NCBI GenBank assembly: GCA_965214705.1
Contig: OZ243972.1
Span: 4,032,001-4,096,000, forward strand
Length of the DNA stretch: 64,000 nt
Origin: Alphaproteobacteria bacterium
GTDB lineage: Bacteria > Pseudomonadota > Alphaproteobacteria > UBA828
Direction: 5' to 3'
Shown here: one piece after another, positions 1 to 64,000 of the stretch
Position numbering within the stretch: the first letter of the stretch is position 1
Layout: every line of letters begins with the position of its first letter
Translations under genes and position numbers: made by a program
The notes under the pieces: generated by a model
Seen by the model: only the letters and a program-made list of their open reading frames with translations
Database searches by the model: none
Told to the model about the DNA's origin: nothing

Positions 1-96
1 GCCCGGTGCCTTCTTCGCCATCGCCCTAACCCCTTGTGCTAACGTCTTGATCTGAATATAGGGGTTCACGACCGTTCAGTCAGGTATATAATCCCC
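1..96. mobile_element. probable right end of an IS1595-family element inserted in the inner group II intron (rest outside window)
   Basis: 78-96 AGTCAGGTATATAATCCCC closely matches the right TIR of the IS1595 at 26830-26852 (AGTCACATATATAATCCCC); intron-like sequence follows from 97. Confidence 0.55.
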
Positions 97-249
97 AATG
101 GGAAAGGATGCGCGGCGAGCAATCGGACAACCGAATAGTACCTGAAGCCCGGCGAAAGCCGGGTGACCGCGCGAGCGGCGGCCGTGTGGGCCGGGGAAGG
201 CGGTTGGCAGAGGTGGTCGGCGAGAGACAGCGATGAGTGAGTAAGGACC

Positions 250-1560
250 ATGACGCGGACAAGTTCCTTGAGCGAAAGACCCGGACATCATGGCCCGAGG
301 AGACTCATCGACTGGATCAACCCGGCGGGTGACAGGAAGGTCCACTCACTGGTGGACAAGGTGTACAAGCGGAAGAACCTTGAGGTGGCCTGGGAAAAGG
401 TGAAGCGCAACCGGGGTGCCGGTGGCGTGGACGGAGAGGATTTAGCGGCGTTCGAGGCATCGCTGGATGCAAATCTCGATCGCCTGCACCGGGAGTTGCG
501 GGACGGTGAGTATCACCCGCAGCCGGTTCTCCAATGCCTGATCCCCAAGGCGGGCCAGCCGGGGAAGTTCCGCCCGCTCGGCATCCCGACAATCTACGAC
601 CGGGTGTGCCAGCAGGCGCTGCTGAACCGGCTGGAACCGATCTTCGAGCCGGTGTTCGACGATGCCAACTACGGGTACCGGCAAGGAAGGTCTGCCCATG
701 GAGCGTTACGCAAGATATGGAGGGAACTGGACGAGGGCAACGAGTGGGTTCTCGATGCGGATTTGAAAGACTTTTTCGGGTCCGTGGACCACGAAAAGCT
801 CCTCGAACTCGTCAACCAGCGAGTCTCGGATGGCCGGGTATTAGGTCTGCTCAGGCAGATGCTCACGGCCGGGGTGGTGGCCGACGGTAAGAGGCTGCCG
901 ACCGAACAGGGCACTCCGCAGGGCGGCATCGTTTCACCGCTGCTCAGCAATATCTTGCTGACCCCGTTCGATTGGGAAATGCGTCGTCGCGGCTATCGAC
1001 TAACGCGATACGCCGATGATTGGCTGATCACGTGCCGCACACGCGGGGAAGCCCGCGCAGCACTGGAGACGGCCAGGCGGATTCTGGCAAAGCTGGGTGT
1101 GTCCCTCAACGCCGGGAAGACCCGCATTGTCCATGTCAGGCACGGGTTTGAGTTCCTCGGCTACAAGATCAAGCAGGGCGAGCGGCCTCTCCGGCTGTCG
1201 TCCTCCAAGATCAAGAGCGGGGTTCGCGGGGGAGCGCGCTACGCGGTTCCGCGTGAGAAATCCATCCGGCACTTCAAGGACCAGATTCGCCAGCGTACCC
1301 GGCGCAAGGCTCCTGTCAGCACGCAGGAGCTGATTGACGAGATCAACCCGATCATTCGGGGATGGGGCCAATACTATTGCAAGGCCCACGTCCGCGGGCT
1401 CTTCCACCAGCTTGACGGCTGGATCGTGCGGCGGCTCTGGTCGCATCGTCGCAAGCGCTGGCGCAACGCTGGCTGGAAACAGTTGCCGGAGCGCAAGCTG
1501 ATCGACGAATACGGGCTTGTTCGCCTGATCTCACTGGTTCCGTCCTTGAACCTTCGTTGA
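250..1560 (+). CDS. ltrA: group II intron reverse transcriptase/maturase, no endonuclease domain
   Basis: GAGGVDG, RPLGIPT, GTPQGG, RYADD, FEFLGY and domain X (INPIIRGWGQYY). Confidence 0.95.
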   Translation: MTRTSSLSERPGHHGPRRLIDWINPAGDRKVHSLVDKVYKRKNLEVAWEKVKRNRGAGGVDGEDLAAFEASLDANLDRLHRELRDGEYHPQPVLQCLIPKAGQPGKFRPLGIPTIYDRVCQQALLNRLEPIFEPVFDDANYGYRQGRSAHGALRKIWRELDEGNEWVLDADLKDFFGSVDHEKLLELVNQRVSDGRVLGLLRQMLTAGVVADGKRLPTEQGTPQGGIVSPLLSNILLTPFDWEMRRRGYRLTRYADDWLITCRTRGEARAALETARRILAKLGVSLNAGKTRIVHVRHGFEFLGYKIKQGERPLRLSSSKIKSGVRGGARYAVPREKSIRHFKDQIRQRTRRKAPVSTQELIDEINPIIRGWGQYYCKAHVRGLFHQLDGWIVRRLWSHRRKRWRNAGWKQLPERKLIDEYGLVRLISLVPSLNLR

Positions 1561-1571
1561 GACACCTTTGT

Positions 1572-1654
1572 GAAAGCGGCTTACGGGAAAACCGTACGGG
1601 CCGTTTGAGCGGCGGACGGAGGCTAGCCTCGCGGGGCGCCTCCTCCGACCCGAC
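1572..1654 (+). ncRNA. group II intron domains V and VI (inner intron)
   Basis: GAAAGCGGC-TTACGG-GAAA-ACCGTACGGGCCGTTT hairpin with AGC triad; DVI GGAGGC...GCCTCC; ends in AC. Confidence 0.85.
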
Positions 1655-1822
1655 AGCGATGAAGCCGGCGAACAATGGGGCACCTGCCCCGGCGGAGCCG
1701 GTGGAGCCAAGGGCCGAGCCCAAGGGGAATCTGGAAGGCCAAAGCACGCGCCGGACGCAGGACCGGGAGAGCGTGTCACAAGCGGCTGACCGGATACGGC
1801 AGTTTGTACAAAGGGAACCTGG

Positions 1823-3852
1823 CCCATCTGGGATTATGGCACTACGTTTGTGCGCTCATCGCGACACTCCCGGGAGCACCGCCCGGCGCCTGTGGGGATC
1901 CACCGTGAGGCCCGCCGCCTGCGCGATGACGCGCGCCTCGGCGTCGGGTTGAGCATCCTGGCGGATGACGATGCGGTTTCCGTCCACCTCCCGGATGGTG
2001 GAGGTGAGACGCACCCAGCCCGCGAGCTTGTCGCGGATCGTACTCCAGCGGTCATGCAAGCCGTGCGCCGCCAGACGGGTTCGCAGCAGATGAACCGCGT
2101 GGTAGGCGAGGACGGCGATGAACAGGTGGGCGGCGATGCGCGAGGTCTTGGAGTGCCAGACCGGGCGCAGGCCGATTTCGGATTTCAGGCTGCGGAAGGT
2201 GGCCTCGAGCTCTGTGAGCTTCCAGTAGGTTCGGACCACGGTTTCAAGATCCCACTCGACGTGGCTGGTGCGCAGCACATAGATGCCCGCTTGGCGGTCG
2301 CGCTCGGCATGGAGAGCGTTGCGCCTCCAGCGGACCGCACTGGCCCGCCCCTTCTCTCCGGGCTCGACCTCGATGTCGTACTGACGGTGGACGCGCCTGT
2401 ACCTTTCCTTCAGCCGGCCCAGCTTCTCCATCACCTTGGTGAACTGCTTGATGTGGTTCTTCTTCGACAGCCCGCCATGCAGGGCGCGCAGGGCGTCCTC
2501 GAAGTTGTGACGCTGACGGGCGAGCACGGCCTCGTCCTTCTGCTGGCGCTCATGGCTCCAGACGCACAGGTGCGCTTCGTCGTCCCCTGCCGCGAGACGC
2601 CAGGCGCGGGCATCGTGGCCGGCCCGGGTTTCGAAGGCGGCATCGGCTTCGCGCCCGGGCGGCGCCGAGACGCCGCGGCGAACGGTGATCCAGTGATAGC
2701 CGCCCGCCCGCAGCCAGGCGAGGTTGGCCTCGGTGGAGATGCCGGCGTCCATGATGACCGTGGGCCTGGGGGCGTTGCTGCCGCGCGCTTGGCATTCCAG
2801 CCGCCCGATGGCGTCGGCGAGAGTGGCCGGCTCGGAGATGTTGCCGGGCAGGATCTCGCTGTGCTGCGGAAAGCCGGCCTGGTTCAGCGACAGGGCCAGG
2901 GTCACGATCGGACAATCGTCACGCCTCTGCTTCGAGCGCCCGAAGCGGGCCAGCGCGGAGCTGGGCCGTCCGGTCATATGGGTGTTGGTCAGGTCGAAGA
3001 AGACGATGGTGTCGGGGATGCCGAAGAGATCGCGCTCCCGGGCGCACAGCGCCTCTTCAAGCGCCGCGCGGTGACGCCACAAGAGGTCGCCGATGCGGTA
3101 GAGCTTGCTGAGCGTGAGCGACTTGCCGCTGTCGACATCGAGCAACTCCAGGGTCGCGCTGTTCGCGCTCAGCCAGCGGAAGGCCTCGCGCTCGCTGGAG
3201 GGATGGATCATGCGCGCGACCACCAGTGCCGCCGCGATGCGTGCGTCGCGCTCACTTGCGCCCAGCCTCTCCAGCGTCTCGATGAAGCGAAGGTCGTCAA
3301 GCGCGGCGAGAGCCAGGCGCTCGCAGCCCACCGAGCGGACCTGTTCGTGGGAGAGGCTATCGAGACGGACCGTGGCCAGGTCGCTCTCGTCCCCGGGCCG
3401 CGACGCGCCGAGATCGCGGGCGTGAAGCCGCCGTACGACGTCCTCGGCGACGGGGCGCAAGGCGGCATCCGGCTCCAGCAGCGGCTCGCTGCCGGCGAGA
3501 AGGGTTTCGATCAGAAGCGCCAATTCGCGCCATTGCTCCTCGGGCACACCGAAGTCGGCGCCGAGATTGAGGAGCGTGACCTGGCGCACCCTTCCGCCGA
3601 TGCGTTCGCTGCGCACGAGGCGGTAGGTGGCATAGCGCTCGCCACCGTCTCCGCGACCGGTGAGGGTTTTGCGAATGAACATGGCGGCAGGGTCACGGAC
3701 AGTTTGCGGACTGTCAAGGAGCGCCGGCCCACAGACCAAAGATTATGGCACTACAATGGACTTCCCAAAACACAATCCAACAAAATCAGTGCCTTAGATC
3801 CCAAAGGCTACCCAAAATCAGGCCTTCGGGACCGAAAAGTGGCAAAGATGGG
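1823..3852 (-). mobile_element. IS1634-family element #1
   Basis: Ends CCCATCT/AGATGGG; 4-bp target duplication CTGG (1819-1822, 3853-3856). Confidence 0.9.
1856..3682 (-). CDS. IS1634-family DDE transposase
   Basis: FFDLTN, FGRSKQRRDDCP, VIMDAG, EATFRSLKSEIGLRPVWH. Confidence 0.9.
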   Translation of the reverse strand: MFIRKTLTGRGDGGERYATYRLVRSERIGGRVRQVTLLNLGADFGVPEEQWRELALLIETLLAGSEPLLEPDAALRPVAEDVVRRLHARDLGASRPGDESDLATVRLDSLSHEQVRSVGCERLALAALDDLRFIETLERLGASERDARIAAALVVARMIHPSSEREAFRWLSANSATLELLDVDSGKSLTLSKLYRIGDLLWRHRAALEEALCARERDLFGIPDTIVFFDLTNTHMTGRPSSALARFGRSKQRRDDCPIVTLALSLNQAGFPQHSEILPGNISEPATLADAIGRLECQARGSNAPRPTVIMDAGISTEANLAWLRAGGYHWITVRRGVSAPPGREADAAFETRAGHDARAWRLAAGDDEAHLCVWSHERQQKDEAVLARQRHNFEDALRALHGGLSKKNHIKQFTKVMEKLGRLKERYRRVHRQYDIEVEPGEKGRASAVRWRRNALHAERDRQAGIYVLRTSHVEWDLETVVRTYWKLTELEATFRSLKSEIGLRPVWHSKTSRIAAHLFIAVLAYHAVHLLRTRLAAHGLHDRWSTIRDKLAGWVRLTSTIREVDGNRIVIRQDAQPDAEARVIAQAAGLTVDPHRRRAVLPGVSR

Positions 3853-5137
3853 CTGGGGTGCGTCTCACGACGCTCCTCCATCACGTCACGGTCGCTGCGC
3901 TGCGCTGGGCGTTCTTCGAGTTGAAGAAGGACGCTGCGGCGGGTGTCGATGGCCTGACGTGGCGGATGTACAAGGAAGGGCTGGAAGGCCGTCTCGCCGA
4001 CCTGCACGACCGAGTGCACTCGGGGGCGTACCGGGCGACGCCATCACGGCGGGTGAACATCCCGAAGCCGGATGGCGGCACACGACCGCTCGGCGTCGCG
4101 GCCATAGAGGACAAGATCGTCCAGAAGGCTGTGGCGGAGATAATCCTGACGCCGATCTACGAGGCGGAGTTTCTGGGGTTTAGCTACGGGTTCCGACCCG
4201 AGCGTGGGGCGCACAATGCGCTCGATGCGCTGGCGGTCGGGATCGAAAGGCGCAAGATCAACTGGATAGTGGACTGTGACATCCGCAAGTTTTTCGACAC
4301 GGTTTCGAGGGACTGGCTGGTCCGGTTTCTAGAGCACCGGATAGGGGACAGGCGGGTTATCAGGCTGATTATCAAGTGGTTGAACGCTGGCGTCATGGAA
4401 GCTGGAGAGTGGCGTGACGACCTGCGGGGAACTCCGCAGGGTTCGGTGATTTCGCCGATCTTGGCGAACGTTTATCTGCACTACGTCCTCGATCTTTGGT
4501 TCCAGAAGAAGTGGCGCAGCCACGAGGTCAACGGCGACTCGATCATCGTTCGCTACGCCGACGACTCTGTGGTGGGTTTTCAGCACGAGCAGGACGCGGA
4601 GTGCTTTCTGGAGGCCGTAAAGGAGCGGCTCGGACGCTTCGACCTGGAACTGCATCCCGACAAGACCCGGCTCATCGAGTTCGGGCGGCACGCCATAGAG
4701 CGCCGCCAAGGCCGAGGGCAGGGTAGACCGGAGACCTTCGATTTTCTGGGCTTCACACACTACTGCGCGAAGACCAGACGGGGGTACTTCATGCTGGGGC
4801 GCAGGCCGATGGCGAAGAGGATGGCCCGCACCCTGAAGCGGATCAAAGAGGTGCTACGCAGGCGGATGCATGACAACATCGAGGATACGGCCAGGTGGCT
4901 GGGCAAAGTGGTGGACGGATGGCTGAACTACTATGCCGTCCCGACCAGCAGCCGGTACTTACAACGCTTCCTCGTCCGCCTAAAGCGGGTGTGGCTCGCC
5001 ATTATACGCCGCAGATCGCAAAAGGACCGATTTACATGGGCCGACATCGACAAACTTAAAGCTCGACACTGGCCCAAGCTGAGAATCCGACACCCGTGGC
5101 CGGATCAACGACTAGCCGTCAGTTCGACCTGAGGGAG

Positions 5138-5209
5138 GAGCCGGATGCCTTAGCGGGCACGTCCGGATCTGCGCGGGGGGAGCGGGGCAACCCGCTTCCC
5201 TACCGCGAT
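5138..5209 (+). ncRNA. group II intron domains V and VI (outer intron)
   Basis: GAGCCGGATGCCTTAGCGGGCACGTCCGGATCT DV followed by GAGCGGG-GCAA-CCCGCTTC DVI; ends in AT. Confidence 0.85.
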
Positions 5210-5388
5210 TGCTCGCGCCCGCAGCCCTCGCAGGCGTACATGTGGCCGCCGAGCACGGCGGTGCGGCACGCCTCGATGGCGCCCATGACCTTGAGCCGGG
5301 CGGCGTCGATGCGCCCTTTGTGGCGCTCACGGAAAGCGGCGCCGGCGCGGCGGAAGATCTCCGCCACGCCCGCGCGTTCGGCCTCCAC
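5210..5388 (-). pseudogene. 5' fragment of IS91-like transposase, interrupted by group II intron
   Basis: MEAERAGVAE...CRTAVLGGHMYACEGCGRE, same as the N-terminus of 48333-49574. Confidence 0.9.
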
Positions 5389-5394
5389 GCGCCG

Positions 5395-6273
5395 TCAGTT
5401 GCGCAACGCTGCGAAGCCTGAGATCGGGTGGTCGAGGCCCTCGAACATCTTGCCGGTGACGCGGGCGTAGTGACGGGTCGTGTTCGCGCTTCGATGGCCG
5501 AGCATGTCCCGGATCACCTCGATATCGCCGCCGCGCTCGAGGAGATGGGTCGCCGCCGAATGGCGCAGGCAATGGAAGGTGTAGCTGCGGTCGAGCTCGG
5601 CAATGTCGCGCGCCCTCCTGAAGGCGGCCTGCAAGGTCTCCGTTGCGATGGGCCTGTCGAGCGAGACGCCGTAGAAGAGCCAGCTCGTCGGACGCGGCCA
5701 GATGTTCCTGTAGTAGACGCGCAAGTAGTGGATGACGATGTCCGGCAACGGTGCCATTCTCTCGGTGCCGCCTTTGCCGGAGGGGATGTGCAGCAGCTTC
5801 TTCTCCGACAGGATGTCGCCGACCTTGATGGCCAAGGTCTCGGAGATGCGGAGCCCGCCGCCATAGCCGGTGACAATGGCAGCACGGTGGCGGAGGTCGG
5901 GTGTCGCAAGGATGAGGTGCTCGACCTCCTGCTCCGACATGTAGCGCGGCAGCTTGCCGGGCTTCTTGCGGGAGCGCAGGCCGGCGACATGGTCAGGCCA
6001 GCCGAGTGTGTCGATGTAGAGGAAGTTCAGCGCGGCGAAGGAGACGTTGGTCGTGCCCGGACTGAGCCCCTTGTCGATCCGCCCCAGGTACCACTGGCGC
6101 ACCTGCTCGGCGTCGAGCTCGTCCGGCGAGGCGTCGTAGTACCTGGCCAGGTTCTTGATCTCGCAGATGTAGGCCTTGGACGTGCTCGCGGCCAGATTGG
6201 CGATGCGGAGCTGCTCCTCCATGCGCTGGCGAAGAGGGGTGACGGTGTTCGTGTCGCACGCGGTCCCGGTCAT
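5395..6273 (-). CDS. tyrosine recombinase/integrase partner of the IS91-like transposase
   Basis: GLRISE, GKGG, HCLRHSAATHLLE, LGH...TRHY; GGAG RBS before ATG at 6273. Confidence 0.9.
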   Translation of the reverse strand: MTGTACDTNTVTPLRQRMEEQLRIANLAASTSKAYICEIKNLARYYDASPDELDAEQVRQWYLGRIDKGLSPGTTNVSFAALNFLYIDTLGWPDHVAGLRSRKKPGKLPRYMSEQEVEHLILATPDLRHRAAIVTGYGGGLRISETLAIKVGDILSEKKLLHIPSGKGGTERMAPLPDIVIHYLRVYYRNIWPRPTSWLFYGVSLDRPIATETLQAAFRRARDIAELDRSYTFHCLRHSAATHLLERGGDIEVIRDMLGHRSANTTRHYARVTGKMFEGLDHPISGFAALRN

Positions 6274-6669
6274 TATCGATCTCCCTGGATCGCGACGGCG
6301 CGCCGCCGGACCGATCCGGCGACGGTCCGTCGCAGGGGTCGATGCTAACCACTGGTGATCGGGAGGCTGCTGGGGATCCGCCACCCGACGGGCGGAGCGC
6401 CACTGACGCAACCGGGAAGCGAACGCACAGAACAAACGGCACCCGCGACGCCTCGGAAATGAATGAACTCTACGCCGCTAACTCCGCGTAGCGGCTTCGT
6501 TCAAGAGCCGCCGGCCCCATGGCGCATGAGCGAGGCCTGCCGTCGTCGGCTCTCCGGCCCGCAACGGTTGGACGGAGAAATCTTGGTTGGCATTACGGTG
6601 TTCTGCCTTGGTGCCGGCACGCCGGCGTGCTGCCCGACCGTTCCAGGCACGTGATCGGAGACCGGCAGC

Positions 6670-7012
6670 ACGGCGACTTCCAAGTCCAGAAAGACCACCG
6701 CGCTCAAGGAGGCGATGACCAAGACGCAACTGGTGGCCTCGCTCTCCGAATCGACGGGGCTCTCGAAGTAAGGAGGTGTCGGCGGTTCTCGACGAGCTCG
6801 GGATCGTCATCGACCGCCACGTCAGGAAGCGCGCCGTCGGCACCTTCACCCTTCCCGGCCTGCTGAGGCTCAGGCGTGTGCGCAAGCCTGCCAGAATGGC
6901 GCAGACGATGATCTCGTCGCGCACGGGTGAAGAGATTGAGGTTCCTGTGAAGCCGGCCTCGACGGGGGTGAAGCTTCAGCCGCACGCGGGCCTCAAGCGG
7001 ATGATCGAATAG
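6670..7012 (+). pseudogene. HU-family DNA-binding protein, frameshifted
   Basis: MTKTQLVASLSESTGLSK, one extra T at ~6769, then KEVSAVLDEL...FTLPGL...RTGEEI...KPAS...VKLQP; probable start mutated to ACG. Confidence 0.75.
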
Positions 7013-7755
7013 GCCACTCTCTTGTGCCTTGTCTGGATCGGCATTCACGTGGCGAATGCACACCTCCGCAGCGCTTATCGCGCCGACGCTCGTAGGTGGT
7101 GCTTCCGACCCGAGGCGTCTTGCGTGAGCCTGGATCAGCGTCCCCCTGCTTCAGACTAGTTCAATATCCCTCTCCTCAGGGCCGCGGGCTCCGTGCTCCA
7201 CAATGACGCATGCCCGCTGGCCCGGCTCAAGCGCGCTCGCTGGCGGCGGATACGCGCTCGTATGGTTGCGCGGCCGCTGGCGGCTGAGTGATCGTTGGCA
7301 CGGGTGGTGGGCGCGCAGCTTTTTCGCGAGGCCAGGATTCCTTCTGGCCACGAGGTCGCGAATTGATTCAACTCCCGCGCATGCCGATTCGCCCGCGTGT
7401 TGCCCTGCCGCCGACAGCTCACCGTCGCCGGTGGTGGTTTCAGTAACACCGGCGGAGCTGCAGGAGCAGCTCGAGAAGGAACGCGACACACTCCAGGCGA
7501 CGGGAGCGGTACTGCGGAAGGCCGGGGCAGCACGCCGCAGAGGGGACACGGTTCAGGTCGAGCGTTCAGCATCCCATCTCCCTCATGAACCGGAAGCAGC
7601 CAAGTTTGGCTGGATTCTGGAGTGCGGAATGGCCGATCATACCGACTGCGGCGGCAAAATAGCGATGAGCCACACTTCGTTCACTCACGACCGCGACTTC
7701 CCGGCGCCGAACTCCGGCGTTGTGGGGATCAATCGGCCGCAGGAAGTATAGCGTC

Positions 7756-9108
7756 ATGACGATTCCGACCCGAGCCACCTACCTGATCATTGGTGCCGGC
7801 ATCCACGGCCTGAGCACCGCTTGGCATCTGGGTGAGGCCCTCATCGCGCGCGGTCAGACGCCATGCAGCAAGGACAGCGCGGCCGACATTCTCGTTCTCG
7901 ACAAGACTGGAATCGCAGCCGGCGCGAGCGGCATCGCATGCGGTGTCGTGCGCAACAACTACGCCCAGTCAGCAATGCGGGAGTTGATGGCCCACAGTGT
8001 CGCCATTTGGGAAAGCGACCCCCAAGCATTCAGCTATCATCCGGTGGGCTACATGCAGATCAGCCCAGAAGCCATGTTCGAGGACGTCGCCACGATTGCA
8101 CAGGAGCAGACGGCCATTGGATACGAGTCAACCTTCATCGAGGGCGTCGCGCACAGCAACACGTACATGAAGGAGCTGTTCAGCGATTGGCAGGCGGAAG
8201 GCATCACATCGGTGCTGCACGAGAAAAAGGGCGGCTACGCCAACAATGCAGCCGCCATCTACGGTCTCGCCGGAAAGGCTGAAGCCGTCGGCACGCGGAT
8301 TCTCTCCGGTACCACAGTCACGGGCTTCCGAGTGAATGGGGGTGCGGTGGCGGCGGTGGAGACCGACCGCGGCGTAATCCACGCCGAACAGGTCATCGTC
8401 GCGGCCGGGCCCTGGGTCAAGACCATCTGGGACATGCTCGAGCTGCCGACCACCATTGCCGTCAAGGGGTCCGACGGCGTGATGCATAAGGACGTGCCCA
8501 TGTGGGTCTACTGGAGTCTCCAGGAAGGGACTCTCGGCGTTCCCCCCGGCCTGCAGAAGACTAACGACGGCGGCGCCCCGCCGGTGATTCACCTGGATAC
8601 GGACGCGCCCCTCATCTCGGACGTCGACGGCTCGTTGATCACCGAAGAGAGGTGGGGCATCTATTACAAGCCGGACCTCAATTTCGGCGGCATCCAGGGC
8701 GGGGCAATGCCGTACAAGATTGAGGCGAACCCAGAGGATGTCGCTGTCGATCCCTACGGTCCCGAGTCCCCGGATTTCGTGGTCGGCGATGATTTCGCCC
8801 ACATGTGGTGTTCCGCGCTGGCCTTTTGCCAGTCCCGCTTTTCCGGGCAAATCTCGAAGTACAAGAAGGAACCTTCTGGGGGTATCGGCTGCTTTTCGCC
8901 CGACAGCTTCCCCATCTTCGACCGCTTCCGTGACAATGTATACGTCATCGCCGATTCCAATCACGGCTTCAAGATGATCGGCGTCGGTGCCTTGGCGGCG
9001 GGTGAACTGCTTGGAACCCCCAGTGAGCTGCTGGAACCCTTCCGCATGTCGCGGTATGCCGAGGGACGGCAGCTTCTCGTGTCAAACAGCCCGTTTCCTT
9101 GGAGTTGA
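7756..9108 (+). CDS. FAD-dependent oxidoreductase of the DAO/sarcosine-oxidase-beta fold (N-methylglutamate dehydrogenase subunit A-like)
   Basis: IIGAGIHGLSTAWHL FAD motif, DSNHGFKM, C-terminal SNSPFPWS; substrate assignment is recall, not verified. Confidence 0.8.
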   Translation: MTIPTRATYLIIGAGIHGLSTAWHLGEALIARGQTPCSKDSAADILVLDKTGIAAGASGIACGVVRNNYAQSAMRELMAHSVAIWESDPQAFSYHPVGYMQISPEAMFEDVATIAQEQTAIGYESTFIEGVAHSNTYMKELFSDWQAEGITSVLHEKKGGYANNAAAIYGLAGKAEAVGTRILSGTTVTGFRVNGGAVAAVETDRGVIHAEQVIVAAGPWVKTIWDMLELPTTIAVKGSDGVMHKDVPMWVYWSLQEGTLGVPPGLQKTNDGGAPPVIHLDTDAPLISDVDGSLITEERWGIYYKPDLNFGGIQGGAMPYKIEANPEDVAVDPYGPESPDFVVGDDFAHMWCSALAFCQSRFSGQISKYKKEPSGGIGCFSPDSFPIFDRFRDNVYVIADSNHGFKMIGVGALAAGELLGTPSELLEPFRMSRYAEGRQLLVSNSPFPWS

Positions 9109-9189
9109 CCGTGGCTTTCGGATGCCGATATGCATCGCATCCACTTTGCGAAGGACGCTTCACCAACGGTATCCCGGTTGCGACGACCT

Positions 9190-9590
9190 CTACCTGAGCC
9201 GGTATTGTGAAAACAGCCGGTCCGCGATGACTATGGCCTGCCACACTGCCACGCCGCTCGGACGAAGCCGGTTGCGGAGCGTAGAGAAATACACCGGCCA
9301 GTAGGTCTCGCCCACGGACTCGATCATCTCGACCGATGCGATGGCGTCGTAAGTTCCGCCTTCGTCGCGGCGGTCGTGGAGCACAGTCTCCGCCCGCTCG
9401 GCCGCCCGGCCTCGAGCAGGTGGCGACGCGCATACGCAAACTGTTCGCGCGAATTCATTATCGCCTTCGCGCTGAGGCCGCGCTCACGCCCGGCCTATTC
9501 GGCGTAGCCGCCCGAGCCGCTGCCAATCCCGAGGATCCGCGCGCCTGGCGCCTCGGCGAGACGGTCGCAGATCGACGCTTCGGAGGAGTG
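9190..9590 (-). pseudogene. cfa: cyclopropane-fatty-acyl-phospholipid synthase remnant
   Basis: YDAIASVEMIESVGETYWPVYFSTLRNRLRPSG plus a degenerate SAM motif (PGARILGIGSGSGGYAE*) in another frame. Confidence 0.7.
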
Positions 9591-9948
9591 ACCTTCTGGG
9601 GCTCGCCCTGGCAACCATGGTTCTTCGACCCAAGTTGATACATGACCGCACCCGATCACACGCCAGTGTAGGGCGAACCGCCCCAGCACGAGCCAGCCGC
9701 AGAAGGGCACACGGTCTTACTTCTTTGGGATGACCGCGACATGCTCGGACGCCTTCGCGATGACCGTTCTGAAGGTTGACTAGGGTTGGTTGGCGCTGAT
9801 CCTCCGGGCCCACGATCCTCCGGATCGCGAGTAACCTGCGTATTCTGGCCGTGCCGGTCGCCAACGAACAGCAGTTCGGTGCGCCTGCTGCCGTCAAGCG
9901 CTTCGACGAATGCCTTGCTGGGAGGCCGAGGTGGCGGGTACTAGGAAC

Positions 9949-10332
9949 CTACTCGGACGCGTCGCCCAGGACGTGAGCCTCGGCATCCCGCGCTGCTTGA
10001 ACGGTGCGTTCGAGCTGTTCCTGGCGCCCTTCGCGGATCATGTCGTCCCGCTTGAGCGTCGAAAGGATGTAGGCGCTGCGATAAGTGCGCTTGACCAGCT
10101 CGAGCATGCCGGGCGGAAGGGCGCCGACCGAGGCCTCCGTGGGTTCGACTACGGCGTTCAGGACGGCGTTGCGCGCGAAGGTGGCGGTCGAAATGTTGAC
10201 CGCTGCTGCTGCGCGCTGGACCTTCGCCCACTCGGCATCTGTGAATCTGATGGTTCGCGGCGAGCGAGTCCCGGTCGGTTTTTCATCGACTTGGGTCTTG
10301 GAGCGGGGTTTTGTCTTGCTCTTGTTCGTCAC
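9949..10332 (-). CDS. ribbon-helix-helix/MobC-like small DNA-binding protein
   Basis: RTIRFTDAEWAKVQRAAAAVNISTATFARNA; paralog at 51547-51924; separated from its RBS by IS4. Confidence 0.6.
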   Translation of the reverse strand: MTNKSKTKPRSKTQVDEKPTGTRSPRTIRFTDAEWAKVQRAAAAVNISTATFARNAVLNAVVEPTEASVGALPPGMLELVKRTYRSAYILSTLKRDDMIREGRQEQLERTVQAARDAEAHVLGDASE

Positions 10333-10335
10333 GAT

Positions 10336-11669
10336 CACTAGTGTCCCAACGTTAGCGGAATAAGTTCAATTGGTTAGGGTGGTCTAGTTGGCCGATTTGC
10401 AGGCCCTCTGGGTCAAACAGTTGATAGAGAGGCGTTTTCTCGAACACCGTAAGGCTCAGGATCTGTAGAATTGTGTAGAGGCTCTGCTCCAGCTTCAGCC
10501 GCTTGCGGATGATGGCGACCAGGACATAGACCGACACCGCGATCCAGATCTGGGTCTTCACCGCGTTCTCCGAGGTGCCGAAGAAGGACTTGATCCGGAG
10601 GTGCTGCTTGATCCATTTGAAGAACAACTCGATGTGCCAGCGGGCACGGTAGAGTTCGGCGATCGTCAGAGCCGGCAGAACAAAGTTGTTGGTGAGGAAG
10701 ACGAGGGTTTTGTCGCGCTCGGCATCTCGGTACCGGATCCGCCGTAGCTTGTCGGGATAATCGGTCGCGCTGTTGACGCCGCTTGGCCGTACGACCTGAT
10801 CGCAGATGAGACCGCGGGTGCGATCGACAGGGCGGGAGTAGAGGCGGCGGAGCTTGGTGTTGGATTTCGCGCGCAGGACAAAGAAGCTGCCACTGTGATG
10901 CAGGTGATGGAGACGGCTGAAGTCGAGGTAGGCCCGGTCCATGATATAGAAGGCTCCGGCCTCCGGCAGCAGCATGTCCATCACATTGACGTCGTGGAGT
11001 TTTCCGTCGGAGATGTGGATGAAGGCGGGGATGTGGCCGTGCAGGTCGAGCAGGGTGTGGAGCTTGACGGCGCCCTTTGTCTTGCGGAACGGAGCCCACG
11101 GGAACAGCGACAGGCAGAGGTCGATTGTCGAGGAGTCGAGGGCATAGACGGTGTTATCAAGATCAAGGCCGAGCGTATTGTCGTCGGCGTAGAGGTTTCG
11201 GGCGATGTGGATGAGATGTTGAGCGAAGTCGGCGTAGATCTGCCATTCGCGAACGGCGTTGGCATTGGCGAGGGTGTTGCGCGAGACCCTGCCACGGATC
11301 CCCATGTGATAGAGCTTTGTGGGTTGAACGCGCAGGCAGGTCTCGATGTCGCGCAAGCTGGCCCGATAAGTGAGCTGAGCGAAGGCCATGCATCGGTACT
11401 GATCCGCGCAGGTGAACGACTTGATCTTGCGGTTTCCGTTGTAACGGGCCACGCAGCGACGGAAACTGTGCCAGGGTAGGTGATCCACGATTTGCGCGAA
11501 GACCAGCTTGCCAGAATACATCCGCCATCCTCTCCTGATACATGTTGGACAGGAAAAGCGTGCCGAACCGGCGCTACGGTCTCAAGTCGGTGACTCCCTT
11601 GAACAGGATTTCTCGAACGAATATCAATCTGTTAACCGCACCAGCTTCGAAAACGTTGGGACACTAGTG
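10336..11669 (-). mobile_element. IS4-family element
   Basis: 18-bp perfect TIR CACTAGTGTCCCAACGTT; 9-bp duplication CGTCACGAT (10327-10335, 11670-11678). Confidence 0.95.
10352..11521 (-). CDS. IS4-family transposase (DUF4372 N-terminus)
   Basis: ALDSSTI, MDRAY, YRARWHIELFFKWIKQ (YREK motif). Confidence 0.95.
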   Translation of the reverse strand: MYSGKLVFAQIVDHLPWHSFRRCVARYNGNRKIKSFTCADQYRCMAFAQLTYRASLRDIETCLRVQPTKLYHMGIRGRVSRNTLANANAVREWQIYADFAQHLIHIARNLYADDNTLGLDLDNTVYALDSSTIDLCLSLFPWAPFRKTKGAVKLHTLLDLHGHIPAFIHISDGKLHDVNVMDMLLPEAGAFYIMDRAYLDFSRLHHLHHSGSFFVLRAKSNTKLRRLYSRPVDRTRGLICDQVVRPSGVNSATDYPDKLRRIRYRDAERDKTLVFLTNNFVLPALTIAELYRARWHIELFFKWIKQHLRIKSFFGTSENAVKTQIWIAVSVYVLVAIIRKRLKLEQSLYTILQILSLTVFEKTPLYQLFDPEGLQIGQLDHPNQLNLFR

Positions 11670-13076
11670 CGTCACGATAGCTTTCTCCCGCAAGGCGGTC
11701 TCGCTGGGCGTTCATCCTTTCGTGCTCCTGATTGCAGACATGTGTCGCCCTGTCAGCCCCTGCAAGTCGCGTGTTTCAAAGAACTACGCGCCGGTTGGAT
11801 TAGGAAAGCTCCTTCGTATTTCAATGTATTTCTACCTGTCAAGACGTGCATTCAATCAGGCGGCTAAGGGCCGTATTTCAATGTACTTCGCTCGTTCCAA
11901 CGCCAGCGCCTGTGGATTCGCTACAATTCTGTCCTCTCGTGTCCGGCCATGACAGGCTATGTCGCCTCAAAATAGCTTTGCGCCTTCAGGCGCGTGGGGT
12001 GTGAGAACCAAAGCGCGCCAAGCGTCGAGCGCGACACAGGTTCGATATAGAAGCGGTCAGGCCCCAGCCTGCGGTGACAGCTGCTTTCGGCGTTTGCGGC
12101 GATTGAGCGAGAGGTTCGGACTGCGATCTCCAGGCGCGTTCCACGTTGTCGTCCCGACAACCGAGGTAACAAAGTGGGGCGCAGGGTGCAAGCTCGCGGC
12201 AGCAGTCTTCACACATCGCGCACCGGATTCGGTGCGCGGGTTCGCTCGCGGTACGGTTCGTTACCTCAGCGCACGATGGCGGTCGCACATGTTCCAAAGA
12301 ACAGCGGCGTGACTATCACATGTTCCCGCAGCGCAGACATGGGCGGTGAACGCGCTGATGTTCAAGGCGTTAGCAGTCCGTTTCACTTGTTACCGCAAGT
12401 GCAGAAGCAGCGACGCATTCGTTACCGCGGTGTCATCGTTGCGGCTGCGCCGAACGGATGTCGCCGCGACGATCGGCGGTGCGAGCGGAGCCGCGGGCAG
12501 TTGTGCGAAGCGCGCTGCCGGACGCGCCGTCAACTGCATCGGCGCGGGAGCCGGCACCGGTGTCGGCCGGACCGCGGGCAGCGCTGCGGATGCCGGTGCG
12601 CGGCGAAGCCGCGACCGGCGAGGCTCGGGTGCATGGCGAGGATGTTGGGCGGCACGCGCGGCCGACGAATCCAGCGACGGCGCGCATGCGCCGAGCCGGA
12701 CGCAGCTGCGGAGAGAAACACGGCAGGTGCAGCGGGCGCGAGTGCCGCCTGCGCGAAGCGCGGCGCCATCGGGCATGAAACGCGCACACGGGTGGCCGGC
12801 ACGGATGCCGGCGGTCGCCTGCACCGGACTGCACACATGATGCCCGTCGTGAAGCACGAAGAAAGCGGCCGGTGCCGTGAGGCACCGACCGCTGTTTCTG
12901 TCGCAGGCGCCGATCAGACCGGTACGACCATAATGCCGAGAAGGTTGTAATGCCGAGCGGGTCGCGGGGATCGGCTTAGTTCTGCCGTTTTCCTGCCGAT
13001 TCGCTCGGCATTAATTGTTGGGGTCGGTTCTCCGACAAAGTCGTCCTCCCTTTCAATCGGATGGAGGACGACAAGA

Positions 13077-14651
13077 ATGTCTTCGACACCCAACCGCGGG
13101 TCGTTGCTGGAGACCACGGCGCTGGCCGGCTTCGATCCAATCATTCTTGAGTTCATCGACGACCTTCGCCATCGAGGTGGAGCTGCCGAGGGTCAGCTCC
13201 CCAAGTACCGGTATGCCGCTCGTCACTTCCTGATCTGGCTTAAGCTCGCCGGCATCGAGCTCAAGATGGTCGACGGCACGGCCATCGAGCACTTTCTGCA
13301 GCACGATTGCCGTTGTGCCGAATCGTCCGCGCCCGTCCGGCTTCGCCGCTGGCGCAAGTGCCGCACGTCGTCCAGAGTCATGACGTTCATCCGCTTCCTT
13401 GAGCGGACGGGGCGCATCGAGACTCCCGGCGAGCTCGACGACAATTTCAGGCTGCTGGATGCGTTCCTCGCGAGCTTGCGCCGCGATGGCTACGCGACCG
13501 CGACCATTGAGCTGTATGGCCACGGATGCGGCGGTCTCATTGTCTGGCTCCACCTCTCACGGCTTCGCCTGTGCGATCTGTCGCCGGAGGTAATCGCACG
13601 TTTCCGGCGCAGGCAGATCGTCTGCTCGATCCCCGGGGTGTTTTGCGGCCAGGAATCGCGGTGCCCCGCAACCGCATACGAGACCGAGCTGCGCGGCTTC
13701 CTGAAGCATCTCGTCTCGATCGGGCGGATCGAACCGTTCGAACAGAACCCGGACGAGAAGACCCCGCCGCCCCCTCGCCTCGAGAGATTCGGCGACTGGC
13801 TTGAACGCCATCGTGCGATCAGCCCGGAGAGCATACGCCAGTATGTCCGATTGATCGCAGAGATGCTGCCTGACCTTGGGGACGATCCTGGGGCCTATGA
13901 CGCGGCGCTGATCCGGCGGGCGTTGTTCGACCGTATGGAGCCCTGGTCGCAGGGCTACGCCCGAAGGCTGACCACCGCGATGCGCATGTATCTGCGGTTC
14001 CTGGTGTCGGAAGCCAGCATCGCGGCGAGACTGGTCGAGGCCGTGCCGACGGTGCCGCAGTGGCGATTGTCCACCTTGCCACGATACATCTCGGCCGACG
14101 ATGTCGAGCGCGCCATCGCATCCTGCGGCGACGACCCCAAGGGCGTGCGCGATCGGGCGATCCTGCTGCTTCTGGCACGGCTGGCCCTGCGGGCCGGGGA
14201 TATCGTCGCTCTGCGCCTCGGCGATATCGACTGGGACAGGGCCGAGATCCGTGTCTCGGGAAAATCACGGCGGGAGACGGCTCTGCCTCTGCCCCAGGAC
14301 GTCGGCGATGCGCTCCACGCCTATATCGCGACGGCGCGGCCAAGGGTGGATGAGGAGAAGGTGTTCTTCTGTGTGAACGCGCCCTGTCGGCCGTTCACCG
14401 ACTCGAGTGTCGTCAGCGCCGTGGCGGAATGGGCTCTCGACCGCGCCGGGGTCAAGACCTTCGGCGGCCGCGGCGCGCATACATTCCGCCATTCCCAGGC
14501 GACAGCGCTGCTCAGATCCGGAGCAACGCTCCACGTCATCCAATCGCTGCTCCGGCACGCTTCCCCGAGCGCCACCATGATCTATGCGAAGACCGACGCG
14601 GTCATGTTGCAGGAGGTTGCCCAACCCTGGATCGGGGGGATCGATCGATGA
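13077..14651 (+). CDS. RIT recombinase A
   Basis: RDRAILLLLARLALRAGD, HTFRHS, LRH...TMIYAK. Confidence 0.9.
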   Translation: MSSTPNRGSLLETTALAGFDPIILEFIDDLRHRGGAAEGQLPKYRYAARHFLIWLKLAGIELKMVDGTAIEHFLQHDCRCAESSAPVRLRRWRKCRTSSRVMTFIRFLERTGRIETPGELDDNFRLLDAFLASLRRDGYATATIELYGHGCGGLIVWLHLSRLRLCDLSPEVIARFRRRQIVCSIPGVFCGQESRCPATAYETELRGFLKHLVSIGRIEPFEQNPDEKTPPPPRLERFGDWLERHRAISPESIRQYVRLIAEMLPDLGDDPGAYDAALIRRALFDRMEPWSQGYARRLTTAMRMYLRFLVSEASIAARLVEAVPTVPQWRLSTLPRYISADDVERAIASCGDDPKGVRDRAILLLLARLALRAGDIVALRLGDIDWDRAEIRVSGKSRRETALPLPQDVGDALHAYIATARPRVDEEKVFFCVNAPCRPFTDSSVVSAVAEWALDRAGVKTFGGRGAHTFRHSQATALLRSGATLHVIQSLLRHASPSATMIYAKTDAVMLQEVAQPWIGGIDR

Positions 14652-15580
14652 CGATGACAATCAGCGAACAGGTCTCGCGCTTCGTCGCGATGAAACAGAA
14701 GCTCGGCTACCGGTTCGGGCGGTGCGAAGGGATGCTGCACAGCTTCGCCAGGTTCGCCGAGGACCGTGATGAAACATTCATCCATTCCACGACCGCCATC
14801 GAGTGGGCATCGTCGTCGAGAGCGGCATCGCAGTCCGAAGGAGTCAGAAGGCTGCGCGCGGTACATGACTTTGCCAGCTGGCTGCATGCCGAGGATGCGC
14901 GTCACGAAGTACCGCCGCGCGATGCGCTGGGCCGCCCGAACAAGCAGAGGCCGCGACCCTGCCTGATATCGGTCCCGGACATCGGGAAACTTCTGATGGC
15001 GGCGCTGTCCATGGGGCCTGCCGGCAGCATCGCCCCGCTGACCTGGCACTACCTGTTCGGGCTCATCGCCGCGACCGGCCTGCGCATCGGCGAAGCGCTC
15101 GCATTGACGATGGATGACATCACCGCTGACGGCCTCGTCATCCGAGACACGAAGTTCGGCAAGACGAGGATGGTCGCGCTGCACCCGACCACCTGGGATG
15201 CGCTGAACTGCTACCTGGGGTCACGGCTCAAGGAGAAAACGCCAGACACGCATCTCTTCGTGATCGCCACCGGCCTATGTCCGAGTAGAGGCTATGCATC
15301 GGCCGTCTTCCGCAGACTCGCGGAGCAAGCCGGAATCCGCGAACCCGGCGCGGCGCGAGGACCCACACCGCACTCGCTGCGGCATTCCTTCGCTGTGCGG
15401 TCACTTGAGAGCCTTGCTCCCGATATCGATCCGAGCCGCCATATGCTGGCGCTTGCGACCTACCTCGGCCATGTCAACGTCTCAAGCACCTACTGGTATC
15501 TGGAATCGACCCCTGCCCTCCTGCGCGGCATTGCCGAAGCCGCGGAAGAGGCTCACGCGAATGGGGGTTCCGATGACTGA
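14648..15580 (+). CDS. RIT recombinase B
   Basis: TGLRIGE, TKFGKTR, HSLRHSF, YLGH...TYWYL; ATGA overlap with A. Confidence 0.9.
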   Translation: MTMTISEQVSRFVAMKQKLGYRFGRCEGMLHSFARFAEDRDETFIHSTTAIEWASSSRAASQSEGVRRLRAVHDFASWLHAEDARHEVPPRDALGRPNKQRPRPCLISVPDIGKLLMAALSMGPAGSIAPLTWHYLFGLIAATGLRIGEALALTMDDITADGLVIRDTKFGKTRMVALHPTTWDALNCYLGSRLKEKTPDTHLFVIATGLCPSRGYASAVFRRLAEQAGIREPGAARGPTPHSLRHSFAVRSLESLAPDIDPSRHMLALATYLGHVNVSSTYWYLESTPALLRGIAEAAEEAHANGGSDD

Positions 15581-16574
15581 TCTTGCCCCCCACCTGACGA
15601 GCTTCCTGGAGGAGCACCTTCCTAACGAGCGGCGCTTCAGCCGCCACACCGTGCAGAGCTATAAGGAGTGCTTCCGCCTCCTCGTCATCTACGCGGCGGA
15701 AAAGACCAGGGTGCGCCCCTGCATCCTGAAGATCGAGCACCTGACGGTGGCTCTACTGCTGGCCTTCCTCGAGTCTCTGGAGAAGGATCGCAACAACAGC
15801 ATCGGCACCCGCAACAATCGCCTCGCCGCCATCAAGTCCTTCTTCCGATACCTGGAATACCGTGTCCCGGGTTGTCTCGACCTCGCCTTGCAGGTGCGCG
15901 CCATCCCGCAGAAGCGCACCGACAAACCCCTGATCGACTGGCTCGACCGGATGGAGATGCAGGCGATCCTGGATGCGCCGGATACCGCGACGGTCGCAGG
16001 CCTGCGCGACCGCGCCATGCTGCATCTATGCTACGCGGCCGGGCTCCGGGTGTCGGAACTGACCAGGCTCACTCTCGACAGCCTGTCGAGTCCCCATCTT
16101 GAGACTGTCCGCATCCTGGGCAAGGGGCGGCGCGAGCGCGAACTGCCGCTCTGGAAGGAAACGAGGGCCGTCCTCAATGAGTGGCTCGACGTCCGCCCGC
16201 CGGTCAACAATCGCTATCTCTTCCTCAGCGCCCGCGGGCGGGCGTTGAGCACGGACGGCTTCGCTTACATCCTCGACCAGCATGTCGCCACCGCGGCCTG
16301 CAAGGTCCCGTCCATCAAGAGCAAGCGGGTGACCCCGCACGTGCTCCGTCATTCGTCGGCAATGACCGTTCTGGATGCCACACGGGGGGACATCCGGAAG
16401 GTCTCGATCTGGCTCGGTCACGCCGACGTCAAGATTACCGAGGTGTACCTTCGTTCGAGCGCGGCCGAGAAGTTGAAAATCCTTGGGGCCAACACGCCGC
16501 CTTCCATCCGCCGCGGGACCTTCAACGGTGTGAAGGACAGCTTGATGATGGTTCTCGGCGGAAACTGGCCGTGA
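15573..16574 (+). CDS. RIT recombinase C
   Basis: GLRVSE, GKGRRER, PHVLRHS, WLGH...TEVY. Confidence 0.9.
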   Translation: MTDLAPHLTSFLEEHLPNERRFSRHTVQSYKECFRLLVIYAAEKTRVRPCILKIEHLTVALLLAFLESLEKDRNNSIGTRNNRLAAIKSFFRYLEYRVPGCLDLALQVRAIPQKRTDKPLIDWLDRMEMQAILDAPDTATVAGLRDRAMLHLCYAAGLRVSELTRLTLDSLSSPHLETVRILGKGRRERELPLWKETRAVLNEWLDVRPPVNNRYLFLSARGRALSTDGFAYILDQHVATAACKVPSIKSKRVTPHVLRHSSAMTVLDATRGDIRKVSIWLGHADVKITEVYLRSSAAEKLKILGANTPPSIRRGTFNGVKDSLMMVLGGNWP

Positions 16575-16667
16575 CAATTAATGCCGAGCGAATCGGCAGG
16601 AAAACGGCAGAACTAAGCCGATCCCAGCGACCCGCTCGGCATTACAACCTTCTCGGCATTATGCAGA

Positions 16668-16687
16668 TTATGCCGAGCTCGGCATAA
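16668..16687. repeat. 20-bp perfect palindrome TTATGCCGAGCTCGGCATAA beside RIT1
   Basis: Read directly; 6 bp (TGCAGA) from the RIT end. Confidence 0.95.
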
Positions 16688-17293
16688 CGTGCATCACGGG
16701 AATGCCCAAGCGCTTCGCCTTGTCGATGAGGTTGCCGGTGATGCCGCTGCCGGGGAAAGCGATGACGCCCTTGGGCAGCAGGTTGAGCAGCTCGTCGTTG
16801 CGGCGGAAGGGTGCGGCCTTGCCGTGGGCGTTCCAGTCGGGCCTGCAGACGACCTGGTTGATGCCCCTGGCTTCGGCCCAGCTCGCCGCGATCTTCTCAA
16901 CGCCGGGACCGCCGCCGTGCAGCAGGACCATGTCGCCGTACTTCGCGTGCGCCATGTCGAGCGTGCTCCAGACCGCATCGGCATCGGCGACGGTCTTGCC
17001 GCCGGTGATGGCGACCAGGGTGCCCTCGGGCAGGTGCGCCCTTGTCTCGCGGTCCTTGCGTGCGCGGCGGAAGTCGCGTGCGTCGATGGCGGCAGACGTC
17101 AGCGTCCCGGTGCGGCTCGTGTGCGAGCCGTGGCGCGGGCGCCATGTGTCGCCGGTCTCGACGCGGTAGGCATCGGCAGCGAGGTCGCGCATCTTCTCGA
17201 AGGCGTCGCGACGGTCGCCCAGGCTCTGCGCCCGGTCCGTGAGGGTCTGCAGCTCCCATGCCTTGACCTCCGATCCGTCCTGCGCCTTCTCAA

Positions 17294-19453
17294 CCCAAGT
17301 TGGCACTTTTCCGCTGCCTGTGTTCCCTATTGGTTTGATTCAACGCGATATTTTTCTCGGTCGATTCCAACATGGCCCCACATTTTGTGAGATTCTGTCA
17401 GCTCATCAGACGGGTCCTCGTGCGGTGGATGGCGGGGTCCACGCCCGCCGCCGAGGAGATTGCGGCAACCTCGGCGGCCGGGCGCGTGTCCTGGCGGTTG
17501 ACGATCAAGGTGCCGTCGGTCTGGCGCAGGCGCGTGGTGATCCGCACCCAGGTCCGCATGCTCTCGCGGATCGACGCCCAGCACTTGTGGATGCCGCGCG
17601 CGGCCAGCCGGGTACGGATCAGATGCACGGCGTGGTAGGCCAGCACGGCGATCAGCAGGTGGGCCGCGATGCGCCGGTCGAGCTGGTGCCAGATCGGGCG
17701 AAGGCCGAGCTCGGATTTCAGGCTCCGGAATGTCGCCTCGATATCCGTGATCCGCCAGTACGTCCGCAGGACCGTCTCGATGTCCCAGTCGACGTGGCTG
17801 GTGCGCAGCACATAGGCACCGGCGCCCTCATCGGCCTCGTCGTATCGCGGCCTGCGCTTGAAGCGCACGGCGGTGGCATTGGGGCCGGTTTTCGCCCTCT
17901 CGACCGTGATCTCGTAGTGCCTGGCGACGGCGGAGAAGCGCTGCTTGAGGCGGCCTATGCTCTCCAGCACCTTGTCGTAGCGCTTGAGGCGGCCCTTGAC
18001 CGGGAGGCCGCCGTGGAGCCTTTCCAGCGCCGCCTCGAAGCGGTTCCGCCTCAGGCCGATGATCGCGTTCTCGGCCTTCTTCTTGCCCTCGCTGACGACG
18101 TAGAGCCGCGCCTCGCCGTCCTCGCTGGCAAGCCGCCAGGCCCGCACCTCGTGGCGCGCGCTGGTGATCAGCAGGGCCTCGGGTCCGCCCTCGGGCGGCG
18201 CAGGCCTGGCACCGCGGCTGACCGCGATCCAGTCGTAGCCCTGCTCGCCCAGCCACGCGATGTTTTTCTCGGTGGCGATGCCCGCGTCCATGACCACCGT
18301 GGGCTTCGGCGCCGTGCCGCCGCACACCGCCTCGAGCCGCGCCAGCGCCTCGTGCAGCGTGCCCGGCTCGCTCACGTTGCCCGGCAGGATCTCGCAACTG
18401 CGCGGGAAGCCCGCGCCGTCGAGCGCCAGCGCCAGCGTGATGAGGGGACAGTCGTCGCGCTTCTGCTTGGAGCGCCCGAACCTGGGAAGCTCGCCGCCCG
18501 TGTGGCCGTGGTAGTGGACGTTGGTGAGATCGTAGAAGGCGATCGTCTCGGGCAGGTCGAGCAGTGCGCGCTCACGGTTGAACAGCTCCCGCTGGATGGC
18601 GGCGCGGTGGCGCCAGAGCAGGTCGCCGATGCGGTAGAGCGTCTTGCGCCGCAGCGCCTTGCGGTCGCCCTCCAGGCCCAGGAGCTCGGCGGCCGCGCTG
18701 TCGTGGCGGAGCCAGCGGCTGGTATCACGCTCGCTGGCGGGATGGACCATCCTGGCGACGATCAGCGCGCTGGCGATGCGCCCGTCGCGGCCCTTGATGT
18801 CGAGGCCGTGGAGGATTTCGGCGAAGCCGAGGGCGTCGAGGGCCTTGAGGCACAGGCGCTCGCAGCCGACCGTGCGCGGGTTCTCGTGCTCCAGGGTATC
18901 GAGGTCGACGGTGGCGATGTCGGGCTTGCGCGCCTCTTCCTGCATCGCCTCGACGCGGAACCCCCTGGCCCTGAGCTTGGCGACGATGTCCTCGGCTGCG
19001 GCCCGCACATCCGCCTCGCCCTCGAACAGCGGCGGCTTGCCGTGAAGCAGCGCCTCGGCGAGTTCGGTGACGGCCTTCCACTTCTCGCGCGGCACCGGAT
19101 AGTCGGTGCCGAGATTGAGCAGCGTCCTGTGGCGCACCTTGTCGCCGACGCGCTGGGCGAGCACGAGGCGATGGCTTCGGACCGGCTGGCCGGCCTTGTC
19201 GGTGTGTGTCCTGGTTGCCTTGATGTACATGGCGGCGCCGTTTCTGCGATGCCTGTTTCGCATACACGGCGTTCGCGGCATCTGGCAAGAGGGATATCGA
19301 CTCAACTCCAAAGTCCTGGCCCCACAATTGGCTTCCAGGACCACGAATGGCAAATGTGGGTCTCAGGTGTCCTCCAACCCCAACATCTAGTGGTTCAGCG
19401 CCGCAAAACTGGCTCGAACAGGCTCGGCTGGTCGGAAAAAGTGCCAACTTGGG
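17294..19453 (-). mobile_element. IS1634-family element #2
   Basis: 17-bp TIR CCCAAGTTGGCACTTTT; TCAA duplication (17290-17293, 19454-19457). Confidence 0.95.
17398..19230 (-). CDS. IS1634-family transposase
   Basis: FYDLTN, VVMDAG, EATFRSLKSELGLRPIWH. Confidence 0.92.
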   Translation of the reverse strand: MYIKATRTHTDKAGQPVRSHRLVLAQRVGDKVRHRTLLNLGTDYPVPREKWKAVTELAEALLHGKPPLFEGEADVRAAAEDIVAKLRARGFRVEAMQEEARKPDIATVDLDTLEHENPRTVGCERLCLKALDALGFAEILHGLDIKGRDGRIASALIVARMVHPASERDTSRWLRHDSAAAELLGLEGDRKALRRKTLYRIGDLLWRHRAAIQRELFNRERALLDLPETIAFYDLTNVHYHGHTGGELPRFGRSKQKRDDCPLITLALALDGAGFPRSCEILPGNVSEPGTLHEALARLEAVCGGTAPKPTVVMDAGIATEKNIAWLGEQGYDWIAVSRGARPAPPEGGPEALLITSARHEVRAWRLASEDGEARLYVVSEGKKKAENAIIGLRRNRFEAALERLHGGLPVKGRLKRYDKVLESIGRLKQRFSAVARHYEITVERAKTGPNATAVRFKRRPRYDEADEGAGAYVLRTSHVDWDIETVLRTYWRITDIEATFRSLKSELGLRPIWHQLDRRIAAHLLIAVLAYHAVHLIRTRLAARGIHKCWASIRESMRTWVRITTRLRQTDGTLIVNRQDTRPAAEVAAISSAAGVDPAIHRTRTRLMS

Positions 19454-19991
19454 TCAAGGTCGCGCATCTCGGGCGTGATGCGGTCGACGGCGCGGTCGAG
19501 GCGTGTGACCTGCGAGTGCAGAATGTTGGTCAGGCCCCACATCAGGGGCTCGCGCTCGTCGGCCATCTGTGTGCCGTCTACGGTGATGCCGTCGACGATG
19601 ACGCGGATGGCTTCGTTCAGCGCGTCGATGGCATCGTCCTCGTCCCAGACGACCCTGCTGTCGAGCTCGCCGCGCTCGGGCGCTGCACCGAACAGAGCCA
19701 TGCTCTCGCAGACCGTGGCAGTGGAAGAGGCGGTAGCGCTTGAGGTGTCGATCATGACGATCTCCCTTGTCATCCTCCGGGACCCTGTGCCCCGTCGTGG
19801 TGTCCTCCTTCTTCACGCGCGCGCAGTGTCAGCACCTGGCCTTAGGAACTGTTGGGCGGGGTGGTGCGGAAGTTTGGCGATGGTGCGGAAGATGGCGCTC
19901 TCGGGACCTGGGAGGTCCGGCGCGCCGCCTTGGAGACTGGCCGCGTTTCGAGTTGGCCTGCTCAAGAACTGCTAGCGCCGGGCCGACGCGC

Positions 19992-20165
19992 CGGCCCCGC
20001 GTCAGGGGCCGGTGCGCCGCACGCGAGGCGGTTGGTGATTACACGAGAGCCATCTTCACGGTCGCCGAACTTCACGGCCCGCCCTTACAGTTCCTTGGGC
20101 TAGGCCGTAGGGAGTGAAGCGACCGAAGGACCCGCAGGGTTGCTGGTGCGAGCACGTGTGGAAAA
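19992..20165. other. conserved non-coding block upstream of DUF2493 gene, copy 1
   Basis: High identity to 58630-58803 while flanks diverge. Confidence 0.6.
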
Positions 20166-20223
20166 ATTGGAGGACACGACGGAAGAGGATTCCATTTCGG
20201 CACGCACGGCCTCCTCTGTTTCT

Positions 20224-21267
20224 TTACCTGCCCGCGGGCACCGCCGCGTTGGTGCGGATCAGGGGCGCGATGCGTGCGGCCAGGGCGTGGGGACCGAGAA
20301 TCACGAGGTCCTCGTTGAAGTCACCGGTCTGGGAGACGACGACGGCGCACTCGATCCGCAGAGCAGAACATCGCCGGCGCAGGCGAAGCGCGGCACGCTC
20401 TCCCGCCGCGTCGTCGTCGCAGGCCACGACGAGGCGAGTGATGCCCGGCGGCGGTGTGAAGGCGCCCAGGCCTCCGGCCGAGAGCGCGGCAGCGGCGACG
20501 GCGTCCGGCAACGCGGTGACGATGGAGAGCATCGTCTCAATGCCCTCCCCCACCAGCAGCGTGCCGGCGTCGTGGTGGCCGAGGCGGACGGCATGGCCGT
20601 GGACACGGCCGAGCGCCTTGCGCGGGAAGGACACGTCTGCCTTCGCAGGATACCGGGGATCGAGCCATGTCCGGTGGACGCCGACGATAGAGCCATGCGT
20701 GCGGTGTTCCCCCGGACCGGAGCGTTCCCCCGGACCCGGGTGTTCCTCGGCGCCAGCGGTGACGGCGGCGACGAGGGCCGGCAGGCGGCGGATGCCGCCG
20801 CCGTCGCGGTAGAACAGGCTCGGGTGGAAGCGCAGCGCGGGGAAGCGGCAGCGGTGGATGGCGCGGGCCCTGAGGTACGCCTCGGCGTGGGTGCCGTCGA
20901 TGGCGCGGCAACGCCGCCAAAGGCGACGCGCCGACTCGCTTGGGTCGTACGCGTCGGCCGAGCCCGCTGCCGGCGCAGCCGGCAGGGCGAGGAAGGCGCG
21001 GGCCTCGGCCATGGCGTCGCTGAGCGGCATGCCGCCCATGCGGTGTCGGATGAGGTCCAGGAGATCGCCATGGGTGCCCTCGGCGGCGTCGGTCCACTTG
21101 CCGGGGACGCCGGGAGGCGCGAGGCGGACGAAGAGCGAGCGCCCGCGGGCGCCGCGAATGTCGCCGGCGGTCCAGTACCTGCCCTGCCTGCGGCCGTAGG
21201 GCAGGTAGGCGCGGCAGACTTCTTCGGCGCGCTCGCCGAGGGCCTTCGCGATCCGGGTGGCGTTCAT
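20224..21267 (-). CDS. Toprim-domain DNA primase of plasmid/ICE type
   Basis: GKWTDAAEGTHGDLLDLI, GVHRTWL, VGEGIET, ACDDDAAG, GDFNEDL. Confidence 0.85.
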   Translation of the reverse strand: MNATRIAKALGERAEEVCRAYLPYGRRQGRYWTAGDIRGARGRSLFVRLAPPGVPGKWTDAAEGTHGDLLDLIRHRMGGMPLSDAMAEARAFLALPAAPAAGSADAYDPSESARRLWRRCRAIDGTHAEAYLRARAIHRCRFPALRFHPSLFYRDGGGIRRLPALVAAVTAGAEEHPGPGERSGPGEHRTHGSIVGVHRTWLDPRYPAKADVSFPRKALGRVHGHAVRLGHHDAGTLLVGEGIETMLSIVTALPDAVAAAALSAGGLGAFTPPPGITRLVVACDDDAAGERAALRLRRRCSALRIECAVVVSQTGDFNEDLVILGPHALAARIAPLIRTNAAVPAGR

Positions 21268-21479
21268 GCGGCTCCCCCGCTCTGTCCAGAGAGTGCCCGC
21301 GTTCCGGCCGGCCTCGGGCTCTTGCCGGCGCGCGGGCGGCGGGGAGGCGCGCAGCGCGCCCGCGCCGCTGCCCCGCGGGACGGGCTCTGTTCGTGCCGCA
21401 TGGAAACGGGGGCACGCGCTCGCGCCGGCAATCGGCGCGGGCGCGGCCCCCAGGGTGCCGGAGGACGGCGGTGACGGTG

Positions 21480-21779
21480 TCAGGCGGCCACGTGCTGCTG
21501 CGCCCGCCAGGCGGGATGCACCATCGGCATGGCGGGCGCGAGGTCGCGGTCGACGAGCAGCTCGGCCACTGTCGCGCGCACGGCGTGCGCATCCTCGACC
21601 GCCACGGGTCCTGCGGCATCGTCGTAGAGGTGTACGTAGTAGACCCCGTGATCGGGAGTGGTGTAGGCGGGCCGCTTCATGACGGTGCCGACGGTCTCGC
21701 CGTCGGCGATGACAAGCCACTCGTCATCGCCGCAGGCGCGGAAGGCGACGTCGTCTGAGGTGAGGCGGTAGCCGGACAT
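21480..21779 (-). CDS. small hypothetical protein of the element backbone
   Basis: Homolog recoverable at 58960-62862 (YYVHLYDD.GPV.V vs FYVVHLSED.RGPVRV). Confidence 0.7.
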   Translation of the reverse strand: MSGYRLTSDDVAFRACGDDEWLVIADGETVGTVMKRPAYTTPDHGVYYVHLYDDAAGPVAVEDAHAVRATVAELLVDRDLAPAMPMVHPAWRAQQHVAA

Positions 21780-21941
21780 GGCGAGACTTCCCATGTAGAC
21801 GGCGCGCGGCGGCGCCCGGAGGGCGCCGGGCCGCGTGCCATGGTTGAAGAAGGAAAGGGGCCGTGCCCCGCGCGGGAGATGACGCAGAACACGGCCCCGG
21901 GGGCGAGCGGGCGGGAGGCACCCGCTGCGGGGACGACCGAT

Positions 21942-22382
21942 CTAGAAGGGGATCGATCCCGTCTCGGTGCTGGCCGCGGCCGCCGGCGCGTCGTCACCGT
22001 CGGCCGGTGCCGCGCCGTTGGTGCCGGCAGGCTTGTCCAAAAACTGCACGCGTCCACCGGGGACGAGCAGGATCTCCGTCGAGAACCGGTCGCTGTCCTC
22101 GCCGTCCTTCCGCCACTTCCTGGTCTGCATCTTGCCCGCGACGTACACCAGCCGGCCCTTCTTCGCGTGCTTCGCCAGCATGTCGATCAGGCCGTCCTGG
22201 AACGTGACCGCCCGGTGCCACTCTGTCTTGTCGATCCGCTCGCCGCCGCCGGCCTTGTCGATGTACGATTCGTCGGTCGCGATGCTCATGTTGGCCACGC
22301 GCCCGCCGGAGGCGAGGCTGTTGATGGTGACGTCTGCACCCAGGCGGCCAATAATGTCGTGTAATGATGATCCTGATAGCAT
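21942..22382 (-). CDS. ssb: single-stranded DNA-binding protein (N-terminus possibly replaced)
   Basis: IIGRLGAD, SIATDESY, KTEWHR, KKGRLVYVAGKMQTRKW, C-terminal IPF. Confidence 0.85.
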   Translation of the reverse strand: MLSGSSLHDIIGRLGADVTINSLASGGRVANMSIATDESYIDKAGGGERIDKTEWHRAVTFQDGLIDMLAKHAKKGRLVYVAGKMQTRKWRKDGEDSDRFSTEILLVPGGRVQFLDKPAGTNGAAPADGDDAPAAAASTETGSIPF

Positions 22383-22543
22383 GTGACTACTGATGGCATG
22401 ACTTTTATCCTAAAAACAAACAGATGAGAGGGATCCGCCGTATTCCTTAGCCTACCGATGTGTACAGGAAATATCAGGAGTTGCAATTGACGGGTTGAGC
22501 GGTGTGTTGACGAATCGACGTCTCCGGCCCTACAATCAACCCC

Positions 22544-23836
22544 ATGAGCAACACACCCGGAAAGCGTATCGCAAAGCTCAGGACCACCCTGAACAAGCGC
22601 AACGTCGACGCACTCACGCCTGCCGATAAACCCTGGATCGCATGGGACGACAGGCTGGCCGGCTTCGGTGTGAAGGTGCATCCTACCGGAGCCAAGTCCT
22701 TCATCGTCAACTACCGCGCAGGTGACGGTGGACGAAAGGCACCGAACAAGCGGGTCGTGATCGGCCGCTATGGCAGGGTCACCGCCGAACAGGCACGGCG
22801 CCTCGCTCAGGAATATCTCGGTCGTGTCGCCGGTGGGGATGACCCCGCCGCCGAACGTGCCGAGGCTCGGGCGATGCCCACATTGAAGGATGCCGTCGAC
22901 GATTACATGGCGGCCAACCCGAGGCGGAAGGAATCAACCAACGCTGGATATCGCCGGTACTGCCGTCTCTATCTTGAGGACTGGCTCGCCCGTCCGCTCG
23001 ACGGCATCACCCGGCGCGACGTCGAGGCCCGGTTCAACCGCATCACAATGGACCGCGGCCAGGAGATCGCCAATCAGTGCATGTCGTTCCTGCGCTCGGT
23101 CTACCGTCGGCCCTGCGTCGATTACGACGGACTGCGCAATCCTGTCGAGCAGTGGCTCGCCGGGGGTGGGCGCTTCAACGCCCGCAAGCGCCGCAGGATT
23201 TCCACACCCGCCGAGGTGCTGCCGCGCTGGCGGACGGGCATTGAGACGCAAGTCGCGAGCCCGGTGGTCAGGGACATCTTCTGGTTCGGCCTCTACACCG
23301 GCATGCGGGTCGGCGAGATCGAACCTCTTCGCTGGGATCGGGTGGACCTGGACGCGGGTCTCTTCCGGGTAGAAGAGACAAAGACGGGAGAGCCGCTCGA
23401 GTTGCCGACCACGCGTCAGCTGTCGGAGATACTCGCGCGGCGACTGGCGGATCGCGAGATGACGCCAGCGCATCTGCGGTGCTGGGTGTTCCCGTCGGCG
23501 CGGAGCAAGTCGGGCCATGTCGAGGCAATCGAGGTGTACTATGCCCGCATCAGCTTGGCGGGCGGCACGAAGTTCTGGTTCCACGCCTTGCGCAACTGTT
23601 TCATCACGGTGGCCGAACGTGAGCTTCTTCTGCCGCGTTCTCTGACGAAGCGTCTGGTCAATCATGCCCGGCCCAGCGATGTGACCGAGGGCTACGCCGC
23701 GGATTGGACGGTAGAGCAGCTGAGGGAGCCGGCACAGCGCGTCGCGGATAGAATTGATGAGCTTATGAGTGCTGGCGCGACTGAAGGCGCCGCCCCGCGG
23801 CACACTCCGACGCCGAATCTGCAATCCACATTGTAG
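22544..23836 (+). CDS. tyrosine integrase with arm-type DNA-binding (DUF4102-like) domain
   Basis: WDDRLAGFGVKV...KSFIVNYR, TGMRVGE, HALRNCF, LVNH...TEGY. Confidence 0.9.
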   Translation: MSNTPGKRIAKLRTTLNKRNVDALTPADKPWIAWDDRLAGFGVKVHPTGAKSFIVNYRAGDGGRKAPNKRVVIGRYGRVTAEQARRLAQEYLGRVAGGDDPAAERAEARAMPTLKDAVDDYMAANPRRKESTNAGYRRYCRLYLEDWLARPLDGITRRDVEARFNRITMDRGQEIANQCMSFLRSVYRRPCVDYDGLRNPVEQWLAGGGRFNARKRRRISTPAEVLPRWRTGIETQVASPVVRDIFWFGLYTGMRVGEIEPLRWDRVDLDAGLFRVEETKTGEPLELPTTRQLSEILARRLADREMTPAHLRCWVFPSARSKSGHVEAIEVYYARISLAGGTKFWFHALRNCFITVAERELLLPRSLTKRLVNHARPSDVTEGYAADWTVEQLREPAQRVADRIDELMSAGATEGAAPRHTPTPNLQSTL

Positions 23837-24013
23837 GCCTTTTGCACCCGCCTTCACTGACGTGCCCCAGAACGGCATTGTTCAGCTGCGCTGCCCCAAG
23901 GGCGAATGCGGATGATGCAAACGCGTTGGTGGCAGCAGACGATTTTTTTCCGACGATATGGGCTTCGTCGGCGAGGCATGTGTAGGGCTCGTACGCAGGG
24001 TTTGCGGAGATCA

Positions 24014-25234
24014 TACCAAGCGCGTTCCAAATTGACTCACCGGCCCAATATGTTGTGGTGACGAGCTGGACCACCTCCATAGACTGTGGTGATCGACTCA
24101 CCAGCGTCGGAGGAGGACGATGAGTGCGGCAACGCCGATAACCTGGACGGAACACACGGCGGACGAGGTCCATGAGCTGGCAAAGCACTGCGGGGACGCC
24201 AAGCAAGCCTCGCGCGCGCGTGCGATCGCGATGATCATGGATGGCGCGTCTCGTACGGAGGCGGCGCGGGCGCAGGGCATGGAGCTTCAAATCCTGCGCG
24301 ACTGGGTGTTGCGCTACAACGCGGAGGGCTTCGACGGCCTTGCGGATCGTCCTCGCGGCGGGAGCGAGGGCCGGTTGACGGAGGCGCAAATCGCCGAGGT
24401 CGGCGCGTGGCTCAAGGCGGGTCCCGATCTTGAGCGGGACGGGGTGACGCGCTGGCGGGTTCAGGACATCGTTGGGAAAATCGAGGAGGCCTTCGGGGTC
24501 ATCTACACGGAGAGCGGCGCCCGTATGATGCTCCGGAGGGCCGGGTTTCGCTTTGTCTCGGGACGACCGGTCCACCCCAAAGCCGATCAAGAGCGGCAGA
24601 AGGAGTTCGTGACGGACTTCGAGGCAACGTTGGCGTCGATGCTCAGCCCTGAGGCGCTGGCGGGTCCGATCGAGATCTGGTTCCAGGACGAAGCGCGCGT
24701 CGGCCAGAAGGGGATGACGACGCGGGTGTGGGCGCATGGGAAGCAGCGTCCGCGCATCGTGCGCGACCATCGCTATGGCTACGTCTATCTGTTCGGCGCC
24801 ACCTGCGCACAGCGCGGCGTCGGCATCGCCCATGTGGCGGACAGGGCGAACACGGCGTCGATGAACGAGCATCTGGCGGCGATCGGCGCGGCCGTGGCGC
24901 CGGGTACGCACGGGGTGATCGTGCTGGACGGCGCAGGCTGGCATCGCTCGGGCGATCTGGTTGTGCCACCCAACCTGACGCTCCTGCATCTGCCGCCCTA
25001 CAGTCCGGAACTCAATCCGATGGAGCAGATCATTCTGTTCCTGAAATCGAACCGCTTCGCCAACCGCGTGTTCAAGGATGTGGCTGCCCTGAAGGAGGCC
25101 TGCTGGGCGGGGTGGCAATGGCTGACCGACCAGCCCGACGTCATCACGAAAACGACCCGGCGCAACTGGGCCGTCGCGCCATCATGCTGATCCCGATGCC
25201 TCACCGTATCGGTTCATATGATTTGCGTTTGGTA
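24014..25234 (+). mobile_element. IS630-family element
   Basis: Imperfect TIR TACCAAGCGC/GCGTTTGGTA; TCA repeated at 24011-24013 and 25235-25237. Confidence 0.9.
24120..25190 (+). CDS. IS630-family transposase
   Basis: WFQDEARVGQKG, VLDGAGWH, LPPYSPELNPME. Confidence 0.95.
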   Translation: MSAATPITWTEHTADEVHELAKHCGDAKQASRARAIAMIMDGASRTEAARAQGMELQILRDWVLRYNAEGFDGLADRPRGGSEGRLTEAQIAEVGAWLKAGPDLERDGVTRWRVQDIVGKIEEAFGVIYTESGARMMLRRAGFRFVSGRPVHPKADQERQKEFVTDFEATLASMLSPEALAGPIEIWFQDEARVGQKGMTTRVWAHGKQRPRIVRDHRYGYVYLFGATCAQRGVGIAHVADRANTASMNEHLAAIGAAVAPGTHGVIVLDGAGWHRSGDLVVPPNLTLLHLPPYSPELNPMEQIILFLKSNRFANRVFKDVAALKEACWAGWQWLTDQPDVITKTTRRNWAVAPSC

Positions 25235-25417
25235 TCAGTCGAAGCGCGGGAGGCTCTGAGCGGGGAAGGTTAAGGGTTGGGCAGGCTCTCTCTCGAGAGC
25301 CTGCCCAACCCTTTTGAACGAAGCCGCGGGCCACGAGAGGCGAAGTTGAGCTATGTGGAAAGTGCGCTGATGTCAGCGTCAGGCGGCATCCACCGGCAGC
25401 AGAGTTGCGCATAAAAT

Positions 25418-26852
25418 GGGGATTATATATGTGACTTGATTTTGGGGGCGTAAAGTTGTATATTTCTGCGTGGATTCAATGGGGTAGGCGACATGCAGAA
25501 AGCACCTGGCAAGGCGTTTCGAGAAGGCATCGCGTTAATCGAGATTATGGACTTATTCCCCACGGAACAGGCCGCAACGAAGTGGTTTGAGACGCACGTT
25601 TGGCCGAACGGTCGGCACTGTGGACACTGCGGGTCCGTCGAGACTAAGAAAGTTCCGAACGCAAAACCGATGCCCTACTGGTGCAGGGACTGTAAGTCGT
25701 ACTTCAGTGTCCGGACCGGCACGGCCTTGGAGCGCTCCAAGGTACCGCTGCGCAAGTGGGCTATCGCGATCTACATTTGCGTAACCAGCCTGAAGAGCGT
25801 GAGCAGCATGAAACTGCACCGCGACCTGAAGGTCACGCAAAAGACGGCCTGGTTCATGCTGCATCGGCTTCGCGAGGCGTGGGCCGAAGAGATGGGTCAG
25901 GACTTCACCGGCCCGGTCGAGGCGGACGAAACCTATGTCGGCGGGAAACGTAAGAACATGTCGAACGCGAAGCGGAAGGAGCTCGCCGGGACCGGGCGCG
26001 GCGCTACGGGCAAAGAGGCTGTGGTTGGCACCAAGGATCGCGAGACCAACAAGGTCGCAGTCCGGCACGTCGACCGCACTGCTGCGCCGCACTTGGCAGG
26101 CTTCGTCGCCCACACAACCAAGTTCGGCTCCAAGGTCTATACCGACGAGTCGAAGGCCTACAACGCGCTAAACGATTGGTATGACCATGAAAGTGTCAAC
26201 CACTCCGCTGGCGAGTACGTGCGGGGCATGGCCCATACCAACGGCATGGAATCGTTCTGGGCCATGCTGAAGCGTGCCCACGGCGGCACATTCCACAAGA
26301 TCAGCCCGAAGCATCTCCAGCGCTACGCTCGGGAGTTTGCGGGCAAGCACAATTTCCGAGGCGAAGATACGGCGGCGCAGATGGCCGCAGTCGCAGCCGG
26401 CCTGGTCGGCCGTCGGCTCATGTATCGCGATCTCACGGCCGAAAACGGCCTGTCCTCAGGGGCAAGGTCATGAACCAGAGGGAAGCAAAATAGCTCCTAC
26501 GACGATCCTGACTGCTGTTGATGACGCTGCAGGCAACATCGGCGAAGCCTGGCTTCGGATCATCCGCGACTATCTGGACGAGAGGGCACCAATAGGGACG
26601 CAGACATCTATGAGATGGAGCACACTCAAAACTGCTCCGTTCACCAATAGTCGTCCCGGCAAAGCCGGAGAAAACGAGGTTTACGATGGCCAAGGGGACT
26701 CTTCCCAAGCCGAATAAGATCGGCGATCCGCACTTCAAGGGCGCGACGCCCGCGACACTGGCTCGCGCTCTTATGCGCCGTGTGCGTCCGATAAAGCCGA
26801 CAGGAAAATCGACGACTCAACGGGGACGCATCAAGTCACATATATAATCCCC
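25418..26852 (+). mobile_element. IS1595-family element
   Basis: 23-bp perfect TIR GGGGATTATATATGTGACTTGAT; 8-bp duplication CATAAAAT (25410-25417, 26853-26860). Confidence 0.95.
25493..26473 (+). CDS. IS1595-family transposase
   Basis: Zn ribbon CGHC...CRDC, VEADETYVGG, YTDE, HTNGMESFW. Confidence 0.95.
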   Translation: MQKAPGKAFREGIALIEIMDLFPTEQAATKWFETHVWPNGRHCGHCGSVETKKVPNAKPMPYWCRDCKSYFSVRTGTALERSKVPLRKWAIAIYICVTSLKSVSSMKLHRDLKVTQKTAWFMLHRLREAWAEEMGQDFTGPVEADETYVGGKRKNMSNAKRKELAGTGRGATGKEAVVGTKDRETNKVAVRHVDRTAAPHLAGFVAHTTKFGSKVYTDESKAYNALNDWYDHESVNHSAGEYVRGMAHTNGMESFWAMLKRAHGGTFHKISPKHLQRYAREFAGKHNFRGEDTAAQMAAVAAGLVGRRLMYRDLTAENGLSSGARS

Positions 26853-28179
26853 CATAAAATCGACGCTCGCGCCGGTCTTTCGGCAGGCATGCGGGCGCAC
26901 GCTGCGAGGACTGAGCGGGGTGTGAGCCGAGGGCTGTCAGCCCGGCTCAAGCGGAGACAGGTTCGGTCGTGCGTCGGCGCTTTGGCGCCGTTGCGCGGGG
27001 CCGAAGCGAGCGGCCGTCTCACGGTTTCCCCCTGTGGGTCGGCGGCAGCGCCGGCGGGCCGCGCGTCGAGCGGGGCTCATGGCGGCGGCGGATTTCGCGG
27101 ACGAGGCGCATGACGCCGCCGCAGTGGGGGCAGGCCACGGGCGCGGTGCCGATCTCGGGCTCTTCGTCGGGCTCGGCCTGAGCGCCGTCCACGCTTCCCT
27201 CGGGGGCGGCGCAGCCGAGGGCGCCGAGAGCCTGGCGTGCTCTCTCCAGCGTGCTGGCGCGGCAGCCGTTGGCGAGGATGCCGAAGTAGCGAATGCGGTG
27301 CATGCCGTCCGGCAGGACGTGCCTCAGGAAGCGGCGGATGAACTCGTCGGCGCTCACGGTGGCGATGCCGTAGCGCGGCTTTCTCTGCCCCGGCGCCTTG
27401 GGCTTTCGGTGGCGGAAGGAGACCGTCTCGCCGTCGAAGGAGACGATGCGGCTGTCGGAGATGGCGATCCTGTGCGTGTAGTGCGAGAGGTACCGGAAGA
27501 CCTGCTCAGGCCCGCGGAAGGGCCGCTTGGCGTAGACCACCCAGTCCCTGGCCCGGGCGGCGGCAAGCGTGGCGTGGAACTCGCCGGGATTGGCGAGGTG
27601 GGCGAGGGTGCCGTGGAACTCCAGGTCCCCCCGGCCGTGGGCGCGGGCGAGCTCCTTGAGGAAGAGGCGGCGGAACAGGCTGCCGAGGACCTTGACGGGG
27701 GCGAGGAAGGTGGTGCTCCCCGTCTTCCACTCGCCACTGTCTACGTCGAAGCCCGCGTTGGGCACGACCACGTGCAGGTGCGGGTGGAAGCGGAGCTTCT
27801 GATCCCAGGTATGGAGGACCGCGGTGCCGCCGATGCGCATGCCGCCGTGGCGGGGATCGGCGGCGATGGTGCGCAGGGTCTCGGCGACGGCCCGGAAGAG
27901 GATGTCGAACACCACCCTGCGGTTGCAGAAGGCAATGGCGGCAACCTCCTTGGGCAGGGTGAAGACCACATGGAAGTAGGGCACCGGCAGGATGTCCCCG
28001 GCGCGCTCCTCGCTCCAGAGGTTGGCGGCGAGACCCTGGCAGGTGGGGCAGTGGCGGTTGCGGCAGGAGTTCTTATGAGCTCTCTCCGCAAGGCCCGGCT
28101 TCATCTACGTCAATGGCATTCGCAATCTCTCCACTCGAATCCGCGGCCGATGTCCAGGCAGAACGTCGTTTCCACGCAG

Positions 28180-28340
28180 CGATCCGCCACGCTGCTCAGC
28201 TCTTATCCGGTTCGGAACTCCGGCGCTTGCCGGCTCCGTGACCCCAATACCGCATCCAAGCGGTGGTGACGTTCCGGGAGGCGGGACCCATCTGTAGAAC
28301 GGTGCCAAGCGGCGACCCAACTCTTGCCCGGTCACACGCC
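28180..28340 (-). ncRNA. predicted bridge RNA/seekRNA with target-binding and donor-binding loops
   Basis: Four segments matching target and donor flanks, in bridge-RNA order, each pair separated by a hairpin (see findings); transcript ends unknown. Confidence 0.75.
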
Positions 28341-28416
28341 TTGCCCGGCATCCTCCGCGGCCGCGTCCGACCACGTCGGAACCTCCTGTATTTTCCCGTT
28401 CGTTCGGCCGGTGCCC

Positions 28417-29613
28417 TCAGGAGACGATGGCGCCCTCAGGCACCAGTCCTTGGGTGGCATAGCGCCACAGCGCGATCAGCAGCTTGCGCGCGACCCCCAC
28501 GATCGCCCGCTTCCTCGCTCGCCGGTCCCTCCCGCCACCGGCATCCCTGGCGACGTAGGCGTGGAACCACTTCGTGATCGCGCTTTCCGGTTGCAGCTTC
28601 AGCCAGCGCCAAGCCATCTGGATCATGTGCTTCCTGACATGCGAGGGGCCGGCCTTGCTGATGCCAAGATCGTGGTCGACATCTCCGCTCGCCCACGGCA
28701 CCGACGTCAACCCGGCCCAGCTGCCCAACTCCCGGCGATTGCGGAAGTCCCGATAGAACACCTCGCCAGCCAGCAGTGTGGCGTCATTGAGGCCGATGCC
28801 ATGGATGCGCGTAAGCGCCGCGATCATCGCCGTCCCGTCACGATTGGTCGCGTCCTGGGCTTTCCGGCCAGCCTTCAGCAGGGCCCTCTTCTCGGCCTCG
28901 ATCATCTCGATATGCTCCTCAACCAGGCGAAGCATCCCCACCGCCCTCTCAATCTCTGCCCGCGCACGCGGCGGCAACGGCGCCCCATAGCCCGTCCGCG
29001 CGGTCGCGAGGCGTTCGAGGAAGTCCGGCTTGCGCGGCGCCAGATCGAAGATGCCGTGCAACTGCAAGAGCCCTTTGATCCGGTTGTTGACGCGGGTACG
29101 CTCGCTGATCAGCGTGTCCCTCTCGCGCAGCAGGCGCTTGGCATCCTCCTGGTCCACATCGGGCACGCGCACCCAGGACATGGCCTCCGAATCGCCTTGG
29201 TCCCATGCCTTCAGAGCCCGAACCATCCTCCTCGCGTCGATACGGTCGGTCTTTTTCTTCTTGGCGCGCCGGTTCACCCGCAGGCTCGCCGGATCGTTCA
29301 TGAAGATATCGATCTCCGCGTCACGGCGCTCGATATCGCGGGCAAGCCAGAACCCCTCGTAGCCCGCCTCGTAGGTCAGCATCACCCGAGGACGGGCGCC
29401 GAGCTCCCTCGCCACCCGTTCCCGCACCGACCCGACGAGATCCAACAGTCCCGCCGTGTCGGCAGCAGCCAGTGTGTGGATGCTGATGCTGCCACCCGAG
29501 GCATCCGGGCAATGCACGCCAACGATCCACGATTTGAGGCTGATCTCCACCGCGACATAAATCGTGCTACTACTTGCGCCTGTCAGCGCGGTCGTGTCTG
29601 GACCATCCGACAT
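28417..29613 (-). CDS. IS110-family recombinase
   Basis: VAVEIS, YEAG, KTDRIDA, GIG, WAGL...ASG, GISKAG, AIVGVARKL. Confidence 0.93.
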   Translation of the reverse strand: MSDGPDTTALTGASSSTIYVAVEISLKSWIVGVHCPDASGGSISIHTLAAADTAGLLDLVGSVRERVARELGARPRVMLTYEAGYEGFWLARDIERRDAEIDIFMNDPASLRVNRRAKKKKTDRIDARRMVRALKAWDQGDSEAMSWVRVPDVDQEDAKRLLRERDTLISERTRVNNRIKGLLQLHGIFDLAPRKPDFLERLATARTGYGAPLPPRARAEIERAVGMLRLVEEHIEMIEAEKRALLKAGRKAQDATNRDGTAMIAALTRIHGIGLNDATLLAGEVFYRDFRNRRELGSWAGLTSVPWASGDVDHDLGISKAGPSHVRKHMIQMAWRWLKLQPESAITKWFHAYVARDAGGGRDRRARKRAIVGVARKLLIALWRYATQGLVPEGAIVS

Positions 29614-29916
29614 CCGTCCACTCCGTTGTTGACGATTCCGCTCGGAGAGAAGGTGCTGGCCTTCTCTCCGAGCTTGTCTAACCGCCAGAATCGATTCGGT
29701 GCCACCGTGCTCATGGTATCTGAAGAGCGGATGCTCGCGCCCGCAGCCCTCGCAGGCGTACATGTGGCCGCCGAGCACGGCGGTGCGGCACGCCTCGATG
29801 GCGCCCATGACCTTGAGCCGGGCGGCGTCGATGCGCCCTTTGTGGCGCTCACGGAAAGCGGCGCCGGCGCGGCGGAAGATCTCCGCCACGCCCGCGCGTT
29901 CGGCCTCCACGCGCCG

Positions 29917-30795
29917 TCAGTTGCGCAACGCTGCGAAGCCTGAGATCGGGTGGTCGAGGCCCTCGAACATCTTGCCGGTGACGCGGGCGTAGTGACGGGT
30001 CGTGTTCGCGCTTCGATGGCCGAGCATGTCCCGGATCACCTCGATATCGCCGCCGCGCTCGAGGAGATGGGTCGCCGCCGAATGGCGCAGGCAATGGAAG
30101 GTGTAGCTGCGGTCGAGCTCGGCAATGTCGCGCGCCCTCCTGAAGGCGGCCTGCAAGGTCTCCGTTGCGATGGGCCTGTCGAGCGAGACGCCGTAGAAGA
30201 GCCAGCTCGTCGGACGCGGCCAGATGTTCCTGTAGTAGGCGCGCAAGTAGTGGATGACGCTGTCCGGCAACGGTGCCATTCTCTCGGTGCCGCCTTTGCC
30301 GGAGGGGATGTGTAGCAGCTTCTTCTCCGACAGGATGTCGCCGACCTTGATGGCCAAGGTCTCGGAGATGCGGAGCCCGCCGCCATAGCCGGTGACAATG
30401 GCAGCACGGTGGCGGAGGTCGGGCGTCGCAAGGATGAGGTGCTCGACCTCCTGCTCCGACATGTAGCGCGGCAGCTTGCCGGGCTTCTTGCGGGAGCGCA
30501 GGCCGGCGACGTGGTCAGGCCAGCCGAGTGTGTCGATGTAGAGGAAGTTCAGCGCGGCGAAGGAGACGTTGGTCGTGCCCGGACTGAGCCCCTTGTCGAT
30601 CCGCCCCAGGTACCACTGGCGCACCTGCTCGGCGTCGAGCTCGTCCGGCGAGGCGTCGTAGTACCTGGCCAGGTTCTTGATCTCGCAGATGTAGGCCTTG
30701 GACGTGCTCGCGGCCAGATTGGCGATGCGGAGCTGCTCCTCCATGCGCTGGCGAAGAGGGGTGACGGTGTTCGTGTCGCACGCGGTCCCGGTCAT
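29917..30795 (-). CDS. tyrosine integrase partner, copy B
   Basis: Near-identical to 5395-6273. Confidence 0.9.
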   Translation of the reverse strand: MTGTACDTNTVTPLRQRMEEQLRIANLAASTSKAYICEIKNLARYYDASPDELDAEQVRQWYLGRIDKGLSPGTTNVSFAALNFLYIDTLGWPDHVAGLRSRKKPGKLPRYMSEQEVEHLILATPDLRHRAAIVTGYGGGLRISETLAIKVGDILSEKKLLHIPSGKGGTERMAPLPDSVIHYLRAYYRNIWPRPTSWLFYGVSLDRPIATETLQAAFRRARDIAELDRSYTFHCLRHSAATHLLERGGDIEVIRDMLGHRSANTTRHYARVTGKMFEGLDHPISGFAALRN

Positions 30796-31577
30796 TATCG
30801 ATCTCCCTGGATCGCGACGGCGCGCCGCCGGACCGATCCGGCGACGGTCCGTCGCAGGGGTCGATGCTAACCACTGGTGATCGGGAGGCTGCTGGGGATC
30901 CGCCACCCGACGGGCGGAGCGCCACTGACGCAACCGGGAAGCGAACGCACAGAACAAACGGCACCCGCGACGCCTCGGAAATGAATGAACTCTACGCCGC
31001 TAACTCCGCGTAGCGGCTTCGTTCAAGCATCTCGACCCGCTTGACCACGAGGCCGCCGCCGTCCCACAGCACGACCATCTCGCCGGTGACGGGAGTGCGG
31101 CAGGAAAGGTCGACGACGATCCTGTCGCCCTCGCCGATGAGAGGCTCCATCGAGTCGCCGCGCGCGTCCAGGATGCGCAGGTTCTCGGGCGCGGTGCGTC
31201 CCTCGTGGCGAAGCATGGCCTCCGGCAGGTACCAGCGTGCCGTCTCGGCGGCATTGTCCTCGGCGAACGCGCCGGGACCGGCGGAGGCGGAGACGGCCAT
31301 CTCGGCGACGGCGGCGAGCGGCGCGCCGGGAAGATTGGGCGGGGTGAAGCGTGGGGTGCGGCGTCTTGGCGACCTGCCTGGGGGCACGAAGTCGTGACGC
31401 AACTCTTCGGGATCGCAGCCGAGCCATTCGGCGAGGGCGCGGCGGTCGCCCGCCTTGAGGACCTTGGGGACGCCGATCTCAGGGATGTCCGGCTTGGCAT
31501 GACGATCGTTTCGGGCGCTGGCGGACCGTATCCCAGACCACCGCCTGCTACGGTCGCCTCGCAAACGAACTCGTCAA

Positions 31578-33737
31578 CCCAAGTTGGCACTTTTGTCCTA
31601 CCCATGTCCTTTATCGTGTTGATGTAACGCGATATTTCTCTCGGCCGGTTCCAACATGGCACTACATTTTGTTGGATTCTGTCAGTTCGGCAGGCGGGTC
31701 CTCGTGCGGTGGATGGCGGGGTCCACGCCCGCCGCCGAGGAGATTGCGGCAACCTCAGCGGCCGGGCGCGTGTCCTGTCGATTGACGATCAAGGTGCCGT
31801 CGGTCTGGCGCAGGCGCGTGGTGATCCGCACCCAGGTCCGCATGCTCTCGCGGATCGATGCCCAGCACTTGTGGATGTCCCGCGCGGCCAGCCGGGTACG
31901 GATCAGATGCACGGCGTGGTAGGCCAGCACGGCGATCAGCAGGTGGGCCGCGATGCGCCGGTCGAGCTGGTGCCAGATCGGGCGAAGGCCGAGTTCGGAT
32001 TTCAGGCTTCGGAATGTCGCCTCGATATCCGTGATCCGCCAGTACGTCCGCAGGACCGTCTCGATATCCCAGTCGACGTGGCTGGTGCGCAGCACATAGG
32101 CGCCCGCGCCCTCATCGGCCTCGTCGTATCGCGGCCTGCGCTTGAAGCGCACGGCGGTGGCATTGGGGCCGGTGTCCGCCTTCTCGACCGTGATCTCGTA
32201 GTGCCTGGCGACGGCGGAGAAGCGCTGCTTGAGGCGGCCTATGCTCTCCAGCACCTTGTCGTAGCGCTTGAGGCGGCCCTTGACCGCAAGGCCGCCGTGG
32301 AGCCTTTGCAGCGCCGCCTCGAAGCGGTTCCGCCTCAGGCCGATGATCGCGTTCTCGGCCTTCTTCTTGCCCTCGCTGACGACGTAGAGCCGCGCCTCGC
32401 CGTCCTCGCTGGCAAGCCGCCAGGCCCGCACCTCGTGGCGCGCGCTGGTGATCAGCAGGGCCTCGGGTCCGCCCTCGGGCGGCGCAGGCCTGGCACCGCG
32501 GCTGACCGCGATCCAGTCGTAGCCCTGCTCGCCCAGCCAGACGATGTTCTCCTCGGTGGCGATGCCCGCGTCCATGACCACCGTGGGCTTCGCCGCCGTG
32601 CCGCCGCATACCGCCTCGAGCCGGGCCAGCGCCTCGTGCAGCGTGCCCGGCTCGCTCACGTTGCCGGGCAGGATCTCGCAACTGCGCGGGAAGCCCGCAC
32701 CGTCGAGCGCCAGCGCCAGCGTGATGAGGGGACAGTCGTCGCGCTTCTGCTTGGAGCGCCCGAACCTGGGAAGCTCGCCGTCGGTGTGGCCGTGGTAGTG
32801 GACGTTGGTGAGATCGTAGAAGGCGATCGTCTCGGGCAGGTCGAGCAGCGCGCGCTCACGGTTGAACAGTTCCCTCTGGATGGCGGCCCGGTGGCGCCAG
32901 AGCAGGTCGCCGATGCGGTAGAGCGTCTTGCGCCGCAGCGCCTTGCGGTCGCCCTCCAGGCCCAGGAGCTCGGCGGCCGCGCTGTCGTGGCGGAGCCAGC
33001 GGCTGGTATCACGCTCGCTGGCGGGATGGACCATCCTGGCGACGATCAGCGCGCTGGCGATGCGTCCGTCGCGGCCCTTGATGTCGAGGCCGTGGAGGAT
33101 TTCGGCGAAGCCAAGGTCGTCGAGGGCCTTGAGGCACAGGCGCTCGCAGCCGACGGTGCGCGGGTTCTCATGCTCCAGGGTATCGAGGTCGACGGTGGCG
33201 ATCTCGGGCTTGCGCGCCTCTTCCTGCATCGCCTCGGCACGGAACCCCCTGGCCCTGAGCTTGGCGACGATGTCCTCGGCTGCGGCCTGCACGTCCGGGA
33301 CGGCTTGGAGCAGCGGCGGGCGGCCGTGCAGCAGCGCCTCGGCGAGTTCGGCCACTTCGCGCCATTTCTCCTTCGGCACCGGATAGTCGGTGCCGAGGTT
33401 GAGGAGCGTGCGCTGCCTGACCTTGTCGCCGATGCGCTGGGAGAGCACGAGGCGATGGCTTCGGACGGGCTTGCCGTCGGTGGTGTGGGTCTTGGTTGCC
33501 CTGATGAACATGTCGCCCGTCGCGAGATTGTTGCGAGGGGCCAAGATTTGTCGGCTTGGGGTCTGGGGTCAAGGGAAAATCGTCAATACCTAACAACTCC
33601 TGGCACTACAACGCGCTTCCAGCGCCTCAATTACACATATAGTGGCATCATCTCGGAGCTACCCCAATATGTGGTACTTCGGTCCGCAAAATATGGGCAG
33701 ACCGGCATTGAGCAACCGGAAAAAGTGCCAACTTGGG
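31578..33737 (-). mobile_element. IS1634-family element #3
   Basis: Same 17-bp TIR as #2; TCAA duplication (31574-31577, 33738-33741). Confidence 0.95.
31682..33511 (-). CDS. IS1634-family transposase
   Basis: Highly similar to 17398-19230 except the N-terminus. Confidence 0.92.
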   Translation of the reverse strand: MFIRATKTHTTDGKPVRSHRLVLSQRIGDKVRQRTLLNLGTDYPVPKEKWREVAELAEALLHGRPPLLQAVPDVQAAAEDIVAKLRARGFRAEAMQEEARKPEIATVDLDTLEHENPRTVGCERLCLKALDDLGFAEILHGLDIKGRDGRIASALIVARMVHPASERDTSRWLRHDSAAAELLGLEGDRKALRRKTLYRIGDLLWRHRAAIQRELFNRERALLDLPETIAFYDLTNVHYHGHTDGELPRFGRSKQKRDDCPLITLALALDGAGFPRSCEILPGNVSEPGTLHEALARLEAVCGGTAAKPTVVMDAGIATEENIVWLGEQGYDWIAVSRGARPAPPEGGPEALLITSARHEVRAWRLASEDGEARLYVVSEGKKKAENAIIGLRRNRFEAALQRLHGGLAVKGRLKRYDKVLESIGRLKQRFSAVARHYEITVEKADTGPNATAVRFKRRPRYDEADEGAGAYVLRTSHVDWDIETVLRTYWRITDIEATFRSLKSELGLRPIWHQLDRRIAAHLLIAVLAYHAVHLIRTRLAARDIHKCWASIRESMRTWVRITTRLRQTDGTLIVNRQDTRPAAEVAAISSAAGVDPAIHRTRTRLPN

Positions 33738-33822
33738 TCAAGTCCACCGACGACTGCATCGCATGCAGAATCGCCAAGTTGGCGGGGCAAAGGTCTTGCG
33801 CCCTTGGTCTTGCGCGTCAGGA

Positions 33823-33856
33823 AATATAGCATGCGCGATATCGCGCGTGTTATATT
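33823..33856. promoter_or_regulatory. 34-bp imperfect palindrome, candidate operator of the defence operon
   Basis: AATATAGCATGCGCGAT|ATCGCGCGTGTTATATT, 2 mismatches, 45 bp before the HTH-helicase start. Confidence 0.5.
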
Positions 33857-33901
33857 GTGGAAAGCTCCTTATCATAAGAATCGTTTGTCCGGCGAGCGGC
33901 G

Positions 33902-36900
33902 ATGCGAACGGCAGACCACGACATTCCCGAAGATTACCCGATACGAGTCAAGGACTTGCGGGAGCGGCTCGGGCTGACGCAGACGCAGATGGCGGAGCGC
34001 ATCGGCGTGTCGTTCGCGACGGTGAACCGATGGGAGAACCGCCAGTCCAAGCCGACACGCCTGCCTTGGCAACAGATCGTCGATCTGGAAGCCGAATTGC
34101 GGGCACCGACACGGCAAGCGGAACCGGCCGCTGTGCCATCGGCGGCGGCACTCGACTTCGCGGCGAAACCAGAGGCGGTCGTTGCGGTCGCCGAGGCGAC
34201 CCGCCTCGCCTACGGCCACCTCTCCAATCCTGCCTTCGCCGCCGAGATCTCCTCGATCGACCCTCTGCCGCACCAGCGCATTGCCGTCTACGAGCACATG
34301 CTCGGCCAGTCGCCGCTGCGGTTCCTGCTCGCCGACGACGCTGGCGCCGGCAAGACGATCATGACGGGGCTTTACCTCCGGGAAATGCTTGCGCGCCGTC
34401 TCGTCACGCGGGTTCTCGTGGTGCCACCGGCTGGCCTCGTCGGCAACTGGGAACGTGAGATGCGCACACTGTTCCGCCTCCCGTTTCGCATCGCGCGCGG
34501 CGCCGATGCCCGCGCCGGAAACCCGTTCGCCGGGCCGGAGAGCGACCGCCTGATCGCCAGTATCGACACGCTCGCCGGCGAGCGCATGTTCGGGCGTTTG
34601 CGCGAGGCGGTGGCTTCGGGTGCCACGCGCCCTTACGACCTCGTGGTGTTCGACGAGGCTCACAAGCTGGCTGCGAATCGCGAACAGGATTTCTACGTCC
34701 GCAAGACCGACCGCTACCGCCTCGCCGAGGCGCTGGCCGGCCTGCCGGCGGATGACGATCGGTGGCGCCTCGGCTGGTCGGCGCCGAACATCCTGCTGCT
34801 GACCGCGACGCCGCATATGGGCAAGGACTTCCCCTACTACTGCCTGTGGCGGCTTCTCGCGCCGGACGCACTGGCGACCTTCGATGCGTTCGAGACCTTC
34901 CCGGAGGCGCAGCGCCGACGTCACTTCATCCGCCGCACCAAGGAGGAGATGGTTCGTTTCGACGGACGGCCCCTCTATCCGCAACGGAACTGCGATACCC
35001 TCAGCTACGCGCTGAGTCCGGCGGAGCAGGATCTCTACGACGCGACGACGCGGTACATCGGCGAGACCTACAACAAGGCGCGCATTCTGAACCGCTCCGC
35101 CGCGCGCCTCGCCATGAGCGTGTTCCAGCGCCGCCTCGCCAGCTCGACCTACGCGCTGATGCGCTCGTTCGAGCGTCGCCTCGACCGGCTGGACCAGGCC
35201 ATCGCACTGGTGCGCGCGGGCCGCAGCGACGAGTTGGAGCGGCATCAGACGCGGATCGGAAACGCGCCCGATTTCTTCGAATCCCGGACGGCCGACGAGG
35301 ACGCGGACGACGACGGCGAGCGGGAGCGTCACGAAGCGTTCGAGGAGATGGCGCTCGGCGGTCTCGCAGCGATCGCTCTTGCGGAGCTTCGGGAAGAGCG
35401 GGCTGAGGTCGGGGCCCTTCTCGCTCAGGCACGTTGTCTCGCCGAGTCCGGTGAGGATTCCAAATTCGAGACGCTGCGCGCGGTCATGGCCGATCCGGCT
35501 TTCGCCCGCGAGAAGCTCATCGTCTTCACCGAACACCGCGACACGGCGGAGTTCCTGGTGCGCCGCCTGGAGGGGCTCGGCTTCACGGGGCGGGTCGCTC
35601 TAATCCATGGCGGGCTCGACTACCGCGAGCGCGAGGCCCAGGTCGACCTGTTCCGCCGTTCGGCGGATTGCGGCGGGGCCAGCTATCTGGTCGCCACCGA
35701 CGCCGCCGGCGAGGGCATCAATCTCCAGTTCTGTTGGCTGATGGCGAACTACGACGTGCCGTGGAACCCGGCGCGCCTGGAACAGCGGATGGGGCGCATC
35801 CACCGCTACGGGCAGACGCGCGACCCGGTGGTGATCGTCAACCTCATCGCCGGAGAGACGCGCGAAGGGCGAGTCCTCAAGGTGCTTCTCGACAAGCTCG
35901 AGGCAATCCGCAAACAGCTCCGTTCCGACAAGGTGTTCGATGTCGTGGGGCGCCTGTTCGAGAACGTCCCGCTCAAGGACTATCTGGAGAAGGCGGCGAC
36001 GGAGGACGGCGCCCGCGACGCCGTCGAAGACCTCGACGACCGCCTGACGCCGGAGCGGGTGGCCGCCGTCGACGAGCGGGAGCGCGCCCTGTACGGGGAC
36101 GGCGAGGTGCGCGGCCGCCTCCCCGAGATTAACACGGCCATGGAGCGGGAACAGTATCGCCGCCTGCTCCCCGGTTACGTCCGCCGTTTCGTCGAGACCG
36201 CGGCGCCTCTGATCGACCTGCGGCTGGAAGGCGACGAAAGCGGAGTCTTCAACTTCGTGCCCGAACGCCCGCGCGCGGCCGACGACGTGCGTGGCGCTAT
36301 GGACATCTACCCCGAGGGGATGCGGGGCCGCTTGACGGTCCACCGCCCGGAAGACGGTAACGGCGCCATCTGGATGCACCCCGGCGAATCGGTGTTCGAG
36401 CGCTTCTGCGCCGCTCTCCTGGCGCGCCGCGGCAATGAGGCTCGCCGGGGCGCGATCTTCGTCGATCCCCATGCGGAGGCACCATACCTCCTTCATCTGG
36501 CCCAAGCGTCGGTAGTGCGCCGCGGCGGGGAGCGGTCGGAGACGGTCGAGACCCGCCCGATCGGACTGCGGCAGGAGAGCGATGGCGTCGTCTCGCTCTG
36601 CCCGCTGGAGCATCTGCTTCTGCTGCGCGGTGCAGGCGGCATCGCACCCGGCGGCATTCCGCTGGCCCGGTCGGCGCGCGGGCTGACGGAAAACGCGGAG
36701 GAATGGCTGAAGGACGAGGTGCTCCGCACGGCAACGGAACACCGTGCGCACATCGAGGAGTCGCTGCCGGAACGACGCCGTTGGATCACGCGCGGCTACG
36801 ACCACAAGACAGCGGAACTGATGGCGCGGCGCCGGCGCGTGAGCGAGGAGGCGCGTCGGGGCGATGCGGGCGCGCAGGCGGAGCTTGCCGTCGTGAGGGA

Positions 36901-37468
36901 AGAACAGAGCCGACTCGTCGCGGAAAAGCGGCGCGCGCTGGCGTCGCTGGACGGGGAGCCGTCCCAGATCGAGCCCGGCGAGACGACGATGATCACCCAC
37001 GCGCTGGTCGTGCCGACGCACGATCCCGAGGAGCGCCAGCGGCACGACGCGGACGTCGAGGCCATCGCCATGGATCTCGCCCGCGTCCACGAGGAAGCGG
37101 CTGGCGCTGCGGTGCGCGACGTGTCGCGGCCGGCACTCGCGCGCCGCGAGGGGCTCGGCGATTGGCCCGGCTTCGACCTCCGCTCGCTGCGTCCCGCCGG
37201 TGCGCATGGGCCGGCCGAGGACCGCGCCGTAGAGGTCAAGGGCCGCGCCGAGACCGGCGCCGTAGAGGTGAGCGAGAACGAGTGGGCGGCGGCCTGCAAC
37301 CTGCGGGACCGTTACTGGCTCTACGTCGTCTTCGACTGCGCCACCCCCCGGCCGCGCCTGGTCAAGGTCCGCGACCCGTTCGGCCGACTCCTGGCCACGG
37401 CGAAGGGGAGCGTCGTCATCGCCGAATCCGAAATACTGGCGGCGAGTGCGGATGAGGTGGGCCCATGA
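33902..37468 (+). CDS. XRE-HTH + SNF2-family helicase + DUF3883 nuclease-like domain
   Basis: LGLTQTQMAERIGVSFATVNRWE; LADDAGAGKT, DEAH, LTATPH, EGINLQ, QRMGRIHR; GFDLRS...VEVKG...VSENEW. Confidence 0.9.
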   Translation: MRTADHDIPEDYPIRVKDLRERLGLTQTQMAERIGVSFATVNRWENRQSKPTRLPWQQIVDLEAELRAPTRQAEPAAVPSAAALDFAAKPEAVVAVAEATRLAYGHLSNPAFAAEISSIDPLPHQRIAVYEHMLGQSPLRFLLADDAGAGKTIMTGLYLREMLARRLVTRVLVVPPAGLVGNWEREMRTLFRLPFRIARGADARAGNPFAGPESDRLIASIDTLAGERMFGRLREAVASGATRPYDLVVFDEAHKLAANREQDFYVRKTDRYRLAEALAGLPADDDRWRLGWSAPNILLLTATPHMGKDFPYYCLWRLLAPDALATFDAFETFPEAQRRRHFIRRTKEEMVRFDGRPLYPQRNCDTLSYALSPAEQDLYDATTRYIGETYNKARILNRSAARLAMSVFQRRLASSTYALMRSFERRLDRLDQAIALVRAGRSDELERHQTRIGNAPDFFESRTADEDADDDGERERHEAFEEMALGGLAAIALAELREERAEVGALLAQARCLAESGEDSKFETLRAVMADPAFAREKLIVFTEHRDTAEFLVRRLEGLGFTGRVALIHGGLDYREREAQVDLFRRSADCGGASYLVATDAAGEGINLQFCWLMANYDVPWNPARLEQRMGRIHRYGQTRDPVVIVNLIAGETREGRVLKVLLDKLEAIRKQLRSDKVFDVVGRLFENVPLKDYLEKAATEDGARDAVEDLDDRLTPERVAAVDERERALYGDGEVRGRLPEINTAMEREQYRRLLPGYVRRFVETAAPLIDLRLEGDESGVFNFVPERPRAADDVRGAMDIYPEGMRGRLTVHRPEDGNGAIWMHPGESVFERFCAALLARRGNEARRGAIFVDPHAEAPYLLHLAQASVVRRGGERSETVETRPIGLRQESDGVVSLCPLEHLLLLRGAGGIAPGGIPLARSARGLTENAEEWLKDEVLRTATEHRAHIEESLPERRRWITRGYDHKTAELMARRRRVSEEARRGDAGAQAELAVVREEQSRLVAEKRRALASLDGEPSQIEPGETTMITHALVVPTHDPEERQRHDADVEAIAMDLARVHEEAAGAAVRDVSRPALARREGLGDWPGFDLRSLRPAGAHGPAEDRAVEVKGRAETGAVEVSENEWAAACNLRDRYWLYVVFDCATPRPRLVKVRDPFGRLLATAKGSVVIAESEILAASADEVGP

Positions 37469-38289
37469 AGGTTTGCTATGTCGACGAAAGCGGTAATGCG
37501 GCGCAGGACCCGTGTCTGGTCATGGTCGGCATCCTGGTGGACTCCCTGCGATTGCACAGAACGCAGAAGGAGTTCGCTGAGGTCTTCGACACTGTTCAGG
37601 GGTTGTTCGCCGAGAACCTTCGTGAGCTGAAGGGGTCGAAGATGATTCTCGGACGTGATCGTTGGCGAAAGGTGGATCCCGATATACGGAAACAGATTGC
37701 CAGCTACTTCTGCGACTGGATTGGTCGGAGAAAACATCGCCTAATCGTCACTGCTATCGACCGCGCGAAACTGAAGGAGCTCGACAAGGATGGAGAGCCG
37801 GCCGAACGCCGGGATAGCTGGCTGACGGCAGGACTGCATGTGGCTCTTCAGATTCAGAAGACCAATCAGAAGAGCGGCAGCAACAAGGGGCACACATTCT
37901 TGATCTTCGATGACAATAAAGTTAAGGCAGACACGCTCAGCGACCTCCTCTGGAAGCCACCGACTTGGACGGACAATTACTACGGAAGAAAAAAGAAACA
38001 GGATCCACTCGATCAGATTATCGACACGACGTTCTCGATTAAATCGCACCACGCGGGCTTGGTCCAAGTAGCCGATCTATTCGCCTTCATTCTGCGCCGC
38101 TACGTGGAGATCGAGGACTACGACGCCAAGCAGGCATGGCCCGGTGAGAAGGCGTTGATCGACGATTATGTGGATGCGCTCGCCAGTCGGCTTCTCCCCA
38201 AGTCCGTGCGATGGCCGGAGCGCACTGGAAGCAGCGCTGCGAAATGGTTCAACGGGATTGCTCCCCCTTCCCTGAGAGCGCTTGGGTAG
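37465..38289 (+). CDS. DUF3800-family (RNase H-like) protein
   Basis: YVDESG, ELKG, LVQVADLFAF. Confidence 0.75.
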   Translation: MKVCYVDESGNAAQDPCLVMVGILVDSLRLHRTQKEFAEVFDTVQGLFAENLRELKGSKMILGRDRWRKVDPDIRKQIASYFCDWIGRRKHRLIVTAIDRAKLKELDKDGEPAERRDSWLTAGLHVALQIQKTNQKSGSNKGHTFLIFDDNKVKADTLSDLLWKPPTWTDNYYGRKKKQDPLDQIIDTTFSIKSHHAGLVQVADLFAFILRRYVEIEDYDAKQAWPGEKALIDDYVDALASRLLPKSVRWPERTGSSAAKWFNGIAPPSLRALG

Positions 38290-38294
38290 AGTAT

Positions 38295-38828
38295 ATGACC
38301 GCGCAAAGGAAGATATTGATCATCGCCGGGCCGAACGGGGCGGGAAAGACGACCTTCGCGACGGAGTTCCTGCCGAACGAAGCCCATTGCCCGACGTTCG
38401 TCAACGCGGATTCGATCGCTGCGGGGTTGAGCCCATTCAGGCCGTCTTCCGTCGCGCTCCGAGCCGGCCGTCTGATGATCGAGACGATCCACGAGTATGC
38501 GGCCAGGGGCGAGAGCTTCGCCTTCGAGACGACCTTGAGCGGACGCGGCCACGCCCGTTCGATCCCCCTCTGGCAGCAGCAAGGCTATCATGTGAAGCTG
38601 TTTTTCTTGCGACTGCCGACACCGGAAGCGGCAATCGCCCGTGTCCGGCAGCGCGTGTCGGAAGGGGGGCACGATGTGCCCGAGGCGGTCGTTCGTCGAC
38701 GTTTTTACTCTGGATGGCACAACTTCGAGCGCGTCTATCGGGATCTGGTCGACGAATGGGCGGTGTACGACAACTCCGGGGCTGTTCCGGTCTTGCTTGC
38801 GAAGGGAGGCACAGATGAAACAGGATGA
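38295..38828 (+). CDS. Zeta-toxin-like P-loop ATPase/kinase
   Basis: IAGPNGAGKTT, FVNAD, FETTLSG, RVSEGGHDVP, YDNS. Confidence 0.85.
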   Translation: MTAQRKILIIAGPNGAGKTTFATEFLPNEAHCPTFVNADSIAAGLSPFRPSSVALRAGRLMIETIHEYAARGESFAFETTLSGRGHARSIPLWQQQGYHVKLFFLRLPTPEAAIARVRQRVSEGGHDVPEAVVRRRFYSGWHNFERVYRDLVDEWAVYDNSGAVPVLLAKGGTDETG

Positions 38829-39009
38829 GTCCGACCATCCGAAGACGGCGGAAACCGCGCGCGACCGCGAGCTTGCCGGCGCCACGGCGGCGATGCACCG
38901 GGCCGCCAGTCGCGCCCGGCGCCGGGCGGCGGCGAACGGAACCCCCATCGCCGTGTTCGAGGACGGAAAGGTCGTCTGGGTGAGAGTCGATGACAAAGCG
39001 GAGTCATAG
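38815..39009 (+). CDS. small partner (putative antitoxin) of the Zeta-like ATPase
   Basis: 64 aa, overlapping start, AAMHRAASRARRRAAANGTPIAVFEDGKVVWV. Confidence 0.6.
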   Translation: MKQDESDHPKTAETARDRELAGATAAMHRAASRARRRAAANGTPIAVFEDGKVVWVRVDDKAES

Positions 39010-39352
39010 CGTCGGCGCGGCGCAGGTCGACGACGCCCTCATCCAGCGGATGGTGACCGCGATCGTGGACGAGGTGGACCCCGAACAGGTGATCCTGTTC
39101 GGCTCCCGTGCGCGCGGCGACGCCGGGATGCACGCGGACATCGATCTGATCGTCGTCGAGGCCGCGCCCTTCGGCGAAGGCCGGAGCCGCAACGCCGAGG
39201 AGACCCGCCTGTGGCGGGCGCTCGCGCGCTTCCACGTGCCGAAGGACCTTCTGGTCTACAGCCGCGACGAGGTGGAGTACTGGCGCGACTCTCTCAATCA
39301 CGTGCTCGCGCGTGCGCTCCGCGAAGGCAGGGTGCTCTATGATCGATCTTAA
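38990..39352 (+). CDS. minimal nucleotidyltransferase (MNT)
   Basis: VILFGSRARGD...DIDLIVV. Confidence 0.88.
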   Translation: MTKRSHSVGAAQVDDALIQRMVTAIVDEVDPEQVILFGSRARGDAGMHADIDLIVVEAAPFGEGRSRNAEETRLWRALARFHVPKDLLVYSRDEVEYWRDSLNHVLARALREGRVLYDRS

Positions 39353-39737
39353 GGAAGCCCGCGCGCTCGCGGTGGCGGCGGAACGGGACGTCGCCGCCCT
39401 TCGCGGCATGGGCGACGCGGCGGTGTTCGCCGACGAGTTTTTTGGCTTCCACGTGCAGCAGGCGGCCGAGAAGCTGCTCAAGGCTTGGCTCGCACTGCTG
39501 GGCGAGACCTACCCGCTGTCGCACGACCTGGCGGCGCTTCTGGACATGTTGGCGGCACGCGGCGTGGACATCGCACGGTTCGACGGACTGGTGGACTACA
39601 CGCGCTTTGCCGTTCGCCTGCGTTACGCGGGCGCCGATCCCGGCGCGGGGACGCTCGACCGCGGCGCGGCGCTCGGGCGGGTGGACGTCCTCCTCGAAGC
39701 CGTGCGGCGGCGCCTGAGGGAGGCGCAAGGGTTCTGA
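39339..39737 (+). CDS. HEPN-domain protein
   Basis: FHVQQAAEKLLKAWL, SHDL, RY; coupled to MNT. Confidence 0.88.
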   Translation: MIDLKEARALAVAAERDVAALRGMGDAAVFADEFFGFHVQQAAEKLLKAWLALLGETYPLSHDLAALLDMLAARGVDIARFDGLVDYTRFAVRLRYAGADPGAGTLDRGAALGRVDVLLEAVRRRLREAQGF

Positions 39738-39739
39738 CG

Positions 39740-40738
39740 ATGGTGGACGTGAACCTCAAGGTCCCGGGGCTCGAAAAGCTCGCGGACTACGCCGCCAGCG
39801 GTATCGGCGCGGTGGCGGGTCCGATGCTGGCGACATGGAAAGCGCGGCAGGACGCGAAGGCCAGGCTCGTCGAGGCAAAAGCCGAGGCGGACAGCCTGAA
39901 GCTCATCGCCGACGCCCAGGCCGACGCGCGCCGCTCCCTCGTCGCGCCGGACGAGGCGGGAGGCGGGACGCTGAGCATCGGCCCGGATGGCATCGCGCAG
40001 CGGATTGAATTCCAGGAGAAGAAGCGGCAGGCGAACATTGCTTCCGTCGTCGGGGACGCCGCGGCCAACCTCGGTGACAGGGAGGTGCCCGACCACGAAC
40101 CCGATCCCGATTGGACCGCGCGGTTCTTCGATCGCGTTCAGGATGTCTCCTCGGAGGATATACGGAAACTCTGGGCGAAGGTGCTCTCGGGAGAAGTTGA
40201 AGCACCGGGGAGGACATCGCTTCGCACACTGGATGTTCTCAAGAATATGACACTAAGGGATGCACAAGTATTCAAGGATGCATGCGATTTTGTCATTGAC
40301 GATTTTATATATTATCCTAAAGAATTTCAAACGGACCATCCAACGTTACGTTTCGGCAATATACTACTCCTTGAAAATATCGGTCTCGTTTACATATCTA
40401 CCTTTCTTACAAAAAGCCTGAAATTTCTACCGAGCAATAAACAGTTCCTTTTTCGTTATCAGGACAAACTTCTCAGAATCTCAGCCCAAAACGATTCGCT
40501 GAACGTTAAAATTCCGGAGATTCTTCTCACTGCTCCCGGAACAGAACTCTATCGTATTCTAGAGTGCGCCATTCGCATGGACTACCTGCAATCCTTCTCG
40601 AGTTTTCTGAGGGGAGTTAATTGCGAACTGTCTTATGCTCAAATTGTCGAAACACTTCCCGACGGGCGTTTCACACATACCAACTCATTCGTTCCAGTCG
40701 AACCGCAACCCGAACAACCCGGCGACGCAGCGCCATGA
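39740..40738 (+). CDS. DUF2806-family protein
   Basis: RQANI, DPDWTARFF, LWAKVLSGEVEAPGRTSLRTLDVLKNMT. Confidence 0.75.
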   Translation: MVDVNLKVPGLEKLADYAASGIGAVAGPMLATWKARQDAKARLVEAKAEADSLKLIADAQADARRSLVAPDEAGGGTLSIGPDGIAQRIEFQEKKRQANIASVVGDAAANLGDREVPDHEPDPDWTARFFDRVQDVSSEDIRKLWAKVLSGEVEAPGRTSLRTLDVLKNMTLRDAQVFKDACDFVIDDFIYYPKEFQTDHPTLRFGNILLLENIGLVYISTFLTKSLKFLPSNKQFLFRYQDKLLRISAQNDSLNVKIPEILLTAPGTELYRILECAIRMDYLQSFSSFLRGVNCELSYAQIVETLPDGRFTHTNSFVPVEPQPEQPGDAAP

Positions 40739-43700
40739 CCGCCGACGCCCCGCGCCTGATCGAGGTTGCGTTTCCGCTGGAGCAGGTGTCGCTCGATTCG
40801 GTGCACGAGAAGAACGTGCGGCACGGGCATATCTCGACACTGCACATCTGGCCGGCGCGGCGGCCGCTGGCGGCGTGCCGGGCGGCGCTGATCGCGACGC
40901 TGCTGCCTGACCCCGGCAACGCGGCCGAGCGCAAGGAGATCTACCGCCGGCTCGCGGGCGAGACGGTGGAGACGGTCAAGACCGAGCGGCGCGGCGGGCG
41001 CACGGTCGAGCGGCGCAAGCGCGAGACGAAGGGCGGCATCCTGCATTGGGGGCGCGAGGACGGCGCCGACCTCGACTGGTTCCGGGCGCGCATTCGCGAG
41101 GCGCATGGCGGCCGCGCGCCCAGGGTGCTGGACCCCTTCGCGGGCGGCGGGGCGATCCCACTGGAGGCGATGCGGCTCGGCTGCGAGTCGACCGCCATCG
41201 ACATCAACCCGGTCGCCTGGTTCATCCTCAAGTGCACCCTCGACTACCCGCGCCGGCTCGCCGGCGAGACCCTGCCGCTGCCGGACTTCGCCCGCGCCGA
41301 CCGCGCGTTCATGGAAGCGCTGCTGAAGGCCAGGGGGTTCAAGGGCAAGGCGCTGGCGCGGCGGCTCGCGGCGCTCGGCCTCGACGAGGACGGCGAGGCG
41401 GAACCGGCGCTGATCGACGACGCCCCACGGCACGACGACGCCCTCTTCCAGGCCGATCTCGCCTGGCAGGTGCGCGCCTGGGGCCGGGGCGTGCTGGCCC
41501 GAGTCCGTGCCGGTCTGGCGGAGCGGTATCCGACCTATGCCGAATTCCAGGCGCTTGAGCCGGGCGGCAAACCCTTCGAGGCGCGCTCGCTGGCGCTGCT
41601 GGTGCCGGACGAGGCTGGCGAGACCGACGCCGGGCTGCTGAACGACGGCTTGGACGCGGTATACCTCAAGGACCCGCGCAACCCGCGCTGGGTGGCGAAG
41701 CCGACGGTGGCGTACCTATGGGCGCGCACGGTGCGCTGCAAGGGTTGCCGGGCGACGCTGCCGTTGCTCAAGACCCGCTGGCTCGCTAAGAAGGACACCA
41801 AGCGCGTGCTGCTCACCATGGCGCCGAAGGCGGACGGAAGCGGTGTCGATTTCGGCGTCGAGGCCGGAGTCCCGCAAGCCGGCGGCAACGCGGCGCGGCG
41901 GCGCGAGCACGACAAGCGGCTCGGCGCCGGCACCATGAGCCGCTCGGGCGCGCGCTGCCCCTGCTGCCCGACCATCATGTCCATGGAGGACATCCGCCTC
42001 GAAGGCCGCGCCGGGCGGCTCGGCGCGGCGATGACCGCCGTGGTGGTGGGCGGGCCCAAGGGCAAGGAATACCGCCCGCCGGAAGACGAGGAGTTAAGCG
42101 CCGCCGAGGTCTCGGCGGACGAACTCGACGCGCTCTATGCGGATATTCCCTTTGGCCTGCCGGCGGAGCCGTTGCCGGGCAAGGAAGCCCTCGGCTTTCG
42201 CGTTCCGCTCTACGGCCTGGACCAATGGGCCAAGCTGTTCACGGACCGGCAGCTTGTCGCGCTGGGAACGATCCTGCGGGAGATGCGCCGCTGTTCGGCG
42301 GACATGGGCGACACCCCGGAAGAATGGCGCGAGGCAGTAGCGTCCTACCTCTGCTGCATCCTGAGCAAGCTCGCGGACTACAGCAGTGCGGTCTGCTCTT
42401 GGCACAACAGTGGCGAAAAGCTGCGCAATACCTTCGCCCGTTTCGCCCTGCCGGCGGTTTGGGATTACTGTGAAGTCAATCCGCTGTCCAATACGTCAGG
42501 CGGCTTCTCGGCAATGGCGAATTGGGTAGCTCGCTATCTCGATCATGCGGTTTCTGTTTCGGCTACCGCGCAGGGTGGCGCCCCCATGATCCAAGCCCGG
42601 AGCGCGATTGATTCACGCTTGAACGGCGTAGATTTGATCGTGACCGACCCGCCCTATTACGACGCCATTCCCTATTCCGATCTGATGGACTTCTTCCATG
42701 TCTGGCTGCGGCGGGCGCTGCGCGGCATCGTGCCCGCCTCCGATCCCGCGTTCGCCGAGCCGCTCGGCCCGAAATGGAATACGGTCGACGGCGACGGCGA
42801 GCTGATCGACGAAGCCAGCCGCTTCGGCGGCGACAAGGCGCTCTCGAAACAAACCTATGAGGACGGCATGGCGCGCGCCTTCCAGACCTGCCACGCGGCG
42901 CTGAATCCGAAGGGGCGGCTGGTGGTGGTGTTCGCCAACAAGCAGCCCGAGGCGTGGGAGACCCTGGTCGCGGCGCTGATCCGCGCCGGCTTCGTCGTCG
43001 ACGGCTCCTGGCCGATCCAGACCGAGATGCAGAACCGCCAGCGTTCGCTGGCCTCCGCGGCCCTCGCCTCGTCGGTCTGGCTCGTCTGCCGAAAGCGCCC
43101 GCCGGCGCGGCCCGGCTGGGACGCCGCGGTGCTTGACGAGATGCGCGGCAACATCGCGCGCAGGCTGCGGGACTTCTGGTACGCCGGCATCCGCGGCCCG
43201 GACTTCGTGTGGGCAGCGACGGGGCCGGCGCTCGAAGCCTTCTCCCGGCATCCGGTCGTCAAGAAGGCCGACGAGCCCGGCGCGACGATGACGGTCTCCG
43301 AGTTCTTGCGCGAGGTGCGCCGGATGGTGGTGGATTTCGTCGTGGGCCGCGTGCTGACCGGCGACGACGACGCGGACGCCGCGAGCGGGCTCGACGACGT
43401 GACCACCTACTACCTCCTGCACCGAGGCGATTTCGGCCTGGACGAGGCGCCCGCCGGCGCCTGCATCCTCTATGCGCTTTCGTGCAACCTGTCCGACCGC
43501 GAACTCTCCGACCGCTTCGACATCCTCTCGCGCCCCGGCCGCACGCTCTTCGACGAGTTGGAGGACGACGAGGCGACCGGCGGCGGGGGCGGCAAGGTCA
43601 AGCTGCTGCCCTGGAGCCGGCGCAAGGCCAAGTGGCTCGGCCACGAGGGCCCGGGAGGCCGGTCTGTGCCGCTGATCGACCGCGCGCACCGGCTGATGCA

Positions 43701-43923
43701 CCTCTGGCGCGCCGGCGACGAGGCAAGGGTGAACGGCTACATCGACGACCACGGCCTCGGGCGCCACGCGCTCTTCGCCCGCTTGCTGCAAGCGCTGATC
43801 GAGCTGGCGCCGGCGAGTTCGGAGGAACGCGCGATCCTCGAATCCCTCTCCAACCACATCGCCGCCCGCGCCGGCCTCGCCCCGCCGCGCCAGGCCGCCA
43901 TGCGGCTGGAGACGACGCCGTGA
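40735..43923 (+). CDS. DUF1156-domain DNA amino-methyltransferase
   Basis: LHIWPARRPL, LDPFAGGGAIPLEA, TDPPYYD. Confidence 0.92.
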   Translation: MTADAPRLIEVAFPLEQVSLDSVHEKNVRHGHISTLHIWPARRPLAACRAALIATLLPDPGNAAERKEIYRRLAGETVETVKTERRGGRTVERRKRETKGGILHWGREDGADLDWFRARIREAHGGRAPRVLDPFAGGGAIPLEAMRLGCESTAIDINPVAWFILKCTLDYPRRLAGETLPLPDFARADRAFMEALLKARGFKGKALARRLAALGLDEDGEAEPALIDDAPRHDDALFQADLAWQVRAWGRGVLARVRAGLAERYPTYAEFQALEPGGKPFEARSLALLVPDEAGETDAGLLNDGLDAVYLKDPRNPRWVAKPTVAYLWARTVRCKGCRATLPLLKTRWLAKKDTKRVLLTMAPKADGSGVDFGVEAGVPQAGGNAARRREHDKRLGAGTMSRSGARCPCCPTIMSMEDIRLEGRAGRLGAAMTAVVVGGPKGKEYRPPEDEELSAAEVSADELDALYADIPFGLPAEPLPGKEALGFRVPLYGLDQWAKLFTDRQLVALGTILREMRRCSADMGDTPEEWREAVASYLCCILSKLADYSSAVCSWHNSGEKLRNTFARFALPAVWDYCEVNPLSNTSGGFSAMANWVARYLDHAVSVSATAQGGAPMIQARSAIDSRLNGVDLIVTDPPYYDAIPYSDLMDFFHVWLRRALRGIVPASDPAFAEPLGPKWNTVDGDGELIDEASRFGGDKALSKQTYEDGMARAFQTCHAALNPKGRLVVVFANKQPEAWETLVAALIRAGFVVDGSWPIQTEMQNRQRSLASAALASSVWLVCRKRPPARPGWDAAVLDEMRGNIARRLRDFWYAGIRGPDFVWAATGPALEAFSRHPVVKKADEPGATMTVSEFLREVRRMVVDFVVGRVLTGDDDADAASGLDDVTTYYLLHRGDFGLDEAPAGACILYALSCNLSDRELSDRFDILSRPGRTLFDELEDDEATGGGGGKVKLLPWSRRKAKWLGHEGPGGRSVPLIDRAHRLMHLWRAGDEARVNGYIDDHGLGRHALFARLLQALIELAPASSEERAILESLSNHIAARAGLAPPRQAAMRLETTP

Positions 43924-44074
43924 CCGCGACGCTTCCATCCGGCGCACGCCGCGTCGCGCGGGGCGGACGCAGGGCCCGCGCATGGATCGCGACGACCGCA
44001 CGGCTGCTCAAGGACTTCGCCGCCCTCGCCCTGCGCGCCGAAGCCGCCCCCTGAACCCGCCGAACGAGGCCGAC

Positions 44075-47000
44075 ATGGCGCAGTCTCTTCCCTGGAAACC
44101 CTGGCACGATGTCGTGAGGCTGCGCGACGACGTGCGCACGGGCGAACTATCGCTCGCCGACTTCGCGGCGGACCTCCACGATGTGGCGATGCAGAAGGGC
44201 GCGCGGCCCGTCTACGAGGACCCGGCCCGCTTCTTCGCGCTGACCTATCCCACCTTCCCCTTGCGCGAGCTCGCGCGCGACGTGGCGCTTCGCCTCGCCG
44301 GCAAGAACACCAAGGCGATCCGCCAATTGGAGCTCACCTACGGCGGGGGCAAGACCCATACGCTGGTGACGCTCTACCACCTTGCGCACGAGCCGGAGGC
44401 GCTGCCGGCGCTGCCGGCGGTCGAGCAGTTCCGGTCCCATGTCGGTGCGGCCCTGCCGGCGGCGCGGGTCGCGGCGCTCTGCTTCGACAAGCTCGACGTC
44501 GAGAAGGGCATGGAGGCGCGCGGGCCGGCGGGGGAGTTGCGCTGGCTCAAGCATCCCTGGAGCGTGCTCGCCTTCCAGCTCGCGGGCGAGGAGGGCTTGG
44601 GCGCGCTCCATCCCGACGGCGCGAACGAGGAACGCGAGACGCCGCCCGCCGAGCCGTTGCTCGCCGACCTGCTGGAGCGGCCGCAGGTGCAGAACCTCTC
44701 CACTCTGGTGCTGATCGACGAAGTGCTGATGTACGCCCGCGAGAAGGCGGCGATGGGGGACGGCTGGCGCGCCCGGCTGATCGACTTCTTCCAGTATCTC
44801 TGCCAGGCGGCGGTCAGGGTCGACCGCTGCGCCCTGGTCGCCTCGCTGCTCGCCTCCGATCCCGCCAAGAGCGACGCCCTCGGCAAGGAGTTGACGGCGC
44901 AGATATTCGACATCTTCAACCGGCAGAGGGAGGAAGGCGTCCAGCCTGTGCAAAAGCAGGATGTGGCCGAAGTGCTGCGCCGACGGTTCTTTACGCCCCG
45001 GTCGATCGCCGATCCCGACGCCTTCCGTCCGCACGTCACCGCGGCGGTGGCCAATATCGCCAGGGTCGACGAGACGGTACGCAAGGACAGGGCGAACGCG
45101 GAACAGCGGTTCCTCGACGGTTATCCCTTCCACCCGGAGCTGACCGAGCTCTTCTATACGAAGTGGACGCAGTTGGACGGGTTCCAGCGCACGCGCGGCA
45201 TCTTGAGGACCTTCGCCATCGCGCTACGCGACGCCGAGACGTGGGACACGGCGCCGCTGGTCGGCCCCAACGTGTTCCTGCCCGCGCCCGGCGAAAGCGC
45301 CCTCGCCGAGGCGGCGCGCGAGCTCGCCGGCATCGCCACGCGCGAGGTGACGGAGAGCGCCGGCAACGTCTGGAGCGCCGTGCTCGAAGGGGAGCTCGCC
45401 AAGGCGCGGACAATCCAGGACGAGCAGCCCGCGCTGAAGTTCCGCGAGATGGAGCAGGCTGTGTGCGCAGCGTTCCTGAGTTCGCAGCCGATCGGCCAGA
45501 AGGCGTCCACGCCGGAGTTGGTTGCGCTCGTCGGCGCGACACGTCCCGACAGAATCGAGCTGGAGAAGGGCCTGCGACGCTGGACCGATCTCTCCTGGTT
45601 CCTCGACGAGGCGGAGTTCGCCGGCGCCGGTGCGGCGGACGACGGCGCCGACGCGCTGCCCAAAGCGTGGCGCCTCGGCAACCGGCCCAACCTCAAGCAG
45701 ATGCATCACGACGCCTGCGCCAACCGGGTCACGGCGGAGCTTGTCGAGCAGACGCTCCTCGCCGAGGTTCGGCGGACCAGAAGCCTGACCCAGGGCGCCG
45801 CGGCAGCGGGCGCCCGCGTGCATACGCTGCCTGAGCGGCCGCGCGACATCGAGGACGACGGCGAATTCCATTTCGCCGTTCTGGGGCCGGGAGCCGTTTC
45901 GGACTCCGGCAAGCCGAGCAGGGAAGCGCGGCGCTTCATCGACGAGACCACCGGGCCGGACCGTCCGCGCGTCAGCCGCAATGCCGTCGTGCTGGCAGTC
46001 CCCTCCCGCGACGGGCTGGACGCCGCCCGCGCGTGCATCCGCGAGTATCTGGGTTGGGAGGAAGTGCGCAGCCAGCTCGGGGACCAGACGCAGGACCCCG
46101 TGCGCGAAGGGATGCTGGCGGTGTGGACGGAACAAGCGCGCAAGCGCATCCCCGACGCGATCCGCCAGGCCTGGGCGATCGTCGTCACCGTCAACGAACG
46201 CAACGATATCCAGGCGTTCAAGGCGACCATGGGCGCCGAGCCGTTGTTCGCAACCGTCAAGGCCGATCGGCGCGCACGCATCCAGGAGACCGCGATCAGC
46301 GCCGAGGCGATGCTGCCGGGCGGCCCCTACGAACTCTGGCGCGCGGACGAACCTTCGCGTCGCGTGAAGGACCTGGCGGGCGTGTTTGCGGAGAACCCGA
46401 AGCTGCCCAAGATGCTCCGGCACAAGGAGATCCTCGACACCATCGACCGGGGCGTCCGCGACGGCATCTTCGTCGCCTCGCTCGTCCGGCCCGACAAGTC
46501 CGTCAAGACCTGGTGGCGGACGCCGATTGATGAGGCGGCCCGCGCGGAGTCTGCCCTCGAACTGTTCCTGCCCGACAAGGCGACGCTGTCGGAACTCGAT
46601 CCGAACGCTCTCGCGCCGGGCGTCCTGCCGGAACTCTGGGCCGGCGAGGCGGTAACGGCGGCCGACGTCGCCGCCTATTTCGCAGGCGGGCGGACCGTGA
46701 CCGTGCAGCACGAGGGCTACGCGGAGCCGGTCGCCATCCCGGCCTGCCCGCGCGTGGCGGTCGAAGCGGCCGTCGCCGACGCCGTCCGCCAGGGCGTCCT
46801 CTGGCTGGTGAACGGCCCCGCGAGCTTTCAGGGGGAGTCGGCGCCGCCCGGCGTGCTGACGGACGCCGCGGAACTCCGCGCGCCGATGCAGCCTCTATCG
46901 GTGGATCGGCTGACGCAGGACGCCCTGCCGGAGGCCTGGAAGGACGGACGGGCCAGCGCGCTCGCGCTCTCCGCCGCACTCTCGGTGCAGGCCGGGGCGC

Positions 47001-47398
47001 CGCTCCCGTGGTCGATTCTGCGACGGGCGATCGACGACGCGCTCGGCGCACGCTGGCTTGCGCTGGCGCCGGGCAGCGCACCGTGGCCGTGCGACGCCGC
47101 TGGCGCGGCGGCCGTGATGCTGAAGGAACCGGACGGGGCGAAGGGTTTTGCGGATTCGAAGGACGACTTCGTGCCACCGCCCAAGGGCGCACACACGGGC
47201 TCCGCCGCTCTGGAACCCAACGAGCTGCAGGATCTGGTCGACGCGCTGCCGGACGTCATCACGGCCGCTGCCGGCATACCGTTGCGGTTCAACGTTCACA
47301 TCATGCTGGGAGACGGCGGCGACGTGCCCCCGGACTCGGTGACGGCGGTGAACGAGCTTCTGGAAGGCGTCAGCCCGGACCTGCGCTTGCGGGAATAG
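44075..47398 (+). CDS. DUF499-family AAA+ ATPase
   Basis: YGGGKTH, VLIDE, YPFHP, FQRTRGILR. Confidence 0.9.
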   Translation: MAQSLPWKPWHDVVRLRDDVRTGELSLADFAADLHDVAMQKGARPVYEDPARFFALTYPTFPLRELARDVALRLAGKNTKAIRQLELTYGGGKTHTLVTLYHLAHEPEALPALPAVEQFRSHVGAALPAARVAALCFDKLDVEKGMEARGPAGELRWLKHPWSVLAFQLAGEEGLGALHPDGANEERETPPAEPLLADLLERPQVQNLSTLVLIDEVLMYAREKAAMGDGWRARLIDFFQYLCQAAVRVDRCALVASLLASDPAKSDALGKELTAQIFDIFNRQREEGVQPVQKQDVAEVLRRRFFTPRSIADPDAFRPHVTAAVANIARVDETVRKDRANAEQRFLDGYPFHPELTELFYTKWTQLDGFQRTRGILRTFAIALRDAETWDTAPLVGPNVFLPAPGESALAEAARELAGIATREVTESAGNVWSAVLEGELAKARTIQDEQPALKFREMEQAVCAAFLSSQPIGQKASTPELVALVGATRPDRIELEKGLRRWTDLSWFLDEAEFAGAGAADDGADALPKAWRLGNRPNLKQMHHDACANRVTAELVEQTLLAEVRRTRSLTQGAAAAGARVHTLPERPRDIEDDGEFHFAVLGPGAVSDSGKPSREARRFIDETTGPDRPRVSRNAVVLAVPSRDGLDAARACIREYLGWEEVRSQLGDQTQDPVREGMLAVWTEQARKRIPDAIRQAWAIVVTVNERNDIQAFKATMGAEPLFATVKADRRARIQETAISAEAMLPGGPYELWRADEPSRRVKDLAGVFAENPKLPKMLRHKEILDTIDRGVRDGIFVASLVRPDKSVKTWWRTPIDEAARAESALELFLPDKATLSELDPNALAPGVLPELWAGEAVTAADVAAYFAGGRTVTVQHEGYAEPVAIPACPRVAVEAAVADAVRQGVLWLVNGPASFQGESAPPGVLTDAAELRAPMQPLSVDRLTQDALPEAWKDGRASALALSAALSVQAGAPLPWSILRRAIDDALGARWLALAPGSAPWPCDAAGAAAVMLKEPDGAKGFADSKDDFVPPPKGAHTGSAALEPNELQDLVDALPDVITAAAGIPLRFNVHIMLGDGGDVPPDSVTAVNELLEGVSPDLRLRE

Positions 47399-47472
47399 CG
47401 CCCCGATCGCAACGCGCCCCACCGAGCCCGCACCCGAGACCCACGCCGCCCGTTTCCGGTCGGGCTACATGC

Positions 47473-47573
47473 TCAGTTCCAGGTCTCCTAAACCGCGGGA
47501 CTCCCCGCCGCGCCGAGACCGTTCAGTTCCAGGTCTCCTAAACCGCGGGACTCCCCGCCGCGCCGAGACCGTT
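47473..47573. repeat. perfect 2 x 50-bp tandem duplication
   Basis: TCAGTTCCAGGTCTCCTAAACC...GAGACCGT twice. Confidence 0.95.
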
Positions 47574-47882
47574 GACTATCGAGATGACGTTCGAGGTGGC
47601 GGCGAGCAGCGACTTGCCCTGGGCAAGAAGCTCTTTGACCATGCCAACATACCGCGGACGATCCTGATTCACCGCGTTGAGAAAGTCGTACCCGTCATTG
47701 GTGATCCGGACGCCAGAGTCGGTCACCCACACGGCCAGTCCGGCATCGGTCAGGAGGTCGATGTTGTGGATCCTTGTCTGCTGAGTCTCCGACATGCCCA
47801 ACGTCCTAGCAACCAGAATCAGCCCACCGGGCCGATTGGCCATCTCCTCCAGCGACTTAATCATCAGTTCAACGTCTCGCAT
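47538..47882 (-). CDS. small winged-helix protein (DUF2513-like)
   Basis: MRDVELM, HNIDLLTDAGL, RITNDGYDFL; AAGGAG RBS. Confidence 0.6.
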   Translation of the reverse strand: MRDVELMIKSLEEMANRPGGLILVARTLGMSETQQTRIHNIDLLTDAGLAVWVTDSGVRITNDGYDFLNAVNQDRPRYVGMVKELLAQGKSLLAATSNVISIVNGLGAAGSPAV

Positions 47883-48332
47883 CCCGTACTCCTTCTCGTG
47901 GTGCCCTGCCCATGTAGGAGCGTTGGAGCGGAGGTCAAGCGCCCAAATGGAAGAAACGGCAACCACTCCGGAGAATCCCCGAGTGAACGCGAAAATCGTC
48001 GACCGAATCAAGGAAGCCGGAGATGGTTAAGGGTTGGGCAGGCTCTCTCTCGAGAGCCTGCCCAACCCTTTTGAACGGAGGCGCGGGCCACGAGAGGCGA
48101 AGTTGAGCTATGTGGAAAGTGCGCTGATGTCAGCGTCAGGCGGCATCCACCGGCAGCAGAGTTGCGCATGAGATCGACGCTCGCGCCGGCCTTTCGGCAG
48201 GCATGCGGGCGCACGCTGCGAGGACTGAGCGGGGTGTGAGCCGAGGGCTGTCAGCCCGGCCCAAGCGGAGACAGGTTCGGTCGTGCGTCGGCGCTTTGGC
48301 GCCGTTGCGCGGGGCCGAAGCGAGCGGGCGTC

Positions 48333-49574
48333 TCACGGTTTCCCCCTGTGGGTCGGCGGCACGGCCGGCGGACCGCGCGTCGAGCGGGGCTGATGGCGGC
48401 GGCGGATTTCGCGGACGAGGCGCATGACGCCGCCGCAGTGGGGGCAGGCCACGGGCGCGGTGTCGATCACGGTCTCTTCGTCGGGCTCGGCCCGAGCGCC
48501 GCCCACGCTTTCCTCGGGGACGGCGCAGCCGAGGGCGCCGAGAGTCTGGCGTGCTCTCTCCAGCGTGCTGGCGCGACAGCCGTTGGCGAGAATGCCGAAG
48601 TAGCGAATGCGGTGCATGCCGTCCGGCAGGACGTGCCTCAGGAAGCGGCGGATGAACTCGTCTGCGCTCACGGTGGCGATGCCGTAGCGCGGCTTTCTCT
48701 GCCCCGGCGCCTTCGGCTTTCGGTGGCGGAAGGAGACCGTCTCGCCGTCGAAGGAGACGATGCGGCTGTCGGAGATGGCGATTCTGTGCGTGTAGTGCGA
48801 CAGGTACCGGAAGACCTGCTCAGGCCCGCGGAAGGGCCGCTTGGCGTAGACCACCCAGTCCCTGGCCCGGGCGGCGGCAAGCGTGGCGTGGAACTCGCCG
48901 GGATTGGCGAGGTGGGCGAGGGTGCCGTGGAACTCCAGGTCCCCCCGGCCGTGGGCGCGGGCGAGCTCCTCGAGGAAGAGGCGGCGGAACAGGCTGCCGA
49001 GGACCTTGACGGGGGCGAGGAAGGTGGTGCTCCCCGTCTTCCACTCGCCGCTGTCTACGTCGAAGCCCGCGTTGGGCACGACCACGTGCAGGTGCGGGTG
49101 GAAGCGGAGCTTCTGATCCCAGGTATGGAGGACCGCGGTGCCGCCGATGCGCATGCCACCGTGGTGGGGATCGGCGGCGATGGTGCGCAGGGTCTCGGCG
49201 ACGGCCCGGAAGAGGATGTCGAACACCACCCTTCGGTTGCAGAAGGCAATGGCGGCGACCTCCTTGGGCAGGGTGAAGACCACATGGAAGTAGGGCACCG
49301 GCAGGATGTCCCCGGCGCGGGCCTCGCTCCAGAGGTTGGCGGCGAGACCCTGGCAGGTCGGGCAGTGGCGGTTGCGGCAGGAGTTGAAAAGCGGATGCTC
49401 GCGCCCGCAGCCCTCGCAGGCGTACATGTGGCCGCCGAGCACGGCGGTGCGGCACGCCTCGATGGCGCCCATGACCTTGAGCCGGGCGGCGTCGATGCGC
49501 CCTTTGTGGCGCTCACGGAAAGCGGCGCCGGCGCGGCGGAGGATCTCCGCCACGCCCGCGCGTTCGGCCTCCAC
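48333..49574 (-). CDS. IS91-family (HUH/Y2) transposase with N-terminal Zn-binding domain
   Basis: NSCRNRHCPTC, HVVFTLP, HTW, HPHLH, YLSHY, RIRYFG. Confidence 0.95.
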   Translation of the reverse strand: MEAERAGVAEILRRAGAAFRERHKGRIDAARLKVMGAIEACRTAVLGGHMYACEGCGREHPLFNSCRNRHCPTCQGLAANLWSEARAGDILPVPYFHVVFTLPKEVAAIAFCNRRVVFDILFRAVAETLRTIAADPHHGGMRIGGTAVLHTWDQKLRFHPHLHVVVPNAGFDVDSGEWKTGSTTFLAPVKVLGSLFRRLFLEELARAHGRGDLEFHGTLAHLANPGEFHATLAAARARDWVVYAKRPFRGPEQVFRYLSHYTHRIAISDSRIVSFDGETVSFRHRKPKAPGQRKPRYGIATVSADEFIRRFLRHVLPDGMHRIRYFGILANGCRASTLERARQTLGALGCAVPEESVGGARAEPDEETVIDTAPVACPHCGGVMRLVREIRRRHQPRSTRGPPAVPPTHRGKP

Positions 49575-49580
49575 GCGCCG

Positions 49581-50459
49581 TCAGTTGCGCAACGCTGCGA
49601 AGCCTGAGATCGGGTGGTCGAGGCCCTCGAACATCTTGCCGGTGACGCGGGCGTAGTGACGGGTCGTGTTCGCGCTTCGATGGCCGAGCATGTCCCGGAT
49701 CACCTCGATATCGCCGCCGCGCTCGAGGAGATGGGTCGCCGCCGAATGGCGCAGGCAATGGAAGGTGTAGCTGCGGTCGAGCTCGGCAATGTCGCGCGCC
49801 CTCCTGAAGGCGGCCTGCAAGGTCTCCGTTGCGATGGGCCTGTCGAGCGAGACGCCGTAGAAGAGCCAGCTCGTCGGACGCGGCCAGATGTTCCTGTAGT
49901 AGGCGCGCAAGTAGTGGATGACGCTGTCCGGCAACGGTGCCATTCTCTCGGTGCCGCCTTTGCCGGAGGGGATGTGCAGCAGCTTCTTCTCCGACAGGAT
50001 GTCGCCGACCTTGATGGCCAAGGTCTCGGAGATGCGGAGCCCGCCGCCATAGCCGGTGACAATGGCAGCACGGTGGCGGAGGTCGGGCGTCGCAAGGATG
50101 AGGTGCTCGACCTCCTGCTCCGACATGTAGCGCGGCAGCTTGCCGGGCTTCTTGCGGGAGCGCAGGCCGGCGACGTGGTCAGGCCAGCCGAGTGTGTCGA
50201 TGTAGAGGAAGTTCAGCGCGGCGAAGGAGACGTTGGTCGTGCCCGGACTGAGCCCCTTGTCGATCCGCCCCAGGTACCACTGGCGCACCTGCTCGGCGTC
50301 GAGCTCGTCCGGCGAGGCGTCGTAGTACCTGGCCAGGTTCTTGATCTCGCAGATGTAGGCCTTGGACGTGCTCGCGGCCAGATTGGCGATGCGGAGCTGC
50401 TCCTCCATGCGCTGGCGAAGAGGGGTGACGGTGTTCGTGTCGCACGCGGTCCCGGTCAT
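49581..50459 (-). CDS. tyrosine integrase partner, copy C
   Basis: Near-identical to copies A and B. Confidence 0.9.
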   Translation of the reverse strand: MTGTACDTNTVTPLRQRMEEQLRIANLAASTSKAYICEIKNLARYYDASPDELDAEQVRQWYLGRIDKGLSPGTTNVSFAALNFLYIDTLGWPDHVAGLRSRKKPGKLPRYMSEQEVEHLILATPDLRHRAAIVTGYGGGLRISETLAIKVGDILSEKKLLHIPSGKGGTERMAPLPDSVIHYLRAYYRNIWPRPTSWLFYGVSLDRPIATETLQAAFRRARDIAELDRSYTFHCLRHSAATHLLERGGDIEVIRDMLGHRSANTTRHYARVTGKMFEGLDHPISGFAALRN

Positions 50460-50773
50460 TATCGATCTCCCTGGATCGCGACGGCGCGCCGCCGGACCGA
50501 TCCGGCGACGGTCCGTCGCAGGGGTCGATGCTAACCACTGGTGATCGGGAGGCTGCTGGGGATCCGCCACCCGACGGGCGGAGCGCCACTGACGCAACCG
50601 GGAAGCGAACGCACAGGGCAAACGGCACCCGCGACGCCTCGGAAATGAATGAACTCTACGCCGCTAACTCCGCGTAGCGGCTTCGTTCAAGAAATCTTCG
50701 GCTTCCTATACTCAACGGCCCCCGGTTGGATGCTCGCGCTCGGGATCACGCTCGGCGTGATCCTCACGTAGCA

Positions 50774-51085
50774 TCAATCCTTCTTGGCGGCGTTCATGAT
50801 CTTGGCGATGTCGTCACCGGTGAGCGCGCCACCCTTCCTCGTGGCGAACCAGTAGGTCACGACGGCGGCGGCGATCGGCAATATGGCGAAGAACAAGTCC
50901 TTCGCCATGGCGTGTTCGCCTATCGCTATGAAGTAGCCGGCGAACCCCGCCCCCGCCCCGAACAGGAAGAAGGCGGCGCTGTACGTCACGCGCACCCGGA
51001 CCGCACTCCTCATCCTCTCGGCCTTGGGGTCCTGTTCCTGAGTCGAGGTATCGGCTCCCCCGCCGCCTGCTGGATCTTCAGCCAT
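50774..51085 (-). CDS. small two-TM membrane protein
   Basis: Two hydrophobic segments; GGAGG RBS; follows the DUF1508 gene. Confidence 0.65.
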   Translation of the reverse strand: MAEDPAGGGGADTSTQEQDPKAERMRSAVRVRVTYSAAFFLFGAGAGFAGYFIAIGEHAMAKDLFFAILPIAAAVVTYWFATRKGGALTGDDIAKIMNAAKKD

Positions 51086-51089
51086 CGAA

Positions 51090-51260
51090 CTAAACCTCCT
51101 CTACCGAGGCGTTGCCCGAGCCCTTCACCAAGTCGATCCCGTGAAGGCAGTCCGCCTTGTTCTTGTAACCCTCGCCCGAGGTGGCGATGATCTCGTGGTT
51201 GGCAGCCCGCAGACGCCACCGCCACTCCTTGGCAGCGTCCTGGTACACTTGATAGCGCAT
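51090..51260 (-). CDS. YegP/DUF1508-family protein
   Basis: EWRWRLRAANHEIIATSGEGYKNKADC. Confidence 0.85.
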   Translation of the reverse strand: MRYQVYQDAAKEWRWRLRAANHEIIATSGEGYKNKADCLHGIDLVKGSGNASVEEV

Positions 51261-51546
51261 GATCAGAGTACCCTCTCGTTTGCGACCCGCGATTCGGTCA
51301 CGAGGCGAACTTTCTGGGTAGCACGATCGAGGGATGGGGCACAACCCCGCATGTAGGGGGTCGGGGTGGAATCGGAGTTTCGAGGGCTGGTGGTGGGCGG
51401 AGGGGCTAGATGTGGAGGGAAGCGGAACGCATGGGAACACCGTTCCGTCAGCTATGTAAGCTCCCTCGTGAAACCTGTGACCCTGACGCATCGACACCGT
51501 TGCCAGGCGGGCAATTTCCGAGAAATGCTGGACATAGATCCGCGAC

Positions 51547-51924
51547 TCAGTCGGCAGAAAGAAGCTTCGACTGCGCCTCCCTGCCCGCCCGGATCATGCT
51601 CTCGACCTCATCCTGACGCCCTTCGCTGATTAGTTCGTCGCGCTTGAGCGAGGAGAGAAAGAGTACGCCTCGAAATGTATGCTCGATCAGTTGGACGACT
51701 CCGGGCGAGAGCGCGCCGCGAGTCAGGAGGGAATCGTCCTTTGCCATCGTCACCGCAGCGTTGCGCACGAACTCGGCGGTCGAGTTCATGTCGTGCCTGG
51801 CGGCGGCATGCGAGACTTGTTCCCACTCGCTGTCCGAGAATCTGATCGTGCGAGAGGTGCGAGCGTCGCCTGGTCTCGTGCCGGGATCCGCTTCGGTGGT
51901 GCCACCGGAGCTGTTTTCGGTCAT
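51547..51924 (-). CDS. RHH/MobC-like DNA-binding protein, paralog of 9949-10332
   Basis: RTIRFSDSEWEQV...EFVRNAA...LKRDELISEGRQ. Confidence 0.65.
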   Translation of the reverse strand: MTENSSGGTTEADPGTRPGDARTSRTIRFSDSEWEQVSHAAARHDMNSTAEFVRNAAVTMAKDDSLLTRGALSPGVVQLIEHTFRGVLFLSSLKRDELISEGRQDEVESMIRAGREAQSKLLSAD

Positions 51925-52617
51925 TGCCGTGTCCTTTCGGTTGCGGGAATCGCCTGCCCGGCTGGATCGCACGCGAGCTGAGATACCCTGCTTACAGTCG
52001 TCGAAGGGGGCAGAAATCCGCGCATTGCGCGGAGCATTCGCAGGACGATTTGCCTTACAGCCGTGAATGTCACACGAATGTCGCCCGAGGTGGTCTGGGT
52101 GTATGTCGATTTTATGTCAACGAGTTGGGAGGGAGAATGTCAAATGACATTCGCTCGATCCAACGCCGCCGATCCGGGCCTCTTCACACTCCTGACATCT
52201 CCTGACTATCCATGGTGATTCGTTTTGCCAAAACGTGGTACTGCACCTTCAGGTGCGCTCAGGTGTGAGGGCAAAAGCGCCCTGAGGGCGTAGGACAGGT
52301 CCGAGGGACCGCAGAAAAGCTATCAGGCCCAGCCACTTAAGGGGCGAGGGGAGGCTTGGTGAGGCCAGGGATCCGAGAATTCGGGTGTGTTTGCCGGAGA
52401 ACACGGGAATTTCCCATGGCACGCATGCATAGAGACACAGGTGGCGACTTATGTGGTCCTTGTGTGGCGATGCCGGAGCGCTCGGCACGGCTCGGGATGC
52501 ACTCGGGGATCGATCTGTGCCGAGCTCGTGCAGGGGCATGTTCTCGCTGGCCTGGCGGCGTTCGGAAATACAGCGGAACCGGGGTATGCGATCATGGTCG
52601 GCGCAGTGGACCGATCA

Positions 52618-53262
52618 CCATGATCGTCACGAGTGTCGGACGTGGTGACGTCGGGCCGTTCAGGCGCGACGGCACCAATGTCCGTCGAACTGCGGAGGCG
52701 CTCGTCGCCATCGGCGGCGGCGCTGACGCCGAGCGTGCACGCGGGACGTTCAGTCCGTAAGCCAAAGGTGAACTGCGGCACGATGTCGGCGGCCGCACTC
52801 GTCGGCGCATCGTCTGAGTCTTCATCGCCATGGTCATCGTCATCGCTTCATGCGAAGGCGCGTGCAGCGATGAGGGTGCCGGTGTTGGGAACGACAATGG
52901 CGGCGGGCGGCTCGACCGCGGGGCGGGCCTCGCGGTCAGGCGGGTGCGTGCCTGCGGCAAGCAGGCGAGGGTCGCGGCCGGACGGCAAGCGGAAGGAGGT
53001 GCAGACGCTCGCGATCGTGATTGGCGCAGCGAGCCGCTCGCCATGATCGTCACGAGTGCCGGGCTCGGTGGCGTCGGGCCGTTCAGGCACGACGGCATCA
53101 ATGTCCGTCGAAGTGCGGAGGCGCTCGTCGCCATCGGCGACGGCGCTGACGCCGAGGGTGCGCGCGTGACTTGCGGTTCGGCGGTCGAAGATGGATTGCG
53201 GCACGATGTCGGCGGCCGCACTCGCCGGTGCACCATGGCCATGTTCATCGCTCTGATCATCC
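52618..53262. repeat. imperfect ~220-bp direct repeat, offset 423 bp
   Basis: CCATGATCGTCACGAGTG... at 52618 and 53041. Confidence 0.85.
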
Positions 53263-53751
53263 TCACCGGCACAAGCGGGAGCACGCGCAGTCCATGGGCG
53301 TGCCGCTGCAACGGCCGGCGACGGCGCGCGAGCGCCGAGCCAGACGCGGTGACGCAGGACGGGCAAGCCGGAGAGCAGGACACACGCATCGAGCCCGGCG
53401 ATGGCGCGTAGCGTCGAGCCTGATGCACGGCGGCGGAGGGAGGGGGGAAGCACGGTCGCTGCAGCGAGCGGGAGCGGCGCCGGCGCGAAGCGCGGCGACG
53501 CCGGCGTTCGAGCGCGCACTCGGATTGGCGGTGCGCGATCCGACGGGCGGGCGCACAGGCCGACGCTCGTGATGCCCGTCGTGAAACACGACGAAAGCGG
53601 CCGATGCCTTGAGGCACCGGCCGCTTCGTCGAGGCGCGCGCTGCTTACGCGGCTTTCATTATCATAATGCCGAGAAGGTTGTAATGCCGAGCGGGTCGCT
53701 GGGATCGGCTTAGTTCTGCCGTTTTCCTGCCGATTCGCTCGGCATTAATTG

Positions 53752-54753
53752 TCACGGCCAGTTTCCGCCGAGAACCATCATCAAGCTGTCCTTCACACCG
53801 TTGAAGGTCCCGCGGCGGATGGAAGGCGGCGTGTTGGCCCCAAGGATTTTCAACTTCTCGGCCGCGCTCGAACGAAGGTACACCTCGGTAATCTTGACGT
53901 CGGCGTGACCGAGCCAGATCGAGACCTTCCGGATGTCCCCCCGTGTGGCATCCAGAACGGTCATTGCCGACGAATGACGGAGCACGTGCGGGGTCACCCG
54001 CTTGCTCTTGATGGACGGGACCTTGCAGGCCGCGGTGGCGACATGCTGGTCGAGGATGTAAGCGAAGCCGTCCGTGCTCAACGCCCGCCCGCGGGCGCTG
54101 AGGAAGAGATAGCGATTGTTGACCGGCGGGCGGACGTCGAGCCACTCATTGAGGACGGCCCTCGTTTCCTTCCAGAGCGGCAGTTCGCGCTCGCGCCGCC
54201 CCTTGCCCAGGATGCGGACAGTCTCAAGATGGGGACTCGACAGGCTGTCGAGAGTGAGCCTGGTCAGTTCCGACACCCGGAGCCCGGCCGCGTAGCATAG
54301 ATGCAGCATGGCGCGGTCGCGCAGGCCTGCGACCGTCGCGGTATCCGGCGCATCCAGGATCGCCTGCATCTCCATCCGGTCGAGCCAGTCGATCAGGGGT
54401 TTGTCGGTGCGCTTCTGCGGGATGGCGCGCACCTGCAAGGCGAGGTCGAGACAACCCGGGACACGGTATTCCAGGTATCGGAAGAAGGACTTGATGGCGG
54501 CGAGGCGATTGTTGCGGGTGCCGATGCTGTTGTTGCGATCCTTCTCCAGAGACTCGAGGAAGGCCAGCAGTAGAGCCACCGTCAGGTGCTCGATCTTCAG
54601 GATGCAGGGGCGCACCCTGGTCTTTTCCGCCGCGTAGATGACGAGGAGGCGGAAGCACTCCTTATAGCTCTGCACGGTGTGGCGGCTGAAGCGCCGCTCG
54701 TTAGGAAGGTGCTCCTCCAGGAAGCTCGTCAGGTGGGGGGCAAGATCAGTCAT
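53752..54753 (-). CDS. RIT recombinase C
   Basis: Identical to 15573-16574. Confidence 0.9.
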   Translation of the reverse strand: MTDLAPHLTSFLEEHLPNERRFSRHTVQSYKECFRLLVIYAAEKTRVRPCILKIEHLTVALLLAFLESLEKDRNNSIGTRNNRLAAIKSFFRYLEYRVPGCLDLALQVRAIPQKRTDKPLIDWLDRMEMQAILDAPDTATVAGLRDRAMLHLCYAAGLRVSELTRLTLDSLSSPHLETVRILGKGRRERELPLWKETRAVLNEWLDVRPPVNNRYLFLSARGRALSTDGFAYILDQHVATAACKVPSIKSKRVTPHVLRHSSAMTVLDATRGDIRKVSIWLGHADVKITEVYLRSSAAEKLKILGANTPPSIRRGTFNGVKDSLMMVLGGNWP

Positions 54754-55678
54754 CGGAACCCCCATTCGCGTGAGCCTCTTCCGCGGCTTCGGCAATGCCG
54801 CGCAGGAGGGCAGGGGTCGATTCCAGATACCAGTAGGTGCTTGAGACGTTGACATGGCCGAGGTAGGTCGCAAGCGCCAGCATATGGCGGCTCGGATCGA
54901 TATCGGGAGCAAGGCTCTCAAGTGACCGCACAGCGAAGGAATGCCGCAGCGAGTGCGGTGTGGGTCCTCGCGCCGCGCCGGGTTCGCGGATTCCGGCTTG
55001 CTCCGCGAGTCTGCGGAAGACGGCCGATGCATAGCCTCTACTCGGACATAGGCCGGTGGCGATCACGAAGAGATGCGTGTCTGGCGTTTTCTCCTTGAGC
55101 CGTGACCCCAGGTAGCAGTTCAGCGCATCCCAGGTGGTCGGGTGCAGCGCGACCATCCTCGTCTTGCCGAACTTCGTGTCTCGGATGACGAGGCCGTCAG
55201 CGGTGATGTCATCCATCGTCAATGCGAGCGCTTCGCCGATGCGCAGGCCGGTCGCGGCGATGAGCCCGAACAGGTAGTGCCAGGTCAGCGGGGCGATGCT
55301 GCCGGCAGGCCCCATGGACAGCGCCGCCATCAGAAGTTTCCCGATGTCCGGGACCGATATCAGGCAGGGTCGCGGCCTCTGCTTGTTCGGGCGGCCCAGC
55401 GCATCGCGCGGCGGTACTTCGTGACGCGCATCCTCGGCATGCAGCCAGCTGGCAAAGTCATGTACCGCGCGCAGCCTTCTGACTCCTTCGGACTGCGATG
55501 CCGCTCTCGACGACGATGCCCACTCGATGGCGGTCGTGGAATGGATGAATGTTTCATCACGGTCCTCGGCGAACCTGGCGAAGCTGTGCAGCATCCCTTC
55601 GCACCGCCCGAACCGGTAGCCGAGCTTCTGTTTCATCGCGACGAAGCGCGAGACCTGTTCGCTGATTGTCATCGTCAT
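54746..55678 (-). CDS. RIT recombinase B
   Basis: Identical to 14648-15580. Confidence 0.9.
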   Translation of the reverse strand: MTMTISEQVSRFVAMKQKLGYRFGRCEGMLHSFARFAEDRDETFIHSTTAIEWASSSRAASQSEGVRRLRAVHDFASWLHAEDARHEVPPRDALGRPNKQRPRPCLISVPDIGKLLMAALSMGPAGSIAPLTWHYLFGLIAATGLRIGEALALTMDDITADGLVIRDTKFGKTRMVALHPTTWDALNCYLGSRLKEKTPDTHLFVIATGLCPSRGYASAVFRRLAEQAGIREPGAARGPTPHSLRHSFAVRSLESLAPDIDPSRHMLALATYLGHVNVSSTYWYLESTPALLRGIAEAAEEAHANGGSDD

Positions 55679-57249
55679 CGATCGATCCCCCCGATCCAGG
55701 GTTGGGCAACCTCCTGCAACATGACCGCGTCGGTCTTCGCATAGATCATGGTGGCGCTCGGGGAAGCGTGCCGGAGCAGCGATTGGATGACGTGGAGCGT
55801 TGCTCCGGATCTGAGCAGCGCTGTCGCCTGGGAATGGCGGAATGTATGCGCGCCGCGGCCGCCGAAGGTCTTGACCCCGGCGCGGTCGAGAGCCCATTCC
55901 GCCACGGCGCTGACGACACTCGAGTCGGTGAACGGCCGACAGGGCGCGTTCACACAGAAGAACACCTTCTCCTCATCCACCCTTGGCCGCGCCGTCGCGA
56001 TATAGGCGTGGAGCGCATCGCCGACGTCCTGGGGCAGAGGCAGAGCCGTCTCCCGCCGTGATTTTCCCGAGACACGGATCTCGGCCCTGTCCCAGTCGAT
56101 ATCGCCGAGGCGCAGAGCGACGATATCCCCGGCCCGCAGGGCCAGCCGTGCCAGAAGCAGCAGGATCGCCCGATCGCGCACGCCCTTGGGGTCGTCGCCG
56201 CAGGATGCGATGGCGCGCTCGACATCGTCGGCCGAGATGTATCGTGGCAAGGTGGACAATCGCCACTGCGGCACCGTCGGCACGGCCTCGACCAGTCTCG
56301 CCGCGATGCTGGCTTCCGACACCAGGAACCGCAGATACATGCGCATCGCGGTGGTCAGCCTTCGGGCGTAGCCCTGCGACCAGGGCTCCATACGGTCGAA
56401 CAACGCCCGCCGGATCAGCGCCGCGTCATAGGCCCCAGGATCGTCCCCAAGGTCAGGCAGCATCTCTGCGATCAATCGGACATACTGGCGTATGCTCTCC
56501 GGGCTGATCGCACGATGGCGTTCAAGCCAGTCGCCGAATCTCTCGAGGCGAGGGGGCGGCGGGGTCTTCTCGTCCGGGTTCTGTTCGAACGGTTCGATCC
56601 GCCCGATCGAGACGAGATGCTTCAGGAAGCCGCGCAGCTCGGTCTCGTATGCGGTTGCGGGGCACCGCGATTCCTGGCCGCAAAACACCCCGGGGATCGA
56701 GCAGACGATCTGCCTGCGCCGGAAACGTGCGATTACCTCCGGCGACAGATCGCACAGGCGAAGCCGTGAGAGGTGGAGCCAGACAATGAGACCGCCGCAT
56801 CCGTGGCCATACAGCTCAATGGTCGCGGTCGCGTAGCCATCGCGGCGCAAGCTCGCGAGGAACGCATCCAGCAGCCTGAAATTGTCGTCGAGCTCGCCGG
56901 GAGTCTCGATGCGCCCCGTCCGCTCAAGGAAGCGGATGAACGTCATGACTCTGGACGACGTGCGGCACTTGCGCCAGCGGCGAAGCCGGACGGGCGCGGA
57001 CGATTCGGCACAACGGCAATCGTGCTGCAGAAAGTGCTCGATGGCCGTGCCGTCGACCATCTTGAGCTCGATGCCGGCGAGCTTAAGCCAGATCAGGAAG
57101 TGACGAGCGGCATACCGGTACTTGGGGAGCTGACCCTCGGCAGCTCCACCTCGATGGCGAAGGTCGTCGATGAACTCAAGAATGATTGGATCGAAGCCGG
57201 CCAGCGCCGTGGTCTCCAGCAACGACCCGCGGTTGGGTGTCGAAGACAT
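55675..57249 (-). CDS. RIT recombinase A
   Basis: Identical to 13077-14651. Confidence 0.9.
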   Translation of the reverse strand: MSSTPNRGSLLETTALAGFDPIILEFIDDLRHRGGAAEGQLPKYRYAARHFLIWLKLAGIELKMVDGTAIEHFLQHDCRCAESSAPVRLRRWRKCRTSSRVMTFIRFLERTGRIETPGELDDNFRLLDAFLASLRRDGYATATIELYGHGCGGLIVWLHLSRLRLCDLSPEVIARFRRRQIVCSIPGVFCGQESRCPATAYETELRGFLKHLVSIGRIEPFEQNPDEKTPPPPRLERFGDWLERHRAISPESIRQYVRLIAEMLPDLGDDPGAYDAALIRRALFDRMEPWSQGYARRLTTAMRMYLRFLVSEASIAARLVEAVPTVPQWRLSTLPRYISADDVERAIASCGDDPKGVRDRAILLLLARLALRAGDIVALRLGDIDWDRAEIRVSGKSRRETALPLPQDVGDALHAYIATARPRVDEEKVFFCVNAPCRPFTDSSVVSAVAEWALDRAGVKTFGGRGAHTFRHSQATALLRSGATLHVIQSLLRHASPSATMIYAKTDAVMLQEVAQPWIGGIDR

Positions 57250-57394
57250 TCTTGTCGTCCTCCATCCGATTGAAAGGGAGGACGACTTTGTCGGAGAACC
57301 GACCCCAACAATTAATGCCGAGCGAATCGGCAGGAAAACGGCAGAACTAAGCCGATCCCCGCGACCCGCTCGGCATTACAACCTTCTCGGCATT

Positions 57395-57428
57395 ATGCAC
57401 GTTATGCCGAGCTCGGCATAACGTGCAT
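57395..57428. repeat. 34-bp perfect palindrome (core 57402-57421) beside RIT2
   Basis: ATGCACGTTATGCCGAG|CTCGGCATAACGTGCAT. Confidence 0.95.
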
Positions 57429-58325
57429 CACGGGAATGCCCAGCTGCTTCGCCTTGTCGACGAGGTTGCCGGTGATGCCGGAGCCGGGGAAGGCGATGAT
57501 GCCCTTGGGCAGCAGGTTGAGCAGCTCGTCGTTGCGGCGGAAGGGCGCGGCCTTGCCGTGAGCGCTCCAGTCGGGACGGCAGATCACCTGGTTGACGCCT
57601 CTGGCTTCCGCCCAGCTCGCGGCGATCTTCTCGACGCCGGGACCGCCACCATGCAGCAGCACCATGTCGCCGTACTTCGCGTGCGCCATGTCGAGCGTGC
57701 TCCAGATCGCGTCGGCATCGCTGACGGTCTTGCCGCCGGTGATCGCGACCAGGGTGCCCTCGGGCAGATGCGCCCTCGTCTCGCGGTCCTTGCGGGCGCG
57801 GCGGAAGTCGCGTGCGTCAATGGCGGCGGAGGTGAGCTGTCCGGTCTGGCTCGTGTGCGAGCCGTGCCGCGGGCGCCAGACCTCGCCGGTCTCGACGCGG
57901 TAGGCGTCGGCGGCGAGGTCGCGGAGCTTCTCGAAGGCGTCGCGCCTGTCGCCGAGGTTCTGCGCGCGGTCAGTCATCGTCTGCAACTCCCACGCCTTCA
58001 CCTCCGATCCGTCCTGCGCCTTCTCGAGGTCGCGCATCTCGGGCGCGATGCGGTCGACGGCGCGGTCCAGCCTCTGCACCTGGCTGTGCAGCATGTTGGT
58101 GAAGCCCCACATGAGCGGCTCGCGCTCGTCGGCCATCTGCGTGCCGTCGACGGTGATGCCGTCGACGATGACGCGGATGGCTTCGTTCAGCGCATCGATG
58201 GCATCGTCCTCGTCCCAGACGACCCTGCTGTCGAGCTCGCCGCGCTCGGGCGCTGCGCCGTAGAGGGCCATGCTGTCGCAAACGGTTGCAGTGGAAGAAG
58301 CAGTAGCGCTGGTTGTGTCGATCAT
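57402..58325 (-). CDS. DUF2493 (YspA/SLOG-like) domain protein; last codons supplied by the palindrome
   Basis: VAITGG, LLHGG, AAPFRRN, AFPGSGITGNL; CAGGAG RBS. Confidence 0.85.
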   Translation of the reverse strand: MIDTTSATASSTATVCDSMALYGAAPERGELDSRVVWDEDDAIDALNEAIRVIVDGITVDGTQMADEREPLMWGFTNMLHSQVQRLDRAVDRIAPEMRDLEKAQDGSEVKAWELQTMTDRAQNLGDRRDAFEKLRDLAADAYRVETGEVWRPRHGSHTSQTGQLTSAAIDARDFRRARKDRETRAHLPEGTLVAITGGKTVSDADAIWSTLDMAHAKYGDMVLLHGGGPGVEKIAASWAEARGVNQVICRPDWSAHGKAAPFRRNDELLNLLPKGIIAFPGSGITGNLVDKAKQLGIPVMHVMPSSA

Positions 58326-58629
58326 GACGATCTCCTGTTGGTTCAACCTCCGGGACCCTGTGCCCCGTCGTGATGTCCTCTGTGATTCACGCGCGCGCAG
58401 GGGCAGCACCTGGCCCTGGGAAGTCTTAGGCGGGTTTAGGTGCGGAAGTTCGGCGATGTTGGTGCGGAAGATGGCGCCGCCGTGCCGGTGGGAACGGTGC
58501 TCCGCAGCAAATCCATTCCAGTGGTCATTACGGCGCCGGGCCGGGCGGGCCCGCTTGGGCCTGCCCGGCGTCTAGGCGCCGCGACGAATGGTTCCGCGAA
58601 TGGATTTGATGCGGTGCAGCGTGACGCGG

Positions 58630-58803
58630 CGGCCCCGCGTTAGGGGCCGGCGCGCTGCAAGACGAGGCGGTTGGTGATTGCACGCAAGCCATCTTCACGG
58701 TCGCCGAACTTCACGGCCCGCCTTAGACTTCCCTGGGTCAGGCCGCAGGGAGCGGAGCGACCGGAGGACCCGCAGGGTTGCTGGCGCGAGCACGTGTGGA
58801 AAA
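58630..58803. other. conserved non-coding block, copy 2
   Basis: Matches 19992-20165. Confidence 0.6.
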
Positions 58804-59144
58804 CTCCGACATCACGACGGACGGACCCCTTTTCTGTTTCCTGCAAGCGGTGTGGTACCGCCGCAGCGATGAAAGACGCGGTGCCGGCCGCGGGCCGGGC
58901 AACGGGATCGAGGGCGAGCCGCTCCCGCCGATGACACCGCCGGTGGCGCTCGTCACCGCTCACAGCATCGGGTGGGTGTCGAGGAGGTGGCGGGCGACCT
59001 CGCGGACGCGATGGCGCTCGTGCACCCTGACGGGGCCGCGGGGGTCTTCGCTGAGATGGCATTTCGCGTCGAACAATATGTTGAGCAGCGACGCGAAGGC
59101 CCCGGCAGCTCTGGCTGCAGGGGCCTAAACGCTCAACATAGAGT

Positions 59145-60146
59145 TCACGACCTCGGGGCGCTCAGAACCCTGAGTAGCTTGTCCTGTGCGCCGCTGAAGG
59201 CCCCTTTTCGGATCCTAGGGGGCACATTCGCGTTGAGTATCTTGAGCTTCTCCGCTGTGTTGCCCCGCAGGTAAAGCTCCGTGCTCGATATGTTTGTGTG
59301 CCCCAGCCACATCGAGACGTAAAGAACGTTCCAGTGCGTCGCTTCCAACGTGTGCATGGCGCAGGAGCGCCTCAAGACGTGGGGCGTGATGCGCTTGCTG
59401 TCGATGGACGGCATAACTGATTTCGCGGCGGCAGCATGCACATTAAGACGCTGGGCGAAGCCGTGGCGGCTTATCGGTTGCCCACGGGCGCTGAGAAAGA
59501 GGTGATTAACGTGAACCTCGGGACGGATTACGAGCCAGCTCTGAAGAACGGACTGGGTTTCCTTCCAGAGAGGTAGGATCCGCTCGCGTCGCCCCTTGCC
59601 CATCACATGCACCGTATCCAAGTGCGGGTGCGAGAGGCTATCAATCGTAAGCGACGTCAGTTCAGAGACGCGAAGCGCTGCGGTATAGGCGAGATGAAGC
59701 ATCGCCCGGTCCCGCACACCGGAAGGTGTGCTGATGTCCGGTGCGTCGACAATCGCCTGGATTTCGTCGCGGTCGAGCCAGTGGGGTAGCGCTTTTTCGC
59801 TACGCTTCTCCGGAATGGCGTGCAACCGCCGAGAGAGTTCGAGACATGCGGGCTCTCTGTATTCGAGGTAACGAAAGAACGATTTGATTGCTGTTAGCCG
59901 GGCGTTCCTCGTGCGAGCCGTGTTTCCACGCTCTTTTTCCAGGTAGTCCAAGAAGTCGAGGATGAGCTCAATTGAGAGTTGCTCGAGTACGATGGAGCTC
60001 GGTTGAATGCCGAACCGACCGGCAGCGAACACAGTAAACAGCAGCAGACTGTCGGAGTAGCTGTCTATGGTATTCTGGCTGAGGTGCCGATCGCGTGGCA
60101 GGTGCTCGAGAACGAACGCCGTTACATGGGGAGCAATGTAAATCAT
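59145..60146 (-). CDS. RIT recombinase C
   Basis: ALRVSE, GKGRRER, PHVLRRS, WLGH...TELY. Confidence 0.9.
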   Translation of the reverse strand: MIYIAPHVTAFVLEHLPRDRHLSQNTIDSYSDSLLLFTVFAAGRFGIQPSSIVLEQLSIELILDFLDYLEKERGNTARTRNARLTAIKSFFRYLEYREPACLELSRRLHAIPEKRSEKALPHWLDRDEIQAIVDAPDISTPSGVRDRAMLHLAYTAALRVSELTSLTIDSLSHPHLDTVHVMGKGRRERILPLWKETQSVLQSWLVIRPEVHVNHLFLSARGQPISRHGFAQRLNVHAAAAKSVMPSIDSKRITPHVLRRSCAMHTLEATHWNVLYVSMWLGHTNISSTELYLRGNTAEKLKILNANVPPRIRKGAFSGAQDKLLRVLSAPRS

Positions 60147-61060
60147 TGTTGCGTCCTCCCCGTCTGTACCCGCTCTGCCTTCTCGGCGATTCGCCGAAGC
60201 AGTGGCGGAGTTGCCTTGAGATACCAGTACGTATTGGCCAGGTTGGAGTGGCCGAGGTAGGTAGAGAGAGCCAGCATGTGCGTGCTTGAGTCTTCGTCAC
60301 TGTCCAGGCTCTCCAGTACCCATACACAGTAGCTGTGCCGCAAATCGTGCAGCCGCGGTCCCGGCTCGCCCGGCTGTCCGCGCAGGCCCAACTGACGAAG
60401 AAGCCGCAAAAATGCACGTGTGGCGGTAGGACCAGCCGGCGGCTTGCCTATTGCCAGAACAAACAGGTGCTCACCAGGCCCGCCAAGGCGTTTTCTGATC
60501 GCGACATACTCGTCTAGGGCGCGCCATGTGTCTTCGTGAAGCGGCAGTAGTCGGCTCTTGCGGAACTTCGATTCGCGGACGAGTAAGCCGTCTGAGGTGA
60601 TGTCTGACAGCTGCAGAGCCAGTGCCTCCGACCTTCGTATGCCCGTCACCGCCATCAGCCCGAACAGGTAATGCCATGTATACGGCGCAATCGGGTCACG
60701 AGTGGGCAGGGACAGAGCAGCGTCCATCACCTGACGAACCTGGGCTCGCGTGAGCAAGTACGGTGACGGCCTGCTTGGGTTTCGCCGGCCCACGACGTCG
60801 CGAGGCGGCACCTCGTGGCGTGCATCCTCCGCGTGTAGCGAGAGTGCGAAGTTTCGAGCGATCTGCAGCTTGAGCGAAGCCCTGTTCGGGGACGTTCCCT
60901 TGGAAGCCCAGTCGATGATTCGGTCGCAGCGTGTCCATTCGTCCCCGAATGCCGTGGCGAACTCGGCGTACTCCCGCAGCACCCGCTCGTTGTCCGCAAA
61001 CTTGTAGCCAAGCTTCCTGTTCAGCTCGACGTAGCGTTCGACGTGGAGGATTAACGACAT
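60143..61060 (-). CDS. RIT recombinase B
   Basis: TGIRRSE, SKFRKSR, HDLRHSY, YLGH...TYWYL. Confidence 0.9.
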   Translation of the reverse strand: MSLILHVERYVELNRKLGYKFADNERVLREYAEFATAFGDEWTRCDRIIDWASKGTSPNRASLKLQIARNFALSLHAEDARHEVPPRDVVGRRNPSRPSPYLLTRAQVRQVMDAALSLPTRDPIAPYTWHYLFGLMAVTGIRRSEALALQLSDITSDGLLVRESKFRKSRLLPLHEDTWRALDEYVAIRKRLGGPGEHLFVLAIGKPPAGPTATRAFLRLLRQLGLRGQPGEPGPRLHDLRHSYCVWVLESLDSDEDSSTHMLALSTYLGHSNLANTYWYLKATPPLLRRIAEKAERVQTGRTQQ

Positions 61061-62622
61061 GCCTCATCTCCTCCAATCCAGGGTTGTGCAACGTGGAGAA
61101 GCATTTCGGTGTCCACCTTGGCGTAGATCGCCGTGGTCTCTCGGAACCGATGGCGAAGCACCGCCCCAACAACGTCCAGCGTGGCGCCAGAGCGCAGCAG
61201 GCTGGTCGCGGCGGAATGGCGAAAGACACGAACGCCCCCCGCGCCGGGGGGTTTGACCTCGGCGCGGTCGAGCGCATCGCGCGCGATTAGCGATACCATC
61301 TGGCCGTCCCGGAACGGTCGATGTGGCGCTCGCGTCCGGAGGAACACTTTCTCTTCGTCGACCCGGGGACGCGCGGTGAGGATGTAGTCCAGCAACGCGT
61401 CACCGACATCCTGCGGAAGGGGCAGAGCGGCCTCGATTGCCGACTTGCTACGGACACGAAGAGAGGCGTTCTTCCAATCGATGTCTGACAGTTTCAGATT
61501 CGAGACGTCCCGTGCCCGGAGGCCGAGCCTGCCAAGAAGGAGGACAATCGTACGATCACGTCTCCCTTTGCCTGTCGTTGTGTCGAACGATCCAATCACC
61601 CGTTCCATATCGTCGGGCGAGATGTATTTCGGCAATGTCGAGAGCCGCCAATGAGGAACTGTCGGGATTGCTTCGACCAGTTCTGCGGGGCATTCGCCCT
61701 TCGAGGCCAAGTAGCGGATGTACATGCGCACCGCTCCGACCAGATTCTTAGCGTAGGATGGCGAGACGTCCTTTAGGTGATGTAGGAGAGCACTTCTGAT
61801 TACTTCAACATCGTATCCGCGCGGATTATCGCCGAGATTCGGCAGCACTCTGGAAAGGTTGTAAATGTGATTCTGAATCGCCTCGTCTCCGGTGCCGCGG
61901 TGTTGACGCAACCACTCTCGGTAGTCATCCAGCCCGTCGTTGGGCTCCTTCCTCGATGGCAACATCTTCGGAGCTAGACCCCGTTCAGCGAGGAACGTGA
62001 TGAACGCCCGGGTCTGGTAAGGGACGCGAACAGCGGCACGATGTCCTCTGAATCCAAAGAAGACACCGGGCCGGGCACAATTGCAGTCGTGGCTGGAGAA
62101 CCGGTCGAGCACGGACTTGTCGATGTCGGCCAGGGAGATGCGACAATGATGGAGCCAGAAGAGGAAGTGACGGCTCCCGCCGCGGCAATGTCTGATTGAG
62201 CTCGCCGAATGACCCTCCGCCTGCCGCTGCTCCAGGAAGGTGTTCAGCAGGCGGAGGTTGTCATCAATCTCTCCTGGAGTAGTTATCCGCCCGGTCTCCT
62301 CAAGAAACTGAACAAACGTGCGAAGACCGGATACAAAGTGAGGTACCTCCCGGTTGTGAAGCCGATTGAACTTGAACGGCGGCACCGGACAGGTGCACTC
62401 ATGCTCAAGAAAGCGGTGCAGGATATCGTCGTCCACCGTGTCCAGAGAGGTACGGCTAAGCTTCAACCAAGCCAGAAAGTGTTCCGCGGGACCCAGATAC
62501 CTGAGGATCTTGGCGTGGCCACGTCCCGCCTCAGACAGGTAGGCCGAAAACTGCGGGATGATGCCTGTGAACAGGGCCTGATCCGTTCCAGAGCTGACGG
62601 TGCATCGGGTGTCTTGTGACAT
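61051..62622 (-). CDS. RIT recombinase A
   Basis: LGLRARD, VFRHS, LRH...TAIYAK; AGGAGG RBS before ATG at 62622. Confidence 0.88.
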   Translation of the reverse strand: MSQDTRCTVSSGTDQALFTGIIPQFSAYLSEAGRGHAKILRYLGPAEHFLAWLKLSRTSLDTVDDDILHRFLEHECTCPVPPFKFNRLHNREVPHFVSGLRTFVQFLEETGRITTPGEIDDNLRLLNTFLEQRQAEGHSASSIRHCRGGSRHFLFWLHHCRISLADIDKSVLDRFSSHDCNCARPGVFFGFRGHRAAVRVPYQTRAFITFLAERGLAPKMLPSRKEPNDGLDDYREWLRQHRGTGDEAIQNHIYNLSRVLPNLGDNPRGYDVEVIRSALLHHLKDVSPSYAKNLVGAVRMYIRYLASKGECPAELVEAIPTVPHWRLSTLPKYISPDDMERVIGSFDTTTGKGRRDRTIVLLLGRLGLRARDVSNLKLSDIDWKNASLRVRSKSAIEAALPLPQDVGDALLDYILTARPRVDEEKVFLRTRAPHRPFRDGQMVSLIARDALDRAEVKPPGAGGVRVFRHSAATSLLRSGATLDVVGAVLRHRFRETTAIYAKVDTEMLLHVAQPWIGGDEACR

Positions 62623-62758
62623 CGTGATGTCCTCCTTTCGTGACAACGCGAAAGAAGCACATCACAAGACTATGTTGAGCGTTTAGGCCCCTGCAGCCAG
62701 AGCTGCCGGGGCCTTCGCGTCGCTGCTCAACATATTGTTCGACGCGAAATGCCATCTT

Positions 62759-62778
62759 CTATGTTGAGCTCAACATAG
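62759..62778. repeat. 20-bp perfect palindrome CTATGTTGAGCTCAACATAG beside RIT3
   Basis: Read directly. Confidence 0.95.
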
Positions 62779-62861
62779 GAGATGCACCACATAGAACACC
62801 GCGCCGGGGTTGAGGATGTCGTCCTGGCGGAAGACGTCCCCGACGTAGTCGCCGTGCTGGT

Positions 62862-62883
62862 ATTACGTTGAGCTCAACGTAAT
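62862..62883. repeat. 22-bp perfect palindrome ATTACGTTGAGCTCAACGTAAT
   Basis: Read directly. Confidence 0.95.
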
Positions 62884-64000
62884 GAATTGGCCTGTATCGG
62901 TCGTGCGCAGCAGGACCGATACAGGCATTGAGCTGAGCCGCGCTGCACGGCCGTAGTGCCGGGCTATGGGGAAAGTAACCGCTGGGTGGGAGCCGATTAG
63001 GCCGAAGCGGTGCAACCTGTTGGTGTCGCTGGCGGCGCCGGCACTCTGAATCTCCACTTATCAGGTTGCGACGCGGCTGTGCAGGGGCTCGCGACGATGT
63101 TTCGCCGCCGGGCAGCACGAAGCGGGCGCAGGAGCGGTCGCGGCGCGGCGGCCGGGGGGACTGTTGTCGGACCTTGTCGGTTCTGACGCATCGTCACGGC
63201 GGTCGGGTATTCGTCGCCCGCATGGCTGCTTGGGGCTGCGGCTCAAGAATGACGGTTTGCCGCAGCGTTGCCTCGCCGCACTGGCGGCACACGGTGATGT
63301 CGATCCCCGTCAGTCGCAGCATCATCTGCTGCGTCGTTTCCGGCTCCCGCGGTTCAGGGGCAGGCTGGCCGAGCAGGTCTCGGCAGCGGGCGAGCTTGCG
63401 AGCCCGGCAGCGATTGGCGAGCAAGCCGTAGTGGCGCAGGCGGGTGAAGCCGCGCGGGAGGACGTGCAGGAGGAAGCGGCGGATGAACTCGTCGACGTCG
63501 AGACGCATCACCTTGACCTTGTTGCCGTCAGCGTAGTCGCGCCAACGGAAGCGAACGTGCTCGCCGTCGAAGTCGACGAGGCGATGATTGGCGATGGCAG
63601 CCTTGTGGGTGTAGCGCCCGAGATAGGCCAGAACGTGCCCGGCGCCGGCGAACGGGGCCTTGGTGTAGACCACCCAGTCGTTCGACCGCAGCGCGGTCTT
63701 CAGACACTCGAACTCGCGGCTGTCGTCACCACCGCCGACGACCTTGAGCCGGAGTTCGCCGTCGCGGTGCGCGGCGCCGAGGAAGTCGAGATACTTGCCG
63801 CGGAAGACCTTCGAGAGCGCGACCGTGGGGAACAGGAAGCCCTTGCGCGCGGGAGTGAGCCAGCGCTCTCTGTCCGGGCTCAGACCGCCGTCGGTGACGA
63901 TACAGTGGACATGGATGTGCTGTCCCAGATTCTGCCCCCAAGTGTGCAGCACCATGGTGATGCCGAGCTCGCCGCCGAGCCAGCGGGGATTGCGGCCGAA
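62884..64000 (-). mobile_element. IS91-like element D (divergent; runs off window)
   Basis: Terminal hairpin 62890-62926 then TTGAGCTGAGCCGCG, analogous to the ends of copies B and C. Confidence 0.7.
63194..64000 (-). CDS. IS91-family transposase, C-terminal part
   Basis: LHTWGQ, HIHVH, YLGRY, EFIRRFLLHVLP, RHYG, C-terminal CxxC. Confidence 0.92.
   Translation of the reverse strand, partial: FGRNPRWLGGELGITMVLHTWGQNLGQHIHVHCIVTDGGLSPDRERWLTPARKGFLFPTVALSKVFRGKYLDFLGAAHRDGELRLKVVGGGDDSREFECLKTALRSNDWVVYTKAPFAGAGHVLAYLGRYTHKAAIANHRLVDFDGEHVRFRWRDYADGNKVKVMRLDVDEFIRRFLLHVLPRGFTRLRHYGLLANRCRARKLARCRDLLGQPAPEPREPETTQQMMLRLTGIDITVCRQCGEATLRQTVILEPQPQAAMRATNTRPP

What the first reader, a model, noticed from the sequence alone, without database searches (positions are those of the whole stretch)
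16650..16695. Every RIT has a cognate 20-bp GAGCTC-centred palindrome exactly 6 bp outside one end
Seen: RIT1 and RIT2 (end motif TAATGCCGAG) have TTATGCCGAGCTCGGCATAA at 16668 and 57402; RIT3 (motif TATGTTGAG) has CTATGTTGAGCTCAACATAG at 62759. The palindrome co-varies with the family motif. It is not host sequence: the target gene reads in frame to a stop only when RIT plus palindrome are removed (DUF2493 ends ...MHVPV* or MHVKAA*). The inner 6-bp spacer is the reverse complement of the outer flank at 6/6 (RIT2), 5/6 (RIT3) and 4/6 (RIT1). Inference: the palindrome is two back-to-back recombinase half-sites, acting as a pre-installed landing pad or as the footprint of a hairpin (protelomerase-like) intermediate. 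The RIT mechanism is poorly understood; adjacent palindromes may have been noted before, which I cannot check.
Basis: partly seen in the sequence, partly recalled or inferred. Interest (0 to 1): 0.85.

Follow-up and report, generated by a model that had tools for sequence, protein, structure and literature searches.

The report
Palindrome that travels with RIT transposons
Each three-recombinase (RIT) transposon here carries, six bases beyond one tip, a 20-base palindrome that is missing from empty target sites and looks like a working end-piece of the element, which gives a testable model for how these poorly understood elements move.

Summary
All three RITs in the window have a 20-bp palindrome exactly 6 bp outside one tip. 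It is not host DNA: 0 of 70 RIT-free alleles carry it.

It is general. Of 46 RITs with clear ends, from several phyla, 40 have a palindrome with at least 9 of 10 arm pairs. Random windows gave 24 of 2000.

The layout is host–X6–[S'> <S']–rcX6–[RIT]–X6–host.
- The palindrome always lies on the same side of a given target.
- The RIT body points either way (18 versus 17).
- The three hexamers are target-type hexamers. They are carried from site to site, and the middle one is always reverse-complemented.

The half-sites resemble Xer/dif arms that face outward toward the hexamers.

Best reading: the palindrome is the terminal part of the mobile unit. Once the unit is excised, each RIT tip gets a partner arm across a 6-bp crossover region. 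That gives two opposed complete cores, and either one can integrate. This model reproduces RIT1 exactly from an R_c-like donor.

The "landing pad" and "hairpin footprint" readings are not supported. The mechanism is inferred, not shown. I found no description in the searchable literature, and Ricker 2013 could not be read.

The parts
12925..12930 (.). RIT1 far-side hexamer. It reads cgacca on +, which is TGGTCG in target orientation, and is close to the native target hexamer of this locus type.
   Evidence: RIT-free contigs join 12921/12917 to 16692 with TGATCG-type sequence.
12931..16661 (+). RIT1, 3731 bp. About 90-bp TIRs lie at both ends. Maximal ORFs: ritA 13077-14651, ritB 14429-15580, ritC 15294-16574. 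The palindrome lies beyond the ritC end.
16662..16667 (.). RIT1 inner (mid) hexamer tgcaga. This is the native hexamer of the commonest DUF2493 target type, present here in inverted orientation.
16668..16687 (.). The 20-bp palindrome TTATGCCGAG|CTCGGCATAA, two outward-facing half-sites S'. This is the feature in the finding.
16688..16693 (.). RIT1 outer hexamer cgtgca, which is TGCACG in gene orientation. It is element-carried, not native.
16668..17306 (-). Target gene (DUF2493 / Pfam YAcAr). Its last codons and its stop now lie inside the palindrome.
53659..53664 (.). RIT2 far-side hexamer ttatca, which is TGATAA in gene orientation.
53665..57395 (-). RIT2, 3731 bp. Its proteins are identical to those of RIT1. 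The palindrome lies beyond the ritA end.
57396..57427 (.). RIT2 inner hexamer tgcacg (57396-57401), palindrome (57402-57421) and outer hexamer cgtgca (57422-57427). These lie inside the 34-bp perfect palindrome at 57395-57428.
57402..58409 (-). Second DUF2493/YAcAr target gene, a paralog hit at the same codon.
59053..59058 (.). RIT3 far-side hexamer gagatg.
59059..62752 (-). RIT3, 3694 bp, a different family. ORFs: ritC 59145-60146, ritB 60143-61060, ritA 61051-62646. The palindrome lies beyond the ritA end.
62753..62784 (.). RIT3 inner hexamer catctt (62753-62758), palindrome CTATGTTGAG|CTCAACATAG (62759-62778) and outer hexamer gagatg (62779-62784).
   Evidence: A paralog without RIT reads through this site (C2 copy).
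62857..62882 (.). Outer hexamer ctggta plus palindrome TTACGTTGAG|CTCAACGTAA of a fourth RIT (R_d), which lies beyond the window end.
62883..64000 (-). Start of a 2604-bp IS91-family element (Y2 transposase plus its own integrase). It is inserted exactly between that palindrome and its inner hexamer.
937..942 (+). Unoccupied target hexamer CCGCTG of another RIT family of this genome. It lies in a group II intron RT gene (250-1560).

Best explanation
The palindrome is the end-piece of the transposing unit, not flanking DNA. It is two 10-bp recombinase-binding arms (S', consensus T-W-A-T-G-N-N-G-A-G) placed tail to tail, so each arm faces outward onto a 6-bp crossover hexamer. This mirrors the arm-6 bp-arm layout of Xer/dif sites.

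In the chromosome the order is host-X6-S'><S'-rcX6-[S>..ritABC..<S]-X6-host. The inner half-site, the inner hexamer and the adjacent RIT tip already form one complete core.

Inferred mechanism:
1. Tyrosine-recombinase exchange between the outer core (host arm-X6-S') and the far core (S-X6-host arm) releases palindrome + hexamer + RIT as one circle.
2. In that circle both RIT tips flank the palindrome. This gives two complete cores in opposite orientation.
3. Either core can recombine with a target hexamer. The palindrome therefore always ends on the same side of the target, while the RIT body lands in either orientation.
4. The exchange tolerates hexamer mismatch. One junction then keeps the target hexamer and the other receives an element-carried one, and the inner hexamer stays as a reverse-complemented record of an earlier target.

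What is shown and what is inferred:
- Shown by sequence comparison: absence from empty sites, the layout, the fixed side with a free body orientation, and the hexamer rules.
- Inferred: which proteins bind, the circle, and which core is used.
For: 1. Not host DNA. The palindrome is in 0 of 23 RIT-free DUF2493 paralogs. It is in 0 of 2 RIT-free contigs of the RIT1 locus type (joints 12921>16692 and 12917>16692). It is in 0 of 41 RIT-free RT genes, 18 of them identical to the occupied flank: GTTTCA CCGCTG CTCAGC becomes GTTTCA CCGCTG-pal-CAGCGG-RIT-CCGCTG CTCAGC. It is in 0 of 4 empty alleles in another order.

2. It travels with the element. Identical RIT copies in different paralogous targets carry identical palindromes.

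3. It is general. Of 46 RITs, 32 have 10/10 arm pairs and 8 have 9/10. Random windows gave 6 and 18 of 2000. It is also present in 4 of 10 more distant plasmid RITs.

4. Hexamers. The outer hexamer equals the far one 6/6 in 19 of 43. The inner one is the reverse complement of the outer 6/6 in 19 of 43.

5. One family in 73 metagenome contigs. The palindrome is on the same host side in 73 of 73. The body is ritA-first in 18 and ritC-first in 17 of 35 classifiable. The outer hexamer is target-type in 61 of 73. The inner one is target-type only when reverse-complemented (58 of 73, against 3 of 73 as written). The same foreign hexamers (GCCGTG, GCCATT, GCGATC, TTCCTG) turn up at the outer and far positions, and reverse-complemented at the inner position.

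6. One-step predictions fit. RIT1 (TGCACG / TCTGCA / TGGTCG, body inverted) is exactly what an R_c-type donor (TGCACG / CGTGCA / TGCAGA) gives on integrating through the internal core. L031 and L032, in the same genome and in paralogous targets, are the two alternative products of one circle type.

7. Arm layout. The half-sites and tips share the inner TTATG-type pentamer, as in the dif tables of PMC2731167.

8. A separate IS91-family element that has its own integrase sits exactly at the arm/hexamer boundary in 4 RIT-palindrome junctions of this genome.
Against: - No excised form has been seen, and no experiment exists.
- 3 of 46 RITs have no palindrome within 50 bp (L013, L054, L030; in L030 an IS91-like element abuts the tip).
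- Of 10 plasmid RITs, 4 could not be resolved, 1 has only a degenerate palindrome (7/10) and 1 is abutted by an IS91-family element.
- 40 of the 80 fetched loci were not analysed, because the contigs were short or my windows found no TIR.
- Host arms next to the hexamers show little likeness to S or S', so target recognition is unexplained.
- The model gives no role to the inner TIR repeats (S2, S3) or to the need for three recombinases.
- The 50:50 body orientation could come from inversion in place rather than from a choice of core at integration.
- The outer=far hexamer duplication alone would also fit a staggered-cut transposase.
- Ricker et al. 2013 could not be read and may already describe part of this.
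Confidence: 0.6

Rival explanations
1. Flip-flop site only. The palindrome is the partner site for inverting the RIT body in place (recombination between the inner core and the far core). It is not needed for transposition, and it was acquired once per lineage.
For: The body orientation is about 50:50 while the palindrome side is fixed. The inner core is complete and inverted relative to the far core.
Against: Every independent insertion into an empty paralog brings the palindrome. RIT1's hexamers (native far hexamer; inner hexamer from another target type) fit a transposition through the inner core, not an inversion at that locus. Inversion may still happen as well.
Confidence: 0.12
2. Hairpin footprint. 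The palindrome is made at each insertion by fold-back synthesis or by a telomere-resolvase-like hairpin step centred on GAGCTC.
For: The palindrome is often perfect. Nielsen et al. (PMC5737581, passages read) saw RIT DNA enriched after exonuclease treatment but no circular junction by read mapping, and they proposed hairpin intermediates.
Against: The half-site differs from the RIT tip consistently within a family. The inner hexamer is an exact complement of the outer one in only 13 of 73. The conserved end of each half-site faces away from the centre. Hexamer shuffling places the exchange at the hexamers. Under the main model a circle junction has no new short sequence, which would also explain the failed read mapping.
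Confidence: 0.08
3. Landing pad. A small palindromic element is installed first, and RITs then insert 6 bp from it.
For: The inner core is a complete site, and another element (the IS91-family element with an integrase) does use that boundary.
Against: No palindrome-only allele appears among 70 RIT-free alleles. No solo palindrome appears in 10 palindrome-first hits. A 26-bp unit has no plausible way to move alone.
Confidence: 0.05
4. Host Xer sites. The arms are dif-like sites used by the host XerC/XerD, as in elements that exploit Xer.
For: The arm-6 bp-arm layout and the inner TTATG-type pentamer resemble dif.
Against: Arm sequences differ strongly between RIT families living in one genome (TAATGCCGAG, TATGGGAAC, TTCTTTGCAG) and co-vary with the element. 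The element itself encodes three Xer-related recombinases.
Confidence: 0.05
5. Native terminator hairpin or chance palindrome at the 3' end of the target gene.
For: The palindrome sits at a gene end and holds the stop codon.
Against: It is absent from all 23 RIT-free paralogs. It is found inside coding regions of other targets. Shuffle expectations are 0.09 and 0.00.
Confidence: 0.01

Closest known systems
RIT (recombinase in trio) elements (Van Houdt 2009/2012; Ricker 2013)
   Same: Three adjacent, overlapping tyrosine recombinase genes ritA-ritB-ritC. The unit is about 3.5-3.7 kb with inverted repeats at the ends. Identical copies occur in one genome. Insertions lie in genes of islands and plasmids (PMC3414803 section 11, read whole; PMC2864759 passage).
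   Different: [quoted passage not shown] None of these texts describes any of the following: a palindrome on one side only, 6 bp out; its absence from empty sites; a fixed side with a free body orientation; or heritable hexamers. Ricker 2013 is not held, and supplements are closed.
Tn554-related elements and strand-biased circularizing integrative elements (SE) / GInts
   Same: Transposons with several tyrosine recombinases. Six base pairs from the donor flank are carried to the new site (PMC10214605 passages). The RIT hexamers behave the same way.
   Different: Those elements need a fourth protein (TnpC/Srap/GinD). RITs have only three ORFs between their TIRs. The passages I read report no palindromic end-piece and no two-orientation insertion at one site.
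Xer/dif sites, and elements that integrate at them
   Same: Two inverted arms around a 6-bp central region, with the most conserved bases next to the centre (PMC2731167). The RIT tip-hexamer-S' cores have that layout, and RitA/B/C are grouped with Xer-like 'simple' recombinases (PMC8138268 passage).
   Different: The arms are element-specific and co-vary with the RIT family. The recombinases are encoded by the element. In the palindrome itself the two arms are tail to tail, so the palindrome alone is not a core.
   Same: In a single strand of the excised unit, TIR-hexamer-palindrome-hexamer-TIR would fold into one long hairpin that presents a duplex arm-6 bp-arm core. This is how attC and the CTX site work, as I recall them.
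   Different: Nothing here shows a single-stranded intermediate. Hexamers that would pair in the stem often mismatch (exact complement in 13 of 73). The TIR arms are not always perfect beyond about 30 nt.
Telomere resolvase (protelomerase) sites
   Same: A perfect palindrome acted on by a tyrosine-recombinase-like enzyme.
   Different: The crossover evidence lies at the flanking hexamers, not at the palindrome centre. No hairpin ends have been observed.

Membership tests
RIT element | Three adjacent same-strand tyrosine recombinase genes | tested here: met
   A Phage_integrase domain is present in all 6 ORFs tested, from RIT1 and RIT3. RIT2 proteins are 100% identical to those of RIT1.
RIT element | Short overlaps (4-8 bp) between the three ORFs | tested here: inconclusive
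   In RIT3, ritB and ritC overlap by 4 bp (60143-60146). The other overlaps come from maximal ORFs whose true starts were not fixed.
RIT element | Unit of about 3.5 kb bounded by inverted repeats, with identical copies in one genome | tested here: met
   Sizes are 3694-3731 bp with TIRs of 86-92 bp. There are three copies of the RIT1 type.
RIT element | RitA/RitB/RitC subfamily assignment by profile | not tested
   Only pairwise likeness is available: 42-58% identity to the other trios of this genome and 495 RitB relatives.
Xer/dif-type core site | Two inverted arms separated by exactly 6 bp, with conserved bases next to the centre | tested here: met
   A 6-bp register is supported by hexamer identities in 43 elements. 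The logos are T-W-A-T-G..G-A-G for S' and for most tips. The layout was compared with PMC2731167.
Xer/dif-type core site | Binding and cleavage by the recombinases at the arm/centre boundaries | not testable with these tools
   Needs footprinting or cleavage assays.
Tn554 / SE-type transposon | 6 bp of donor flank carried to the new site | tested here: met
   Foreign hexamers recur at the outer, far and (reverse-complemented) inner positions.
Tn554 / SE-type transposon | Extra small protein (TnpC/Srap/GinD) needed for recombination | tested here: not met
   Only the three recombinase ORFs lie between the TIRs. About 60-150 bp remain at each end. So this works like those elements in one respect but is not a member.
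Telomere resolvase site | Cleavage 6 bp apart around the palindrome axis, giving hairpin ends | not testable with these tools
   The indirect evidence points elsewhere: exchange at the flanking hexamers.
Folded single-strand site (attC-like) | Recombination of a folded single strand, resolved by replication | not testable with these tools
   The sequence could fold this way by construction (TIRs plus palindrome). No data bear on strandedness.

The most novel reading that the evidence does not exclude
RITs move as a copied-out single strand (or an extruded cruciform). In it, TIR-hexamer-palindrome-hexamer-TIR folds into one hairpin of about 115 bp, whose tip is the palindrome centre and whose stem shows a complete dif-like core (tip arm, 6 bp, S' arm). 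One strand exchange with the target, followed by replication, installs the unit. This is the route I recall for integron cassettes and CTX phage. On this reading the palindrome exists because two identical TIR tips cannot form a core on their own. The two heritable hexamers would then act as a 6-bp address label that biases where the element lands next.
Probability: 0.25. Interest if true: 0.9.

Novelty: new variant of a known kind. Interest (0 to 1): 0.74.

Why it matters
RITs are widespread in bacterial chromosomes, islands and plasmids. According to a 2023 review-type table (PMC10214605), their movement has never been reproduced and their target specificity is untested.

This finding redraws the element's boundary: the unit is RIT + 6 bp + a 20-bp palindrome. 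It also identifies the likely crossover hexamers and gives rules that predict real insertions.

It explains three earlier puzzles:
- why published ends looked variable;
- why RITs sit in either orientation at one site;
- why circle junctions were not found by short-read mapping, since a junction flanked by identical TIRs contains no new short sequence.

It makes the mechanism directly testable with a mini-element with and without the palindrome. It also gives annotators a simple mark for intact RITs and their true insertion sites. The carried hexamers are a readable record of where an element was before.

Tried and rejected
Native terminator or host palindrome. I first thought the 34-bp palindrome might be the gene's own hairpin. 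The empty alleles rejected this.

Group II intron. The 2.6-kb insert between palindrome and RIT looked like an intron that homes next to hairpins. There was no Rfam hit at gathering score, and the ORFs are an IS91-family Y2 transposase plus an integrase.

Fold-back copying of the tip. Rejected.

Circle junction. A metagenome scan for tip-6-palindrome-6-tip found 0 contigs, while palindrome-6-tip found 73. A transient, 230-bp palindromic junction is unlikely to be assembled, so this says nothing either way.

Sequencing runs. All useful runs were kept as contigs, so rare excision products could not be sought. Only the two joined contigs were used.

Repeat-collapsed contigs of RITs end at tip + 6 bp. 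They do not show whether the palindrome belongs to the repeat.

TIR perfection as a sign of a hairpin stem. 13 of 43 elements have 10 or more ungapped mismatches beyond about 30 nt, so this is not a usable argument.

Reciprocal products. I looked for RITs with a palindrome on both sides and found 0 of 46. Only L054 has weakly inverted flanks, 22/40. L107 lies between 752-bp inverted host repeats. The idea that palindrome-less RITs arise by recombination between inverted copies remains untested.

The palindrome at C3:2305631 is a remnant. Its IS91-like neighbour is cut by another IS with more than 60 copies.

Literature. Searches found 7, 534 (25 listed), 1,912 (20 listed) and 11 papers. The RIT-relevant papers among them were opened as passages or one section. 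None describes this layout. PMC12306157 uses 'RIT' for terminators. Ricker 2013 is not held. Supplements were not opened.

Full report
**1. The observation.**
The window holds three recombinase trios. Each ORF has a Phage_integrase domain. Each trio is bounded by 88-90-bp terminal inverted repeats.
- TTATGCCGAGCTCGGCATAA lies at 16668-16687 and at 57402-57421.
- CTATGTTGAGCTCAACATAG lies at 62759-62778.
- Shuffles predict 0.09 and 0.00 such cores.

The register was fixed by the repeated 10-nt arm. In that register the elements are 12931-16661, 53665-57395 and 59059-62752, and each palindrome starts exactly 6 bp beyond a tip.

The DUF2493/YAcAr ORF does end, inside the palindrome (...PVMHVMPSSA*).

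**2. The palindrome is not host DNA.**
- This genome has 26 DUF2493 gene ends. Three carry the RIT1-type element plus the palindrome. The other 23 read straight to a stop, for example ...ATG CAG ATA AAG GCC GCG TAA, with no palindrome.
- Contigs from two other sequencing runs join window 12921 or 12917 to 16692. They skip RIT1 and the palindrome together and read ...PVMIVTAV* or ...PVMIAS*.
- A second RIT family of this genome sits in group II intron RT genes. Of 44 RT copies, 3 are occupied and 41 are empty, and none of the 41 has the palindrome.
- Eighteen of those empties are identical to one occupied flank. That gives a clean before and after: GTTTCA CCGCTG CTCAGC against GTTTCA CCGCTG-palindrome-CAGCGG-RIT-CCGCTG CTCAGC. 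One such empty site lies in the window at 937-942.
- In another bacterial order, 4 of 4 RIT-free alleles of a helicase-like target gene lack the palindrome.

In total, 0 of 70 empty alleles carry it.

**3. The layout.**
Read with the palindrome on the left, every case has this order: host, outer hexamer, 20-bp palindrome, inner hexamer, RIT, far hexamer, host.

Across 43 elements:

| Comparison | 6/6 | 5/6 |
|---|---|---|
| Outer hexamer = far hexamer | 19 | 8 |
| Inner hexamer = reverse complement of outer | 19 | 10 |

So the target hexamer is present three times: direct at both outer borders and inverted in the middle. L016 reads CTACCG/CGGTAG/CTACCG, and L008 reads CTTCCT/AGGAAG/CTTCCT.

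**4. Generality.**
A RitB profile search fetched the best 80 of 495 confirmed relatives. By record title these come from Alpha-, Beta- and Gammaproteobacteria, Acidobacteria groups, Gemmatimonadota, Binatia and Thermodesulfobacteriota.
- Forty loci had clear TIRs and at least 70 bp of flank on both sides. The other 40 were short contigs, or my windows found no TIR.
- I added six elements of the window's genome, giving 46. The best palindrome within about 50 bp of a tip had 10/10 arm pairs in 32, 9/10 in 8, 8/10 in 3 and 7 or fewer in 3.
- Random windows gave 6, 18 and 188 of 2000 for the first three classes.
- The centre is GAGCTC in most, but also GTGCAC, AACGTT, GACGTC and CGCGCG.
- The palindrome lies beyond the ritA end in 20 and beyond the ritC end in 23.

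I also picked ten more distant plasmid RITs (RitB 34-46% identical) from a spread list of 30 out of 265 records:
- the layout is present in 4, including Ralstonia solanacearum and Phaeobacter;
- the palindrome is degenerate in 1;
- an IS91-family element abuts the tip in 1;
- 4 are unresolved.

In the window's genome four further RITs have their palindrome 2.6 kb away, because an IS91-family element sits between them.

Searching for the palindrome first gave 10 occurrences in 8 genomes. Five of those genomes had been chosen because they hold RITs, and the other 3 came from 300 further genomes. Nine occurrences abut a RIT tip at 6 bp and one ends a contig.

**5. Fixed side, free orientation.**
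- At the DUF2493 site the palindrome is next to the gene body in 3 of 3. RIT1 is inverted relative to RIT2 and R_c.
- In 73 metagenome contigs of one family, the palindrome is next to the same side of the host gene (...PRE + hexamer) in 73 of 73.
- In that set the first gene after the tip is ritA in 18 and ritC in 17 of 35 classifiable contigs.

**6. The hexamers are inherited.**
In that same family:
- the outer hexamer is of the target type TAYRTN in 61 of 73;
- the inner hexamer is of that type in 58 of 73 when reverse-complemented, but in only 3 of 73 as written;
- outer and inner are exact complements in only 13 of 73.

So the inner hexamer is not copied from the outer one at insertion. 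It is a target-type hexamer from an earlier site, kept in inverted orientation.

Foreign hexamers (GCCGTG, GCCATT, GCGATC, TTCCTG) occur at the outer position, at the far position and, reverse-complemented, at the inner position. They match the native hexamers of variant target alleles (...REAV...). When one outer border has a foreign hexamer, the other border has the native one (for example L116, L181, L055, L039).

Two natural experiments fit a one-step rule.
- R_c reads TGCACG / CGTGCA / TGCAGA with ritA first. Suppose its unit leaves with the far hexamer at the new junction and enters a TGGTCG-type site through the inner core. The product should then be TGCACG / TCTGCA / TGGTCG with ritC first. 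That is RIT1.
- L032 reads CGGCTT / TGTTCG / CGGCTT. L031 reads CGAACA / AAGCCG / CGGCTT. They lie in paralogous targets of one genome with opposite body orientation. They are the two products expected from one circle type.

**7. What the half-sites are.**
In 27 non-redundant elements the palindrome half-site has the consensus T-W-A-T-G-N-N-G-A-G, and most RIT tips begin the same way. The half-site matches a repeat in its own TIR better than repeats in other families' TIRs (8.59 against 7.35 of 10; 0 of 5000 permutations reached this).

The conserved TWATG end lies next to the hexamer. Proteobacterial dif sites are 11-nt arms around a 6-nt centre, and their best conserved bases are ...ATAA and TTAT... 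next to that centre (PMC2731167, passages and table rows).

So tip-hexamer-S' has the layout of a Xer-type core. The palindrome is two such arms tail to tail, and each arm serves the hexamer on its own side.

In some families the tip arm (for example TTCTTTGCAG) is quite unlike S'. The two arms of a core are therefore different, as they are in dif.

**8. Model.**
Shown by sequence comparison:
- the palindrome arrives with the RIT;
- the layout;
- the fixed side with free orientation;
- the hexamer rules.

Inferred:
1. Rit recombinases bind S and S' and exchange strands across the hexamers.
2. Exchange between the outer core and the far core frees palindrome + inner hexamer + RIT as a circle and restores the empty site.
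3. In the circle the palindrome is flanked by both tips. This gives two complete, opposed cores, and either one can integrate.
4. The exchange tolerates hexamer mismatch, so one border takes the element's hexamer and the other keeps the target's.

Two identical TIR tips cannot supply two different arms, and the palindrome supplies the missing partner for each. In such a circle the TIRs, hexamers and palindrome form a palindrome of about 230 bp. A bolder variant follows from that: a folded single strand or cruciform that presents one duplex core. It is not excluded, and nothing here tests it.

**9. Fit with earlier reports.**
- Nielsen et al. found RIT DNA enriched in exonuclease-treated DNA, could not define a circular junction by paired-read mapping, and proposed hairpins (PMC5737581 passages). 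Under the present model a junction flanked by identical TIRs holds no new short sequence, so that failure is expected.
- The SE paper states that no RIT transposition has been reproduced. It also states that SE and Tn554 carry 6 bp from the donor (PMC10214605 passages). The RIT hexamers behave alike.

**10. Limits.**
- Everything is comparative. No intermediate was seen.
- Three of 46 elements lack the palindrome, and several plasmid cases are unresolved.
- The sample is the top of one RitB search.
- Host arms are not obviously like S or S'.
- The inner TIR repeats and the need for three enzymes are unexplained.
- Inversion in place could add to the orientation mix.

Noticed in passing
window 62883-64000 and beyond (L001:284-2890); 10 sites listed: A 2604-bp IS91-family element (Y2 transposase, zinc-binding domain, plus its own tyrosine integrase). 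Ten insertion sites are listed in this genome. Each lies right after an ...AC(A/G)TA-type or ...GATA-type arm, at the arm/hexamer boundary. Four are at RIT-palindrome junctions, and most of the others are at similar sites that may belong to another recombinase element family. Similar elements abut RIT tips in L030 and L106.
   Followed up: partly
window 250-1560 (RT gene); target hexamer at 937-942: One RIT family of this genome inserts inside group II intron reverse transcriptase genes, at the conserved ...SP(L/M)L codons. The genome holds 44 such RT copies, 3 of them hit.
   Followed up: yes
whole genome G000: The genome is very rich in repeats. It has about 11 RIT loci of at least 5 families, 26 DUF2493 gene ends, 44 RT genes and a 2.67-kb IS with more than 60 copies. 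The window itself repeats several ORF sets (for example 5395-6435, 29917-30957, 49581-50621).
   Followed up: no
C1:1986299, C1:3503382, C2:498021, C3:1790896 flanks: An imperfect back-to-back pair, TTATGTGCAG/TTGAACATAA, lies next to a long hairpin-ended sequence. Several copies are within a few kb of weaker recombinase hits (29-34% to RitA/RitC). This may be the same end-piece principle in another recombinase element family.
   Followed up: no
L055, L064, L066, L181 (far junction); R_b in C1:2625242-2625247: When the far border takes a foreign hexamer, the host reading frame gains two codons (for example ...REYV + AI + VDYL). A RIT visit can therefore leave a 6-bp change in the target gene.
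   Followed up: partly
L107 (Agrobacterium plasmid), L101 (Aromatoleum plasmid 2), L054: These RITs have no adjacent palindrome but sit between inverted duplicates of host sequence (752 bp, 719 bp and a weak 22/40). They may be products of recombination between inverted copies.
   Followed up: partly
window 16668-16700 and 57402-57440: Insertion at the last codons of DUF2493 swaps only the final four or five residues (...MQ(I/M)KAA* to ...MHVMPSSA*). The palindrome supplies a new stop, so the host gene probably survives.
   Followed up: no
L035 family against L063/L066: RITs with the same tip (TTCTTTGCAG...) carry two quite different palindromes, TAATGTTGAG... and TTATCCGGAG.... The second resembles the innermost TIR repeat. 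Palindromes can apparently be exchanged or remodelled within a family.
   Followed up: no
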